A stretch of 64,000 bases of DNA from Mobula hypostoma (lineage: Eukaryota). The position numbers and the translations under genes were made by a program. Location of the stretch: positions 89,592,001 to 89,656,000 of the forward strand of contig NC_086108.1 of NCBI RefSeq assembly GCF_963921235.1, given 5' to 3'. Shown in pieces: positions 1 through 64,000 of the stretch; position 1 is the first letter of the stretch, and every line of letters starts with the position of its first letter. Below the pieces are notes generated by a model, which saw nothing but the letters and a program-made list of their open reading frames with translations, did no database searches and was not told where the DNA came from.

Positions 1-479
1 GGGACCTCCACCCTTTTTCTACCTATGTCGTTGGTATCAATATCTACCACAATCTCTGGCTGCTCACCCTCTCTTTTCAGGATATTGTGGACACATCAGA
101 AACATCTTGGACCCTGGCACCTGGGACCAAACTACCATCCGGGTTTCATTTTCACATCCACAGAAACTTGTCCCCCTATCTATAGAGTCCCCAATTACCA
201 CTGCCCTCCTTGTCTGTTCCCTAGACTTTTGAGACACAGGGCCAGACTCAGTGCCAGAGGCACAGCCACTGTTGCTTCCTCTGAGGGTAGGTTGTTCCCC
301 CCCCCCCCCACAGCAACACTCAAAATGGAGTGCTTATTGGTAAGGGGGACAGCTACAGGAGTGCTCTCCACTACCTGACACACTCCCTTCCCTCTCCTGA
401 CAGTTACCCAATTACCTGTCTCCTGTAGCCCCGGGGTGACTACCTGCCTATAGCTCTTGTCTATCACCTCCTCACTCAA
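1..479 (-). mobile_element. CR1 LINE ORF1 remnant
   Basis: ORF SEEVIDKSYRQVVTPGLQETGNWVTVRRGKG...VESTPVAVPL closely parallels the CR1 ORF1 at 14955; esterase-region remnant toward position 1. Confidence 0.75.
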
Positions 480-555
480 AGTTCTCTCTCTCTACGAATC
501 GATAGGTCCAACTTAATAGGCTGAAGGCCAGTTTCACCACTGTTTAACTCAAGTG

Positions 556-905
556 TCACATACACAAAATATCAGAGGAGCTCCGCAGGCCAGGAAAAGT
601 GTACAATCGGCATTTCAGGTCGAGACCCTTAGTCAGGACTGGAGAAAAAGAAGATGAAGAGGCAGAGTAAGAGATGGGGGGAGGGAAGGAAGAAACACAA
701 GGTGATAGGAGAAACCGGGAAGTGGGGGTCATTGGGAAGTTGATTGGTGAAAGAGATACAAGACTGGAGAAGGAGGAATCTATAGGAGAGAACAGAAGAC
801 CATGGAAGAAAGGAGGGAGGACCACCAGAGACAGTTGATGGGGAATGGTGAATGGGGGGGGGGGGGTGCATTACCAGAAGTTCATGCCATCAGGTTGGAG
901 GCTAT
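556..905 (-). mobile_element. Penelope-like element 3' terminal-repeat fragment with degenerate hammerhead motif (604-641)
   Basis: Similar to 54464-54940: catgccatcaggttggaggct (end of GIY-YIG), purine-rich tract, gagacccttagtcaggact. Confidence 0.7.
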
Positions 906-2176
906 GAGAGTGTAATTGTGCCAGAGCAGCTCAGAAGACTGTAGGTTCAAGCTCTATTTTGGGCATAATTTAAATGCTCACTTATCTATAGTTTTGAAGC
1001 TACCTTGGACAGTCAAAGATGCCAGTCTTTTAAATAGGCTTTTGACTTGAAACATTGACCATCACTTTGCCTCCACAGATGCTGCTTGACCAGCTGAGTT
1101 CCTTATGCAATTTGACTTTTCACACTGGATTTCACACTGGATTTCAGCATCGACAGTCTTTTGTGTCACAATTTTACAATTCAATTGCAAAGAATCTTCC
1201 AATGAATGTGCACTTTGAGGTTTTCTTCCTCTCTTCAGGAATTCTGTGATTCCCCCTCTCATGGCTCCCACTCTACTGATTTCTACTGTGCTCCTTATCC
1301 TTCAACACATTTTTGAATTTCAACCCAAAATGCCATTATCTCTTTGCCTCCACAGAAGCAGTCTGGCCCACTGAGTTCCTTCACCATATAACTTTCCTCT
1401 TGTTTCAAGCAATGGCTTCTCTTCCTTCTCTACCACTGGGGATATTGAAGATTGAACCATATTGTTGAGTTCATATTTCTCTTTCAACCAGTGTCACCTT
1501 AAACACTTTAACTGGATATTAATCTTGGAATATGCTTGTGGCTGATTTATCTACCTATACCACATCCATTCTTTTATTTCAAGTAATATATCACACAAAA
1601 AGCTTTGAGAAAGTTTAGTGAAGTTTAGCACTGCTGGGGGAGGCAGTGCAAGCAGATAATACTACAACATCTAACAGCCATTTGGATAGAATGGAGAGAT
1701 ATAAGCCGAATAGACCCAAATGGACTTTGCGTACATGGGTATTATAGTCACTATAGACAAGCTGGTTTATTAAAGATCTACTTCTGTGGTGTATGATTTC
1801 TATGCATATAGAAAATGCACAGAACTTCAGAGCACAGATCATGTCCTGTGCCCCACAATGTTGCACCAACCTTTTAATCTAGGATTATCTGGAAATAGAC
1901 AAAAAAGTAGAACGACTACACACAACTTTTCAAGTTCACTCTAGTATTCCGGATTTTAGATATTTTTTTTGTCTTAGCCCCACCTTCCTCCACCCTGCCC
2001 CCCCGATTCCCTCCTCTCTATTCTGTTGATATTGACTGATCTGTTAACTACCTGCAGTCCTCGGGAAGGGAACTAGACAGCCCTCAGAGTCCGATCCTCC
2101 TAAAATGGTGATGCTTAAAAGATGCTCTCTAAATATGTATATTTTTTCTCTCCTCTCTCTTCTGTACCTTTTCATC

Positions 2177-3905
2177 TCAGAATCAGGTTTATTATCACCG
2201 GCATGTGACCTGAAATTTGTTAAATTAGCAGCAGCAGTTCAATGTAATACATAATCTAGCAGAAGAGAAAAAAAACATAAAAATAAATAAAATAATAATA
2301 ATAAATAAGTAAATCAATTTCTGTATGTATCTGTGTGTGTGTGTGTGTGTGTAGATCTAAAAAATGTGCAAAAGCAGAAATACTGTATATTTTTTAAAAA
2401 GAGAGGTAGTGTCCAAAGATTCAATGTCCATTTAGGAATCGGATGGCAGAGGGGAAGAAGTTGTTCCTAAATCGCTAAGTGTGTGCCTTCAGGCTTCTGT
2501 ACCTCCTGCCTGATGGTAACAGTGAGAAAAGGGCATGCCCTGGGTGCTGGAAGTCCTTAATAATGGACACTGCCTTTCTGAGACACTGCTCCCTGAAGAT
2601 GTCCTGGGTACTTAGCAGGCTAGTACACAAGATGGATCTGACTAGATTTACAACCTTCTGCAGCTCCTTTCAGTCCTGTGCACTAGCCCCCCCCCACCCC
2701 CAATACCAGACAGTGATGCAGCCTGTCAGAATGCTCTGCACAATACGTCCCTATAGAACTTTATTAGTGTATTTGTTGACATGTCAAATTTCTTCAAACT
2801 CTGAATGAAGTACAGCCACTGTCTTGCCTTCTTTATAACTACATCGATATGTTGGGACCAGGTTAAATCCTCAGAGATCTCGACACCCAGGAACTTGAAG
2901 CTGCTCACTCTCTCCACTTCTGATCCCTCTGTGAGAATTGGTATGTGTTCCTTCATCTTACCCTTCCTGAAGTCCACAATCAGCTCTTTCGTCTCACTGA
3001 CATTGAGTGCCAGGTTGTTGCTGTTTTGCTGTGGCACCATTCCACTAGTTGGCATATCTCACTCCTGTATGCCCTCTGGTCACCACCTGAGATTCTACCA
3101 ACAATGGTTGTATCATCAGCAAATTTATAGATGGTATTTGAACCATGCATAGCCACACAATCAAATGTATATAGAGAGTAGATCAGTGGGCTAAGCACAC
3201 ACCCCCGAGGTGTGCCAGTGTTGATCCTCAGCAAGGAGGATATGTTATCATCAATCCAGGATTGTGGGAATGATGGTATTAAATGCTGAGCTATAGCCAC
3301 GAACAGCATCCTGACGCAGGTTTTTGTGTTGTCCAGGGTCTAAAACCGTGTGGAGAGCCATTGAGATTGCATCTGCCATTGACCTATTTTAGTGATAGGC
3401 AAATTGCAGTGGGTCCAGGTCCTTGCTGAAGCAGGAGTTCTGTCTAGTCATGACCAACCTCTCAAAGCATTTCATTACTGTCGATGTGAGTGCTACCAGG
3501 CAATAGACATTAAAGCAGCCCACATTATTCTTCTTAGGCACTAGTATAATTATTGCCTTTTGAAGCAAGTGGGAACTTCCACACGTAGCAGTGAGAGGTT
3601 GAAAATGTCCTTGAATACTCCCAGCAGTTGGCACAGGTTTTCAGAGCCTTACCAGCTACTTCATCAGGACCTTCCGCCTTGCGAGGGTTCACTCTCTCTT
3701 TAAAGACAGCCTATCATCAGCCTCTGAGATAGAGATCACAGGGTCATCAGGTGCAGTAGGGATTTTCACAACTGTAGTTGTATTCTCCCTTTCAAAGCCT
3801 GCATTGAAGGCGTTGAGTTCATCTGGTAGTGAAGCATCGCTGCCATTCATGCTATTGGGTTTCACTTTGTAGGAAGTAATGCCTTGCAGACACTGCCAGA
3901 GTTGA
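2177..3905 (-). mobile_element. Rex1/Babar LINE, 5'-truncated and decayed RT
   Basis: Fragments KAIIILVPKK..VALTSTVMKCFERLV..LDPLQFAY, GTPRGCVLSPLIYSLYT, KFADDTTIVG, LNVSETKELIVDFRK, FKFLGVEISEDLTWSQH; 3' end with aataaa and ctgattctga tail; (TG)n and TAA-rich tracts in the 3' UTR. Confidence 0.85.
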
Positions 3906-5784
3906 TATTTATATGTCTGTTTATATATCCTCCAGACAACAATAAATTAATAAGCATTCACCATCTTCTCTATGCCACCACCATCTCTCTTGATCTACAC
4001 CTGACCACAGATATGTCCTTTGTTCTTTCCATTCCTCCGCTGCAATGTAAAATATGCATGCTTTCTAAATTTTCCCAGTCTGCTAGAAGTTCATTAAAGA
4101 AAAATCTTTGAGTTTTACCTTCACGGATGCTAATTGCTGAATATCTCCGGCACTTTGTGTTTGGTTTTACAGATCTTATGATGTGTCGGCCTGTATTTAA
4201 TCAAGTCAGGTCCATTGATATTTAGGAAGGACCTCATTGTCATCATTGTGACAATTTCCCCAATTCTTAATGCCTTTGGTACACACATTCCATGCTTGCT
4301 GATTCATGGAGTCACACAGTAGAGAAACAGGCCTTTGGTGTACTTCATGCAACGTAATCATTTTGTCCATCTACAGTTTTGATTCTTTGGCTTTGATCAT
4401 TTGGAGCCAGTGTAAGACCTTCAGTTGAATGATAAGATACATATTATTTGATGTATTTTCTTATAAGTTATTAGGTTTAGAAATTGTGCTCCTGGTATTG
4501 AGTTCTCTACACAATCTGTCAAATAAACATAAACATATATAATTTGGGAACAGTTATTACCCTACAACCATCATGCTCCTGAACCAGTGTGGATGACTTT
4601 ACTCACACCTACAGACTCACTTTGGAGGACTCCACAAGTCATGAGTCTACAGCTAATGCCCTCTGTAACTTTTTTCTTTGCACAGTTTGTCATCTTTTGC
4701 ACATTGGGTATTTGTCAGTCTTTATTTATGTATAGCTTTTCATAAATTCTGTTGTATTCCTTTATTTTCCTGTAAATGCCGGCTAGAAAATGAATCTCAA
4801 GGTAGTTATGATTACATGTCTGTACTTCAACAATAAATTTACTTTGGGACTAACCATTAGTCAAAGTAGTCATTGTGCAGTATACTCCCACTGGGTGAAG
4901 CTACTCATTGGAAACAAAATTGTCAAAGTTTCCTGAAGATGATGGACAGATAGTGGTTGTGGAACAGTGCACAGCTTTTTTTTTTCAAAGAAACAGAATG
5001 GATATCCTTGCCTGTGTTGTAAATTTGTTTTATTTTTTATAGCCCTGTCAGCATCAACTCTATTTCATATTCCTGTTGTTTAGAAATGAACTGTTTTTGG
5101 TTCATTTTCAATCTCAAATCTATTTGTAGACTTCATACATTTTAATTCTTTAATAGCTCTTGTAGTAATTGGGTAACGGTTGAAATTTTCTGTGAAAATG
5201 TCTCATTACATGGTGTACATTCAGATGATGCATGGGAGAGTTCCTGTCTGCAGATTCACAAGTACGTCCTTTAGGGAATTTGTTCTTCTACTCTGAATAT
5301 GCACAATGCAACTTCCTTCTCTGCCTTCAATAATATAAGAAAAAGAAGCAGGGATAGGCCATCTGGTCCAGTGCCAGCTCCTCCATTCAATAGAGGATTC
5401 TCTTCTGAAACTGCCACTCTCCTCCATTAACCCTATATCCCTTGATTTCCTTAAGAGCTAAAAATCTATTGGTCCTCTTAAAATGCCTGCCATTCTGTCC
5501 ACAATCACAGCCCAAAACATGGAGCAGGGTCAAGGACGACTTGTAAGGTGAGGCCTTTCGCCATTTCGGCATCATCCAGGGATTTCCCACTCCTTTTCTG
5601 GGACCAATACTGGCTATTCATTCTCTTCACCATTCACAAATATCAGCAAGGCTTCTCATCACATTTCCCTGCTGAACACTGGTGGTTAGCTGTTCTCCTG
5701 GCATTCCTCCAATATGGAGCACCTTTAGGCCTCACCATCCCCTGATTTCAGAGTTCATAGTAAATTTATTTTCAAAATACAGAT

Positions 5785-6136
5785 TCATTTATTCATCCAT
5801 TATGTGCCATGTCGTTTGACAGGAGCAATCATGGTTTGGACCGTGATTGTACTTGGCAAATTTTATTACTGGGGCCATTTCTTTACAAGATAGGTGACCC
5901 CCATCCGTTATCAATACACTTCAGAAATTGTCTGCATGGCATCAGTGGTCACATAGACAGGACGTGATGTGCATCAGCTGCTCATACGACAATCCACCAC
6001 CTGCTTCCATGGCTTTACGTGACCCTGATCGGGGAGCTAAGCAAGTGCTGTACCCTGCCCAAGGGAGACCTACAGGCTAACTGAGAGAAGGAGTGCCTTA
6101 CACCTCCTTTGGTAGAAATGTATCACCCCACCACCC
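5785..6136 (-). mobile_element. Short non-autonomous retroelement (probably RTE-related) inserted in a Rex-type 3' fragment
   Basis: Discrete GC-richer unit starting gggtggtggggtgatac on the minus strand and ending in an atgaataaatgaat tail; flanked by caaaataca / caaagtaca. Confidence 0.4.
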
Positions 6137-6387
6137 AAAGTACATATATATCATCATGTACTACCCTGAGATTCCTTTTCTTGCTAACATTCACAGTAGA
6201 TACAAAGAAACACAATAGAATCGATTAAAGAATACGTTGTTGCCGCTTACCAATTTTGAGTTGGTTTCATTCACAACCAAGACCTTACTAGATTCAGATC
6301 TTCCTCCTTCAAGGAGTAGCACCAAGATTTTGAGGATGGAATTCCAGTAGTATCAGCAAGTGAATGGCTTGTCAATGAGGGCAATAG

Positions 6388-6650
6388 AGGGTCATAGCAG
6401 AAAGTGGTGCTGCCTCATGGCTCCCACGGCTCTTATGCTGTCTGTGTGGAGTTTGCACGTTCTCTCTCCAACTGCATGGGTTTATCATGTGTGCTTAAGT
6501 TCTTTCTCACATCCCAACAACACGCCAGTCGATTAACAGAAATCATCCTTAATGTTGGTGAGTGGGATGTACTAGGTGAGAAAATTGTGTTGCAAGGAAA
6601 TGAGTGAAATTGGCTTGAAATCTGGCCTGGACTGGATGTGTTCAATAACC
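6388..6650 (+). mobile_element. V-SINE (HE1-like), decayed
   Basis: Contains ctgtctgtgtggagtttgcacgttctct...gcatgggttt...ttctcacatccc, the V-SINE central domain. Confidence 0.6.
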
Positions 6651-8174
6651 TCCTATAATATAAGAACAGAAGAGGTAGACCGGACAGTAATATCCTAATT
6701 CCTAAGGTCTAAATCTGACCCTCTGCCATGGGCCGTATTCTGTAACTACTGTCAGGGCTACAGAGAAGATTTGTTTGTGTTGTTGTCCTACATCTTGGGA
6801 GCCTAGATGCAGAAATTCCATCCTGTTAACATTTTTGCCACTGGGGAATAATTACTTAAGTATTGTGAGTACTTGATTATTTTGAAAACTGCACTAAGTG
6901 AAATGCTGTCAATCTTCCAGTTTTTGCTAATATTTCTACTGTGTATTAAACCAGTTCATTCAAATTTAGCAGAAAAGACTGCCACATATTATGATGGGAT
7001 TTGCATTTCTTAAACTAACAAAACTTTTTTTCACAATTGTGAGCTTTCATTAAATGTCAATTTTCTTTTAAAATGCCTCAAACTGATACCAAAGACAGGC
7101 TGCCAGCAAAACTCTGGAGACCAGAAACCAACCATACTAGCAGACTTTCAAATGAAGATTGACTGAGAAGAACTATGCCAAAGGTTATGAAGCCTGCAAA
7201 TGGGAATTGTAGCGATGTGAAATACTCCACAAGGGTACACAATTGTTGGTAGTCACAGTTAACTCTCCCTTCACTGATTATGCCTTCAACTTCTTCCTGG
7301 TTAGGGAATCATTTACCTTTTAAATAACTGAATAGGTGTTCATCAAGCCCATCACTCCAACTGTTATACTTACCCCCATCATCCAGCACTATGCATCTGA
7401 GTCTCCGGGAGGATTTGCCTTGTAGAGTGCCATTAATACTGAAGTATAAAATTTCCTAATGTAACTGCCATCCTCTCACTGTGCAATACTGTTGTTTGAT
7501 GATACATAGAATGTAGGCGCTGATTAGCTGAACTCTGAAAAGTTGCAACACACACAAACTGTTGGAGGAACTCAACAGGCCAGGCAGCATCTATGGAAAA
7601 GAGTATAGTCAACGTTTTGGGCCGAGACCCTTCATTGGGGCATCTGAAAGCTTGCACTTGTTCCTCAATCACACTTAATTTACTTCCACACAGAGATCAA
7701 TATGACCCCTATAACTACAATGTTCTGAAGTCTGAGTGAAGAAATGCAAATTTATACAGAAATTCACCAGCTGTATACAAGTATTGATTCAATAGAAATT
7801 TTCTACACTTCCACCCATCATTTGCTTATTTAAGTACCAATCATAATCCATATTTCAGGTGTTAATCAATTACATCCATGTATTGAAGGCCAATAATACT
7901 TGAGCATTAGTAAAATAACTGTCCAATGGTAAGAGCTGCCCTAGAATCCTCTGCTGGCATCTTTGTTTTGTCTTGGTATGCTCAGTGACCTTGGTTCCCT
8001 GGATTGAATAGAAAGGCTATAAAAGAGTTCAGTTTTCAAGTGCCATGTTCAGCTGGATGATTGCACTATGTCTCTGTCAACATATCATCTGGACTTGTCA
8101 TATTAGTACCTCTAACATGCAGAAAGACTGTACAAAGTGCCTGCTCTTCATTCTGTAGCACATATTTTAACCCG

Positions 8175-8755
8175 TCGAGCACCTCCGCTCTGTCCGCCAA
8201 AACAGACAGGATCTCCCAGTAGCCACCCACTTCAATTCTGCTTCCCACTCCCATTCAGATATGTCCATACATGGCCTCCTCTACTGCCATGATGAGGCTA
8301 AACTCAGTCAGGTTGGAGGAGCAACACCTCATATACCGTCTAGGTAGTCTCCAGCCCCTTGGTATGAACATAGAATTCTCCAGCTTCCGGTAATTCCCTC
8401 CCCGTCCCTTCCCCTATCCCTATTTCACTCTGCCCCCTACCCCAGCTGCCTATCACCTCCCTCATGGTTCTGCCTCCTTCTACTACCCATTGTGTTTTCC
8501 CCTATTCCTTCTTCACCTTTCCTGCCTATCACTTCCCTGCCTCCCTTCCCTCATCCCTTTATCTTTTCCCCTTACTGGTTTTTTTCACCTGGAACCTACC
8601 AGCCTTCTCCTTCCCACCCTCCCCCCACCTTCTTTATAGGGCACCTGCCCCTTCCCCCTACAGTCCTGACAAAGGGTTCCGGCCTGAAACGTCGACTGAT
8701 CTTTTCCACGGATGCCGCCTGACCTGCTGAGTTCCTCCAGCGTGTTGTGAGTGTT
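8175..8755 (+). mobile_element. Penelope-like element 3' fragment (end of GIY-YIG plus terminal repeat)
   Basis: Homologous to 56090-56687 (gagcacctccgctctgtccgcc...caggatctcccagt...ggttggaggagcaacacctcata); ends in hammerhead motif and gctgagttcctccagcgtgttgtg. Confidence 0.85.
8661..8698 (+). ncRNA. Minimal hammerhead ribozyme motif with mutated core (CTGACAA)
   Basis: cagtc CTGACAA agg-gttccgg-cct GAAA c GTC gactg; 5-bp stem I. G8>A should impair catalysis. Confidence 0.6.
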
Positions 8756-10204
8756 ATTTTAACCCTTGCTGCAATTTCCACAGGACTGTATGATAATTCT
8801 GATAATGCAAAGAGAACATCACAGTCTTTAAGTGGTCTAAGCTTTTTCCTTTCAGTGCCACAGCTGGAAGCTTGCACCTAGTAATGACTAGTGTTTGTGT
8901 GAAGAAAATCTTCCTGACAATTCTTAATGCATGGCATGCTTCAGGAATTTGGGCCAACGGTCCATTACTCCCAAATAGTGCATAAGATGTCTTTTAAAAT
9001 AAGCCCTTTTTTCCTCTTAATTCACTGCTGAGACTACCCATTTTGTTTTGAATTAAAGCCTTTGTTTCAGTATTACATCTTTGGACATGTTTGAGACTGT
9101 AATTTAGTACATTTTGTGGAACTTTAAGCAGACCTATTTCAACATTTTAGCTATATTGATAACATGAAGTTCAGACACTGCCTATTTAACCTTCTGTTAT
9201 ACCATTTTCTGCACGTACCGTATGTCCGTTCCATTTTGCTTTGTCCTTTTAACTCATTGATTGTTCCTATTTCTTTCTCTTCATAGATTCCTAACTGTTT
9301 CCAGCAAAGTGTCACCATCCTGCATCTTGTACAATCGTATCTGCAAACCAAACAGTAAATCTCTTGTGAACAATTTGTAGCCAATGTGTTATTCCAAATC
9401 AGCCCCGATTCTTAGAGCACTCCACTTAATACAGTGCACTTGAATGATCCACTAACTACATTCCCCATCCAGACATTATTCCCTTAACAATTCCTTTTTG
9501 CTTTCACATTTTGTACTTACTCCACATTTTAGCTTAAATTCTTATGGGTGGGGACATATTACATCCTCTCTTTAGTATATTAATGTGATGCTGTGAACAA
9601 CACATAGAGTAACACAGCACAGATACAGGCCATATGGTCCAAGCAGACCATACAGTTCCCAGCTAGCTGTTCCCAATTTCCTGAGCTTGGCCTGTATCCC
9701 TCTTCCATGTACCTATCCAACACTTCTCAATTATCTTTATAGGCAGGCTCTTGGGATTGAAGGACTCTGAGGTGATTGATGAGGCCAAATATAAGAATAG
9801 CAGGCTGTTCCACAGGTGGGACAGGAATGCTTGATGGGGTGAATTTAATAGGGAGTTTGTGAGGTATGCACTCTTTACTCAAATCAAATTGGGCTATATA
9901 GACCGTCCTCCAAGCATTTTGTCTAAAGAGCCCCATTGTGAGCTTCCCCTCCTTGCCGATTGCCACTTATTGGAGGATTGTGTCTTTCACAACCTGACTT
10001 TGAAGTTGCCCAGTAGGATCAGCTTGCCTTTGGGAATTCACACCAGAACTTTTACAGGGTAAATATATAAGGCCTCCTTGGCCTCATTTATTGTATCTGG
10101 GCTGAAAATATAGGGCTTAGGTATGGTAGTGCAAAGCTTTGCAGCACCAGCTGTAAGATCAGGATTTATTTTCTGCCACTTTTGTACATTCTCCGGATTA
10201 TAAT

Positions 10205-10612
10205 GTCAATGTACAGTATCACAAAAGGCGGCAGAGTGCTGTAAATTTAGCCAGCTGCATCGTGGGTGCTAGCTTCCCCAATAGCGAAGACATCTTGAAT
10301 TGGCGATGACTCAAGAAGGTGGCATCCATTAATAACAACCCTCATCATCCAGGACATGCTTTCTCATTATTACCATCAGGGTGGAGATATAGGAGCCTGA
10401 AAGCTCACATTCAATGTTTTAGGCACAGCTTCTTCTCCTCTCCCATCAGATTTCTGAACAGACCATGAACACTGCCTCACTTTTTGCACTGCTTATTTAT
10501 CTTTTATATATTTCTTATTGTAACTTATAGTAAAGTTTTATGTATTGCACTGTACTACTGCAAAACAACAAATTTCACAACATATGACAGTGATAATAAA
10601 ACTGATTCCGAT
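10205..10612 (+). mobile_element. Rex1/Babar-type 3' fragment
   Basis: gcatccattaataacaaccctcatcatccagg...taccatcagggtggagatataggagcctga...cagcttcttc..., ending gtgataataaaactgattccgat. Confidence 0.6.
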
Positions 10613-12659
10613 TTAATCACTAACGGTATTTAAGCAGATTGCTTTCATTTCTGGCGGTGCCCAATTAAATCTATCAATGTAAGTGGCATGTCATTTTTTT
10701 TGCAACAATAAAGCAAGACAATTTGATCCGGGTTATATTGTAACTATTCAACTCTGGCCGTAAGTTACACCCTAAAGATCTGATTTATATCACTGAAGTT
10801 AGAAATGTGTGTTGGTTGAATGGTGCTGTGTCACGTGCTGGAAGCATTAGAGATGATGTGAATAGTGCAACAAAGGGCCCAGACCAAGCGGGAGTTCTTT
10901 CACCCAATTTACCAATGGGTGATATGCACATAGAATAGCCAATGCAATTTCTAGGCATTACTGGTTTTAAACCTTTGCTGAGGATTGGAGTATCTAGGGA
11001 GGCAATTAAATTGATTGCGGTATGTGAATTGAAAACCCAGCTGAAAGAGCATTTACTGAGAAAATCTATTGTCTATATACAGAAACATCACAGGTAGTAA
11101 ATTAAACTGTATACTGTTTTGAATTCTCAGTATGCTGCCCTTAAACTCCAAATGCATCACACTGTTGTTTATGGTAGTTACCACCATATTGAAATATTTA
11201 ACAAGGTTCTTGCCTCTGTCTATGCAAAGTTGTATTTACTAGATTATTCTAATACAGAAAGTACTGAAACTACTTTTGAGAACTGAGTGAATTATGTTAC
11301 TTGCAACTGGTTCCAGACCGATGGTTTACAATATTAGCTTACTTATAATCCAATAACTATACTTCAAAATTCAGCTACTTTCATAAATTCCATCAGCATT
11401 CACAAAAGCTCATCCACCACCACTCTTAGAATCCTGGACTGAATGCTTGGATCTGTCAATTGGACGTTCATTTATTATGCATCATAAAATCTCACTGGAA
11501 CCACCAATACAGATAGATTATGTCTGCTAGGTTAAGCTAGCATGTATGTAGATGAATGTTCCTGTGTGTTCTGTCACAAGTGGCTCATCTGACAACAAAG
11601 CCTCTACAAATCTTCAATATAATAGTTCGAAATCACACAAGAATCAAATTACCTGTCCGGATGGGTATGCCAGCTTTAATATTTAAGAAACTCATCAGGG
11701 ACAAATCAGTCTGTTAAATCAGCATCTCGCCCACTTAACTAAGTATATAACTGTAGCATATACAGACTGCAAGTTGTATGGCTGCGATCTGCTGAAGTAT
11801 CATTTGACAGTGTATTCTGAGCCATCCAAGCATCTCTGAGGTAGATAAAGTCATTAGCTGAAAACAAACATCATCAGCTTCATGTCCTCCAACTCGTGTA
11901 CCATTCTGGTTTGGAAATACCACCATTATTTCTCTGTCCTGGATCCTGAACTAAAGCCTAAAAATAGTATGACTCTTGCTGTATAAGCCAAAGCAATTAA
12001 AGAAGACAGCTGAGCAGGAATGGACAATATCAATCTCCTGATAATATGATAAAGTCAGCATAGAAAAAAATGTTCATCACAATCTATAATAGATCACCTT
12101 TGAATTTTCATCATGTTGAGACGTTTTATTCTACATACAATGACTAATACACAAGGGAAACGTAACAACTAATCAATATCTTACAATAAGATATAAGAAT
12201 AGCTACATAATTCTTTGCATCTGCTGATAAAAAACGTTGTCTATTACACCAGGAGAATTTTATTTATTTGAGTAGTGCTGCAGAATATTCAGAATCCAGC
12301 TGAACTGAGACTGAGGTTGTGAGCTGCTCCAGGCTTCATGCCTGACGACTCACTTAAGTTCTAAATGCTATTTTCTTACTTTTACTGTTTGCACAATTAG
12401 TTTTTTTTTCTCTCTGCACATTGGATGTTTGAAAGTTTTTTTATGGGTTCTTTTGGGTTTCTTTGTTTTTTGGTCACCCGTGAGGAGACTAGTCTCAAGT
12501 TTGTACAATGTATACACACTTTGATAATAAGAATGTACTTTGAATTTTTGAGCTTTGAACCTGGCCACAAGAATAATCCAAGAAAATTGTGGCCTTTATC
12601 ACCATTGTTTCATTGAGTAGGGCAGGTAATTTCTCCAATCCTGTGTAAGAACAATCAAC

Positions 12660-13793
12660 AACCTCATGAGCTAAAAGACAGGCCGCTGAAGCCAGGCTGA
12701 GTACCCAGACCAACAGTTATGTGCACTGCAGTGGGTTCGGAAGTAGAAAAATGTTCTTTCTGTGAGATGTGGAAACTCTGGAAGAACTCCAGCCTCCCTG
12801 ATAACTACATCTGCATGAACTGTACCAAGCTGCAGCTCCTTAGAGAATGTGTTAAGGAACTGGAGCTGCAGCTCGATCACCTTGGGCTCATACGGGAGAA
12901 TGAGGAGGTACAGGGAGGTAGTTGCATCTAAGTTGCAGGAGGTAGATGCCTGGGTGACTGTCAGCAGAGGGGAAAGGAAGAGGCAGTCAGTGCAGAGTAC
13001 CCCTGGGGCTGTTTCTCTTATTAATAAATTTACCGCATTGGATACTATTTGGGGGGTGGGGGGAATGACCTGCAGGGGGAAGCCAGGTCTTTGTCACTGA
13101 TTCTGCTTCTATGGCTCAGAAGGGAGGGTGGGTCAAGAAGAGTGCAATAGTGAAAGGGGATTTCATAGAGGAGCAGAAAGCAGATTCCGGGGATGTTGAA
13201 GGGCATCCAAGTGGTACGTTGCCTCCCAAGTGCCAGGGTCAGAGATGTCTCAGATTGGATCCACAGCATTCTAAAGGGGGAGGATGAAAAGCTGGAAGTC
13301 ATGGATATGACGTAGTTAAGAAAAGGGAGGAGGTCCTGAAGGGAGAATTTAGGGAGTTAGATGGGAAGTTGAAAAGCAAGACTTCCAAGCTAGTAATCTC
13401 TGGGTTGCTGCCAGTGCCATGCACCAGTAAGGTAAGAACAGGTTGATCTGGCAGATTAATGCATGGCTGAAGAATTGCGGCAGCTGGCGGTATTTTGGAT
13501 ATCAGGGTCATTGGGATCTCTTCTGGGGATGATATGACGTGTACAAAAAGGGCAGATTACACCTTGACCCAAAGGGGACCAATATCCTTGTGGACACTTT
13601 TGCAGGGTTTATACTAATTTTAGCTGGGGGATGGGATACAAACAGAGGCAGGGTGTAGTAGTAAGACTATCAGGAAGGACAGGCAGATGATGGGGCAAAA
13701 TTGCAGTCACTGAGTTGTGTTAAAGTGTAATGGGGGACAAAATCAAACAGGATGATGAATACAAGACTGAAGGTGTTGTATTTGATTGCACAC
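12660..13793 (+). mobile_element. Old CR1 LINE 5' part (ORF1 zinc finger and esterase remnants, start of ORF2)
   Basis: CSFCEMWKLW...YICMNCTKLQLLRECVKELELQLD parallels the ORF1 at 14955; ends at ctgaaggtgttgtatttgattgca (LKVLYL-A, endonuclease start), where a Rex element interrupts it. Confidence 0.75.
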
Positions 13794-14788
13794 AGAATCA
13801 GAATCAGGTTTATTATCACCGGCTTGTTAATTTAGCAGCAGCAGTTCAATGCAATACATACTTTATACTTTATTGTTACCAAACAATTGATACTAGAACG
13901 TACAATCATCATAGCGATATTTGATTCTGCGCTTTGCGCTCCCTGGATTACAAATCGATAATAAATATTAAAAATTTAAATTATATATCATAAATAGAAA
14001 ATAGAAAAATGGGAAGTAAGGTTGTGCAAAAAAACTGAGAGGCAGGTCCGGATATTTGGACGGGATGGCCCAGATCCGGGTCAGGATCCATTCAGCAGTC
14101 TTATCACAGTTGGAAAGAAGCTGTTCCCAAATCTGGCCGTACGAGTCTTCAAGCTCCTGAGCCTTCTCCCGGAGGGAAGAGGGACGAAAAGTGTGTTCCT
14201 GGGTGGGTCGTGTCCTTGATTATCCTGGCAGCACTGCTCCAACAGCGTGTGGTGTAAAGTAAGTCCAAGGACGGAAGATTGGTTTGTGTGATGTGCTGCG
14301 CTGTGTTCACGATCTTCTGCAGCTTCTTCCGGTCTTGGACAGGATAACTTCCATACCAGGTTGTGATACACCCCAGAAGAATGCTTTCCACAGTGCATCT
14401 ATAAAAATTAGTGAGGGTTTTGAGGGAATAGGCCAAATTTCCTCAGCTTTCTCAGGAAGTAAAGGTGCTGGTGGGCCTTCTTGGCAGTGGACTCTGCTTG
14501 GTTGGACCAAGTCAGGTCATTTGTGATAAACCAGCAGAAAGAGAGAAAAAAAAATAATAAATAGAATAAAACAATAAATAAACAAGTAAATCAATTATGT
14601 ATATTGAATAGATTATTTAAAAAATGTGCAAAAACAGATATACTGTATATTTAAAAAAAGTGAGGTCGTGTCCAAAGCTTCAAAGTCCATTTAGGAATCG
14701 GATGGCAGAGGGGAAGAAGCTGTTCCTGAATCGCTGAGTGTGTCTTCAGGCTCCTGTACCTCCTACCTGATGGCAACAGTGAGAAAAG
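13794..14788 (-). mobile_element. Rex1/Babar 3' fragment (same family as 2177-3905), split by a nested insertion
   Basis: 13794-13858 and 14529-14788 join to match 2177-2530 (gttcaatgcaatacata | ..cagcagaaagagagaaaa). Confidence 0.8.
13859..14528 (-). mobile_element. Second Rex1/Babar family, 3' fragment with (taaagta)n tail
   Basis: Encodes KTLTNFYRCTVESILLGCITTWYGS...DRKKLQKIVNTAQ and LPSGRRLRSLKTRTARFGNSFFPTVIRLLN; a near-identical 3' end recurs at 23899-24186. Confidence 0.85.
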
Positions 14789-17700
14789 TGCAAGGTAGGC
14801 TGGGCATTAATATAAAAGAGGCTACAAAAAGTTTTTTTCCAGGGCTCTCACAGCTAACGGTACGAGTTAACCGTTTAAAAAGTTCATCTGTTTGACGAGG
14901 TAAGTGGGTGAGTAGACTTACTTTTCCTGTTTCATTCCTGTAGAATTAGGTAGCATGCCTGCAGGGTTAGTGCTTTGTTCAGGGTGTCAGGTGTGGGAAT
15001 CCTGGGAGACCTCCAGCCTCCCTGATGGTCACATCTGCGCCAGGTGCACCGAGATACAGCTCCTCAGAGACCGTGTTAGGGATCTGGAGCTGCAGCTTGA
15101 TGACCTACTGCTTATCAGCGAAAGTGAAGAGGTGATAGATAGGAGCTACAGGGAGGTAGCCATCCCTAGGCTACTGGAGTCAGAAGACTGGGTCACTGTC
15201 AGGAGAGGGAAGGGAAATGCCCGGATAGTGGAGAGCACACCTGTGGCTGTCCCCCCTCAGCAACAAATATCTTGTTCTGGATGCTGTTGAGGGGGATGAC
15301 CTGACAGGGGACGCCCACGGTGACTGGGTCTCTGGCACTGAGCCTGGCGCTGTTGTATAGGAGAGAAGGAGGGAGAAGAGAAATGCAGTAGTCGTAGGGG
15401 ATTCCATAGTCAGGGGAACGGACAGGAGATTCTGTGAGCCTGATAGAGATACCTGCATGCTGTGTTGACTCCCAGGTGCCAGGGTACGGGATGTCTCGGA
15501 TCAGGTCGTGAATATTCTGAAGGGGGAGGGTGAGCAGCCAGTTGTCTTGGTACATGTTGGTACCAATGACATAGATAGGACAAAGGAGGAGGTCCTGAAG
15601 AGAGATTTCCAGGAGTTAGGAAGGAAGCTGAGAAGCAGGACCTCCAGGGTAGTAATCTTGGGATTGCCTCCTGTGCCACGTGCTAGCGAGGGCAAGAATA
15701 GTAGGATCAGGCAGATGAATGCGTGGCTGAGAGACTGGTGCAGGGGGCAGGGCTTCTGATTCTTAGATAATTGGGATCACTTCTGGGGGAAGTATGACCT
15801 GTTCAAAAAGGACAGGTTACACCTGAACCTGAAGGGGACCAATATCCTAGTGGGAAAGTTTAATAGAGCTGTTAGGGAGGGTTTAAACTAATTTGGCAGG
15901 GGGATGGGAACTGGAATGACAGAGCGGAGGAAGGGGAAAACAGAAATAAATCTAAGATAGTGAGCCGTAAAGATGTTAGGAAAGACAGGCAGGTGATGGG
16001 GCAAATTTGTAGCCATTGGGATGAGTTGCAGTGCAATAAAGTTGCAGTGAAATCAAAGCGAAAAGTACCAAATACTGGTCTTAAGGTGTTATACTTAAAT
16101 GCACGCAGCATAAGGAATAAGGTGGATGATCTTGTCGTACAGCTACAGATTGCCAGGTATGATATTGTGGCCATCACTGAGACCTGGCTAAAGGATGCTT
16201 GCCTCTGGGAGCTGAACGTCCATGGATACACGGTGTATCGGAAGGATAGGAAGGTAGGCAGAGGGGGAGGCGTGGCTTTATCGGTAAGAAATGATAGTAA
16301 ATCATTAGAAAGAGGTGATGTAGGATGGGAAGGTGCAGAATCTTAATGGGTTGAGGTAAGAAATTGCAAGGGTAAAACATAGAAACATAGAAAATAGGTG
16401 CAGGAGTAGGCCAATCGGCCCTTATAGCCTGCACTGCCATTTACTATGATCATGGCTGATCATCCAACTCAGAACCCCACCCCAGCCTTCCCTCCATACC
16501 CCCTGACCCCCGTAGCCACAAGGGCCATATCTAACTCCCTCTTAAATATAGCCAATGAACTGGCCTCAACTGTTTCCTGTGGCAGAGAATTCCACCGATT
16601 CACCACTCTCTGTGTGAAGAAGTTTTTCCTAATCTCGGTCCTAAAAGGCTTCCCCTCTATCCTCAAACTGTGGCCCCTCGTTCTGGACTTCCCCAACATC
16701 GGGAACAATCTTCCTGCATCTAGCCTGTCCAATCCCTTTAGGATCTTATACGTTTCAATCAGATCCCCCCTCAATCTTCTAAATTCCAACCAGTACAAGC
16801 CCAGTTCATCCAGTCTTTCTTCATATGAAAGTCCTGCCATCCCAGGAATCAATCTGGTGAACCTTCTTTGTACTCCCTCTATGGCAAGGATGTCTTTCCT
16901 GAGATTAGGGGACCAAAACTGCACACAATACTCCAGGTGTGGTCTCACCAAGGCCTTGTACAACTGCAGTAGTACCTCCCTGCTCCTGTACTCGAATCCT
17001 CTCGCTATAAATGCCAGCATACCATTCGCCTTTTTCACCGCCTGCTGTACCTGCATGCCCACTTTCAATGACTGGTGTACAATGACACCCAGGTCTCGTT
17101 GCACCTCCCCTTTTCCTAATCAGCCACCATTCAGATAATAATCTGTTTTCCTATTTTTGCCACCAAAGTGGATAACTTCACATTTATCCACATTAAATTG
17201 CATCTGCCATGAATTTGCCCACTCACCCAATCTATCCAAGTCACCCTGCATCCTCTTAGCATCCTCCTCACTGCTAACACTGCCACCCAGCTTCGTGTCA
17301 TCCGCAAACTTGGAGATGCTGCATTTAATTCCCTCATCCAAGTCATTAATATATATTGTAAACAACTGGGGTCCCAGCACTAAGCCTTGCGGTACCCCAC
17401 TAGTCACCGCCTGCTATTCTGAAAAGGTCCCGTTTATTCCCACTCTTTGCTTCCTGTCTGCTAACCAATTCTCCACCCACACCAATACCTTACCCCCAAT
17501 ACCGTGTGCTTTAAGTTTCCACACTAATCTCCTATGTGGGACCTTGTCAAAAGCCTTTTGAAAATCCAAATATACCACATCCACTGGTTCTCCCCTATCC
17601 ACTCTACTAGTTACATCCTCAAAAAATTCTGAGATTCGTCAGACATGATTTTCCTTTCACAAATCCATGCTGACTTTGTCCGATCATTTCACCGCTTTCC

Positions 17701-20700
17701 AAATGTGCTGTTATCACATCTTTGATAACTGACTCCAGCAGTTTCCCCACCACCGACGTTAAGCTAACCGGTCTATAATTCCCCGATTTCTTTCTCCCTC
17801 CTTTTTTAAAAAGTGGGGTTACATTAGCCACCCTCCAATCCTCAGGAACTAGTCCAGAATCTAACGAGTTTTGAAAAATTATTACTAATGCATCCACTAT
17901 TTCTTGGGCTACTTCCTTGAGCACTCTAGGATGCAGACCATCTGGCCCTGGGGATTTATCTGCCTTCAATCCCTTCAATTTACGTAACACCACTTCCCTA
18001 CTAACATGTATTTCGCTCAGTTCCTCCATCTCACTGGACCCTCTGTCCCTTACTATTTCTGGAAGATTATTTATGTCCTCCTTAGTGAAGACAGAACCAA
18101 AGTAATTATTCAATTGGTCTGCCATGTCCTTGCTCCCCGTAATCAATTCACCTGTTTCTGTCTGCAGGGGACCTACATTTGTCTTTACCAGTCTTTTCCT
18201 TTTTACATATCTATAAATGCTTTTATAGTCCGTTTTTATGTTCCCTGCCAGTTTTCTCTCATAATTTTTTTCCCCTTCCTAATTAAGCCCTTTGTCCTCC
18301 TCTGCTGAACTCCGAATTTCTCCCAGTCCTCAGGTGAGCCACTTTCTCTGGCTAATTTGTATGCTTCTTCTTTGGAATTGATACTATCCCTAATTTCTCT
18401 TGTCAGCCACGGGTGCACTACCTTCCTTGATTTATTCTTTTGCCAAACTGGGATGAACAATTGTTGTAGTTCATCCATGCAACCTTTAAATGCTTGCCAT
18501 TGCATATCCACCGTCAATCCTTTAAGTGTCATTTGCCAGTCTATCTTAGCTAATTCACGTCTCATACCTTCAAAGTTACCCCTCTTTAAGTTCAGAACCT
18601 TTGTTTCTGAATTAACTATGTCACTCTCCATATTAATGAAGAATTCCACCATATTATGGTCACTCTTACCCAAGGGGCGTCTCACGACAAGATCGCTAAT
18701 TAACCCTTCCTCATTGCTCAAAACCCAGTCCAGAATAGCCTGCTCTCTAGTTGGTTCCTCGACATGTTGGTTCAAAAAACCATCCCGCATACATTCCAGG
18801 AAATCCTCTTCCTCAGCACCTTTACCAATTTGGTTCACCCAATCTACATGTAGATTGAAGTCACCCATTATAACTACTGTTCCTTTATTGCACACATTTC
18901 TAATTTCCTGTTTAATACCATCTCCGACCTCACTACTACTGTTAGGTGGCCTGTACACAACTCCCACCAGCGTCTTCTGCCCCTTAGTGTTACACAGCTC
19001 TACCCATATCGATTCCACATCTTCCCGGCTTATGTCCTTCCTTTCTATTGTGTTATTCTCTTCTTTAACCAGCAACGCCACCCCACCTCCCCTTCCTTCA
19101 TGTCTATTCCTCCTGAATATTGAATATCCCTGAACGTTGAGCTCCCATCCCTGGTCACCCTGGAGCCATGTCTCTGTGATCCCAACTATATCATAATCAT
19201 TAATAACAATCTGCACTTTCAATTCATCCACCTTATTACGAATGCTCCTTGCATTGACACACAAAGCCTTCAGGCGCTCTTTTACAACTTTCTTAGCCCT
19301 TATACAATTATGTTGAAAAGTGGCCCTTTTTAATGCTTGCCCTGGATTTGTCGGCCTGCCATTTTTACTTTTCTCCTTAGTACTTTTTGCTTCTACCCTC
19401 ACTTTACACCCCTCTGTCTCTCTGCACTGGTTCCCATCCCCCTGTTGTGAACTAACCTCCTCACGCCTAGCCTCTTTAATTTGATTCCCACCCCCCAAAC
19501 CACTCTAGTTTAAAGTCACCTCAGTAGCCCCCGCTAATCTCCCTGCCAGGATATTGGTCCCCCTAGGATTCAAGTGTAACCCGTCCTTTTTGTACAGGTC
19601 ATGCCTGCGCCAAAAGAGGTCCCAATGATCCAAAAACTTGAATCCCTGCCCCCTGCTCCAATCCCTCAGCCATGCATTTATCCTCCACCTCATCGCATTC
19701 CTACTCTCACTGTCGCGTGGCACAGGCAGTAATCCCGAGATTACTACCTTTGCGGTCCTTTTTCTCAACTCCCTTCCTAGCACCCTATATTCTCCTTTCA
19801 GGACCTCATCCCTTTTCCTACCTATGTCATTGGTACCTATATGTACCACAACCTCTGGCTCCTCACCCTCCCACTTCAGGATATCTTGGACACGATCAGA
19901 AATATCCCGGACCCTGGCACCAGGGAGGCAAACTACCATCCGGACCCTGATGGTGGTTATTTATAGGCCTCCAAACAGCTGCAGTGATGTAGACTGCAAA
20001 TTACAAAAGGAAATAGAAAAGGCTTGTCAGAAGGGCAGCGTTATGATAATTGTTGGGGATTTTAACATGCAAGTGGATTGGGAAAATCAGGTCGGCATTG
20101 GATCTCAAGAGAGAGAATTTGTAGAATGTCTGCGAGATGGCTTTTTAGAACAGCTTGTTGTTGAGCCCACTAGGGGATCGGCTGTACTGGATTGGGTATT
20201 GTGTAATGAACCGGAGGTGATTAGAGAGATCGAGGTGAAGGAACCCTTAGGAGACAGTGATCATAACATGATTCACTGTGACATTTGAAAAAGAGAAGCC
20301 GAAATCTGATGTGTCGGTATTTCAGTGGAGTAAAGGAAATTACAGTGGCATGAGAGAGGAACTGGCCAAAGTTGACTAGAAAGGAACACTGGCGGGAAAG
20401 ACGGCAGAACAGCAGTGGCTGGAGTTAATGTGAGAAGTGAGGAAGGTGCAAGACAGGTATATTCCAAAAAAGAAATTTTCAAATGGAAAAAGGATGCAAC
20501 CATGGTTGACAAGAGAAGTCAAAGCCAAAGTTAAAGCAAAGGAGAGGGCATACAAGGAAGCAAAAATTAGTGGGAAGACAGAGGATTGGGAAGTTTTTAA
20601 AACCTTACAAAAGGAAACTAAGGAGGTCATTAAGAGGGAAAAGATTAACTACGAAAGGAAGCTAGCAAATAATATCAAAGATGATACTAAAAGCTTTTTC

Positions 20701-22503
20701 AAGTATATAAAGAGTAAAAGACAGGTGAGAGTAGATATAGGACCGATAGAAAATGATGCTGGAGAAATTGTAATGGGAGATATGGAGATGGCGGAGGAAC
20801 TGAATGAGTATTTTGCATCAGTCTTCACCGAGGAAGACATCAGCAGTATACTGGGCACTCAAGGGTGGCAGGGAAGAGAAGTGTGCATAGTCACAATTAC
20901 GACAGAGAAAGTACTCAGGAAGCTAAAAAGTCTAAAGGTAGATAAATCTCCTGCGTGTTCTGAAGGAAGTAGCTGTGGAGATTGCGGAGGCATTAGTGAT
21001 GATCTTTCAAAACTGGATAGATTCTGGCATGGTTCCGGAGGACTGGAAGATCGCAAATGTCACTCCACTATTTAAGAACGGGGCAAGGAAGCAAAAAGGA
21101 AATTATAGACCTGTTAGCTTGACATCGGTGGTTGGGAAGTTCTTGGAGTCGATTGTCAAGGATGAGGTTACAGAGTACCTGGAGGCATATGACAAGATAG
21201 GCAGAACTCAGCATAGATTCCTTAAAGGAAAATCCTGCCTGGCAAACCTATTACAATTTTTTGAGGAAGTTACGAGTAGGCTAGACAAGGGAGATGCAGT
21301 GGATGTTGTATATTTGGATTTTCAGAAGGCCTTTGACAAAATGCCACACATGAGGCTACTTAACAAGATAAGAGCCCATGGAATTACGGGAAGGTTACAT
21401 ATGTGGATAGAGTGTTGGCTGATTGGCAGGAAACAGAGAGTGGGAATAGAGGGATCCTATTCTGGTTGGCTGCCGGTTACCAGTGGTTTTCCACAGGGAT
21501 TCGTGTTGGGGTCACTTCTTTTTACATTGTACATCAATGATTTGGATTATGGAATAGGTGGCTTTGTGGCTAAGTTTGCTGACGATACGAAGATAGGTGG
21601 CGGGGCCGGTAGTGCTGAGGAAACGGAGAATCTGCAGAGATACTTGGATAGATTGGAAGAATTGGCAAAGAAGTGGCAAATGAAGTACAATGTTGGAAAG
21701 TGTATGGTTATGCACTTTGGCAGAAGTAATAAACGAGCAGACTATTATTTAAATGGGGAAAGAATTCAAAGTTCTGAGATGCAACGGAACTTGAGAGTCC
21801 TCATACAGGATACCCTTAAGGTTAACCTCCAGGTTGAGTCAGTAGTGAAGAAGACGAATGCAATGTTGGCATTCATTTCTAGAGGAATGGAGTATAGGAG
21901 CAGGGATGTGATGTTGAGGCTCGATAAGGCGCTGGTGAGACCTCACTTGGAGTACTGTGGGCAGTTTTGGTCTCCTTATTTAAGAAAGGATGTGCTGACG
22001 TTGGAGAGGGTACAGAGGAGATTCACTAGAATGATTCCAGGAATGAGAGAGTTAACATATGAGGAACGTTTGTCCACTCTTGGACCGTATTCCTTGGAGT
22101 TTAGAAGAATGAGGGGAGACCTCATAGAAACATTTTGAATGTTGAAAGGCATGGACAGAGTGGATATGGCAAAGTTGTTTCCCATGATGGGAGAGTCTAG
22201 TACAAGAGGGCATGACTTAAGGATTGAAGGGCGCCCATTCAGAACAGAAATGCAAAGAAATTTTTTTAGTCAGAGGGTGGTGAATCTATGGAATTTGTTG
22301 CCACGGGCAGCAGTGGAGGCTAAGTCATTGGGTGTATTTAAGGCAGAGATTGATAGGTATCTGAGTAGCCAGGGCATCAAAGTTTATGGTGAGAAGGTGG
22401 GGGAGTGGGACTAAATGGGAGAATGGATCAGCTCATGATAAAATGAGGGAGCAGACTCAATGGGCCGAATGGCCGACTTCTGCTCCTTTGTCTTATGATC
22501 TTA
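14789..22503 (+). mobile_element. Near full-length CR1 LINE (5' UTR, ORF1 zinc finger/coiled coil/SGNH esterase, ORF2 APE endonuclease and RT), split by nested CR1 at 16375-19942
   Basis: ORF1 MPAGLVLCSGC...HICARC, VVGDS, VHVGTND; ORF2 LYLNARSIRNK, ITETWL, ...RNCKGK | TLMVVIYRPP, GDFN, SDHN, YRPVSLTS, LDFQKAFD, FADD; 3' tail gtcttatgatcttat. Several stops and frameshifts. Confidence 0.92.
16375..19942 (-). mobile_element. Younger CR1 LINE (3' part of ORF1 esterase plus complete ORF2 with a few frameshifts)
   Basis: ORFs 19505-19939 (CLPGA, VHIGTND, DGLHLN), 18236-19498 (APE endonuclease), 17619-18146, 17414-17602, 17120-17407 (FADD) and 16469-17104; (ttctatgt)n tail at 16375. Confidence 0.95.
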
Positions 22504-24560
22504 TATATAAAGAGTAAAAGAGAGATGAGGGTGGATATCGGACCACTGGAAAATGACTCTGGAGTGCTAGTAATAGTGGACAAAGAAATGGCGGAAAAGC
22601 TTAATAAGTAATTTGTGTCAGATTTCACCTTGCAAGGCACTAGCAAAATGCCAGAAATGCGAGAGTCTTAGCGGGGCAGAAGTGAGCACCATTGCTGTTA
22701 CTAGGGGGATGGTGCTTAGGGAGCTAACAGGTCTGAAGGTGGATAAGTCACCTGGACCAGATGGTGTACACCCTAGGGTCCTGATAGAGGTGGCTAAAGA
22801 GATTGTGGAGGCATTAGTAATGATCTTTCAAGAATCACTGGATACTGGATTGGTTCTGGAAGACTGGAAAATTGTTAATGTCACTCTATTCTTCAAGAAG
22901 GGACAGAGACAGAAAAATTATAGGCCAGTAAGCCTGACTTCAGCAATTGGAAGGATGTTGGAGTCTGTTATTAAGAATGAGGTTTTGGGGTACTTCGAGA
23001 CACATGATAAAATAGGCCAAAGTCAGCATGGTTTTCTCAAGGAGAAATCTTACCTGACAAATCTGTTGGAATATCTTTGAAGAAATAACAGGCAGGATAG
23101 ACAAAGGAGAGTCAGTGGATGCTGCTTGTTTGTTTTTCAGAAGGCCTTTGACAAGGTGCCACACATGAGGCTGCTTAATAAGATAAAAGCCCATGATATT
23201 ACAGGAGCATGGGTGGAAGACTAACTGACTGGTAGGAGGTAAAGAGTGGGATTAAGGGGGGCCTTTTCTGGTTGGATGCCAATGACTAGTGGTGCTCCAC
23301 AGGGGTCGATGTTGAGACCGCTTCTTTTCACATTATATGTCAATGATTTGGGTAAAGGAATATATGGCTTTGTAGCCAAGTTTGCAGATGATACAAAGGT
23401 ATGTGGAGGGTCAGGTAGTGTTAAGGAAGCAGGGATCTGCAGAAGGACTTAAACAGATTAGAAGAATTGACAAAGAAGTGGCAGATGGAATATAATGTAA
23501 AGAAGTTCCTGGTCATACACTTTGCTAGAAGAAATAAAGGTGTGGACTATTTTCTAAATTGGGAGAAAATTCAAAAATCAGAGGTGCAGTGGGACTTGGG
23601 AATCCTTGTATAGGATTTACTAAAGGTTAACTTGCAGATTGAGTCAGTAGTGAGGAAGACAAATGCGATGTTCATTTTAAGAAGACTAGAATACAAAAGC
23701 AAGGATGTCATTCTGAGGCTTTATAAGGCATTGGTCAGACTGCACCTGGAATATTGTGAGCAGTTTAGGCCCTTATCTAAGTAAAGATGTGCTGGCATTA
23801 GAGAGGGTTCAGAAGAGGTTCACGAGAATGATTCTAGGAATGTAAGGATTAACATATGAGGAGCATTTGATTGCTTTGGGTTTTTACTCACTGGAGTTTA
23901 TACTTTATACTTTATTGTCGCCAAACAATTGGTACTAGAATGAACAATCATCACAGCGATATTTGATTCTGCACTTCACACTCCCTGGATTATAAGTATT
24001 AAATATTAAGAATAGTTAAAATTAGTAAATATTAAAAATTTCAATTATAAATCATAAATAGAAAATAGAAAAGTGGGAAGTAAGGTAGTGCAAAAAAAAA
24101 AATGAGAGGCAGGTCTGGATATTTGGAGGGTACGGCCCAGATCTGGGTCAGGATCCGTTCAGCAGTCTTATCACAGTTGGAAGAAGTTTAGATGAATGAA
24201 GGGGTGTAGATCTCACTGAACACTTCTGATTATCTAAAGGCCTAGATAGATTAATCTGGAAAGGATTTTTCCTTAGTAGAGGAGTTTAGGACCAGGAGGC
24301 ACAGCCTCAGAATTGAGGGACTTCTTTAGCCAGATGGTGGTGAATCTGTGGAAATTATCTCAAAAGTCAGTTGTGCAGCTGGTTCATTGGGTATATGTAA
24401 GGGAGAGTTTGATAGGTTATTTGAATCAGAGTGTCAAGGGTTACTGAGAGAAGGCTGGAGAATGGAGTGGAGAAGGATAATAAATCATCCATGATGGATT
24501 GACAGAGCAGGCTTAATGGACTGAATGGCCTAATTCTGCTCCTAAGTCTTATGATCTTAT
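22504..24560 (+). mobile_element. Older CR1 LINE ORF2 3' portion (decayed RT)
   Basis: KSPGPDGVHPRVL, NYRPVSLTS, SGAPQGS, KFADDTK; tail gtcttatgatcttatga; interrupted at 23899-24186. Confidence 0.88.
23899..24186 (-). mobile_element. Rex1/Babar 3' end (same family as 13859-14528) nested in CR1
   Basis: Directly similar to 13859-14120; host CR1 reads ctggagttta | agtttagatgaatg across it. Confidence 0.85.
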
Positions 24561-25115
24561 GATAGAAGGCATTGATAGAGTGGACAGTCAGCAACATTTT
24601 CCCAGGATGGCAATAGCTAATATGAGAGGAGATACATTTAGATCAGGGGTGGCCAACCATTTACATTCCATGCGTCAATTTTTTCACGCACAAGTTCAGA
24701 TGCAATTTTTTTCATGCACGAGTTCTATATTAACATATGTTTACAAGAGGTGGGGGTACAAGAGTAGTATGGCGCATCTGAATTCGTGTGTGAAAAAATT
24801 GATGCATGGAATGTAAAGGGTTGGCCACCCCTGATTTAGAGTGATTGGAGGAATATATAAAGGACCATGTCAGAAGTAATCTTTTCACATAGTGAATGGT
24901 AAGTACTTGGAAGGCCAGAGAGGGAGGTTGGTGGGATGGTAGGGCCAGATTTATTAGGGGTATTTAAGGGACTCTTAGGCTCATGGATGAATGAAAAATG
25001 GAGGGCTGATTGGGAGGGGAGGGTAGGATTGATTTTGGAGTAGGTTAAAAGTTTGGCATGACATTATAGGCCAAAGGACCTTCAAAGTTCTGTGTTGTTC
25101 TATGTTATGTATGCA
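24561..25115 (+). mobile_element. CR1 3' end fragment hosting a hAT MITE
   Basis: IEGIDRVDSQQHFPRMAIANMRGDTF parallels MRGIDRVDSQRLFPRAEMANMRGHSF at 32490; ends tgtgttgttctatgttatgt. Confidence 0.65.
24644..24833. mobile_element. hAT (Charlie-type) fold-back MITE, 190 bp
   Basis: Termini CAGGGGTGGCCAACC / GGTTGGCCACCCCTG; the inverted match extends about 60 bp; 8-bp TSD atttagat / atttagag. Confidence 0.9.
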
Positions 25116-25314
25116 ATGATCTGTTTGGATGGCATGCAAACAAAGTTTATCACTGTATCTTGGTAATGTGATGGTATACCATTACCCAAATTAGAGTCAG
25201 AGTTACACAGCACAGAAACTGACCCTTTGGCTCAACTGGCGCATGTTGACCAAGATGCCCCATCCAAAGAAGTCTCATTTGGCAGTGTTTGGCCCATAAC
25301 CTTCTACGAATACA

Positions 25315-25570
25315 TTATTTAGTTATTTAGATACAGCACAGTAACAGGTCCTTCCATCCCAGCAAGCCTGCACTGCCTATTTATATCCATGTGACCAATT
25401 ATCCTACTAACCTGTATGGGTTTGGAATGTGGGGGGAAACTGGACCATTCAGAGGAAACCCAAGTGGCCCATACACGAATGGACAAACACCTTACAGAGA
25501 GCAGCAGGAATTGAAGCTGAACCATTGGCACTAAATTGTGTTGCATTAGCTGCTATGCTTCTGTGCTACC
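25315..25570 (-). mobile_element. V-SINE-like tRNA-derived SINE
   Basis: Reverse complement resembles 39630-39930 (ttcaattcctgctgctctctgtaagg...gggtttcctc...ccagtttcccccacattcc). Confidence 0.6.
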
Positions 25571-27809
25571 TGATGTGCTAACAAAACAAATTACCTTAAA
25601 CTAGGAGAAATAGTGGAAAATTATTAGTGAACGGTATTCAATCTAGGTTTCCTGGTTCTGGATGGATGAATTACTGAAGAGTGATAGTTATGGTCACGTG
25701 ACCTCTGCCTGTATGACCTCCTTTAAGTTCAATTTGCAGATGTCATTACAGTCATGGAACGATCTCAATATTTCATCCAGAAGTTGAGTGGCGTCATTCA
25801 TTATTTTTCCTACATATTCGTGTTTGGAATCTGGACATCAGCACTCACTAATCATCCCCTGTGACCATTAAGATGTTGATGGTGAACCACCATCTTGAAC
25901 TTTTGCAGTTCTTCAAGTGAAAATACTCCCAGATGCTGTTAGATAAGGAGTTCCTGCATTTAGACCTACTGAAGCGGGATCAGTGCATTACCTGTACTTC
26001 TAAATCAGGACAGTGTGCCTCTTGGTGGTGGTGTTCTCATGCTTGCTGTTCTTGTCCTTCATGCTTGGGAGGTGCTGTTGGAGTAGCTAAGGGAAGTAAC
26101 TGCACCATATTTATCGATAGTGCTGCTACTCTTTTGTAATGATGAAGGGAATGATCTTTAGGATAGTTGATTGGAATTGATCAATTTATTGTTACATGTA
26201 CTGTATTTAGCGAAGTGAAAAGCTTGTCTCCTATACTTCAGTCAGATTAGATCATTGCAGAGTCGCAATGGAAATAGAACAAGGGAAAACAATGACAATG
26301 CAGAATGAAGTCTAACAGTTACAGAGAAAGCGCACTGCAGCTAAACAATAAGGTGCAAGTTCATAATTGGGTAGATAATGAATTTAAGAGTCTACTTTGC
26401 TATGCAGTGGTCCATTCAAGATCTGATAACATCAGAATAAAGCTATCCTTGAGCCTCGTGGTACATTCTTTCAGGCTTTTGTATTTTCTGCCCAGACAGA
26501 AGACTAGGGGAAGGGAGGGTGCCTGGGGTGGGTAAGGTCTTTGATTATACTGGCTATGTTACTGAGGCAGTGAGAAGTATAGACAGGCTGGTTTCCTTGA
26601 TGTGCTGAACTGTGTCAACAACTCTCTGTAGTTTCTTGTGGTCACATGTACAATAGTTGTCGTACTGAGCTGTTTTGCATCAAAACAGAATGCTTTCTGT
26701 GGCACATCAGTAAGAATTGTTGAGGAGCAACAGAGGCTGTTTTAGATGCAGGTGAGTTTCAGGAGGGCTGTTGTCACAGCACTTATCCAGGGAAATACTT
26801 TATCTCCACATAGACTGTGTGATGAATTTTTTTTTACCAATGCTGTCCTCAATGAAGACAGTGCAAGGGTTAAATAGGTGTAATCTGTTTTATTGCTCTA
26901 CTTATGAGATAACGGACGCGGATTAGTAGATATATTTTGCGGGACTCAACAAACTCAGGATGTGCTGTTGCTAAGCACACTTGGTGATGGACATTGAAGG
27001 CACCACCAAGAGTGCATATTGATCCATTGTTAATTTCACTACTTCCAGTTGCTGATCAACATGGAGGAGTACTGATTCATCAGCCGAGGGTTGACTATAG
27101 GTGATAATTGGGAGATTTCCTTTCCTGTGTTTAATTCCCCCTGCCTTCAGAATCAGGCTCATTATCTCTGACTTGTGTTTTGAAGTTTGTTATTATGCAG
27201 CAGCAGGAGAGTGCAAGACATAAAATGACTATAAGTTTAAAAAAATCAATAATGCCAAAGGTTAATTACAAGGTAGCGGTCATGAGCTAGTCATAAATCT
27301 GATAGTAGAAGCAAAGAAGCTGTTTCTAAAACACTGAGTGCATGTCATCATGCTGCTATACCTCCTCTCTGATGGTAGGAATGCAAAGACGATGTGTCCC
27401 AGATGGTGAGGGGTTTTAGTGATATATGATGCCTTCCTGAGGCCCTGCCTCTTGAAGGTATTCTCAATGATGGTGAAGGTTGTGCCACCTCTGGCGTGTT
27501 TGTCCTGCTTGGGGGGGGGGGGGGGCGCAAGATGCACCAATAGATTGTGATAGAGGAGTCCAAAACATTGTCTGCAAAATATAAACTCTGGGTAGAACTA
27601 ACCTGGTCTATTGCTAGACTAATTTCTGGGATGGCTCACCCTGTTTAGACTCCTGTCCTCAGATGTTTGTGAAGAGGATTTTGCAAGATCGGCTGGGCTG
27701 GGAGCAACTTTGCCATGTCCAAAATCTGTGTCTTGGTTGATGCAGCCAAATAGTCCAGTATTATTCCTTCTCTATTTTTTAAAAGATAGATAGTGGTACT
27801 GATGCACAT

Positions 27810-28108
27810 AAGCATTAAGCTGCGCCTGATGGAGTCAACCACGTGGGGTGAGTCTGGAGTCAACCACATGGGGTGAGTCCGGAGTCAAACATAGGTCAGA
27901 CCAGGTTTGAAAAATCTCTTCCCCTGAAAGGCTTTGGTGAACCAAATGCATTATTTTTGACAATCCAGTTATTTCGCATGGACGTTGTTTCACAAATTCC
28001 AGAGATCAAATGTATTAAAATTCATTTGGATTTGAACTCGGCTCTCAGGATTATTTATCCAGAACCTCTGGATTACCAAACTAGTAATATAACAGATGTG
28101 CCACCACT
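27810..28108 (-). mobile_element. tRNA-derived SINE with internal 25-bp tandem duplication
   Basis: Minus-strand head tggtggcacatctg... with B-box gagttcaaatcc; tandem unit tggagtcaaccac(g/a)tggggtgagtc at 27830-27888. Confidence 0.55.
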
Positions 28109-28915
28109 TTGTCAATATAGGTATTTGAAACTGAAATTACTGCTTTCAAGGTATTCCAGCATGGAATGAATAACTAACTGATTAACCAGATGGTGCAGAA
28201 TGGACCAAGCATATAACAAAATTAATTTTTCACCTGAGACATGGTATTGGTGCTCAGGCAAAAAGCAATTTAGTATATCACCACCTTCCGAAGGGCACCT
28301 TAAGATGTATATAATAAAACATACGAATAGAAGCAGAAGTAGGTGATGTGACCCTCAGTGCTGCTCCCCTATTTATTGTGATACTGACTGATCCTGTTAT
28401 CAGTTACTGTAAGACCATCAACCCGTTCATTCAATAAATAAAAATAAAATTTTCATTTCAGGACAAACTGGGAAAATATAATCCCATTCGTAATTTCAAT
28501 TTAATGCAAACCACTCGAAAATCCAGTTGTCAAGTACAGTTGAAAGTGTGTGTGATTGTGGCAGGGACAAGTCTTGTATAAGACTTCAAACTCCAGGATT
28601 CAAAAAAACATCAGAAAATGGTGAATCATATCAATGAAAGCATCTGATGGAACAGTAGATACAATTATGTATCAGCTCTATCCACCAGCAAACAGATTCT
28701 AATGTAATTGCTCTGAGATTACATTCAATTGGCAACAAGCACCCAATTACTGACAAAAAAATACATCCAAGGAAACTTGGCGCATATAGATCATTTATTT
28801 AGATGCTAACTAAACAAAATCAAATCTGTAATTGTTGATTGTGGCAAGTGTGTTAGAACTTCCATGCTTTATTTTGCTAATTTTAAAATGCAATAATCTT
28901 CTTATTCTTTATAAG

Positions 28916-29048
28916 ATAATCGTGGGAGAAGTGGCTGTATTTTTACTTCAATCAGCTTCTAAAGAGTTTGGAAATCGTGAGAAGGCAATAATAACCGGAG
29001 ACTGTTGTTACATCAATCCGCTGGTGCGCAGAACAGTCAGGTTCCTTG
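28916..29048 (+). CDS. PLPPR5: Phospholipid phosphatase-related protein 5, internal coding exon (probably exon 2)
   Basis: Pyrimidine tract and AG (cttattctttataag) before 28916; G|gtaaga donor at 29049. Translates IIVGEVAVFLLQSASKEFGNREKAIITGDCCYINPLVRRTVRFL(G); GDCCYINPLVRRTVRFLG is characteristic of PLPPR5. 133 nt, ends in phase 1. Confidence 0.92.
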
Positions 29049-31309
29049 GTAAGAGTAACATTTAAAGTTCTCCCGGAAGACGCTTGTCATTTTATGAGGT
29101 TGATATTTCTAAATTAAAAATAAGATGAAAGTCTTGGTATTTTGTTTGTTGCATTTCCTGCCCTGCTGTGGAAAAGACAACATTTAGGATGTACAAAAAA
29201 TAATATTTTCACAAATTACTAATACTAAACTGTTAAAAAGTAACAGGAAAAACATCTTCATTATTTGTCTGGCTGCGAGTTACCTAAAAGTAATACCAAC
29301 TATTTCACATATACTGCTGCAATCATTGAAGAGCTAATTTCATATACTGTATCTACATAGGACTATAGTTTTTGAACGGTTTTCTGGTTTGACATAAGGA
29401 CAGGTTGGCTTTCATGAAATACAGATTAGTACAAAGAGCTCTTATTTACTGAGTTCTATGGTTTTTTGCAATGTTCATATTGGCATACTTCAGTTGAAAG
29501 AGAAATAGCAATTGACTGAAGAGACATTATTGAGGAAATAGTTTTTAATGCTTCTCACTGAAGAATGATAACAGATGGGAATCTTAGTGACAGCAATGAT
29601 TCTTGCCAGCTGATAGCGCAAGGTAGCTTACAAATAGGTGAAAGATGTCTTCATGGATTGAATATGAGCCAATTATGCAGTGAAAGCCATTTTATTTTAG
29701 GATTTTGCTATAGTCAATTCCTCGGCCTCTATCAATCCCAGTTTTCTATGCTGTTCATTGCAAAATTACAATAAATAAATAGCCTGCAGCCTTCAGTCTG
29801 AGTATTAAATTAGTGGCAAATTACTTCGAACAATTTGTCTTAAATTTCCTATCCACCACTTAGTGAGCTGTTTCAATGGGAGGCTTTGAGGTCCATGGGC
29901 CAAATGTAGGCAGATGGGATTAGCTCACTAGACAACACAGTCAGTATGGACTGTTTGGGCTGAAGGGCCTTTTTCCATGCTATATGACTCTGGGACTAGC
30001 TCCTTTGATAAAATAACAAAAAAATCAAATAAAAGCATTAAGCATATAAATACTCATATGTTAAAGTGTAATTTGAAAGATTTGCATTTTAAAATCATCT
30101 TAAAAAGTGACTGCACTTTTCTGTATTGTGGATTGGCTTTGTGGAAAATATGCAATTATATTTTTCTCTGTTTAATAAAAAAATTCAAAACTATTCTCTA
30201 TTGCATTTGTCCCTATCCTTTCTCCACAACTACCTAAAATTACTTGGTTATACAATAGAGCTATAACAGTCTTTTAAACTTTAAATGTCTGCTTAGATAT
30301 CAGGAAAGAACAAAGTGATTTGATACAAACAACAGACTTCTGTAAAATATCAGATGGTCAGGTAGCATATGAGGAGAGAAATGGACAGTCAATGTTTTGG
30401 GTCAAGTATCTTAACCTGGACTCCAGATTCTCGAATCTGCAGTCTTTTATGTCTCCAATGTGATCTAATAATTTGAAACAAAACCTTAAAAACAATTTGT
30501 AATGAAAGGCCTGATCAAAAGGTCTAATCAACCCATAAACTGAGTATATAATTAACAATTTTAAGCCATAGCATGTAGGTGGAGAATATTGTTGATATAA
30601 ACAGAAGTGTATGCACATTTGAAGTGAAAACAACTTGCAGTTTCATTAATATACAGTGAAACATTATGTATTTGCTTGATATTGTCAAAAGGAATTTCTT
30701 TCTGAGTTTTCCCACTTCACCAGATGCAGGACTACAGGTAAACTGTACAGTGCAATATGAAAATAAACTTAAAAGTACTCAAAATAATGGTTTAAGTAGC
30801 AAACCAAACAATTTATCTTTTACTGTCAGGTGAACCTGACAGCTAGTAAGTTCATTAATGATTAGTAATATCACTCTTTGCATATTTTTCAATGGTTATT
30901 GAACACTCCGTAATGGATTTTTACAGGCTATCTCCTTGGTTACTGTGTAGGAACTGATGGTCTGCCATGAATATTTCAACTAAATGAAAATAGCATTTGC
31001 TGTCATAGAATTGTACTGTTTGACTCAGCTGGTCTGTGATCTGTGTCAAGCTCTTCAAATTTGAATATTCTTACTCAAATGTGAATATAGAGAATATTGG
31101 TGTAGTTACTTATATCTAGCAAAATTTAACTTCTCTCTTTGTAATTCTTTGTACAGAGGTATTCAATTATAGACTGTTCTTCCATTTATATAAGGCAACG
31201 TCCCCAATTGTACTTTTACCTGACTTCAAACAGTTCCAGTGTCTATATATAGGGGTATTAAATGGATAAGTCATGTCTACCTCCTCCTGAACCTATCACT
31301 ATTACAGAA

Positions 31310-31487
31310 GCCCACCTGGCTTCACCTATGACCTTCTAATTATCCTCCATCCAAACCCCCCACCTTTTTTATTCTGGCATCTTTCCCCTTCCTTTTCAGT
31401 CCTGAAAAAGGGTCTCAGCCCGAAATGTCGACTGTTTATTCGTTTCCATAGATGACTTGCTGTGTTCCTCCAGCATTTTGTGTGCGT
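31310..31487 (+). mobile_element. Penelope-like terminal-repeat fragment with hammerhead motif (31397-31434, core CTGAAAA)
   Basis: cagtc CTGAAAA agggtctcagccc GAAA t GTC gactg, followed by ttcctccagcattttgtgtgc. Confidence 0.7.
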
Positions 31488-31627
31488 TACAATTACAGAA
31501 GCTTGTGTTCAGAGCAATTAGCTTACCCAAGATACCAAGAAATGGCTAAGTGCTGGTACACTCCACAGGTAACAATGATACAATGGTTGTAGGCATCAGT
31601 TTAGCAGTTCTTCCAGTGGTTGTAACA

Positions 31628-32683
31628 AAACACATTAATGAAGATACAGCAGTGGATGTAGTGTATATGGATTTCAGTAAGGCATTTGATAAGGTTCCCC
31701 ATGCAAGGCTCATTCACAAAATAATGAGGCATGGGATCCATGGAGACCTTGCTTTGTGGATCCAGAATTGGCTTGCCCACGGAAGGCAAAAGGTGGTTGT
31801 AGATGGTTCGTATTCTGCATGGAGGTTTTCCGCAGGGATCTGTTCGGGACCCCCTCCTCTTTGTGATTTTTATAAGTGACCTGGATGAAGAAGTAGAAGA
31901 GTGGGTTAGTAAGTTTGCTGATGACACATAAGTTGGGAGTATTGTGGATAATCTGGAAGGATGTCAGAGGTTCCAGAGGAACATCGATAGGATGCAAAAC
32001 TGGGCTTAGAAGTGGCAGTTAAAGTTCAATCCAGATGACTGAGAAGTTCTTCATTTTGGTAGATCAAATTTGAAGACAGAATATAATAGTAAAGGTAAGA
32101 CTTGGCAGTGTGGAGGATCAGTGAGATCTTGGGGTCTGTATTATGGACACTCAAAGCTGCTGAACAGGTTGACAGTGTTGTTAAGAAGGCATATGGTGTG
32201 TTGGCCTTCATCAACTGTGGGACTGAGTTTAAGAGCTGTGAGTTAATGTTACAGCTATATAAGACCTTAGTTAAACCCCACTTGGAGTACTAATTTCAGT
32301 TCTCACCTCACTACAGGAAGGATGTGGATACTATAGAGAGAGTGTAGATTTACAAGATTTATAGAGGAGATTTACAAGGATGTTGCCTGGATTGGAGAGC
32401 ATGTCTTATGAGAATAAGTTGAGTGAATTTAGCCTTTTCTCCTTGGAGCGACAGAGGATCAGAGGTGATCTGATAGAGGTGTACAAGATGATGAGAGGCA
32501 TAGATCGTGTGGATAGCCAGAGGCTTTTTCCCAGGGCTGAAATGGCTAACATGAGGGGGCATAGTTTTAAGGTGCTTGGAAGTAGGTAAAAGGGGAGATG
32601 TCAGAGGTAAGTTTTTCATATAGAGCATTGTGGGTGCGTGGAATGCATTGCCAGTGAAGGTGGTAGAGGTGCACACAAAGGAA
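31628..32683 (+). mobile_element. CR1 LINE RT fragment, decayed, cut off by L1 tail
   Basis: AVDVVYMDFSKAFDKVPH, KFADD, YKTLVKPHLEY, RIRGDLIEVYKMMRGIDRV. Confidence 0.85.
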
Positions 32684-35600
32684 TCTTTTCTTTCTTTCTT
32701 TTTAAATCTTTTTATTGAATAAGTATACAAAAAGGTAAACCATATAAACATTAATACAATGTTAAAATATAATAAAATTCCAGAAGGTATCAATACCAAA
32801 AAAAAATACTACAAACAATGTAATTTAAACATAAAAAACCAAGATAACATAATAGTATACTAAATTTTATATATATATCAATGGAAAAAAAAGAAAAAAA
32901 AACCCCAAAAAAAACCCACTGTGCAACTAACTAAAAGCAAAGCAAAGCAATGGGCTAACTTGAAACCAAACAGAGTTAAACTTAAAATCACGTCCTCAAT
33001 CCCGCCCTCCATTAAAAACAGTGGAAAAAAAACAAGAAGGGTATATATTACATTAAATGAAAATATCGAATAAAAGGTCCCCAAATCTGTTCAAATTTAA
33101 ATGAAGAATCATAAAGGTTACTTCTAATTTTCTCCAGATTCAAACATAAAATCGTCTGAGAGAACCAAAAAAAGGTAGTTGGAGCATTAAGCTCTTTCCA
33201 ATGTTGTAAAATACATCTTTTCGCCATTAAAGTAAGAAATGCGATCATTCTACGGGCTGAAGGGGAAAGATTACTAGAAATTTTGGGTAGTCCAAAGATA
33301 GCAGTAATAGGGTGAGGAGAGATATCTATATTTAATACCTTAGAAATAATATTAAAAATATCTCTCCAAAAAGTTTCCAAAGTAGGACAAGACCAAAACA
33401 TATGAGTTAAAGAGGCTATCTGCCCCGAACATCTATCACAAAAAGGATTAATATGCGAGTAAAAACGCGCTAACTTATCTTTGGACATATGTGCTCTATG
33501 AACTACTTTAAATTGAATTAGGGAATGTTTAGCACAAATAGAGGAAGTATTAACTAATTGTAAAATCTGCCCCCAATCATCCACAGAAATGGTAAGCCCC
33601 AATTCCTGTTCCCAATCTACCCTAATCTTATCAAATGGAGCTTTCCTACGTTTCATAATAATATTATAAATCATAGCCGATGCACCTTTCTGACATGGAT
33701 TGAGGTTAATTATCGAATCTAAAATATATGTAGGAGGAAGCATTGGAAAGGAAGAAAGTATAGTACTTAGGAAATTTCTAACTTGTAAATATCTAAAAAG
33801 ATGTATTCTTGATAAATTATATTTATTAGATAATTGTTCAAAAGACATAAGGGAACCATCTAAAAATAAATCCAAAAACCGTAAAATACCCTTAGTCTTC
33901 CAGGTTTGAAAAGCGCGATCCGTAAAAGAGGGAGGAAAAAATATGTTACCTAAAATAGGAATCGCTAACCCGAATTGATTAAGATCAAAAAATTTTCTGA
34001 ATTGAAACCAAATGCGCAAAGCATATTTAACTATCGGGTTAAAGACCTGCTTAAGGCGTTTCGAATCAAAAGGAAGAGAGGAACCTAAAATAGAGCCAAG
34101 TGTATAACCCTGAACAGATTGTAGTTCCAATGCTACCCATTTAGGAATAGATAGTATATCCTGATCAAGTAACCAAAATTTCATATGTCGAATATTAATA
34201 GCCCAATAAAAGAATCTAAAGTTAGGTAATGCTAAACCTCCATCTCTCTTAGCTTTCTGTAAATGTATTTCACCCAGTCTCGGATTCTTATTCTGCCAAA
34301 TAAATGAAGAAATTTTAGAGTCAACTTTATCAAAGAAAGATTTTGGAACAAAAATTGGTAATGCCTGAAACACATATAAAAATTTTGGCAAAAAAAACAT
34401 CTTAACTGCATTAATACGACCAATCAAAGTTAAATATAAGGGAAACCATTTAGATGAAAGTTGAGTAATATGGTCTATTAATGGTAAAAAGTTAATCTTA
34501 AATAAATCTTTATATTTACAAGTAATTTTAATCCCAAGATAAGAAAAATAATTATCAATCAATTTAAATGGAAATTTATAATATAAGGGAAGATGTTTAT
34601 TAATCGGAAAGAGTTCACTCTTACTAAGATTTAATTTATAACCTGAAAAAAAAACAAATTGTGCTAATAACTCTAAAACAGCAGGAATGGATTTCTCAGG
34701 ATTAGAAATATATAACAGTAAATCATCAGCATAGAGTGATAATTTATGGGACTTTAATCCCCGAGTTATCCCAGTAATATTTGAAGATTCTCGAATGGCA
34801 ATTGCAAGAGGTTCTAATGCAATATCAAATAATAGGGGACTAAGAGGACAGCCTTGTCGAGTACCTCGAAAAAGAGGAAAAAAAGGTGAGTTTAAAGAGT
34901 TAGTACGGACCGAGGCTGCAGGGGAATGATATAACAGTTTAATCCAGGATATAAATTTCAAGCTAAAATTAAACATTTCAAGCACCTTAAATAAATAGGG
35001 CCATTCTACTCTATCAAAAGCTTTCTCGGCGTCTAAAGAAATAACACACTCAGGAACATTTTGTGAGGGAGTATAAACAATATTTAACAATGTACGAATA
35101 TTATAAAAAGAGTAACGACCTTTAATAAAACCCGTTTGGTCTTCCGAAATAATAGAAGGAAGTACTTTTTCTAGTCTATTTGCTAATAACTTAGAAAAAA
35201 CTTTAGAATCAACATTTAATAAAGATATTGGTCTATAAGATGCACATTGAGCAGGGTCTTTATCCTTCTTTAGTATTAAAGAAATTGACGCTCTATTAAA
35301 AGATTCAGGAAGTTTACCAAGTTTCAGAGAAGCCTCAAAGACCCTACAGAGCCAAGGGATCAATAAAGAAGCAAAACATTTATAAAATTCAACGGTAAAC
35401 CCATCCGGGCCAGGAGCTTTCCCCAGATTCATAGAAAAAATAACATTCTTAATCTCATCCATAGTAATGGAAGTATCTAATATAGAAGACATATCCTGTG
35501 AAATCTTAGGGAAGTCTAACTTATCTAAAAAATCATTCATATATTTAGAATCTCGAGGAGACTCTGATTGATATAAAGAAGAATAAAAATCACAAAAGGT

Positions 35601-36225
35601 TTGATTAATCCCCACATGATCCAGTATCAATCGATCATTTTGGTTATAAATCTGATTGATTTGAGATTTAACATAATTAGATTTCAATTGGTTAGCCAGC
35701 AGCTTGCCAATTTTGTCACTGTGAACATAAAATTCACTTCTTGTTTTCTTTAATTGGTTTACAATCAAGGACGAGAGTAATAAACTGTGTTCCATTTGAA
35801 GTTCAGTTCTTTCTTTGTATAACTCCTCAGAAGGAGCCATAACATATTTCTTATCAATTTCTTTAATCTTGTCCACAATTGCCATCTCCTCCTGCTTCTG
35901 TTTCTTCCTCAAAGCAGCAGAATACGAAATAATCTGACCACGAATATAGGCTTTAAAAGTGTCCCAAAGAGTGTTAACAGAAATATCCTCTGTATGATTA
36001 ATTGTAAAAAAAAGCTCAATCTGTTCATTCATAAAGTTAACAAAGTCCGAATCCTGAAGCAACAGCGAATTAAAACGCCATTGTCTATTATTTTGTATAT
36101 TGGCCATAATTTTAATAGAAAGCTTAAGTGGAGCATGATCCGAAATGGTTATAGAATCATAATCACATTTAATCACTGAAGGAATAAGACGAGAATCAAT
36201 AAAAAAAATAATCAATTCTTGAATA
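32684..36225 (-). mobile_element. L1 (LINE-1) element, 5'-truncated within the endonuclease; young
   Basis: AT-rich; aataaa plus A-rich tail (aataaaaagatttaaaaagaaagaaagaaaaga) at 32684-32717; long open ORF2. Confidence 0.93.
33048..36205 (-). CDS. L1 ORF2 (end of APE endonuclease, RT, C-terminal CCHC knuckle), N-terminally truncated
   Basis: ISDHAPL, KAPGPDGF, YRPISLLNVD, SLDAEKAFDRV, GTRQGCPLSPLLF, LYADD, YLGI, CDRC...HMFWSC; about 1050 codons without a stop. Confidence 0.92.
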
Positions 36226-36889
36226 TGGCCTTTTATATATTGGTGAGACCCGACGCAGACTGGGAGACTGCTTTGCTGAACATCTACGCTCTGTCCGCCA
36301 GAGAAAGCAGGATCTCCCAGTGGCCACACATTTTAATTCCACATCCTATTCCCATTCTGACATGTCTATCCACGGCCTCCTCCACCGTAAAGATGAAGCC
36401 ACACTCAGGTTGGAGGAACAACACCTTATATTCCGTCTGGGTAGCCTCCAACCTGATGGCATGAACATTGACTTCTCTAACTTCCGCTAAGGCCCCACCT
36501 CCCCCTCGTACCCCATCTGTTACTCATTTTTATGCACACATTCTTTCTCTCACTCTCCTTTTTCTCCCTCTGTCCCTCTGAATATACCTCTTGCCCATCC
36601 TCTGGCTCACCCCCCCCCACCTCCTTGTCTTTCTTCCCGGACCTCCTGTCCCATGATCCTCTCGTATCCCCTTTTGCCTATCACCTGTCCAGCTCTTGGC
36701 TCTATCCCTCCCCCTCCTGTCTTCTCCTATCATTTTGCATCTCCCCCTCCCCCTCCAGCTTTCAAATCCCTTACTCACTCTTCCTTCAGTTAGTCCTGAC
36801 GAAGGGTCTCGGCCTGAAACGTCGACTGCGCCTCTTCCTATAGATGCTGCTTGGCCTGCTGCGTTCACCAGCAACTTTGATGTATGTTG
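36225..36889 (+). mobile_element. Penelope-like element 3' fragment (GIY-YIG C-terminal part plus terminal repeat), abutting the L1 5' break
   Basis: Nearly identical to 56040-56689; GLLYIGETRRRLGD motif. Confidence 0.92.
36792..36827 (+). ncRNA. Minimal type I hammerhead ribozyme motif, intact core
   Basis: agtc CTGACGA agg-gtctcgg-cct GAAA c GTC gact: stem I agtc/gact, conserved CUGANGA and GAAA boxes, GUC triplet (predicted cut after 36823), essentially no stem III loop. Confidence 0.8.
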
Positions 36890-38376
36890 GTTGAAAGTAA
36901 ATAACTCCATTTTTAACTGTGGCTTAGCATCTCCCAAAGTTCAAATGCCTGAATTTAAATGAATTCGGGTTGGTAAATGTTTAGGGGAAGGGGGTAGGAT
37001 TTAAGTTCATTGGGAGTCTTTATGCATTTTTTTCATACCCCAAAATGGTGAGCTCAATTTTTGTCTTGGAAAAATACTTGCTCTTGGCTAGTATGTAGTT
37101 GATATTCTAATAGTTATGAGGAGCCAATCTGATAGTGTAACCATGGGAGTAAATGTTGGATAAGTGAATTCTCCACTGGACCAAGGCTAGATGAAGACTG
37201 CAGTTCAAGGAGTACTCATCCAGGTCCACAAGGAAAACTTAGGCTCTCCTGCCCAGCATTTTCACCCACTGTCACCATCAGTATCCATAGCACTTAAACT
37301 CTGCCGGAGTTTGTCCCATGTGGCAAAATATAGATAAGAGAAGTATGTCAATATCACACCTATAAAGCCAAACTGTTTGAGTTATCCCAAGATCTTGATC
37401 TCGGTGTCCCAAGTGGGCCAGAGATTCTTCGTATCATATTCCTGGCCAAGATTTAAAACTGACCATTTTATTTTCCATAACTTATTTGAATCCGCATTTG
37501 AGCAATTTATTTATTGTTCAAGAGACACGGGTTGTCACTTTATTCCAAAGCCTTTCTATCAATATTCACTTCCATTTATCTATTTCAAGCAACCCCTAAT
37601 CTGTCCTGGATAGATTCTGACACTTTCCAGTCCCACTGTCCAACTAGTTAATATTGGCAGTTCAGTCGCTCTCACAAAGGCTGATTCTCTCTTGTGATTT
37701 TAGATGACTGTCATACATTGAAGAACTGACTGACCAATGACTTGTGTCTATAATCAGTGAGACTAATATCTCTGTCTAATTGTGCACCATTGATTGACAG
37801 AAACTGTATTTAGGATGCATTATATAAATTGCTCAAGCACTATCACAAAAGCTTTAAATGATATCACTCTATGACATAAATCCATGTTTATTCAAATCCA
37901 CAAGCATCACCCAGAATTTGATTTTTATTATTAAAGATTACAAAATTCTAAAATTAATTCATGATTAAATAGTGCAAAACCTACATCAATTCAATGGCTG
38001 TGAATACGTCAATCTTTCAATACAGAATGCACTCAAAATGCATTTACAGCTTCTGGTGATTAGATTTGTAGTGGGTGCAACAAAAAAGAAATCGGAGTAA
38101 AATTTAATCATCAATATTTCTCCCAGTTCTCTTAATGCTCCATGTTCCCAATTGTCACTAACACCCATTCTTCTATATGCCGTCCCTTAATTTACTCAAC
38201 AGGTGAGGCGTTTGCACTTGAAATCTTGTCTGCTGTTGTCAACAGCATTGCTCTTTGACACCAGAATGAGACATTTTGTAGATATCAATGTTAATAAGGA
38301 ATTTTATGCTGGATGCAGCCAGATGTACAATTTTATGGAGTGTATCCATCTCAACTCATGTTTCCTCACTCTAGAG

Positions 38377-38451
38377 CAGGGGTTCCCAACCTGGGGCTCC
38401 ATGGGCCCCTTGCTTAATAGTATTGATCCATAAAAAGGTTGGGAACCCATG
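38377..38451. mobile_element. Tiny hAT-Charlie-type MITE (75 bp)
   Basis: CAGGGGTTCCCAACCT / AGGTTGGGAACCCATG termini; left flank ctctagag, the Charlie-type target; right TSD only partly preserved. Confidence 0.75.
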
Positions 38452-38598
38452 CTCAGTGTGTAACCTTCCGTCACGTTATCCAACACAACATTTTGCATTG
38501 ATCTATAACTGAAGCATTACATTATCCTCACTTTATCCTCACTTGGCTTCTAGTGCACACAGAAAACAGGAAACCACTTGATCTGATTCAGATACATA

Positions 38599-39135
38599 CA
38601 CTCAATGGCCACTTTTTTAAAACGTGTCTCCTGTACCCAATAAAGTAGCCTCTGAGTGTATGTTCCTGGTTTTTTTCTGTAGCTCAAGGTTCAATCTGTT
38701 GTACATTAAGAGATGATCTTCTGCATACCACTGTTGTAAGGCATGGTAACTTAAGTTACCATCGCCTTCCTGTCAGCTTGAACCAATCTGGCCATTCTCC
38801 TCTGACCTCTCTCATTAACAAGCCATTTCCACCCACAGAACTGCCACTCACTAGACGATTTTTTTTTTTGTTTCTTGCAACATTTTCTGTAAACTGTAGA
38901 GTCTATTGTGTGAGACAATCCCAGGTGATCAGCAGTTTCCGAGATGCTCAAACCACCACATCAGCAACCAACATTCATTCCCCGGTGAAAGTCACTTAGA
39001 TCACATTTCTTCTCCATTCCGACGTTTGGTCTGAACAACAACTGAACCTCTTGACCATCTCTGCAACGTTTAATGTATTGAGTTTCCACCTCATGATTGG
39101 CTGATTAATGTGCAGGTGTTCAGGTGTACTGAGTG
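38599..39135 (-). mobile_element. Non-autonomous Tc1-like element with paired-like HTH remnant
   Basis: TA-flanked ends cactcaatggccacttt / actgagtg; SISETADHLGLSHTIDSTVYR...RGQRRMARLVQADRKAMVT resembles a Tc1 transposase N-terminus; second copy at 51811-52600. Confidence 0.8.
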
Positions 39136-39629
39136 TATATGGTCAATGTATTATTTCCTCCCAGCACCCCATCTATGCTGAGCTAAACCATACAGGATAT
39201 CTTCCTATTCTGTATCAGTTGGAATATCAGGGCAGGCTCATGAATAAATTAGCAGGAGTTATTTGGAGAGGTATGTTATTGCAGAAAGCTGTGAAAAATG
39301 TTGCTGTTTCAGCATTATAGTGCAGTTATTAAGCCTTCCATGGTTTAATGATAATGCTGAAATCTGGTCCTCTTGAATAAGGGAGAAGTATTGAAAATCC
39401 ACTCTGAAAAAACAGAGAACAGTACAGTACAAGAACAGGCCTTTTGGCCCAGAGTGTCTGTACTGACCATCTGCCTTCATGTGGCCTACATTTCCCCATT
39501 CCCTGCCTGTTCATGTACCTGTCTAAATGCCTCATAAGCATTGTTATCTTGTCTGTTTCTAACACTTCCCCTTGCAGTTTATTCCAGGCACTTAACACCA
39601 CCACTGTAAAAACACTCAGTTGGTAGTGC

Positions 39630-39930
39630 TGGGTGGCATGGTATCATAGCAGTTAGTGCCAACTGTAAAAAAATGGGGCTCAATTCCGCCGCCGTCTGTA
39701 GGGAGTTTCTATGTTCTCCACATGACAGCAGGGGTTTCCTCCAGGTGCTCCAGTTTCCTCCCACATTCCCAGGATGTACAGTTAGGCTTGGTGAGTTGTG
39801 GGCATGCAATGGAGACACTTGCAGGCTGCCGCAGTACATTCCCCGCTGAGCTGATTTGACATGAAACGACGCACCTCACTGTATTTCTCGACATACATGT
39901 GTCAAATAAAGCTAAAACTCATTTTATTCA
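39630..39930 (+). mobile_element. V-SINE-like tRNA-derived SINE inserted in a minus-strand CR1 3' fragment (about 39420-40325)
   Basis: Head ggtggcatggtatcatagcagttag, B-box gggctcaattcc, V-domain ggagtttctatgttctcc...gggtttcctccaggtgctccagtttcctcccacattcc; aataaa tail. Confidence 0.75.
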
Positions 39931-40325
39931 TTTCATAAGTCTGTCTTTAAACTTCCCTCGTTCTTGAAGCTCCCTGGGGGAAAAAACGTACTGCATACGC
40001 TGTCTATGCATCCTTTAATTTTGTGTACTGTCATGTCACCCCTCAGCCCTCAACACTCCAGAGAAAACAGTACAAGTTTATCCAACATTTTCTTATAACT
40101 AATGCTTTCTAATCCTGGCAGTATCCAGGTGAACCTCTTCTGAACCTTCTCCAAAACCTCCACAACCTTCCCATAATCGGGTGGCCAGAAGTGTACACAA
40201 TACTCCAAATGTTACCTAAACAGATTTTTACACAGCTGCAAAATGGCTTTCCAGCTTTTATATTCAGTGCACTGACCAATGAGGGAAAGAATGACATAAC
40301 ACTGTCTCTACCACTTAATTAACTT

Positions 40326-41766
40326 GTTCAAAGGTTTATTTATTATCAAAGTATACAACTCTGTCAAAATGGATGTTGTGATGCCTCGAGGGAGGTATTG
40401 TAGTGGGTAGTGCTTGTCACTCTCACTTTCAGCTTCACAAGACTGCTGGCCAGTGGTAGAAAAGGAGAGCTGAGTGTGTAAGTCCCTCCCTGCCAGTACA
40501 TAGCCTCACCAACAGCAAGCCTCATGTAGTGACTCGTCACTGGTGACACACAGAAACTGAACTTCTTTCGGACTCAGGCTGAAGTATAGAGGACGGTGAG
40601 GAGGTCTGGCCCCTGCAGATGTAGCACGTAGGCCCACTGGTATGTGGAGACACCCTGGTGTTCATGAATCTGTTCCCCAGCTACAGGTAAATAGCTCCAC
40701 TGCCTTGCGGGCAGCCTGGGGAGAGTTGAAGGCTACAGGAGTAAACCCAGACAGCAAATCCAGAGGGGATCCCCTAAGGCAGATGGACGTCATTGAACAT
40801 CCTTCCAGCAGCTCCTGCAGCCAAACTGGTGCCAAGCGTATTGCTTCATAAGCTTTCCTTTGGACTATACTGGTGAGGCCAAGAGAGGGATCTTGACAAC
40901 TAGGCATCTCAGCATCTCTATATGTTCCGCCCAGGCTTGCGATGATGATCATCATCACCCATTGTCCTCCGAGACAGACGGATGCCAACCACCATACAAC
41001 TCTGAAATTTTTCTTCTCCAGGTGGCCACGAAACCAAGAAAAAAAAGAACTGCAGCATGGTCATCAACCCCCAAATCCCTCCTCTCTGCACAAAAAAAAC
41101 AAACAAAAACGGAACAGGCATATCAACCTCCAAACTTCCCTGCCCTGCACACAAAATGATGAGAAAGGTCGAGCAAAAAGCACAGAATACAAAAAAGCCA
41201 TAAGTCTGAAAAAAAATCCACAGTCCAAATCCACATCCAAAATATAGAAAACCTGAGCAAAATTCTCCCTCTCCATAGAAGAGCACTGTCACCAGCAATA
41301 AAAAAGCATTTTTAACTTTCCGTAGCAGGGTGATTTCCACCAGCGATAAAGAGGTGGTCTCCTCTCTCCATAGCAGAGCGATTCACCAATGATTTAAAAA
41401 GACAGTCTCCCTTCTCTAGCAACTGAGCAATCTCCCAGTGATAAAAAGGCAGGCAAGCAGCCGTGTTTCCACCTGCCTCACTGGTTTAATTGGTGAACAA
41501 TGGAAGCTTTAATCCATGAAATGGAGTCAAATATCGGCTCACAGCCTTCTCATCACGAGGTTCCCGCACACTGCCTCTACCTCCCGGAATCCCCTCGGAG
41601 AATGCAGAGCGCTTAAACATCCAAAGGATCTCCAAACTGTAAATCACTGTTCAAGATGTAAATGATATGTAAAAGACATAAAGGAAGTGAAATATACGGT
41701 TTCATGATCTATCCAGAAGATGTCAATTGAAGGAACGTTGCATGCAGGCGCTATCTTGACCGGAAG
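40326..41766 (-). mobile_element. Non-autonomous Rex/Babar-associated element (host of the 40364-40993 insertion)
   Basis: 5' end cttccggtcaagatagcgcc (YY1-like motif); 3' end cagagttgtatactttgataataaataaacctttgaac, similar to 12490-12550. Confidence 0.5.
40364..40993 (+). mobile_element. Non-autonomous RTE-type element, 630 bp, with 11-bp TSD
   Basis: TSD ATACAACTCTG at 40353-40363 and 40994-41004; caggagtaaacccagacagcaaatcc...cccctaaggc resembles RTE 5' UTRs; 3' end gagacagacggatgccaaccacc. Confidence 0.65.
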
Positions 41767-42019
41767 GTTAAGACGTAAGTGTTGCCAGTTTCAGGAAGAT
41801 ATAGACTTGTATCGGAAGATCCCTCTGAACATTGTCTTACAACTTACAGTATAATTTCCTGAAGTATTTGGCCTCCCAAACTGCAGTAGCACACATTACT
41901 CTGGATTAAACACCAAATTAATTTCTGAGATAGTAAGTGAATCCAAAAGAACCTCTCACTACCTTTTAAAGGTATTTACAAAAAAAATTATTGTTAAAAT
42001 AAATCCATAGTTTTTTAAA

Positions 42020-42460
42020 GCAACACACAAATTACAGGAGGAGCTCAGCAGAGTCAGGCAGCATCTATGGAAATGAATAAACAGTCGACCTCTCAAGCCG
42101 AGACTCTTCCTCAGGACTGGAAAGGAAATGGGGAGACTCCAGAATAAAAAGGTGGGGGAGGGAGAAAAGGATAGGTATAAGGTGACGAGTGAAGCCAGCG
42201 GGGTGGGAAAGGTAAAGGGATGGAGAGGAAGAAATCTGATAGGAGAGGAGAAAGAGAAGGAGGAGGAGATGGTAGGCAGGTGAGAAGAGGTAAGAGGCCA
42301 AAGTGGGGAATAGAAGAAGAGGGAAGGGGGAGGGAAAACAATTTACTAGAAGGAGAAATCAACGTTTGTACCATCAGCTTGATGTGGCTCATCCACCCTG
42401 AGAGTGGCCACATCATGGAACACGAGGAAGGCCATGGACCAACATGTTGGAGTGGGAATG
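42020..42460 (-). mobile_element. Penelope-like 3' fragment with degenerate hammerhead (42082-42119)
   Basis: Reverse complement cagtc CTGAGGA agagtctcggctt GAGA ggtc gactg; GIY-YIG tail remnant around 42360-42460. Confidence 0.7.
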
Positions 42461-43477
42461 GGAATTTTTTTTGCCTATTATTTGAACCTTCAATAAAATA
42501 ATATTCAACAAATAAGAAAAAATTCAGAGCTAATGACAGTATCATTGTTATTCACAATTTAAGGGGAAGTTTAAAAAGATATTTCATTTAAAGCTAATTT
42601 TCATCTAACAATTGAAACACAGCTAAAGATACCAAAAAATTACCTGAAGCTAATTTAAATCATGTTTTCTGTGGCGATACTTGATTTGAATACCTAATCG
42701 AACATAAATAAACATGATTTGTCATAAACATGAGATCCATACTGTTTATGTCTGTGTAAAACTGTCCTCCTGGCATCTGCATTTTTTTTGAGTTCTTCTG
42801 TTGGCCAATGTTAACATGTTTCCATGGAAGTATAAATTTATTTAATTTTCACTGGCTGCTTCTTTGGAATATGCTGCGGTTAGGTAATGCAGTATTTTGA
42901 TTGAAACTTCAATAAAATTTGGTTTCTTCTGTATTACGTGTGGGATTAATTGTAAAAGTAAAATTTTGACAAAATGTATGGAGTATATAACTCTGCCAAG
43001 TTTGCTGGTCATTCTATACATAATTGCTACATTGAATTTTTAGAATGACATTACAAACAAAATCATATTATAATTACATAGAAATAAGAATAATCACTCA
43101 TGGTAAATAAGAGGGGAGTTTTAAGCAAACTTGTCTGGTTGGGAATCAGCTGGTAGGCAGTTAACATCAGGCAGCTCACCTGCATCGAATCACCTTCCTT
43201 CCAGAGGTGAAAGGAGTTGATTTTTATTGGTTATAATCTCCTGAGCAAGGCATCATTCCAAAAGTATGAGTAGGCATGGGTCAGTATAAGTTGTGTTTGA
43301 AATCTGGTATGCCCTTGTTACGTTCACAGGAGTTAGCCAGGCCAAAGCAGGGCAAAGCCAAGAGCAAGGCTGTGCCAATAGAGGAGTGGCATTCAGGGAG
43401 AGGGTGAATAGGTTTAGGAGAGGCGTCAATGAATGAGTTGTTGAGAAGACAAAGCTAAGCCCACTTGATTATCTAAA

Positions 43478-43595
43478 ACAACACACTCAAAATGCTGGAG
43501 GAATTCAGCGGGCCAGGCAGCATCTATGGAAAAACGTACAGTCAACATTTCAGACTGAGACCCTTCATCAGGACTGGAAAAAAAGATGAGGAGTC
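43478..43595 (-). mobile_element. Penelope-like terminal-repeat fragment with intact-core hammerhead (43539-43576)
   Basis: Reverse complement cagtc CTGATGA agggtctcagtct GAAA t GTT gactg, followed by gatgctgcctggcccgctgaattcctccagcattttg. Confidence 0.75.
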
Positions 43596-45604
43596 ATCTG
43601 ACTGGCTCCACATAAAATAACTTGGGATGGAGATTCATAATCCTTCCTTGTCCCACCTGCACCCTAGCTCCTTTGCGATTTTAAACTCCCAGTGCGATTG
43701 GTTTAGTCGTCCATCTGCTATCACGTGGCTTTAATGTACAGTCTCAGAACTCAGAATCAGGGTTATTAGGACTGACATATGATATGAAATTTGTTGTTTT
43801 CTGCAGCAGTATAGAGCAATACATTAACAATTGCTATAATTTCCAGTAATAAATATATAAAATATAAATGAATATTGCAAAATGAGACCAAAACATAAAA
43901 AAGAGCAAAAGACTGTCATAATTATATGACAATTCCTGTGGAAACTGTTGTGAAATTGACCACAGAATTCAGATGAGACCTGGGATTTAATATTCTCCAG
44001 CCCCAACTTCCAGAGCAGTGGATATGTTGTTGCTCTGAACAATATCTCCCCACTAAGGCTGGTTTAGAGCTGTTTATTAGGCCAGGCAGTGTCTGACGAC
44101 AGAAAGACAGAGGTGATGATTCACATTGATGGTTCTTGATCAGAACTGGGAACAATCAAGGAAAAGGAATGGTTTGTGTTCCAGAGGAATGGTGGAGGGG
44201 ATCAAAGGGTAAGTTTGTGGGAAAGACAAATTAGAGCAGGTGAAATGTAGTGTTGTGTTTGTTTAATGAAGAGTCTCAGCCTGAAATGTTGACTGTTTAT
44301 TTCAATCCATGAATACTGCCTGACCTGCTGAACTCCTCTAGCACTTGGTGTGTGTTGCTCTCGATTTTCAGCATCTGCAGAATCTCCTGTGTTTATGTGC
44401 TGTGTTGGAGCTAGCTGAAGGTGGGCGGTGAGGAGAATGAGCAACAAAAAAAGGTGTATCTGGGGGAGGTGCAAGTAGGCAGAGATGAATGAAAGCCACA
44501 AGGAGAAGGGAAAAAGTGAGAATGCTGGAGATGTGAGAAAAAAGGGTGGATTGGCTGAAGAGCATTGTTGAGTCTGGAAGTAATAACGTGCTCCATCAGG
44601 CAGAGGTGTAAAATCCTGCAGACTCTGCAGGAAGAACAGGGACATTCCCCCAATGTACATGCCAATATTTATACCACAGCTAACACCTGCAACAGATAAC
44701 CTGGTAACTTATTTCATTGCTTTCTGTGTGTCTTTCCTGTGTGTAATTTTAAAAAAGAATCTGCTCTTGTATTACCTATAGAAAAGGGAGCTTGTGCCCA
44801 TTGAGCCTGCCGAACTGTGGAAATGGCTTAAAGGATAAGGCTGTAAATCAGCAGTGGCAGATCTCAATAAAAGTGCATTTTAGTGTGGTAGAATGGTTCT
44901 AATGAGAAGCATGCACATCAGGATAAAGGAAGTTTAGCATAGTGTCAAATTGAAAGTTGAGCATATTGAAGGAAAGAATTGAGACCAATATCTGAAATGT
45001 TATCACTTACTCTTTCCACAAATTTGCATCACCTATTGAGCATTTCAAGATTTCCAGCACTATCTCTTTTTATTTTGGTCAATGGAATGGCAAAGGGCAT
45101 AGACATTAAAAACAGGGAAAGCTTAGCTAAATTTTAAGAGATGCAAGTGCAGTGTTGAGCATAGTTTATGTGTTTGTGTTTAAAGGTTGCATCTGTATTA
45201 AAGGCTGTCACTAGATTAACTGCTGGGGTAAAGCAATTAATTTACAAAGAAAATGAGCAAGTTGGACCTACATGCTTTGAAGATGGTTAAGAGGTGATCT
45301 TACTGAAAAATAGCATATCGTAGATGGAATTAACAAAACTCATGTAGAGAATTTGTTTCCCTTGAATGAAAAGCTGTACTTTTGTGATAAATGGTCAACC
45401 ATTAAGATGGAGATGGGGAGGAATTTCTCGAGGATCATGAATTTTCAGAATTCTCTTCCCCAGGGAGTTGTGAAGGAAGAGTCAGTGAAGCTATCCAAAG
45501 AGGAGAATAACACCTGTTTAATCTACTAGGAAGCACAGGATTGTTGGGGAGTGAGTGGAAAAGTGGGGTTGAGGCCAAGACTGGATCAGTCTCGTTCTCC
45601 CCTT

Positions 45605-46405
45605 AGATTCCCCTCCAGGCACTTACCCCTGCATCTTTGCAAATTGTTACACCTGCCCCACACCTCCTCCCTCACCACCATTCAGGCTCCCAAATAGTCA
45701 TTTCAAGTGAGGTAGTTTTTACATGTAAAATCATTGTTGTCATTTCTTGCATCCAGCGCTCCCGGTATGGGTGCCACTACATTAAAGAGAGATTAATTTA
45801 CTTTCTTACATGTTAATGTTCCGATGTGCATGTTGATAAATAGACTGAATTTCTCTTTATTAGTGAGAACTGATGCAGATTAGGGGACCATTTGGTTGAG
45901 CATCTTCGCTCCATCTGCCACACCAGCTAGAATCTCCCAGTGGCCAGCTGTTTTAATTTCGTTTCCAGTTTCCCATTTCCACACCAAGTCAGTTCATGAC
46001 CTCCTCTACTGCTTAGTTGTTGCTACACAGATTAAAGGAATAGTACCTCATGTTCTGCCTTAGTAGTCTCTGACCTGACAGCATGAACATCCTGGTACCC
46101 ATTCCCCTCTGTCCCTTATTTTTTTCCTGTTCGCACTGACCCTATCACTCTCTCTCTTTCTCTTCTCTCAATATTAATCTGCCTGTCACCCACATATTCC
46201 TCCCAGTTCCTCTCATCAACTTCTTTCCTTTATTCCGTAGTCCTCTGTTCTCTCCTATCAGATCCCAGCTTCTTCAACCATTTGTTACGTCCACCTAGCA
46301 CCTCTCAGCTTCTCACCTCATGCCCATTCCCCCCTCCCCCATCTGCCTCTCAATACCACCCCCCCTCCTTACTTCAACCGGATCCATGTGTCGCCTGCCT
46401 GCTCT
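45605..46405 (+). mobile_element. Old Penelope-like GIY-YIG remnant
   Basis: ggcacttacccctgc...acacctgcccc..cacctcctccctcaccaccattcagg...gagcatcttcgctccatctgcc...aatctcccagtggcc parallels 55885-56300. Confidence 0.65.
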
Positions 46406-48761
46406 TGCTCTAGAATCAGAATCAGGTTTATTATCACTGTATGTCATGAAATTTGTTGCAGCAGGACCTCCAGCACCCAGGGCATGCCCTTTTCTCACTG
46501 TTACTACCAGGATGAGGTACAGAAGCCTAAAGGCACACACTCGGTGATTCAGGAACAGCTACTTCCTCACTGCCATCCAATTCCTAAATGGACATTGAAT
46601 CTTTGGACACTACCTCACTTTTTCTTAATATGCAGTATTTCTGTTTTTGCATGTTTTTAATCTATTCAATATACGTAATTGATTTAGTTGCTTATTATTG
46701 TTATTTTTCTCTCTGCTAGGTTATGTATTGTATAAAACTGCTGCTGCTAAGTTAACAAATTTCAAGTCACATATCAGTGATAATAAACCTGATTCTGATT
46801 CTGAGCAATGGAGTGCAAGACATAACATAAAAATACTATTAAGTTACAATAAGAACTATATACTGTAGTGCAAACGAGGTAGTGCTCATGAATTCGTGGA
46901 CTCATGGACCATTCAGAAATCTAATGGTGGAGGTGAAAAATCTGTTTCTGAAACACCAAGTGTGTGTCTTTATGCTCCTGTACCACCTCTTTGATGGTAG
47001 TATTGAGAAGAGGGTATGTCCCAGATGGTAAACGTCCTTAATGATATATGCTTCCATTTTGAGGCACCACCTCTTGACGATTTCCGTGTTGGTGGGGAGG
47101 CTTAAGCTATGATGACACTTGCTGAGCCTACATTTCTGCATCCCCGTAGGATCCTGCATATTAGAACCTCTGTATTGGATGGTGATTTACCCAGTCCACC
47201 ATCTTCCTTCATCTTTTTCTACTAGCTATCTCACCTTTTTCTTTGTAGTCCTGATGAAGGATCCCAGCCCAAATTGACAGTGGTCCACTTTACCCAACAG
47301 ATGCTGCTTGATTGATTAATTCCTCCAGCTCATTTGTATGTTGCCTCAATCTTGTTCTTGAATGGCAGGAGTGGGCCGTAGGGCTGACAGTCCCATTCTG
47401 GGTGCTGGTTTTTATATCCTTGTGCTCTTATTCAATAAAATCATGGCTCAGAATCAAAAACAAAATCCAAAAATACTGGGAGTGTTCAGTAGACCAGGCT
47501 GCACCTGTGCGAAGAGAGACATTCAAATCTTCATGTTGGAGACCCTTCATCAGAACTAAAAAGGAAATAAAAGACACTTCTAAAGCTGCAGGGAAAGTTG
47601 GGATCGGAGTGTCCCTGATAAAGTGAAACCGGAGTGGCCATGGGGAAAAGCATGGTTATCTGTTCAGTGAGTGGGTGGGAGCAGTTAAAGGGTGAGAATA
47701 TAGGTAAGAAGATTGTGGAAGTTGTCAAAATGCAGAGCAGGAGAACATGACTAGCAGGTCCTTAACCACCAGAGAAATTTGACCTTAAAGCTACATCCCT
47801 ACTAAATTTTTACCCCACGACTTTACACGTGTGTTTAAACCTTGATTATATTCAAAGTCTCCTCTTCAGAACCCTTGATTTGAAAATTCAAAAAAGTCAA
47901 GACCTCTGAGAGGAACAATTACTGATCTCTATTTTTCCCTCTGAAATGGTGCCCATTGGTTTATAGATGTCCCACAAAGAGAAACATCCTCTAAGCATCC
48001 ACCGTCAATCCCCTCAGAATCTCATGTTTCCTAAAAAAAAACATCACTTTTTATTTTCCACAGTGACCACAGAATAGGACCAGCTCAGTTTTCCGCATTA
48101 GATATCCCTTTAATCCTAGGACTCAAACCCTGTGAGATTTCTCTGCACTTCCTCTAATGCATCTATTTCCTTCTTTATTTAAAGATACTATGTGGTATTC
48201 TAGGTGCAGCCTTACCAGCACACTGTCCTACTTTTCTGTTTCATTCCCCTTTCCACTTCATTCCATTTCCACTAATATTCTTCATGCCAAAGTAAATAAT
48301 TTCTCACTTCCCCACATTGTACTCAATCTGACAAATTTTCGCCAACTCACATAACCTATCTATATTGGAAGTAACTTAAGGAGAGAGGGAACAAAATCAG
48401 GAAATTGGGAGAAGTGAATCAATATTTGATCAAGGATAAGCAATCACTAAATTCCCTGGACCATGGAATGAAAAACTACTTCACATTTCACTGTTCAGCA
48501 TACCCTCCCAAGATGGAACACACTATAAATACTTTAACTGTAACCAAGTACTAATTTGATCCTTAATTCCCAGACAATATCTTTCAATAAGATGTTTGCT
48601 AGTAACAGGTAAACACACAGTTGCTTGATACGATTTCAAGTGGAGAATGAGACTCACCCTAGTTTTCTGGGCAACATTTATCCTTCAAATAACACCACTA
48701 GTTCATGCCATCCCTTTGGATGAGACCAGGCTTAGGACCTTTCAATAGTAAGTGTATGTGC

Positions 48762-49066
48762 GTTGGCGCATGACCAAGTGGTTAAGGTGTTCGTCTAGTG
48801 ATTTGAAGGTCGCTAGTTTGAGCCTTGGCTGAGGCAGCGTGTGTGTCCTTGAGCAAGACATTTAACCATACATTGCTCTGCGACGACACCGGTTCCAAGC
48901 TGTATGGGTCCTAATGCCCTTCCCTTGGACAACATCGGTGGCGTGGAGAGGGGAGACTTGCAGCATGGGCAACTGCTGGTCTTCCATACAACCTTGCCCA
49001 GGCCTGCGCCCTGGAAACCTTCCAAGGCGCAAATCCATGGTCTCATGAGACTAATGGATGCCTATA
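48762..49066 (+). mobile_element. tRNA-derived SINE with CORE-like segment and RTE-like tail
   Basis: A-box tgaccaagtgg, B-box agtttgagcc, gtgtccttgagcaagacatttaacc (CORE-like), tail catggtctcatgagactaatggatgcc. Confidence 0.7.
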
Positions 49067-49089
49067 AAAGTGTACAGAAGAATTTCCCT

Positions 49090-49321
49090 CAACATACATA
49101 AAAGTTGATGCTGAGCGCAGAAGGCCAGGCAGCATCTATAGGAAGAGGTACAGTCGATATTTCGGGCCGAGACCCTTCGTCAGGACTAACACCGAAGGGT
49201 CTTGACCCGAAACGTCGACTGTACCTCTTCCTATAGATGCTGCCTGGCCTGCTGTGCTCACCAGCAACTTTTATGTGTGTTGCTCGAAATTCCAGCATCT
49301 TCAGATTTCCTCGTGTTTGCG
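49090..49321. mobile_element. Fold-back mini Penelope-like insertion with 14-bp TSD
   Basis: Inverted arms 49090-49179 and 49193-49282, tail 49283-49321; TSD AGAAGAATTTCCCT at 49076-49089 and 49322-49335; complete hammerhead on the minus strand at 49152-49187. Confidence 0.9.
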
Positions 49322-49825
49322 AGAAGAATTTCCCTATTCCATTCCAGTCATGCCTCCTTCTAAAACTTGTAATTCTTGTGTTTCACACAAGCTTCTGTCA
49401 TTGATAATTAATTGAGGCAGAACAAGTATTATTGTGAACAAAAGATTGCATTTCTTTGAAAACAATAGTTGCAGCTCTTTCGTTCTATATCTTAAGTGAA
49501 AAATGCTTGGCTGATCAATTTGCAATGTGACCATGAGAATGGGTCAAGAAAGAAAAGTCAATTTGCCTTGCTGTTCAACAAATAACTATACCAAGTGTCA
49601 GCTAAAGTGTTCTCTAGCTCATCAAAACTTCAGGTACTGTTCTTTACAGGTCCCAGAAGCCCATGCTCATCCCCATTGACCCTAAGTATCGCTCTCTAAC
49701 CAACTGTTTCTATTTCAATGTGATACAGATGGAGAGTGAATATCTATAAACTGCAGATGTTGAATGTCTGAAATAAAAACAGAAAAGTTTGGAAATGTTT
49801 GGTAGGGTAGAAGAGCGAGAGTAGG

Positions 49826-50205
49826 ACCTATCAAAACCTATCAAATATTGAAAGGACAGAAAAGAGTGGCCATGGAGAAGACATTTCCTATTGTGGAGAA
49901 TCATAAGACCGGATGGCACAACCTCAGAATACAAGAACATCCCTTTAAAACAGAGATAAGGAGGAATTCTTATTAGCCAGATGGTGGTGAATCTGTGCAA
50001 TTCATTGCCATGGCTGACTGTGAAGGCCAACTCATGGGGTATATTTAAAGCAAGGGTTGATGGGTTCCTGATTAGTCAGATTACCAAAATTTATGGGAAG
50101 AAGGTTGAAGAATGGGGTTGACGGAGATAATAAATCAGCCATGATAGAATGGTTGAGGAGACTTGATGGACTGAGTGGCCTAATTCTGCTCCTATGTCTT
50201 ATGGT
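49826..50205 (+). mobile_element. CR1 3' end fragment
   Basis: Similar to 22130-22503 and 58430-58790; tail ctcctatgtcttatggtc. Confidence 0.7.
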
Positions 50206-50566
50206 CAGGTAGCATATGTAGAGGGAGAGAGAGAATGAGAACGTTTCAAGTTGGAGATACTTCACCAGAACTGTATTGACAAAGGGTGTTTGACTTGAAA
50301 TTTTAACTCTACTTCTTTTCCCACAGATAATGTCTGACTTGTCAAATATCTCCAGCAGTTTCTGTTTTTATTGTCTGGTTGAAGCTTGACTAGGATTGAG
50401 TGGTTGGAATGCAGACAGGATCAGAGCAGTTGTGTGAATGGAATAAGGGTCATTGTGAAAATGTAGCATTGCTAGGGCTGGATTTAGTGGGGCTGGGGCC
50501 CCTGGGCTGGAGAGAAAATATTTGTGGGAAGCAGGAATATGTCAAGGAGTGAGATCAGAAGACTAA

Positions 50567-51355
50567 GTCTACGTCCACACTAGACCGGATAAATCCGTAA
50601 CCAAAGCTTTTTCTCTTCGTTTTGACCCTCCGTCCACACTGAAACGGTGTTTTCCTCCCCTGAAAACAGAGCTTTTCTAAAATGCTCTTCAGAGTGTGTA
50701 AATCTGAAAGTGCTGGTTGGGTGTTGTAGCATGTACGGGGTAACCAGAGGTTTTAAAAAACCTGTCGTCCCTTTCATCGCTGAAGAGACTATTGCTGTAG
50801 GAAATGTTTCCAGGGTGACCCCTCTGTGGGAGTGGGGAAGGTGTTGGTGGGGCCACCTGGGAGTCTGTGTGTCCGTATGTGTAGCTATTGTAGTGGCTGT
50901 GAGGCTGGTATTGTGGCGGTGAAAACTACTGGAAGGGGGGAGCCATCATATTCCTCATCATTGCAAATCCATCTGCAACAGAGTTAGTCAGTTTTTCATG
51001 GTCATCGTCAGCCGGGTCCTACTGTCCGTGAACTCCCTGTCAGTTGCCTCCATACGCTTCAGTATTTGTTTTTTAGTTTTAAGTCCTCCTGCATGAGAGC
51101 CAACAGCTGTCCGTCATTTGGCAATTTCCTTTTAAGTTTTTCGAGTCTGTAACTGAAAACGCACAGCAAATATACCGTTCCTTCTCTGCTTGTTTTCTGT
51201 AGATGTGTCCTGTGCATGCCCAGTAGGAAGAGATTTGCCCAAATACCTGTTTTAATGTGTTCTGAGGTATTTTCAAAAACGCCTGGTGTGGACATCTATT
51301 GTTTCTACACGAAACCGGTGTTTTCAGAATTATCTGGTCTAGTGTGGACGTAGCC
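50567..51355 (-). mobile_element. PIF/Harbinger non-autonomous element
   Basis: 26-bp TIRs GTCTACGTCCACACTAGACCGGATAA / TTATCTGGTCTAGTGTGGACGTAGCC; 3-bp flanks taa / caa; internal minus-strand remnant KLKRKLPNDGQLLALMQEDLKLK... resembles the C-terminus of Harbinger accessory (Myb/SANT) proteins. Confidence 0.8.
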
Positions 51356-51810
51356 CAAGAATAGGAAACTAAACGAAGAGGTTTAGGATCAGAGAAAATT
51401 TGTGTGTGGGAGTAAGAGATCAAGCAGAGAGGAATGAGGTGTAAAGGAGGAGGCAATGGACATAAGCACATAATCTATTCCAGGTCATTTGCGCGATAGA
51501 GGGTTTGAATGCATACTTGTCAGTGGCTGATGCACGATTTTCAAGGTTCATTTTGTAAAGGGGATCTCCTTTTATTGCACAAGCAGATATTGTCATAAAT
51601 ACATAAACTGTTTCATAAATTACATCAGTAATAAGAAGAAAACAATGTGTTAATTTATCTGTCAGTATGGCTGTCAAGTTGAAAGTTCCTTTTTGCCAAA
51701 CTGGCCCCCACTTGAAAAACACTGAAGTTCAGTAACTTAATGCATCCCTATTTCATAGAAGTCAAGAAAACTTTAAGCAAATGTGAGCTAGCTTTATATC
51801 AATGAATATA

Positions 51811-52600
51811 CATTCAGTGTCCACTTTATTAGTTACAGAAGAAACCTAAAAAATAAGTCACTGAGTGAATATTAGTTGCCTTCTGTTACTGTAGCTCATC
51901 CACATCAATGTTCAACATGTTGTGCTTTCAGAAATGCTCTTCTGCACGATACTCTTGTAACTCATGGTTATTTGAGTTACTGTCACCTTCCTATCAGCTT
52001 GAATCATTCTGCCCATTCTCCTCTGACCTTTCTTATTTACAAGCCTACAGAACTGATGCTCAATTGGACTTTTGTTTGTTTTTCACACCATTCAATAAAG
52101 TGATTCTGAACCTGTCTGGCCATTCTCTTCTGATCTTTCTCTCATTAACAAGGTATTTTCACCCACAGAACTGCTACTCACCGGATGTTTTTTATTTCCA
52201 CACCATTCTCTGTAAACTCTAGATTACTGTGCATGAGAATCCTAGGAGATCAGCAGTTTCTGAGATACTCAAACCGCCCTGTCTGGCACCACCAATCATT
52301 CCACAGTAAAAGCCACTTAGATTACATTTGCTCCCCATTCTGATGTTTGGTCTGCACATTAACAGAACTTTTTGACAAAATGTCTGCATGAATTTGTGCA
52401 TTGAATTGCTGCAATATGATTGGGTGATTAAATATTTGCATTAACAAGCAGATGGGCTATGGGTAACCCTAGGTAATTTCTAAAGTAAGTACATGTTTGG
52501 CACAGCATTGTGGGCTATAGGGCCTGTATTTTGCTGTAGGTTTTCCGTGTTTTCTAAATTTTCTATGTATAGGTTCACCTAATAAAGTGGCCACTCAGTG
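51811..52600 (-). mobile_element. Non-autonomous Tc1-like element (same family as 38599-39135)
   Basis: TIRs cattcagtgtccactttattag / ctaataaagtggccactcagtg with TA on both sides; MGSKCNLSGFYCGMIGGARQGGLSISETADLLGFS; small CR1 tail nested at about 52452-52568. Confidence 0.85.
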
Positions 52601-54560
52601 TATGTTTTTCAAAAATAAACATTAAACAACATTTTTAAGTATAATTTTTAGTTTACACTTATATGCTGAATCATAGAGATGTCAAGGATAAAAGTGTTCA
52701 ACTTGCTTTAAGTATCATAAAAATTAAACTGATGTGTAGTTAAGTACAATCTTCTGAGATATTTACAGTCTGTATTAACGGCATCATGTCATGATGAGAG
52801 TAGTAATTAATTTTTAGGGGTTAAGATATAGAGCTTTAAAGGCAAATGCTGGAAGGTTTTATGAAAACAGAAGTTGCTCAAAATAGTCACCAGGTAAGCA
52901 GCGTCCATGGAGAAAGAAATAGAGTTAATGCTCAGTCTCCAACATTGTTCTAGTGAAGCCTAACATAAGTTAAAGGGGCAGCCTCATTGATCTTTTACTA
53001 GAACTGAAAAAAAAGTTTTAAGATGCAAAGACAAAGGAGAGGAGAGGGTAAAACAAAGGGGAGGTCTATGAAATGCTGGAAGGAAGGAGATAGAATAATA
53101 TAAGGGATGATACTTAACATAAAATAAAAATGGAATGTATAAAAAAACGAATCTAGGGGATTTGTGATACTACTAGACAAAGCTTTACCTGAGACTTTTC
53201 AATTCAGTGTTGTCGGAAAGGATGTGAATTGCCTTATAGAAAATTAAGATAGTTCTCTTTGAAATTGCATTGGGCTTCATTAGACTTGACCTGCTAAGAG
53301 TCAGTGTGTTGTTGGTGATAAACGGATGAACCAGTTGCGAAAGGGTTATATTTCATAGTGGGATTTAATTAGAGAAAGCAGACATGGAAATATGAAATAG
53401 ATTCATAAGGTACAAATGGTGCAAATGTATGGCTTGAAGACCTCCAATAAGATGGCGATGTAGTTGGTTGCAGTGGCCTCTTCTGGTTGAAGAAATGGTG
53501 CAAATGTGTGCCTTAGATGTTTTTTTTTCCGAACAAAAGATCCTGTGAGACATTGGTAATATAAATATAAAATACTACAAGTCCAGGACATTGGTTCCCT
53601 GGTCAGACCGATGGCAGGGGAACTGCGTGGGCTTGGTTGTTGCATGGTTCTGGCCCTCATGCCGTGGCATCACCTATTACAGCCACCCAGGGAAGGCAGT
53701 ACTGGAGGCAGTGTGGATGTGCAGGAATCCATGCTGGGTTGGGGTCTGGCCCCTGAAGTTTGGGTTTCCCATCAGTGTTCGCTTCCTGGAAGACCAGCTG
53801 TATTGTCTTCATCTGTGACTGATTCAGCACTAGACAAGCTGCTTTGCCTTTATCTGTGGCTGACGCAGCATGAGATGAGGAACTGCTGCGTGCTTGTTCT
53901 TGTAGAACCATGGCTATAAGGCAACATCCCATGCACCATCAATCTTCAGGTCATGCCATTCAGGGACCCCATAACTGAAATTCCAAAATCTGAAAACCTA
54001 TAAAATCTGAACATTTCTGAGCACTGACAAATGGAAAATTCCACAAGGCATTGGGGATATTCTCAAGCAATACACAGATCTCTGCACACCACATACAGTT
54101 AAGAGAAGTGCTCACATATGCAATAAACATAAGTTAATGAAAAATAGAAGAACAGTGTATAAACCAAAAAATGAAGATTTTGATCGTGTATTGAAAGAGT
54201 GGATTTGTCAACATTGAAGTGAACACATTTCACTTAACGGTATGCTGATCTTGCAACAAGAAATGATCTATCACAATGAACTGAAAATGGAAGGTATTTG
54301 TGAATATTCAGCAAGCTGGTTCCAGGAAGTTAAGAAAAGGCACAGCATTAAAATTTTAAAGGTTTGTGCTGATGAAGCATCTGCTGATCACGAAGCAGCA
54401 GAGAAATTCATTGATGAGTCTGCCGAGATCATTGCGGGTGAAACATGCTGAATGGCTGCCTCAAACAACAGGAATTCTGCAGATGCTGGAAATTCAAGCA
54501 ACACACATCAAAGTTGCTGGTGAACGCAGCAGGCCAGGCAGCATCTATAGGAAGAGGCGC

Positions 54561-54596
54561 AGTCGAGGTTTCAGGCCGAGACCCTTCGTCAGGACT
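54561..54596 (-). ncRNA. Minimal hammerhead ribozyme motif (CUC triplet)
   Basis: Reverse complement agtc CTGACGA agggtctcggcct GAAA c CTC gact. Confidence 0.72.
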
Positions 54597-56596
54597 AACA
54601 GAAGGAAGAGTGAGTAAGGGATTTGAAAGCTGGAGGGGGAGGGGGAGATGCAAAATGATAGGAGAAGACAGGAGGGGGAGGGATGGAGCCGAGAGCTGGA
54701 CAGGTGATAGGCAGAAGGGGATACGAGAGGATCATGGGACAGGAGGTCCGGGAAGAAAGACGGGGGGGGGTGACCCAGAGGATGGGCAAGAGGTATATTC
54801 AGAGGGACAGAGGGAGAAAAAGGAGAAGTGAGAGAAAGAATGTGTGCATAAAAAAGAGTAACAGATGGGGTACGAGGGGGAGGTGGGGCCTAGCGGAAGT
54901 TAGAGAAGTCAATGTTCATGCCATCAGGTTGGAGGCTACCCATACGGAATATAAGGTGCTGTTCCTCCAACCTGAGTGTGGCTTCATCTCTACAGTAGAG
55001 GAGGCCGTGGATAGACATGTCAGAATGGGAATGGGATGTGGAATTAAAATGTGTGGCCACTGGGAGATCCTGCTTTCTCCGGCGGACAGAGCGTAGATGT
55101 TCAGCAAAGCGGTCTCCCAGTCTGCGTCGGGTCTCACCAATATATAAAAGGCCACATCGGGAGCACCGGACGCAGTATATCACCCCAGTCGACTCACAGG
55201 TGAAGTGATGCCTCACCTGGAAGGACTATTTGGGGCCCTGAATGGTGGTAAGGGAGGAAGTGTAAGGGCATGTGTAGCACTTGTTCCGCTTACACGGATA
55301 AGTGCCAGGAGGGAGATCAGTGGGGAGGGATGGGGGGGACGAATGGACAAGGGAGTTGTGTAGGGAGCGATCCCTGCGGAATGCAGAGAGAGGGGTGGAG
55401 GGAAAGATATGCTTAGTGGTGGGATCCCGTTGGAGGTGGCGGAAGTTACGGAGAATAATATGTTGGACCCGGAGGCTGGTGGGGTGGTAGGTGAGGACCA
55501 GGGGAACCCTATTCCTAGTGGGGTGGTGGGAGGATGGAGTGAGAGCAGATGTACGTGAAATGGGGGAGATGCGTTTAAGAGCAGAGTTGATAGTGGAGGA
55601 AGGGAAGCCCCTTTCTTTAAAAAATGAAGACATCTCCCTCGTCCTAGAATGAAAAGCCTCATCCTGAGAGCAGATGCGGCGGAGACGGAGGAATTGCGAG
55701 AAGGGGATGGCGTTTTTGCAAGAGACAGGGTGAGAAGAGGAATAGTCCAGATAGCTGTGAGAGTCAGTAGGCTTATAGTAGTATATCTTTCCCTCCCCCC
55801 CTCTCTCTGCATTCCGCAGGGATCGCTCCCTACACAACTCCCTTGTCCATTCGTCCCCCCCATCCCTCCCCACTGATCTCCCTCCTGGCACTTATCCGTG
55901 TAAGCGGAACAAGTGCTACACATGCCCTTACACTTCCTCCCTTACCACCATTCAGGGCCCCAAACAGTCCTTCCAGGTGAGGCATCACTTCACCTGTGAG
56001 TCGACTGGGGTGATATACTGCGTCCGGTGCTCCCGATGTGGCCTTTTATATATTGGTGAGACCCGACGCAGACTGGGAGACCGCTTTGCTGAACATCTAC
56101 GCTCTGTCCGCCAGAGAAAGCAGGATCTCCCAGTGGCCACACATTTTAATTCCACATCCCATTCCCATTCTGACATGTCTATCCACGGCCTCCTCTACTG
56201 TAGAGATGAGGCCACACTCAGGTTGGAGGAACAGCACCTTATATTCCGTATGGGTAGCCTCCAACCTGATGGCATGAACATTGACTTCTCTAACTTCCGC
56301 TAGGCCCCACCTCCCCCTCGTACCCCATCTGTTACTCTTTTTTATGCACACATTCTTTCTCTCACTCTCCTTTTTCTCCCTCTGTCCCTCTGAATATACC
56401 TCTTGCCCATCCTCTGGATCACCCCCCCACCGTCTTTCTTCCCGGACCTCCTGTCCCATGATCCTCTCGTATCCCCTTCTGCCTATCACCTGTCCAGCTC
56501 TCGGCTCCATCCCTCCCCCTCCTGTCTTCTCCTATCATTTTGCATCTCCCCCTCCCCCTCCAGCTTTCAAATCCCTTACTCACTCTTCCTTCTGTT

Positions 56597-56632
56597 AGTC
56601 CTGACGAAGGGTCTCGGCCTGAAACCTCGACT
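56597..56632 (+). ncRNA. Minimal hammerhead ribozyme motif (CUC triplet)
   Basis: agtc CTGACGA agggtctcggcct GAAA c CTC gact. Confidence 0.72.
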
Positions 56633-56735
56633 GCGCCTCTTCCTATAGATGCTGCCTGGCCTGCTGCGTTCACCAGCAACTTTGATGTGAATGGCTGCCT
56701 CAGCGGATATGTGTGATGAGAATGTGTAAGACAAG

Positions 56736-56958
56736 TAGCACACACACAAAATGCTGGAGGAACTCAGCAGGTCAGGCAGCATCTATGGAAAAGAGTAAAC
56801 AGTCAACGTTTTGGGCCATGAGTCCTGAAGAAGGGTCTTGGCTTGAAATGTCAACTGTTTACTTTTTTCCATACATGCTGCTTGGCCCACTGAGTTACTC
56901 CAGCATTTTGCGTGTGCTACTTGGATTTCCATCTTCTGCAGATTTTCTATTCCAAGTT
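56736..56958. mobile_element. Older fold-back mini Penelope-like insertion with 9-bp TSD
   Basis: Inverted arms about 56737-56815 and 56845-56919, tail to 56958; TSD TAAGACAAG at 56727-56735 and 56959-56967; hammerhead agtc CTGAAGA...GAAA t GTC aact at 56821-56856. Confidence 0.8.
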
Positions 56959-57226
56959 TAAGACAAGGACTGCTTACTTATAGCACATAAATTCCAAGTC
57001 AAGAATGATGATGATGCCAAACAGCCATTGACTGTCCACCTGCTCAGCCAAGGTAGAGATTGTTTACCTGTCTCATGGTTCAATGTACACCTTGTTTTTT
57101 AATGTACAAAATTATTACAAATATTATATAAAACTACCTTCAGTGTGTATGTCTAAGATGTATGTGTAATGTAAATGGATTTCATGTTTAGATTTAGATC
57201 CTAATGACAAGGTATCTCATTATATG

Positions 57227-58790
57227 GTAACTTGATGAACTGCACCCTAGGGTTATGAAAGAGGTAGTGGTAGAGATTGTGGAGACATTAGAAATGATCT
57301 TTCAAAAATCATTGTACTCCGGCATGGTGCCATAGGTCTAGAAAACTGCAAATATCACTCCACTCTTTAAGAAAGGAGGAAGACAGCAGAAAGGAAATTA
57401 TAAACCAGTTAGCCTGACCTCAGTAGTTGGGAAGATTTTGGAGACAATTATTAAGGATGAGGCAATGGAGTACTTGGTGACACAGGACAAGATAGGCCAA
57501 AGTCAGCATGGTTTCCTTAAGGGGAAATCTTGCCCGACAAATCTGTTGAAATTTTTTGAGGAGATTACAAGTAGGATAGATAAAGGGGATGCAGTGGATG
57601 TTGTGTATTTGGACTTTCAGAAGGCCTTTGACAAGGTGTCACACATGAGACTGCTTACCAAGTTAAGAACCCATGATATTCCAGGCAAGTTACTGGCATG
57701 GTAAGAGCATTGGCTGATTGGTAGGAGGCAGTGAGTAGGAATAAAATGATCCTTTTCTGGTTGGCTGCCAGTGACTAGTGGTAGTCCACAAGGGTCGATG
57801 TTGGGACCACTTCTTTTTATGCTGTATATCAGCAATTTAGTTGATATACAGCATAAAAATAAGTGGTCCCAACAATAGATGGCTTTATTACACAGGTGAC
57901 AGGAAGATTAGTGGAGGGGCAGGTAGTGTTGAGGAAACAGGGAGGCTGCAAAAAGGCAGATTAGGAGAATGGTTAAGAAAGTGGCAAATGAAATACAATG
58001 TTGGAAAATGCATGATCATGCACTTTGGTAGTAGAAATAAGTGTGCAGACTATTTTCTAAATGGGGAGAAAGTCCAAAAATCAAAAATACATAGGGACTT
58101 GGAAGTCCTTGTGCAGAACACCATGAAGGTTAACTTGCAGGTAGAGTCAGTGGTGAGGAAGGCAAATGCAATGTTAGCATTCATTTCCAGATGTCTAGAA
58201 TACAAGAGCTTTATGAGGATTCTGAGGCTTTATAACGCACTGGTGAGGCCTCACCTTGAGTATTGTAAACAGTTTCAGGCTCCTCATCTAAGACAAAATG
58301 TGCTGGCACTGGAGGGAGCTCAGAGGAGGTTCACAAGGATGATTCCAGAAATGGAAGGGTTATCATACAAAGGAACATTTGATAGCTCTGGGTCTGTATT
58401 TGCTGGAATTTAAAAGGATGAGGGGGATCGCACTGAAACCTTTTGAATCTTGAAAGGCCTAGACAGAGTAGATGTGGGAAAGGATGTTTCCCATGGTAGT
58501 AGAGTCTAGGATAAGAGGGCACAGCCTCCATTTAAAACAGAGATGTAGAGAAATTTCTTTAGCCAGAGGGTGGTGAATTTGTGGAACTTGTTACCACAGA
58601 CAGCTGTGGCGGCCAGTTTGTTGAGTGTATTTAAGGCAAAGTTTGATGGGTTCTTGATTGGACACGCATCAAATATTATGGGGAGAAGGCCTGGGAGTGG
58701 GGCTAAGGAGGAGAGAAAAGGATCAGATGCGATTGAGCAGACTCAATGGAGCAAATGGCCTAATTCTGCTCCTATGTGTTATGGTCTTAC
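57227..58790 (+). mobile_element. CR1 LINE 3' half (decayed RT) nested in the Tigger element
   Basis: SQHGFLKGKSC, VDVVYLDFQKAFDKV, KANAMLAFISR, LVRPHLEYC; tail tatgtgttatggtctta; host reads tctcattatatg | tatgtagatgcaaat across it. Confidence 0.9.
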
Positions 58791-59761
58791 AGTATGTAGA
58801 TGCAAATATTCCAAAATCTGAAAAAATTCAAAATCAGAAACACTTCTGGCCGCAGACATTTCAGACATGGGGTGCTCAACTTGTATTATTTTTTGTGTCT
58901 CTATGTGCTATGGTAACTATACCTATGTACTATGTGCTGTGTGTGATTGTATGTACTGTGTTTTGCACCTTGTTGCCGGAATGCTGTTTTGTTATCTGTA
59001 TACACATGTATGGTTGAATGACAATTAAACTTGAACTTGACTTTGAATACTAGAAATACTCAGCAGCTAAGTCAGCATATGTAGGGAGAGAATGAAAGGA
59101 AACAAAAGGAAACATTGATCGGAATTTTGTTAATCAAGTTTTTTTGAACTTGTTCTTTCTTACTAGGAAACTCTTCTGCAAATATGCTTTCAAAAATAAA
59201 TGGTGGGAATTAATTCTACAAACATGATTGTCTTGTTCTTCAAAATAAACAAAAGCAGTACAACTCCAAAGCCCCCAAAAGGCCTTCCTGACACTTAATT
59301 GAATTATATCTCTTTCAGGACCATTTTCTGTTAGGTCCTTAATTAGAAGGTTCAGGCAATACTGTCAATCTTCCTTCCAAGTTCAATTTTGAGCCTGTAA
59401 CTTTCACTATTAGTCATAAATTTAATTGAGCACAAAAGCCACTGAGCATGTATGAAGCATTTCAGCCAGTCAAATTAATGTGCATGAACATATTTTTTCA
59501 GAGAATTTCTTTCCGAGAAATGCTACTTGCATGTAACAAAAAAAGGCAAGTTAACATTGACTAAGAGGGGCGCAGTAACATTTTCAAAACAATAGAGAGA
59601 TGAAAATTAACTACAAATTCCAGAATAACTTTTAAATAGCAAGGATAATTAAGATGAACGTGAAGTGAAAATTAAATATCATAATTTATCTGAATTACCT
59701 GATTTTCTTTGAAATTTTAGATCGAGGATTTCTAATTACTTCTTGCTTTTTTTGTTACTAG

Positions 59762-60015
59762 GGGTTTATGCATTTGGACTTTTTGCTACTGATATTTTTG
59801 TAAATGCTGGACAAGTGGTGACGGGAAATCTAGCGCCCCACTTTCTCACAGTGTGTAAACCCAATTACACAGCTCTGGGATGTCATCATGAACCCGTGCA
59901 ATTCATCAACAGTGAAGAAGCCTGCACAGGCAACATAGATGCCATAACAAAAGCCAGGAAGACCTTCCCGTCCAAAGAGGCAGCTTTAAGTGTGTATGCA
60001 GCAGTATACCTGGCT
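59762..60015 (+). CDS. PLPPR5: Phospholipid phosphatase-related protein 5, next coding exon (probably exon 3; PAP2 domain)
   Basis: ttcttgctttttttgttactag acceptor; GCT|gtaagt donor at 60016. Starts in phase 1, matching the upstream exon (G+GG=Gly). Encodes GVYAFGLFATDIFVNAGQVVTGNLAPHFLTVCKPNYTALGC...ARKTFPSKEAALSVYAAVYLA. Confidence 0.93.
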
Positions 60016-60914
60016 GTAAGTAGATTTTTCTTGCATTCTTCTCATAGCTGATAGCTCTTAAATAAGTAACTACAGTTATAATCATCACCTCAGAATGAGG
60101 TCATAAATTGATCAAAGAATACTGCAACAGAGTCAGAGAAAAGTCTATGCCACCATTATATCCATATCCTCCTATACCTTTCCTGTTACTTTATAAGTGT
60201 GTTGTATCTGCCACTATGACCTTCTCTGGGAGCATGTTTCAGATATCCACCACTTTCTGTGGAGAAAATCTTAAGCTACGATTGCATTTAAATTTCTCTC
60301 CTCCGCCCCCCACCGCACTTCAAAACTACGCCCACTAGTTCTCAAATCCTCAGCCCCAAGAAAATATTTCAAACTATTTATCATACTTATGCCTCTCATA
60401 ATTTTATAAATCTGTAAGGTCATCCCTCAGTTTCCTACAATCCAGTGAGAACAAGCCCAGCCTATCAAATCTCTCCATCCTGGTACATCTCTTCCACACT
60501 TTCACTTTTGCCACCACTACCTTGCTATAATGTGTTGACCAATACTGAGTGCAGTCTAACCAAATGTTTTCATGTGCAGCTGCAACGTGATGGCATAACT
60601 CATTTAGTCAATGTCTCAGCCTATTTCTCTCATTATCTGCCTGTGCTGCCACTTTCAGGAGGCTTCAAACCTGCCTGAGGGTCTCCCTGTACTTGCTAAT
60701 GCACAGAGAGACCTTCAGTCAAGACCTTGCCCAAAGGTCTCTATGTAAATCCTGTCATGGACTCTGTATGTCCTACAGGATTTGGATTTGGATTTCCTTA
60801 AGTGATTACCTCACACTTGGCTGGATTAAATTCCATCTGTCCGAGTTGTATACGTCTTTTCAGCTGGCCTGCATAGCTCTGTATGTAGAGTCAAAATGAG
60901 ACTTTCTCTTAGAC

Positions 60915-61606
60915 TATATGACCATAAGACATAGGAGCAGAATTCAGCCATTCAGCCCATCGAGTCTGCTCTGCCATTCCATCATGAGTGATCCCAGATC
61001 CCACTCAACCCTATACACCTGTCTTCTCAACATATTCTTTGACATCCTGATAGATCAGGAAATGATCAACTTCTGCCTTAAATATACGCACGGACTTGAC
61101 CTCCACCGCAGTCTGTGGCAAAGCATGCCACAGATTTACTACTCTCTGGCTAAAATAAAATCCTCCTTACCTCTGTTCTAAAGGGTCACCCCTCAATTTT
61201 GAGGCTGGGCCTTCTGGTTCTGGATACCCCCACCATAGGAAACATCCTCTCCATGACCCCCCCCCCAATATCCTACTAAATTCCAGTGAGTACAGGCCCA
61301 AAGCTGCCAAACGCTTCTCATATGTTAACCCCTTCATTCCCAGAATCATCCTCGTGAACCTCCTCTGGATTCTATCCAATGATAACACATCCTTTCTGAG
61401 ATATGGGGCCGAAAACTGTTGACAATGCTCCATGTGTGGCCTGACTAGCGTCTTATAAAGGCTCAGTATTATTTCCTTCCTTTTATATTCTATTTCCCTT
61501 GAAATAAATGCCAACATTGCATTTGCCTTCTTTACCACAGACTCAACCTGTAAATCAACTTTCTGGGAGTCTTGCACGAGGATTCCCAAGTCCCTCTGCA
61601 CCTCTT
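60915..61606 (-). mobile_element. CR1 3' fragment
   Basis: QRDLGILVQDSQKVDLQVESVVKKANAMLAFISR...RRFTRMILGMKGLTY; tail cctatgtcttatggtcatatag. Confidence 0.85.
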
Positions 61607-62309
61607 GACAGTTACTTTTATCTTACTGCTAAGGTAGAAGGTAATGCTAATAACGTAACCTACACTGATACTTGTAAGTCAGCATAGGTTCAATTGTAGC
61701 AGACATAGGTTTAGATTAGAAAGCTTCACGTCTAAGTGCTCCTCCAGAGATTCTCACACAAAGTTCGAAGTTGTTTGTTCAATGCAATATCGAGCGTAGC
61801 ATTGGTTAAGTGCTGACGTTAAGCTAAGAATTTAAATTGAGGCACCATGTGTTCTGTCAGCTGTGTAGAAATGATCAACTTGGCGTCAGTTAGTTGAACA
61901 CAAGATTATTTGAAAGGTGTACAGGAAAGTCACTCCTGGAAAATCAGGCCTCACTGCGTCTCCAATATTAATTCTAAATGAGCATTATTAAAACCAATTA
62001 TCAGAGTATTATCAAACTTCTTTCTGTGAGAGCTTGTTGTGTGCAAATTTTCAACTATTGTTCAGGAAACCATGCTACACTTCAAAAATATTTCACCTGT
62101 TGTAAAGCACTTTGGACCTTCGTGAAGAGTCCCATTTGAATGTAGTCACCATAATATACCTAACTACAGAATGTGATGCAAACAATTATAGTTACAAGAT
62201 AAGGAAGAGGCAATAGAAAATTTGAATTCAAAGTAATAGGCAAGAACTTTTTCCAGGAAGCAGTGTTCTCAGATAAAGTGATAAAAGTTCAGTTAAATAT
62301 ATTCATACT

Positions 62310-64000
62310 CCAGGTCAGATGAGAGATAACCCAGGTCAGGTTTCAGACCACAGTACCCAGGTAGATTCTTCGCATGATGGCGGTGGTGAGGAGGTAGAGA
62401 AGAAGAGGAAGGTCAAGTGGCCAGTAATGGCAGATGAGAAGGCTTGGCGTGTATTTGATGAGGATATCAGTATGATGTTGGAGAACACTGTCAGGGGAAC
62501 ATCGAAGAGAAAGTTAGAAGTGATGGGCAATATGATTTACGATGTTGGAAAGTACAGGTTTGGTTTGGTTGAGTTGAAGAAAACAAAGCCTACACAGCAA
62601 CCAAGCAGGCGCCAGAAGGAGATTAGTAGGTTGAGGAGAGAACTTAGATCGTTGAGACAGAGGTGGAAGGTAGCAAGTGAGGGTGACAAGCCAGGGTGAC
62701 AAGCCAGGGCTTGCTGATCTCCGAGAGCATTTTCGAATAAAGTTAGCATCACTCCATCGTGCAGAGTCACAACGTAAAAAGAGAAAGAAGAGAGAGAAGG
62801 CAAGAAAGTCGTTCTTTGAGAACCCTCACGAGTTCACAAAGAAACTGTTTGAACAAAGTAAGAGCGGGCAGCTTAACATCTCTCAACAAGAACTTGAGGA
62901 TCACCTAGCAAGCACTTACTCTAACAAACAGCAGGAGGCTCCTTTGCTTGACATTTCAGGGCTTGTGAAGCCTACCAAGCCAGGAGTGAAGTTTGATCTG
63001 TCAAACCCAAACTGGCAGAAGTCGAACGGTTCATCAGAAAGGCAAGGTCAGGCTCAGTGCCAGGACCTAATGGAGTGCCATATAAAGTGTTCAAGAAGTG
63101 TGAACAGCTGAGGAAATACTTGTGGAGATTGACAAAGGTGGTGTGGAGACAAGGTGTTGTTCCTTTGTCATGGAGTGAGGCTGAAGGAGTATACATCCCG
63201 AAGGAAGCGAATTCTTCTACATTGAATCAGTTCCGACCAATTTCACTCCTGAATGGAGAGGGGAAGATTATGTTTGGCATTCTGGCAGAAAGAATATCTT
63301 CATTTGTGATTGAAAATGGATTAGTAAATACATCTGTGCAGAAGGCAGGAATACCAGGCTTCCCGGGATGCCTTGAACATTCTAGTATGATATGGCATAA
63401 CATCCAGGAGTCAAAAAGATTGAGAAGAAATCTGGCTGTAGTTTGGCTTGATCTGGCAAATGCGTATGGTTCTGTTCCCCATGTCCTGATTGAGTTTGCA
63501 GTGGAATTCCTATGGATTCCTGCGAAGGTGAGGAACTCGGTTATGCAGTACTACAATGATTTCCGGATGAGGTTTTCCACTCAGCAGTTTACAACTAGGT
63601 GGCAGAGTCTGGATGTTGGAATCCCAATGGGATGTGCAATTTCACCCATCCTTTTTGTGTCAGCCATGGAGGTTATTGTGAGGGCTGTAGAATCAGTGGG
63701 ACCAGGTGTCGCACTTGATGGCGGAGAAGAGTTACCACCAATACGAGCATTCATGGATGATCTTACCCTTTTGGGTCCCAGCATGGAGCCAGTGGAAAAT
63801 GTACTATCTAGACTCGAGGAGCTAATGGATTGGGGAAGAATGAAGTTCAAGACCAAGAAGTCAAGGAGCCTTGTTCTTAGGAGAGGAAAGCTGGTTGACT
63901 TTCATTTCACCCTTTGTGGAGAGGAGATTCCATCCATTCAGGACCAACCAGTTAAGAGCCTCGGGCGATGGTACACAGAGGAGCTGAGAGACACTAAGAG
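62310..64000 (+). mobile_element. HERO-like (R2 group) non-LTR retrotransposon, RT region, runs off the window end
   Basis: From 63003 the frame reads ..RKARSGSVPGPNGVPYKVFKKC..FRPISLLNGEGK..VQKAGIPGFPGCLEH..VVWLDLANAYGSVPH..GIPMGCAISPILF..RAFMDDLT; upstream frameshifts near 62690 and 63002. Confidence 0.85.

What the first reader, a model, noticed from the sequence alone, without database searches (positions are those of the whole stretch)
36792..36827. Family of minimal hammerhead ribozymes carried by the Penelope-like terminal repeat (about 10 copies in 64 kb)
Seen: a recurring 36-38 nt motif (c)agtc-CTGANGA-agg(g)tctcggcc(t/c)-GAAA-N-NTH-gact(g). Copies lie at 604-641(-), 8661-8698(+), 31397-31434(+), 36792-36827(+), 42082-42119(-), 43539-43576(-), 49152-49187(-), 54561-54596(-), 56597-56632(+) and 56821-56856(+), with further partial copies near 7610, 44265, 47247 and 47540. 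The order stem I, CUGANGA, stem II, GAAA, NUH, stem I' is the type I hammerhead architecture, but stem III is reduced to a short self-complementary tract (AAACGUC). Established: Penelope-like elements carry such minimal hammerheads, which are thought to cleave efficiently only as dimers. Inference: this genome is seeded with potential self-cleaving RNA motifs at very high density; the 36792 copy has a perfect core and GUC triplet.
Basis: partly seen in the sequence, partly recalled or inferred. Interest (0 to 1): 0.8.

Follow-up and report, generated by a model that had tools for sequence, protein, structure and literature searches.

The report
Ray Penelope copies carrying minimal hammerheads
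The repeated motif is real and has the layout of the tiny self-cutting RNA already described in Penelope-type jumping genes, but here it sits in broken end-pieces of such an element in what is likely a ray genome, only 2 of 20 copies still match the full pattern, and the scattered copies are likely inactive.

Summary
All ten copies lie where stated. They are 5'-truncated 3' ends of a Neptune-type Penelope-like element (GIY-YIG endonuclease with CX4CxxC linker; best homologues are ray proteins, 92% and 82%). The motif fits the published minimal type I hammerhead consensus (Cervera and de la Pena 2014): CUGANGA, an extra A, 4-bp stem II, GAAA, loopless ACGU palindrome, predicted cut after 36823. 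Similarity between subfamilies peaks on the motif (85% against 52% and 58% in flanks), so source elements likely conserved it. The 'genome seeded with ribozymes' inference is weak. Of 20 copies only 36792 and 49152 pass a full descriptor. They lie on opposite strands, 36792 has G.U at 10.1-11.1, and both are predicted to misfold in context. No copy starts at the cut site; ends lie about 60-70 or 101-106 nt past it, as for the uncut templates shown for the anole element. No cleavage was tested. No paper on shark or ray examples was found, but the kind is known, and this scan has noted this family many times in this and other genomes. New member of a known kind; low interest.

The parts
36792..36828 (+). 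Minimal type I hammerhead motif: stem I 36791/2-36795 with 36824-36827/8; C3-A9 36796-36802; extra A 36803; stem II 36804-36807 with 36812-36815 (G.U at 10.1-11.1), loop CUCG; G12-A15.1 36816-36819; palindrome ACGU 36819-36822; C17 36823 (predicted cut after it)
   Evidence: consensus in PMC4209133 Fig. S3
36225..36889 (+). 5'-truncated Penelope-like copy that holds the motif: endonuclease C-terminus to stop near 36489, pyrimidine-rich pLTR, hammerhead, 66-nt tail; no target-site duplication found
   Evidence: about 96% identical to the 54-56 kb arms; read loose end at 36889
36769..36793 (+). Branch-point-like CUCAC, polypyrimidine tract and AG at the 5' edge of stem I; resembles a 3' splice site (inferred, not tested)
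   Evidence: sequence; parallel with D. virilis intron end at helix I (PMC4209133)
54464..55779 (-). Left arm of a head-to-head insertion: RT thumb, CX4CxxC linker, GIY-YIG with one in-frame stop, pLTR, hammerhead 54561-54596 (GAAAC-CUC, palindrome broken), 101-nt tail
55780..56687 (+). Right arm: linker and GIY-YIG (55782-56303), pLTR, hammerhead 56597-56632 (same broken palindrome), 59-nt tail
   Evidence: Pfam GIY-YIG E=1.1e-4; homologues; 98.8% identical to left arm
54449..54463 (.). 15-bp target-site duplication, repeated at 56688-56702
49090..49321 (.). Short head-to-head insertion: hammerhead 49152-49187(-) complete (GAAAU-AUC, G10.1-C11.1), tail 66 nt; second arm starts at N7 (49193+), tail 105 nt; 14-bp duplication at 49076-49089 and 49322-49335
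56736..56958 (.). Older head-to-head insertion: hammerhead 56821-56856(+) and a partial one on the - strand; tails 106 and 69 nt; 9-bp duplication
8174..8754 (+). Older-subfamily copy with endonuclease remnant and hammerhead 8661-8698 (G8 changed to A); 11-bp duplication
31312..31491 (+). Short copy with hammerhead 31397-31434 (G8 changed to A); 11-bp duplication
42015..42463 (-). Decayed copy with hammerhead 42082-42119 (GAGA for GAAA)
43476..43593 (-). Short copy with hammerhead 43539-43576 (12 core bases kept, wobble-rich stems, U.G at 15.2-16.2)
542..904 (-). Decayed copy with hammerhead 604-641 (G8 and U16.1 changed)
7543..7635 (-). Stub that begins inside the core (about 23-25 nt before the cut)
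44266..44394 (+). Stub that begins inside the core, long tail
47245..47560 (.). Two decayed copies, 47245-47355(+) and 47469-47560(-)
50203..50364 (.). Old head-to-head pair of stubs (one arm only E=0.33)
30327..30424 (-).

Best explanation
These motifs are minimal type I hammerhead sequences in the terminal repeat of a Penelope-like retrotransposon, likely of the Neptune clade and likely in a ray; the motif is likely kept by selection in the source elements, where it would cut RNA only as a dimer or with the element's own protein, while the scattered copies are passengers that are likely inactive. Steps: (1) shown: the motif follows the GIY-YIG frame and its pyrimidine-rich repeat in every long copy. 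(2) Inferred from copy ends and PMC11167929: the element's protein starts reverse transcription about 60-70 or about 101-106 nt downstream of the cut site on uncut RNA and copies back through the motif, so almost every insertion, however short, carries it. (3) Shown: copying usually stopped early, often 13-51 nt before the cut, and both target ends were sometimes filled, giving head-to-head pairs with one long and one short tail inside a 9-15-bp duplication. (4) Shown: after insertion the motif decays, fastest at its five CpGs. (5) Inferred from PMC4209133: two motifs would pair through ACGU/ACGU and exchange stem I strands to cut after C17; this is untested for this family.
For: Motif matches the published consensus CUGANGAH-G..C-GAAAN-palindrome-NUH. 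Endonuclease: Pfam GIY-YIG, CX4CxxC linker, two Cys inside the GIY-YIG (definition in PMC8557442); 18 homologues, best Mobula 92%, Hypanus 82%. Cross-subfamily identity over 15 pairs: 52% upstream, 85% motif, 58% downstream. Among 68,472 (X1) and 5,590 (X9) contigs laid, listed variants of 3% or more inside the motif fall only on CpG positions and the 11.1 U/C site, and top loose ends fall at 36792/3 and 36827/8, the two edges of stem I. Three of three duplication-flanked head-to-head pairs have one short and one long tail (66/105, 59/101, 69/106); contig ends pile at +102/+103 in 4 of 4 runs and at +66. 0 of 20 scorable arms begin at the cut. CpG columns differ at 39/129 cells, non-CpG core at 7/117.
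Against: No cleavage data for this family. No significant covariation among the 10 window copies (score 0.230, 93 of 500 shuffles as high); the UA palindrome of 49152 can be double CpG decay. No Rfam hit. Folding gives no support: z-scores not significant, active dimer -11.5 kcal/mol against -30.3 for the best dimer fold, though the model ignores core contacts. The identity comparison uses non-independent pairs chosen by the motif, and the upstream flank is low-complexity. No full-length element and no genome were available, so the source element was not seen. Clade rests on motifs, no tree; Nematis shares the linker.
Confidence: 0.85

Rival explanations
1. The motif is conserved mainly as overlapping signals (3' splice acceptor, start of the reading frame, protein-binding or folding site) and no longer cuts RNA in this lineage.
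For: An AG after a polypyrimidine tract forms the first two bases of stem I in all subfamilies; CUGAUGA holds an AUG, which is the start codon in the anole element (PMC11167929); copies never start at the cut; both arms at 54-56 kb carry a palindrome-breaking change that is rare in relatives (family base in 78-95% of depth), so such an RNA may still have been mobilised; the main young subfamily has G.U at 10.1-11.1 (79% U in X1).
Against: The young subfamily reads CUGACGA, which removes the AUG but keeps the ribozyme core; all 12 invariant core bases and three stems are kept; G.U at 10.1-11.1 occurs in several published element hammerheads; the anole motif cuts and is rescued by C3G/G8C.
Confidence: 0.1
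2. The dispersed copies form a dense set of working ribozymes that cut host or element transcripts, in cis or as mixed dimers in trans.
For: About one motif or tail per 3 kb and 2 descriptor-complete motifs in 64 kb; family sequence is in contigs of runs guessed to be RNA; the dimer model allows one copy to cut another.
Against: 18 of 20 copies fail; core and stems decay alike (p=0.51); the two complete copies are on opposite strands; stem I and II probabilities are 0.0 with 30-nt flanks, and 49152 lies in a fold-back of -130.9 kcal/mol; published monomers show no cleavage and dimers little; no RNA-seq ends at the cut in anole. The RNA label of those runs is a guess and contigs cannot show ends.
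Confidence: 0.04
3. The short copies are a separate non-autonomous element (retrozyme or SINE-like) with its own fixed ends.
For: 11 of 20 arms are stubs of about 90-150 nt that start near the motif; animal retrozymes derive from Penelope repeats and were reported in one chondrichthyan (bioRxiv 2026.07.22.740005).
Against: No head-to-tail tandem units among the 23 hits; 5' ends vary from 13 to over 1200 nt before the cut; stubs belong to the same subfamilies as endonuclease-bearing copies; junctions of head-to-head pairs differ.
Confidence: 0.05
4. The resemblance to a hammerhead is chance.
For: Short motif; bare core pattern not above chance; no Rfam hit; no covariation.
Against: Descriptor 2 hits against 0 in 200 shuffles; position in the repeat as in other Penelope-like elements; extra base after A9 and palindrome at 15.2-16.2 as published.
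Confidence: 0.01

Closest known systems
Minimal hammerheads (min-HHR) in pLTRs of metazoan Penelope-like elements (Cervera and de la Pena 2014, PMC4209133; main text parts 1-2 of 4 and supplement parts 1-2 of 3 read)
   Same: Type I order, CUGANGA plus one extra base, short stems, no loop III, palindromic 15.2-16.2, mostly solo copies from truncated elements. Nearest listed motifs in layout: Acropora digitifera Neptune and Xenopus tropicalis (2), both CUGACGAA and C-G-U.
   Different: No shark or ray is in its Table S1 or Fig. S3. The young subfamily here has G.U at 10.1-11.1 (also seen in a few listed motifs). Density in this window looks higher than the about 4,000-9,000 per genome given for coelacanth and Xenopus, but rests on 2 complete motifs in one selected window.
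Neptune-clade endonuclease-positive Penelope-like elements (Craig et al. 2021, PMC8557442; Arkhipova et al. 2013, PMC3846280; passages read)
   Same: C-terminal GIY-YIG, CX2-5CxxC linker, CCHH-type residues, heavy 5' truncation, head-to-head inverted repeats, 30-40-bp tail on one arm, target-site duplications.
   Different: Only 3' pieces are in the window; RT core, tandem pLTR-ORF-pLTR and clade placement by tree were not seen. Duplications here are 9-15 bp.
PAc, Poseidon element of Anolis carolinensis (Frangieh et al. 2024, PMC11167929; parts 1-2 of 4 read)
   Same: Hammerhead at the pLTR/ORF junction; two reverse-transcription start sites downstream that define the tail; uncut RNA is the template.
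   Different: PAc is Penelope/Poseidon clade (no linker finger) and was tested biochemically; nothing was tested here.
Animal non-LTR retrozymes (bioRxiv 10.64898/2026.07.22.740005; part 1 of 5 and passages read)
   Same: Type I hammerheads derived from Penelope repeats; reported in one chondrichthyan.
   Different: Defined as tandem repeats with a hammerhead in each unit; none here.

Membership tests
Minimal type I hammerhead of PLEs | Invariant core C3 U4 G5 A6 G8 A9 G12 A13 A14 A15.1 U16.1 H17 | tested here: met
   12 of 12 in 36792 and in 6 of 20 copies
Minimal type I hammerhead of PLEs | Stem I open, stem II closed, one extra base between 9 and 10.1 | tested here: met
   (94.9% of cells paired, 12-41% when slid)
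Minimal type I hammerhead of PLEs | Palindromic 15.2-16.2 with no or tiny loop III | tested here: met
   ACGU in 36792; family majority in relatives; lost in 14 of 20 copies
Minimal type I hammerhead of PLEs | G10.1-C11.1 pair (highly conserved, not invariant) | tested here: inconclusive
   G.U in 36792 and in 79% of X1 depth, G-C in 49152 and 21%; G.U also in several published motifs
Minimal type I hammerhead of PLEs | Compensatory covariation in stems | tested here: inconclusive
   not above shuffles in 9 distinct copies; too few and too close
Minimal type I hammerhead of PLEs | Site-specific cleavage after H17 as dimer or with protein | not testable with these tools
   raw-read runs X21 and X22 laid 0 reads; the other runs are contigs
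Endonuclease-positive PLE, Neptune type | C-terminal GIY-YIG endonuclease with internal cysteines | tested here: met
   Pfam PF01541 22.8 bits, cut-off 22.6; sequence
Endonuclease-positive PLE, Neptune type | CX2-5CxxC linker between RT and EN | tested here: met
   CKRNKCYTC; shared with Nematis
Endonuclease-positive PLE, Neptune type | Telomerase-like RT in the same frame | tested here: inconclusive
   only the thumb region is in the window; longer homologues P0009 and P0011 carry PF00078
Endonuclease-positive PLE, Neptune type | Inverted pLTRs, one-sided 30-40-bp tail, target-site duplication | tested here: met
   3 pairs with tails differing by 37-42 nt; duplications of 9 bp or more in 5 of 13 junction tests
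Endonuclease-positive PLE, Neptune type | Placement in the Neptune clade by RT phylogeny | not tested
   no RT core in the window, no reference set at hand
Non-LTR retrozyme | Tandem units each with a complete hammerhead | tested here: not met
   no head-to-tail units among 23 hits
Canonical hammerhead (Rfam models) | Match to an Rfam hammerhead covariance model | tested here: not met
   none at E<=1

The most novel reading that the evidence does not exclude
The front edge of the ribozyme, not its cut site, is the working landmark of this element: the copied RNA is uncut and either begins at the splice-acceptor-like AG that opens stem I or stalls the polymerase at the folded motif, and both ends of one target break are filled from the same RNA. 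This would explain why 11 of 20 arms start 13-51 nt before the cut and none at it, and why both arms at 54-56 kb share a rare palindrome-breaking base. The huge copy number in rays would then be a natural record of Penelope transposition steps that are still unvalidated.
Probability: 0.25. Interest if true: 0.5.

Novelty: new member of a known kind. Interest (0 to 1): 0.18.

Why it matters
Little as a ribozyme discovery: minimal hammerheads in Penelope repeats are described from cnidarians to reptiles, and sharks and rays are at most a gap in that list. The value is as material. What these ribozymes do in the transposition cycle is open (PMC8557442 even allows that they parasitise the elements), and a very high-copy family with sharp ends lets one ask where copying starts and stops relative to the cut. 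In this window the ends agree with the anole in vitro result that uncut RNA is the template.

Tried and rejected
No whole genome is held, so no genome-wide counts or subfamily consensuses. Rfam: 6 weak hits, all hairpin microRNA models below gathering score, none a hammerhead. Tail-anchored pattern scans for unbiased relatives: 1 viral and 32 metagenome loci; 0 of 33 carry the motif upstream, all read as chance matches. Raw-read runs X21 and X22 laid 0 reads, so no test of read ends; runs labelled RNA are a guess and contigs. Loose-end tables were cut (429 and 637 rows not shown; 28 variant rows not shown), so 'no pile of ends at the cut' from reads is weak; the window count (0 of 20 arms; the 1349 arm dropped for an unreliable alignment) is the evidence used. 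Covariation not significant. No duplication found for the 36792 copy alone or together with the adjoining LINE. One search was translated in the wrong frame and redone. Literature: 'Penelope + shark + hammerhead ribozyme' 1 paper, where shark refers to the shape; 'hammerhead ribozyme + cartilaginous fish' 1 unrelated paper (listing only); 'Penelope + elasmobranch + transposable elements + genome' 4 papers (listing only). Lunse et al. 2016 (PMC5785218) was not seen except as a cited title and a review sentence; it, the closed bioRxiv supplements, and Repbase/Dfam may already hold shark or ray examples. PMC544870 passages did not give the cost of G.U at 10.1-11.1; that it lowers the rate is recalled, not checked.

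Full report
Observation. A profile built from the ten (motif plus 90 nt) gives 23 hits at E<=1 and 20 at E<1e-3, against one hit at E=0.27 in the reversed window. The bare core pattern is not above chance (3 matches, 14 of 100 shuffles reach 3), but a full descriptor (core, stem II of 3 bp or more, palindrome, UH, stem I of 3 bp or more, G.U allowed) finds two sites, 36796(+) and 49183(-), and none in 200 shuffles. Rfam has no hammerhead match at E<=1.

Anatomy of the motif. At 36792: AGUC, CUGACGA, an extra A, GGGU-CUCG-GCCU, GAAA, C-G, U, C, then GACU. This is the consensus of Cervera and de la Pena (CUGANGAH, G..C, GAAAN, palindrome, NUH). Stem III is only ACGU with no loop, so it can pair only with a second copy. 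Of 20 copies, 6 keep all 12 core bases and 2 also keep the palindrome and stems. The second, 49152, reads AUAU with G-C at 10.1-11.1; its U-A may be double CpG decay rather than compensation.

What carries it. Upstream of the motif in long copies lie a pyrimidine-rich repeat and the end of a reading frame. [quoted passage not shown] Its 18 homologues are led by Mobula hypostoma (92%) and Hypanus sabinus (82%), then whale and zebra shark (66%, 63%); two unnamed ones extend into an RT domain. The window is therefore likely from a ray. No copy is full length. The 36792 copy spans about 36225-36889 and is about 96% identical to the pair at 54-56 kb. That pair is one insertion: two 5'-truncated arms head to head inside a 15-bp duplication. 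Shorter pairs lie at 49090-49321 (14 bp) and 56736-56958 (9 bp). Duplications of 9 bp or more were found in 5 of 13 junction tests. Inverted arms, a one-sided tail and duplications are the known form of these insertions (PMC8557442, PMC3846280).

Conservation. Across my three by-eye subfamilies (15 pairs, not independent, copies chosen by the motif) identity is 52% in the 36 nt upstream, 85% in the motif and 58% in the 36 nt downstream. In 68,472 and 5,590 contigs of two runs of one organism, the listed variants of 3% or more inside the motif fall only on CpG positions and 11.1, and the top loose ends fall on the two edges of stem I, with flanks of other subfamilies beyond (80% likeness cut-off, some differences uncounted). 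Four runs of three other coded organisms show the same motif with the palindrome intact as majority. It is not passed by individual copies: non-CpG core 7/117 changed, stems 16/182 (p=0.51), CpG columns 39/129, tail 90/619 (core against tail p=0.011, but the tail count includes subfamily differences). Covariation among the ten is not above shuffles.

Ends. Tails past the cut are 66 and 105, 59 and 101, 69 and 106 nt in the three pairs, and 61, 62 and 66 nt in single copies. Contig ends pile at +102/+103 in 4 of 4 runs and at +66. In the anole element such tails are the two sites where reverse transcription starts, uncut RNA is the main template, ribozyme mutants insert normally, and the ribozyme cuts only with the protein present (PMC11167929). 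Here too every insertion runs across the cut site: of 20 scorable arms, 7 extend 98 nt or more upstream, 2 about 75-85 nt, 11 stop within 13-51 nt of the cut, and none starts at it (one arm dropped; the profile favours copies that hold the motif, though tail-only pieces of 38 nt were detected). Both arms at 54-56 kb share a C at 16.2 and a second base that are rare in relatives, so they came from one source or were homogenised afterwards; if the former, an RNA with a broken palindrome was still copied.

Activity. Nothing was measured. The active dimer scores -11.5 kcal/mol against -30.3 for the best dimer; the model omits core contacts, so this is no disproof. The two complete copies are on opposite strands, and 49152 sits in a long fold-back. 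Published monomers did not cleave and dimers cleaved little.

Verdict. The architecture and its carrier are right and of a known kind; I found no paper showing it in sharks or rays, but Lunse et al. 2016, the bioRxiv supplements and repeat libraries were not seen. The density reflects where copying starts, just downstream of the motif, not selection on the copies. Earlier notes of this scan describe the same family in this genome (1692 notes fit the look-up) and in at least 23 genomes, including the pile-up of 5' ends at the motif's edge; they are leads, not independent support. Interest 0.18.

Noticed in passing
window 32700-36225 (-): A 5'-truncated L1-like LINE (RVT_1 E=1.1e-38, zf-RVT; open frame of about 1050 codons, frameshift in a T run near its 5' end) abuts the 5' end of the 36792 Penelope copy head to head. 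No shared target-site duplication was found, so a joint insertion is unproven.
   Followed up: partly
window 36769-36793 and equivalent sites in other copies: Polypyrimidine tract plus AG at the 5' edge of stem I in all subfamilies looks like a 3' splice site, as in D. virilis Penelope where the intron ends at helix I.
   Followed up: no
protein P0008 (zebra shark), C-terminus: Read-through into the repeat gives SLMKGLRPKRQL against VLTKGLGLKRRL here, a hint that the core is kept in sharks while stem I and loop II differ; back-translation is ambiguous.
   Followed up: no
window 24642-24836, 38594-38663, 51806-51872, 57787-57889: Long palindromes that give weak Rfam microRNA hits below gathering score; probably small inverted-repeat transposons.
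   Followed up: no
window 14900-23100 and 57300-61700: Several nested, broken CR1/L2-type LINE pieces (RT, endonuclease and esterase-like frames) on both strands; family name recalled from motifs, not searched.
   Followed up: no
window 62277-63111 (+): Broken frames resembling the N-terminal part of another non-LTR retrotransposon protein.
   Followed up: no
window 45597-46090 (+): Older Penelope endonuclease remnant (about 69% identical to the young arm) with no hammerhead hit directly downstream.
   Followed up: no
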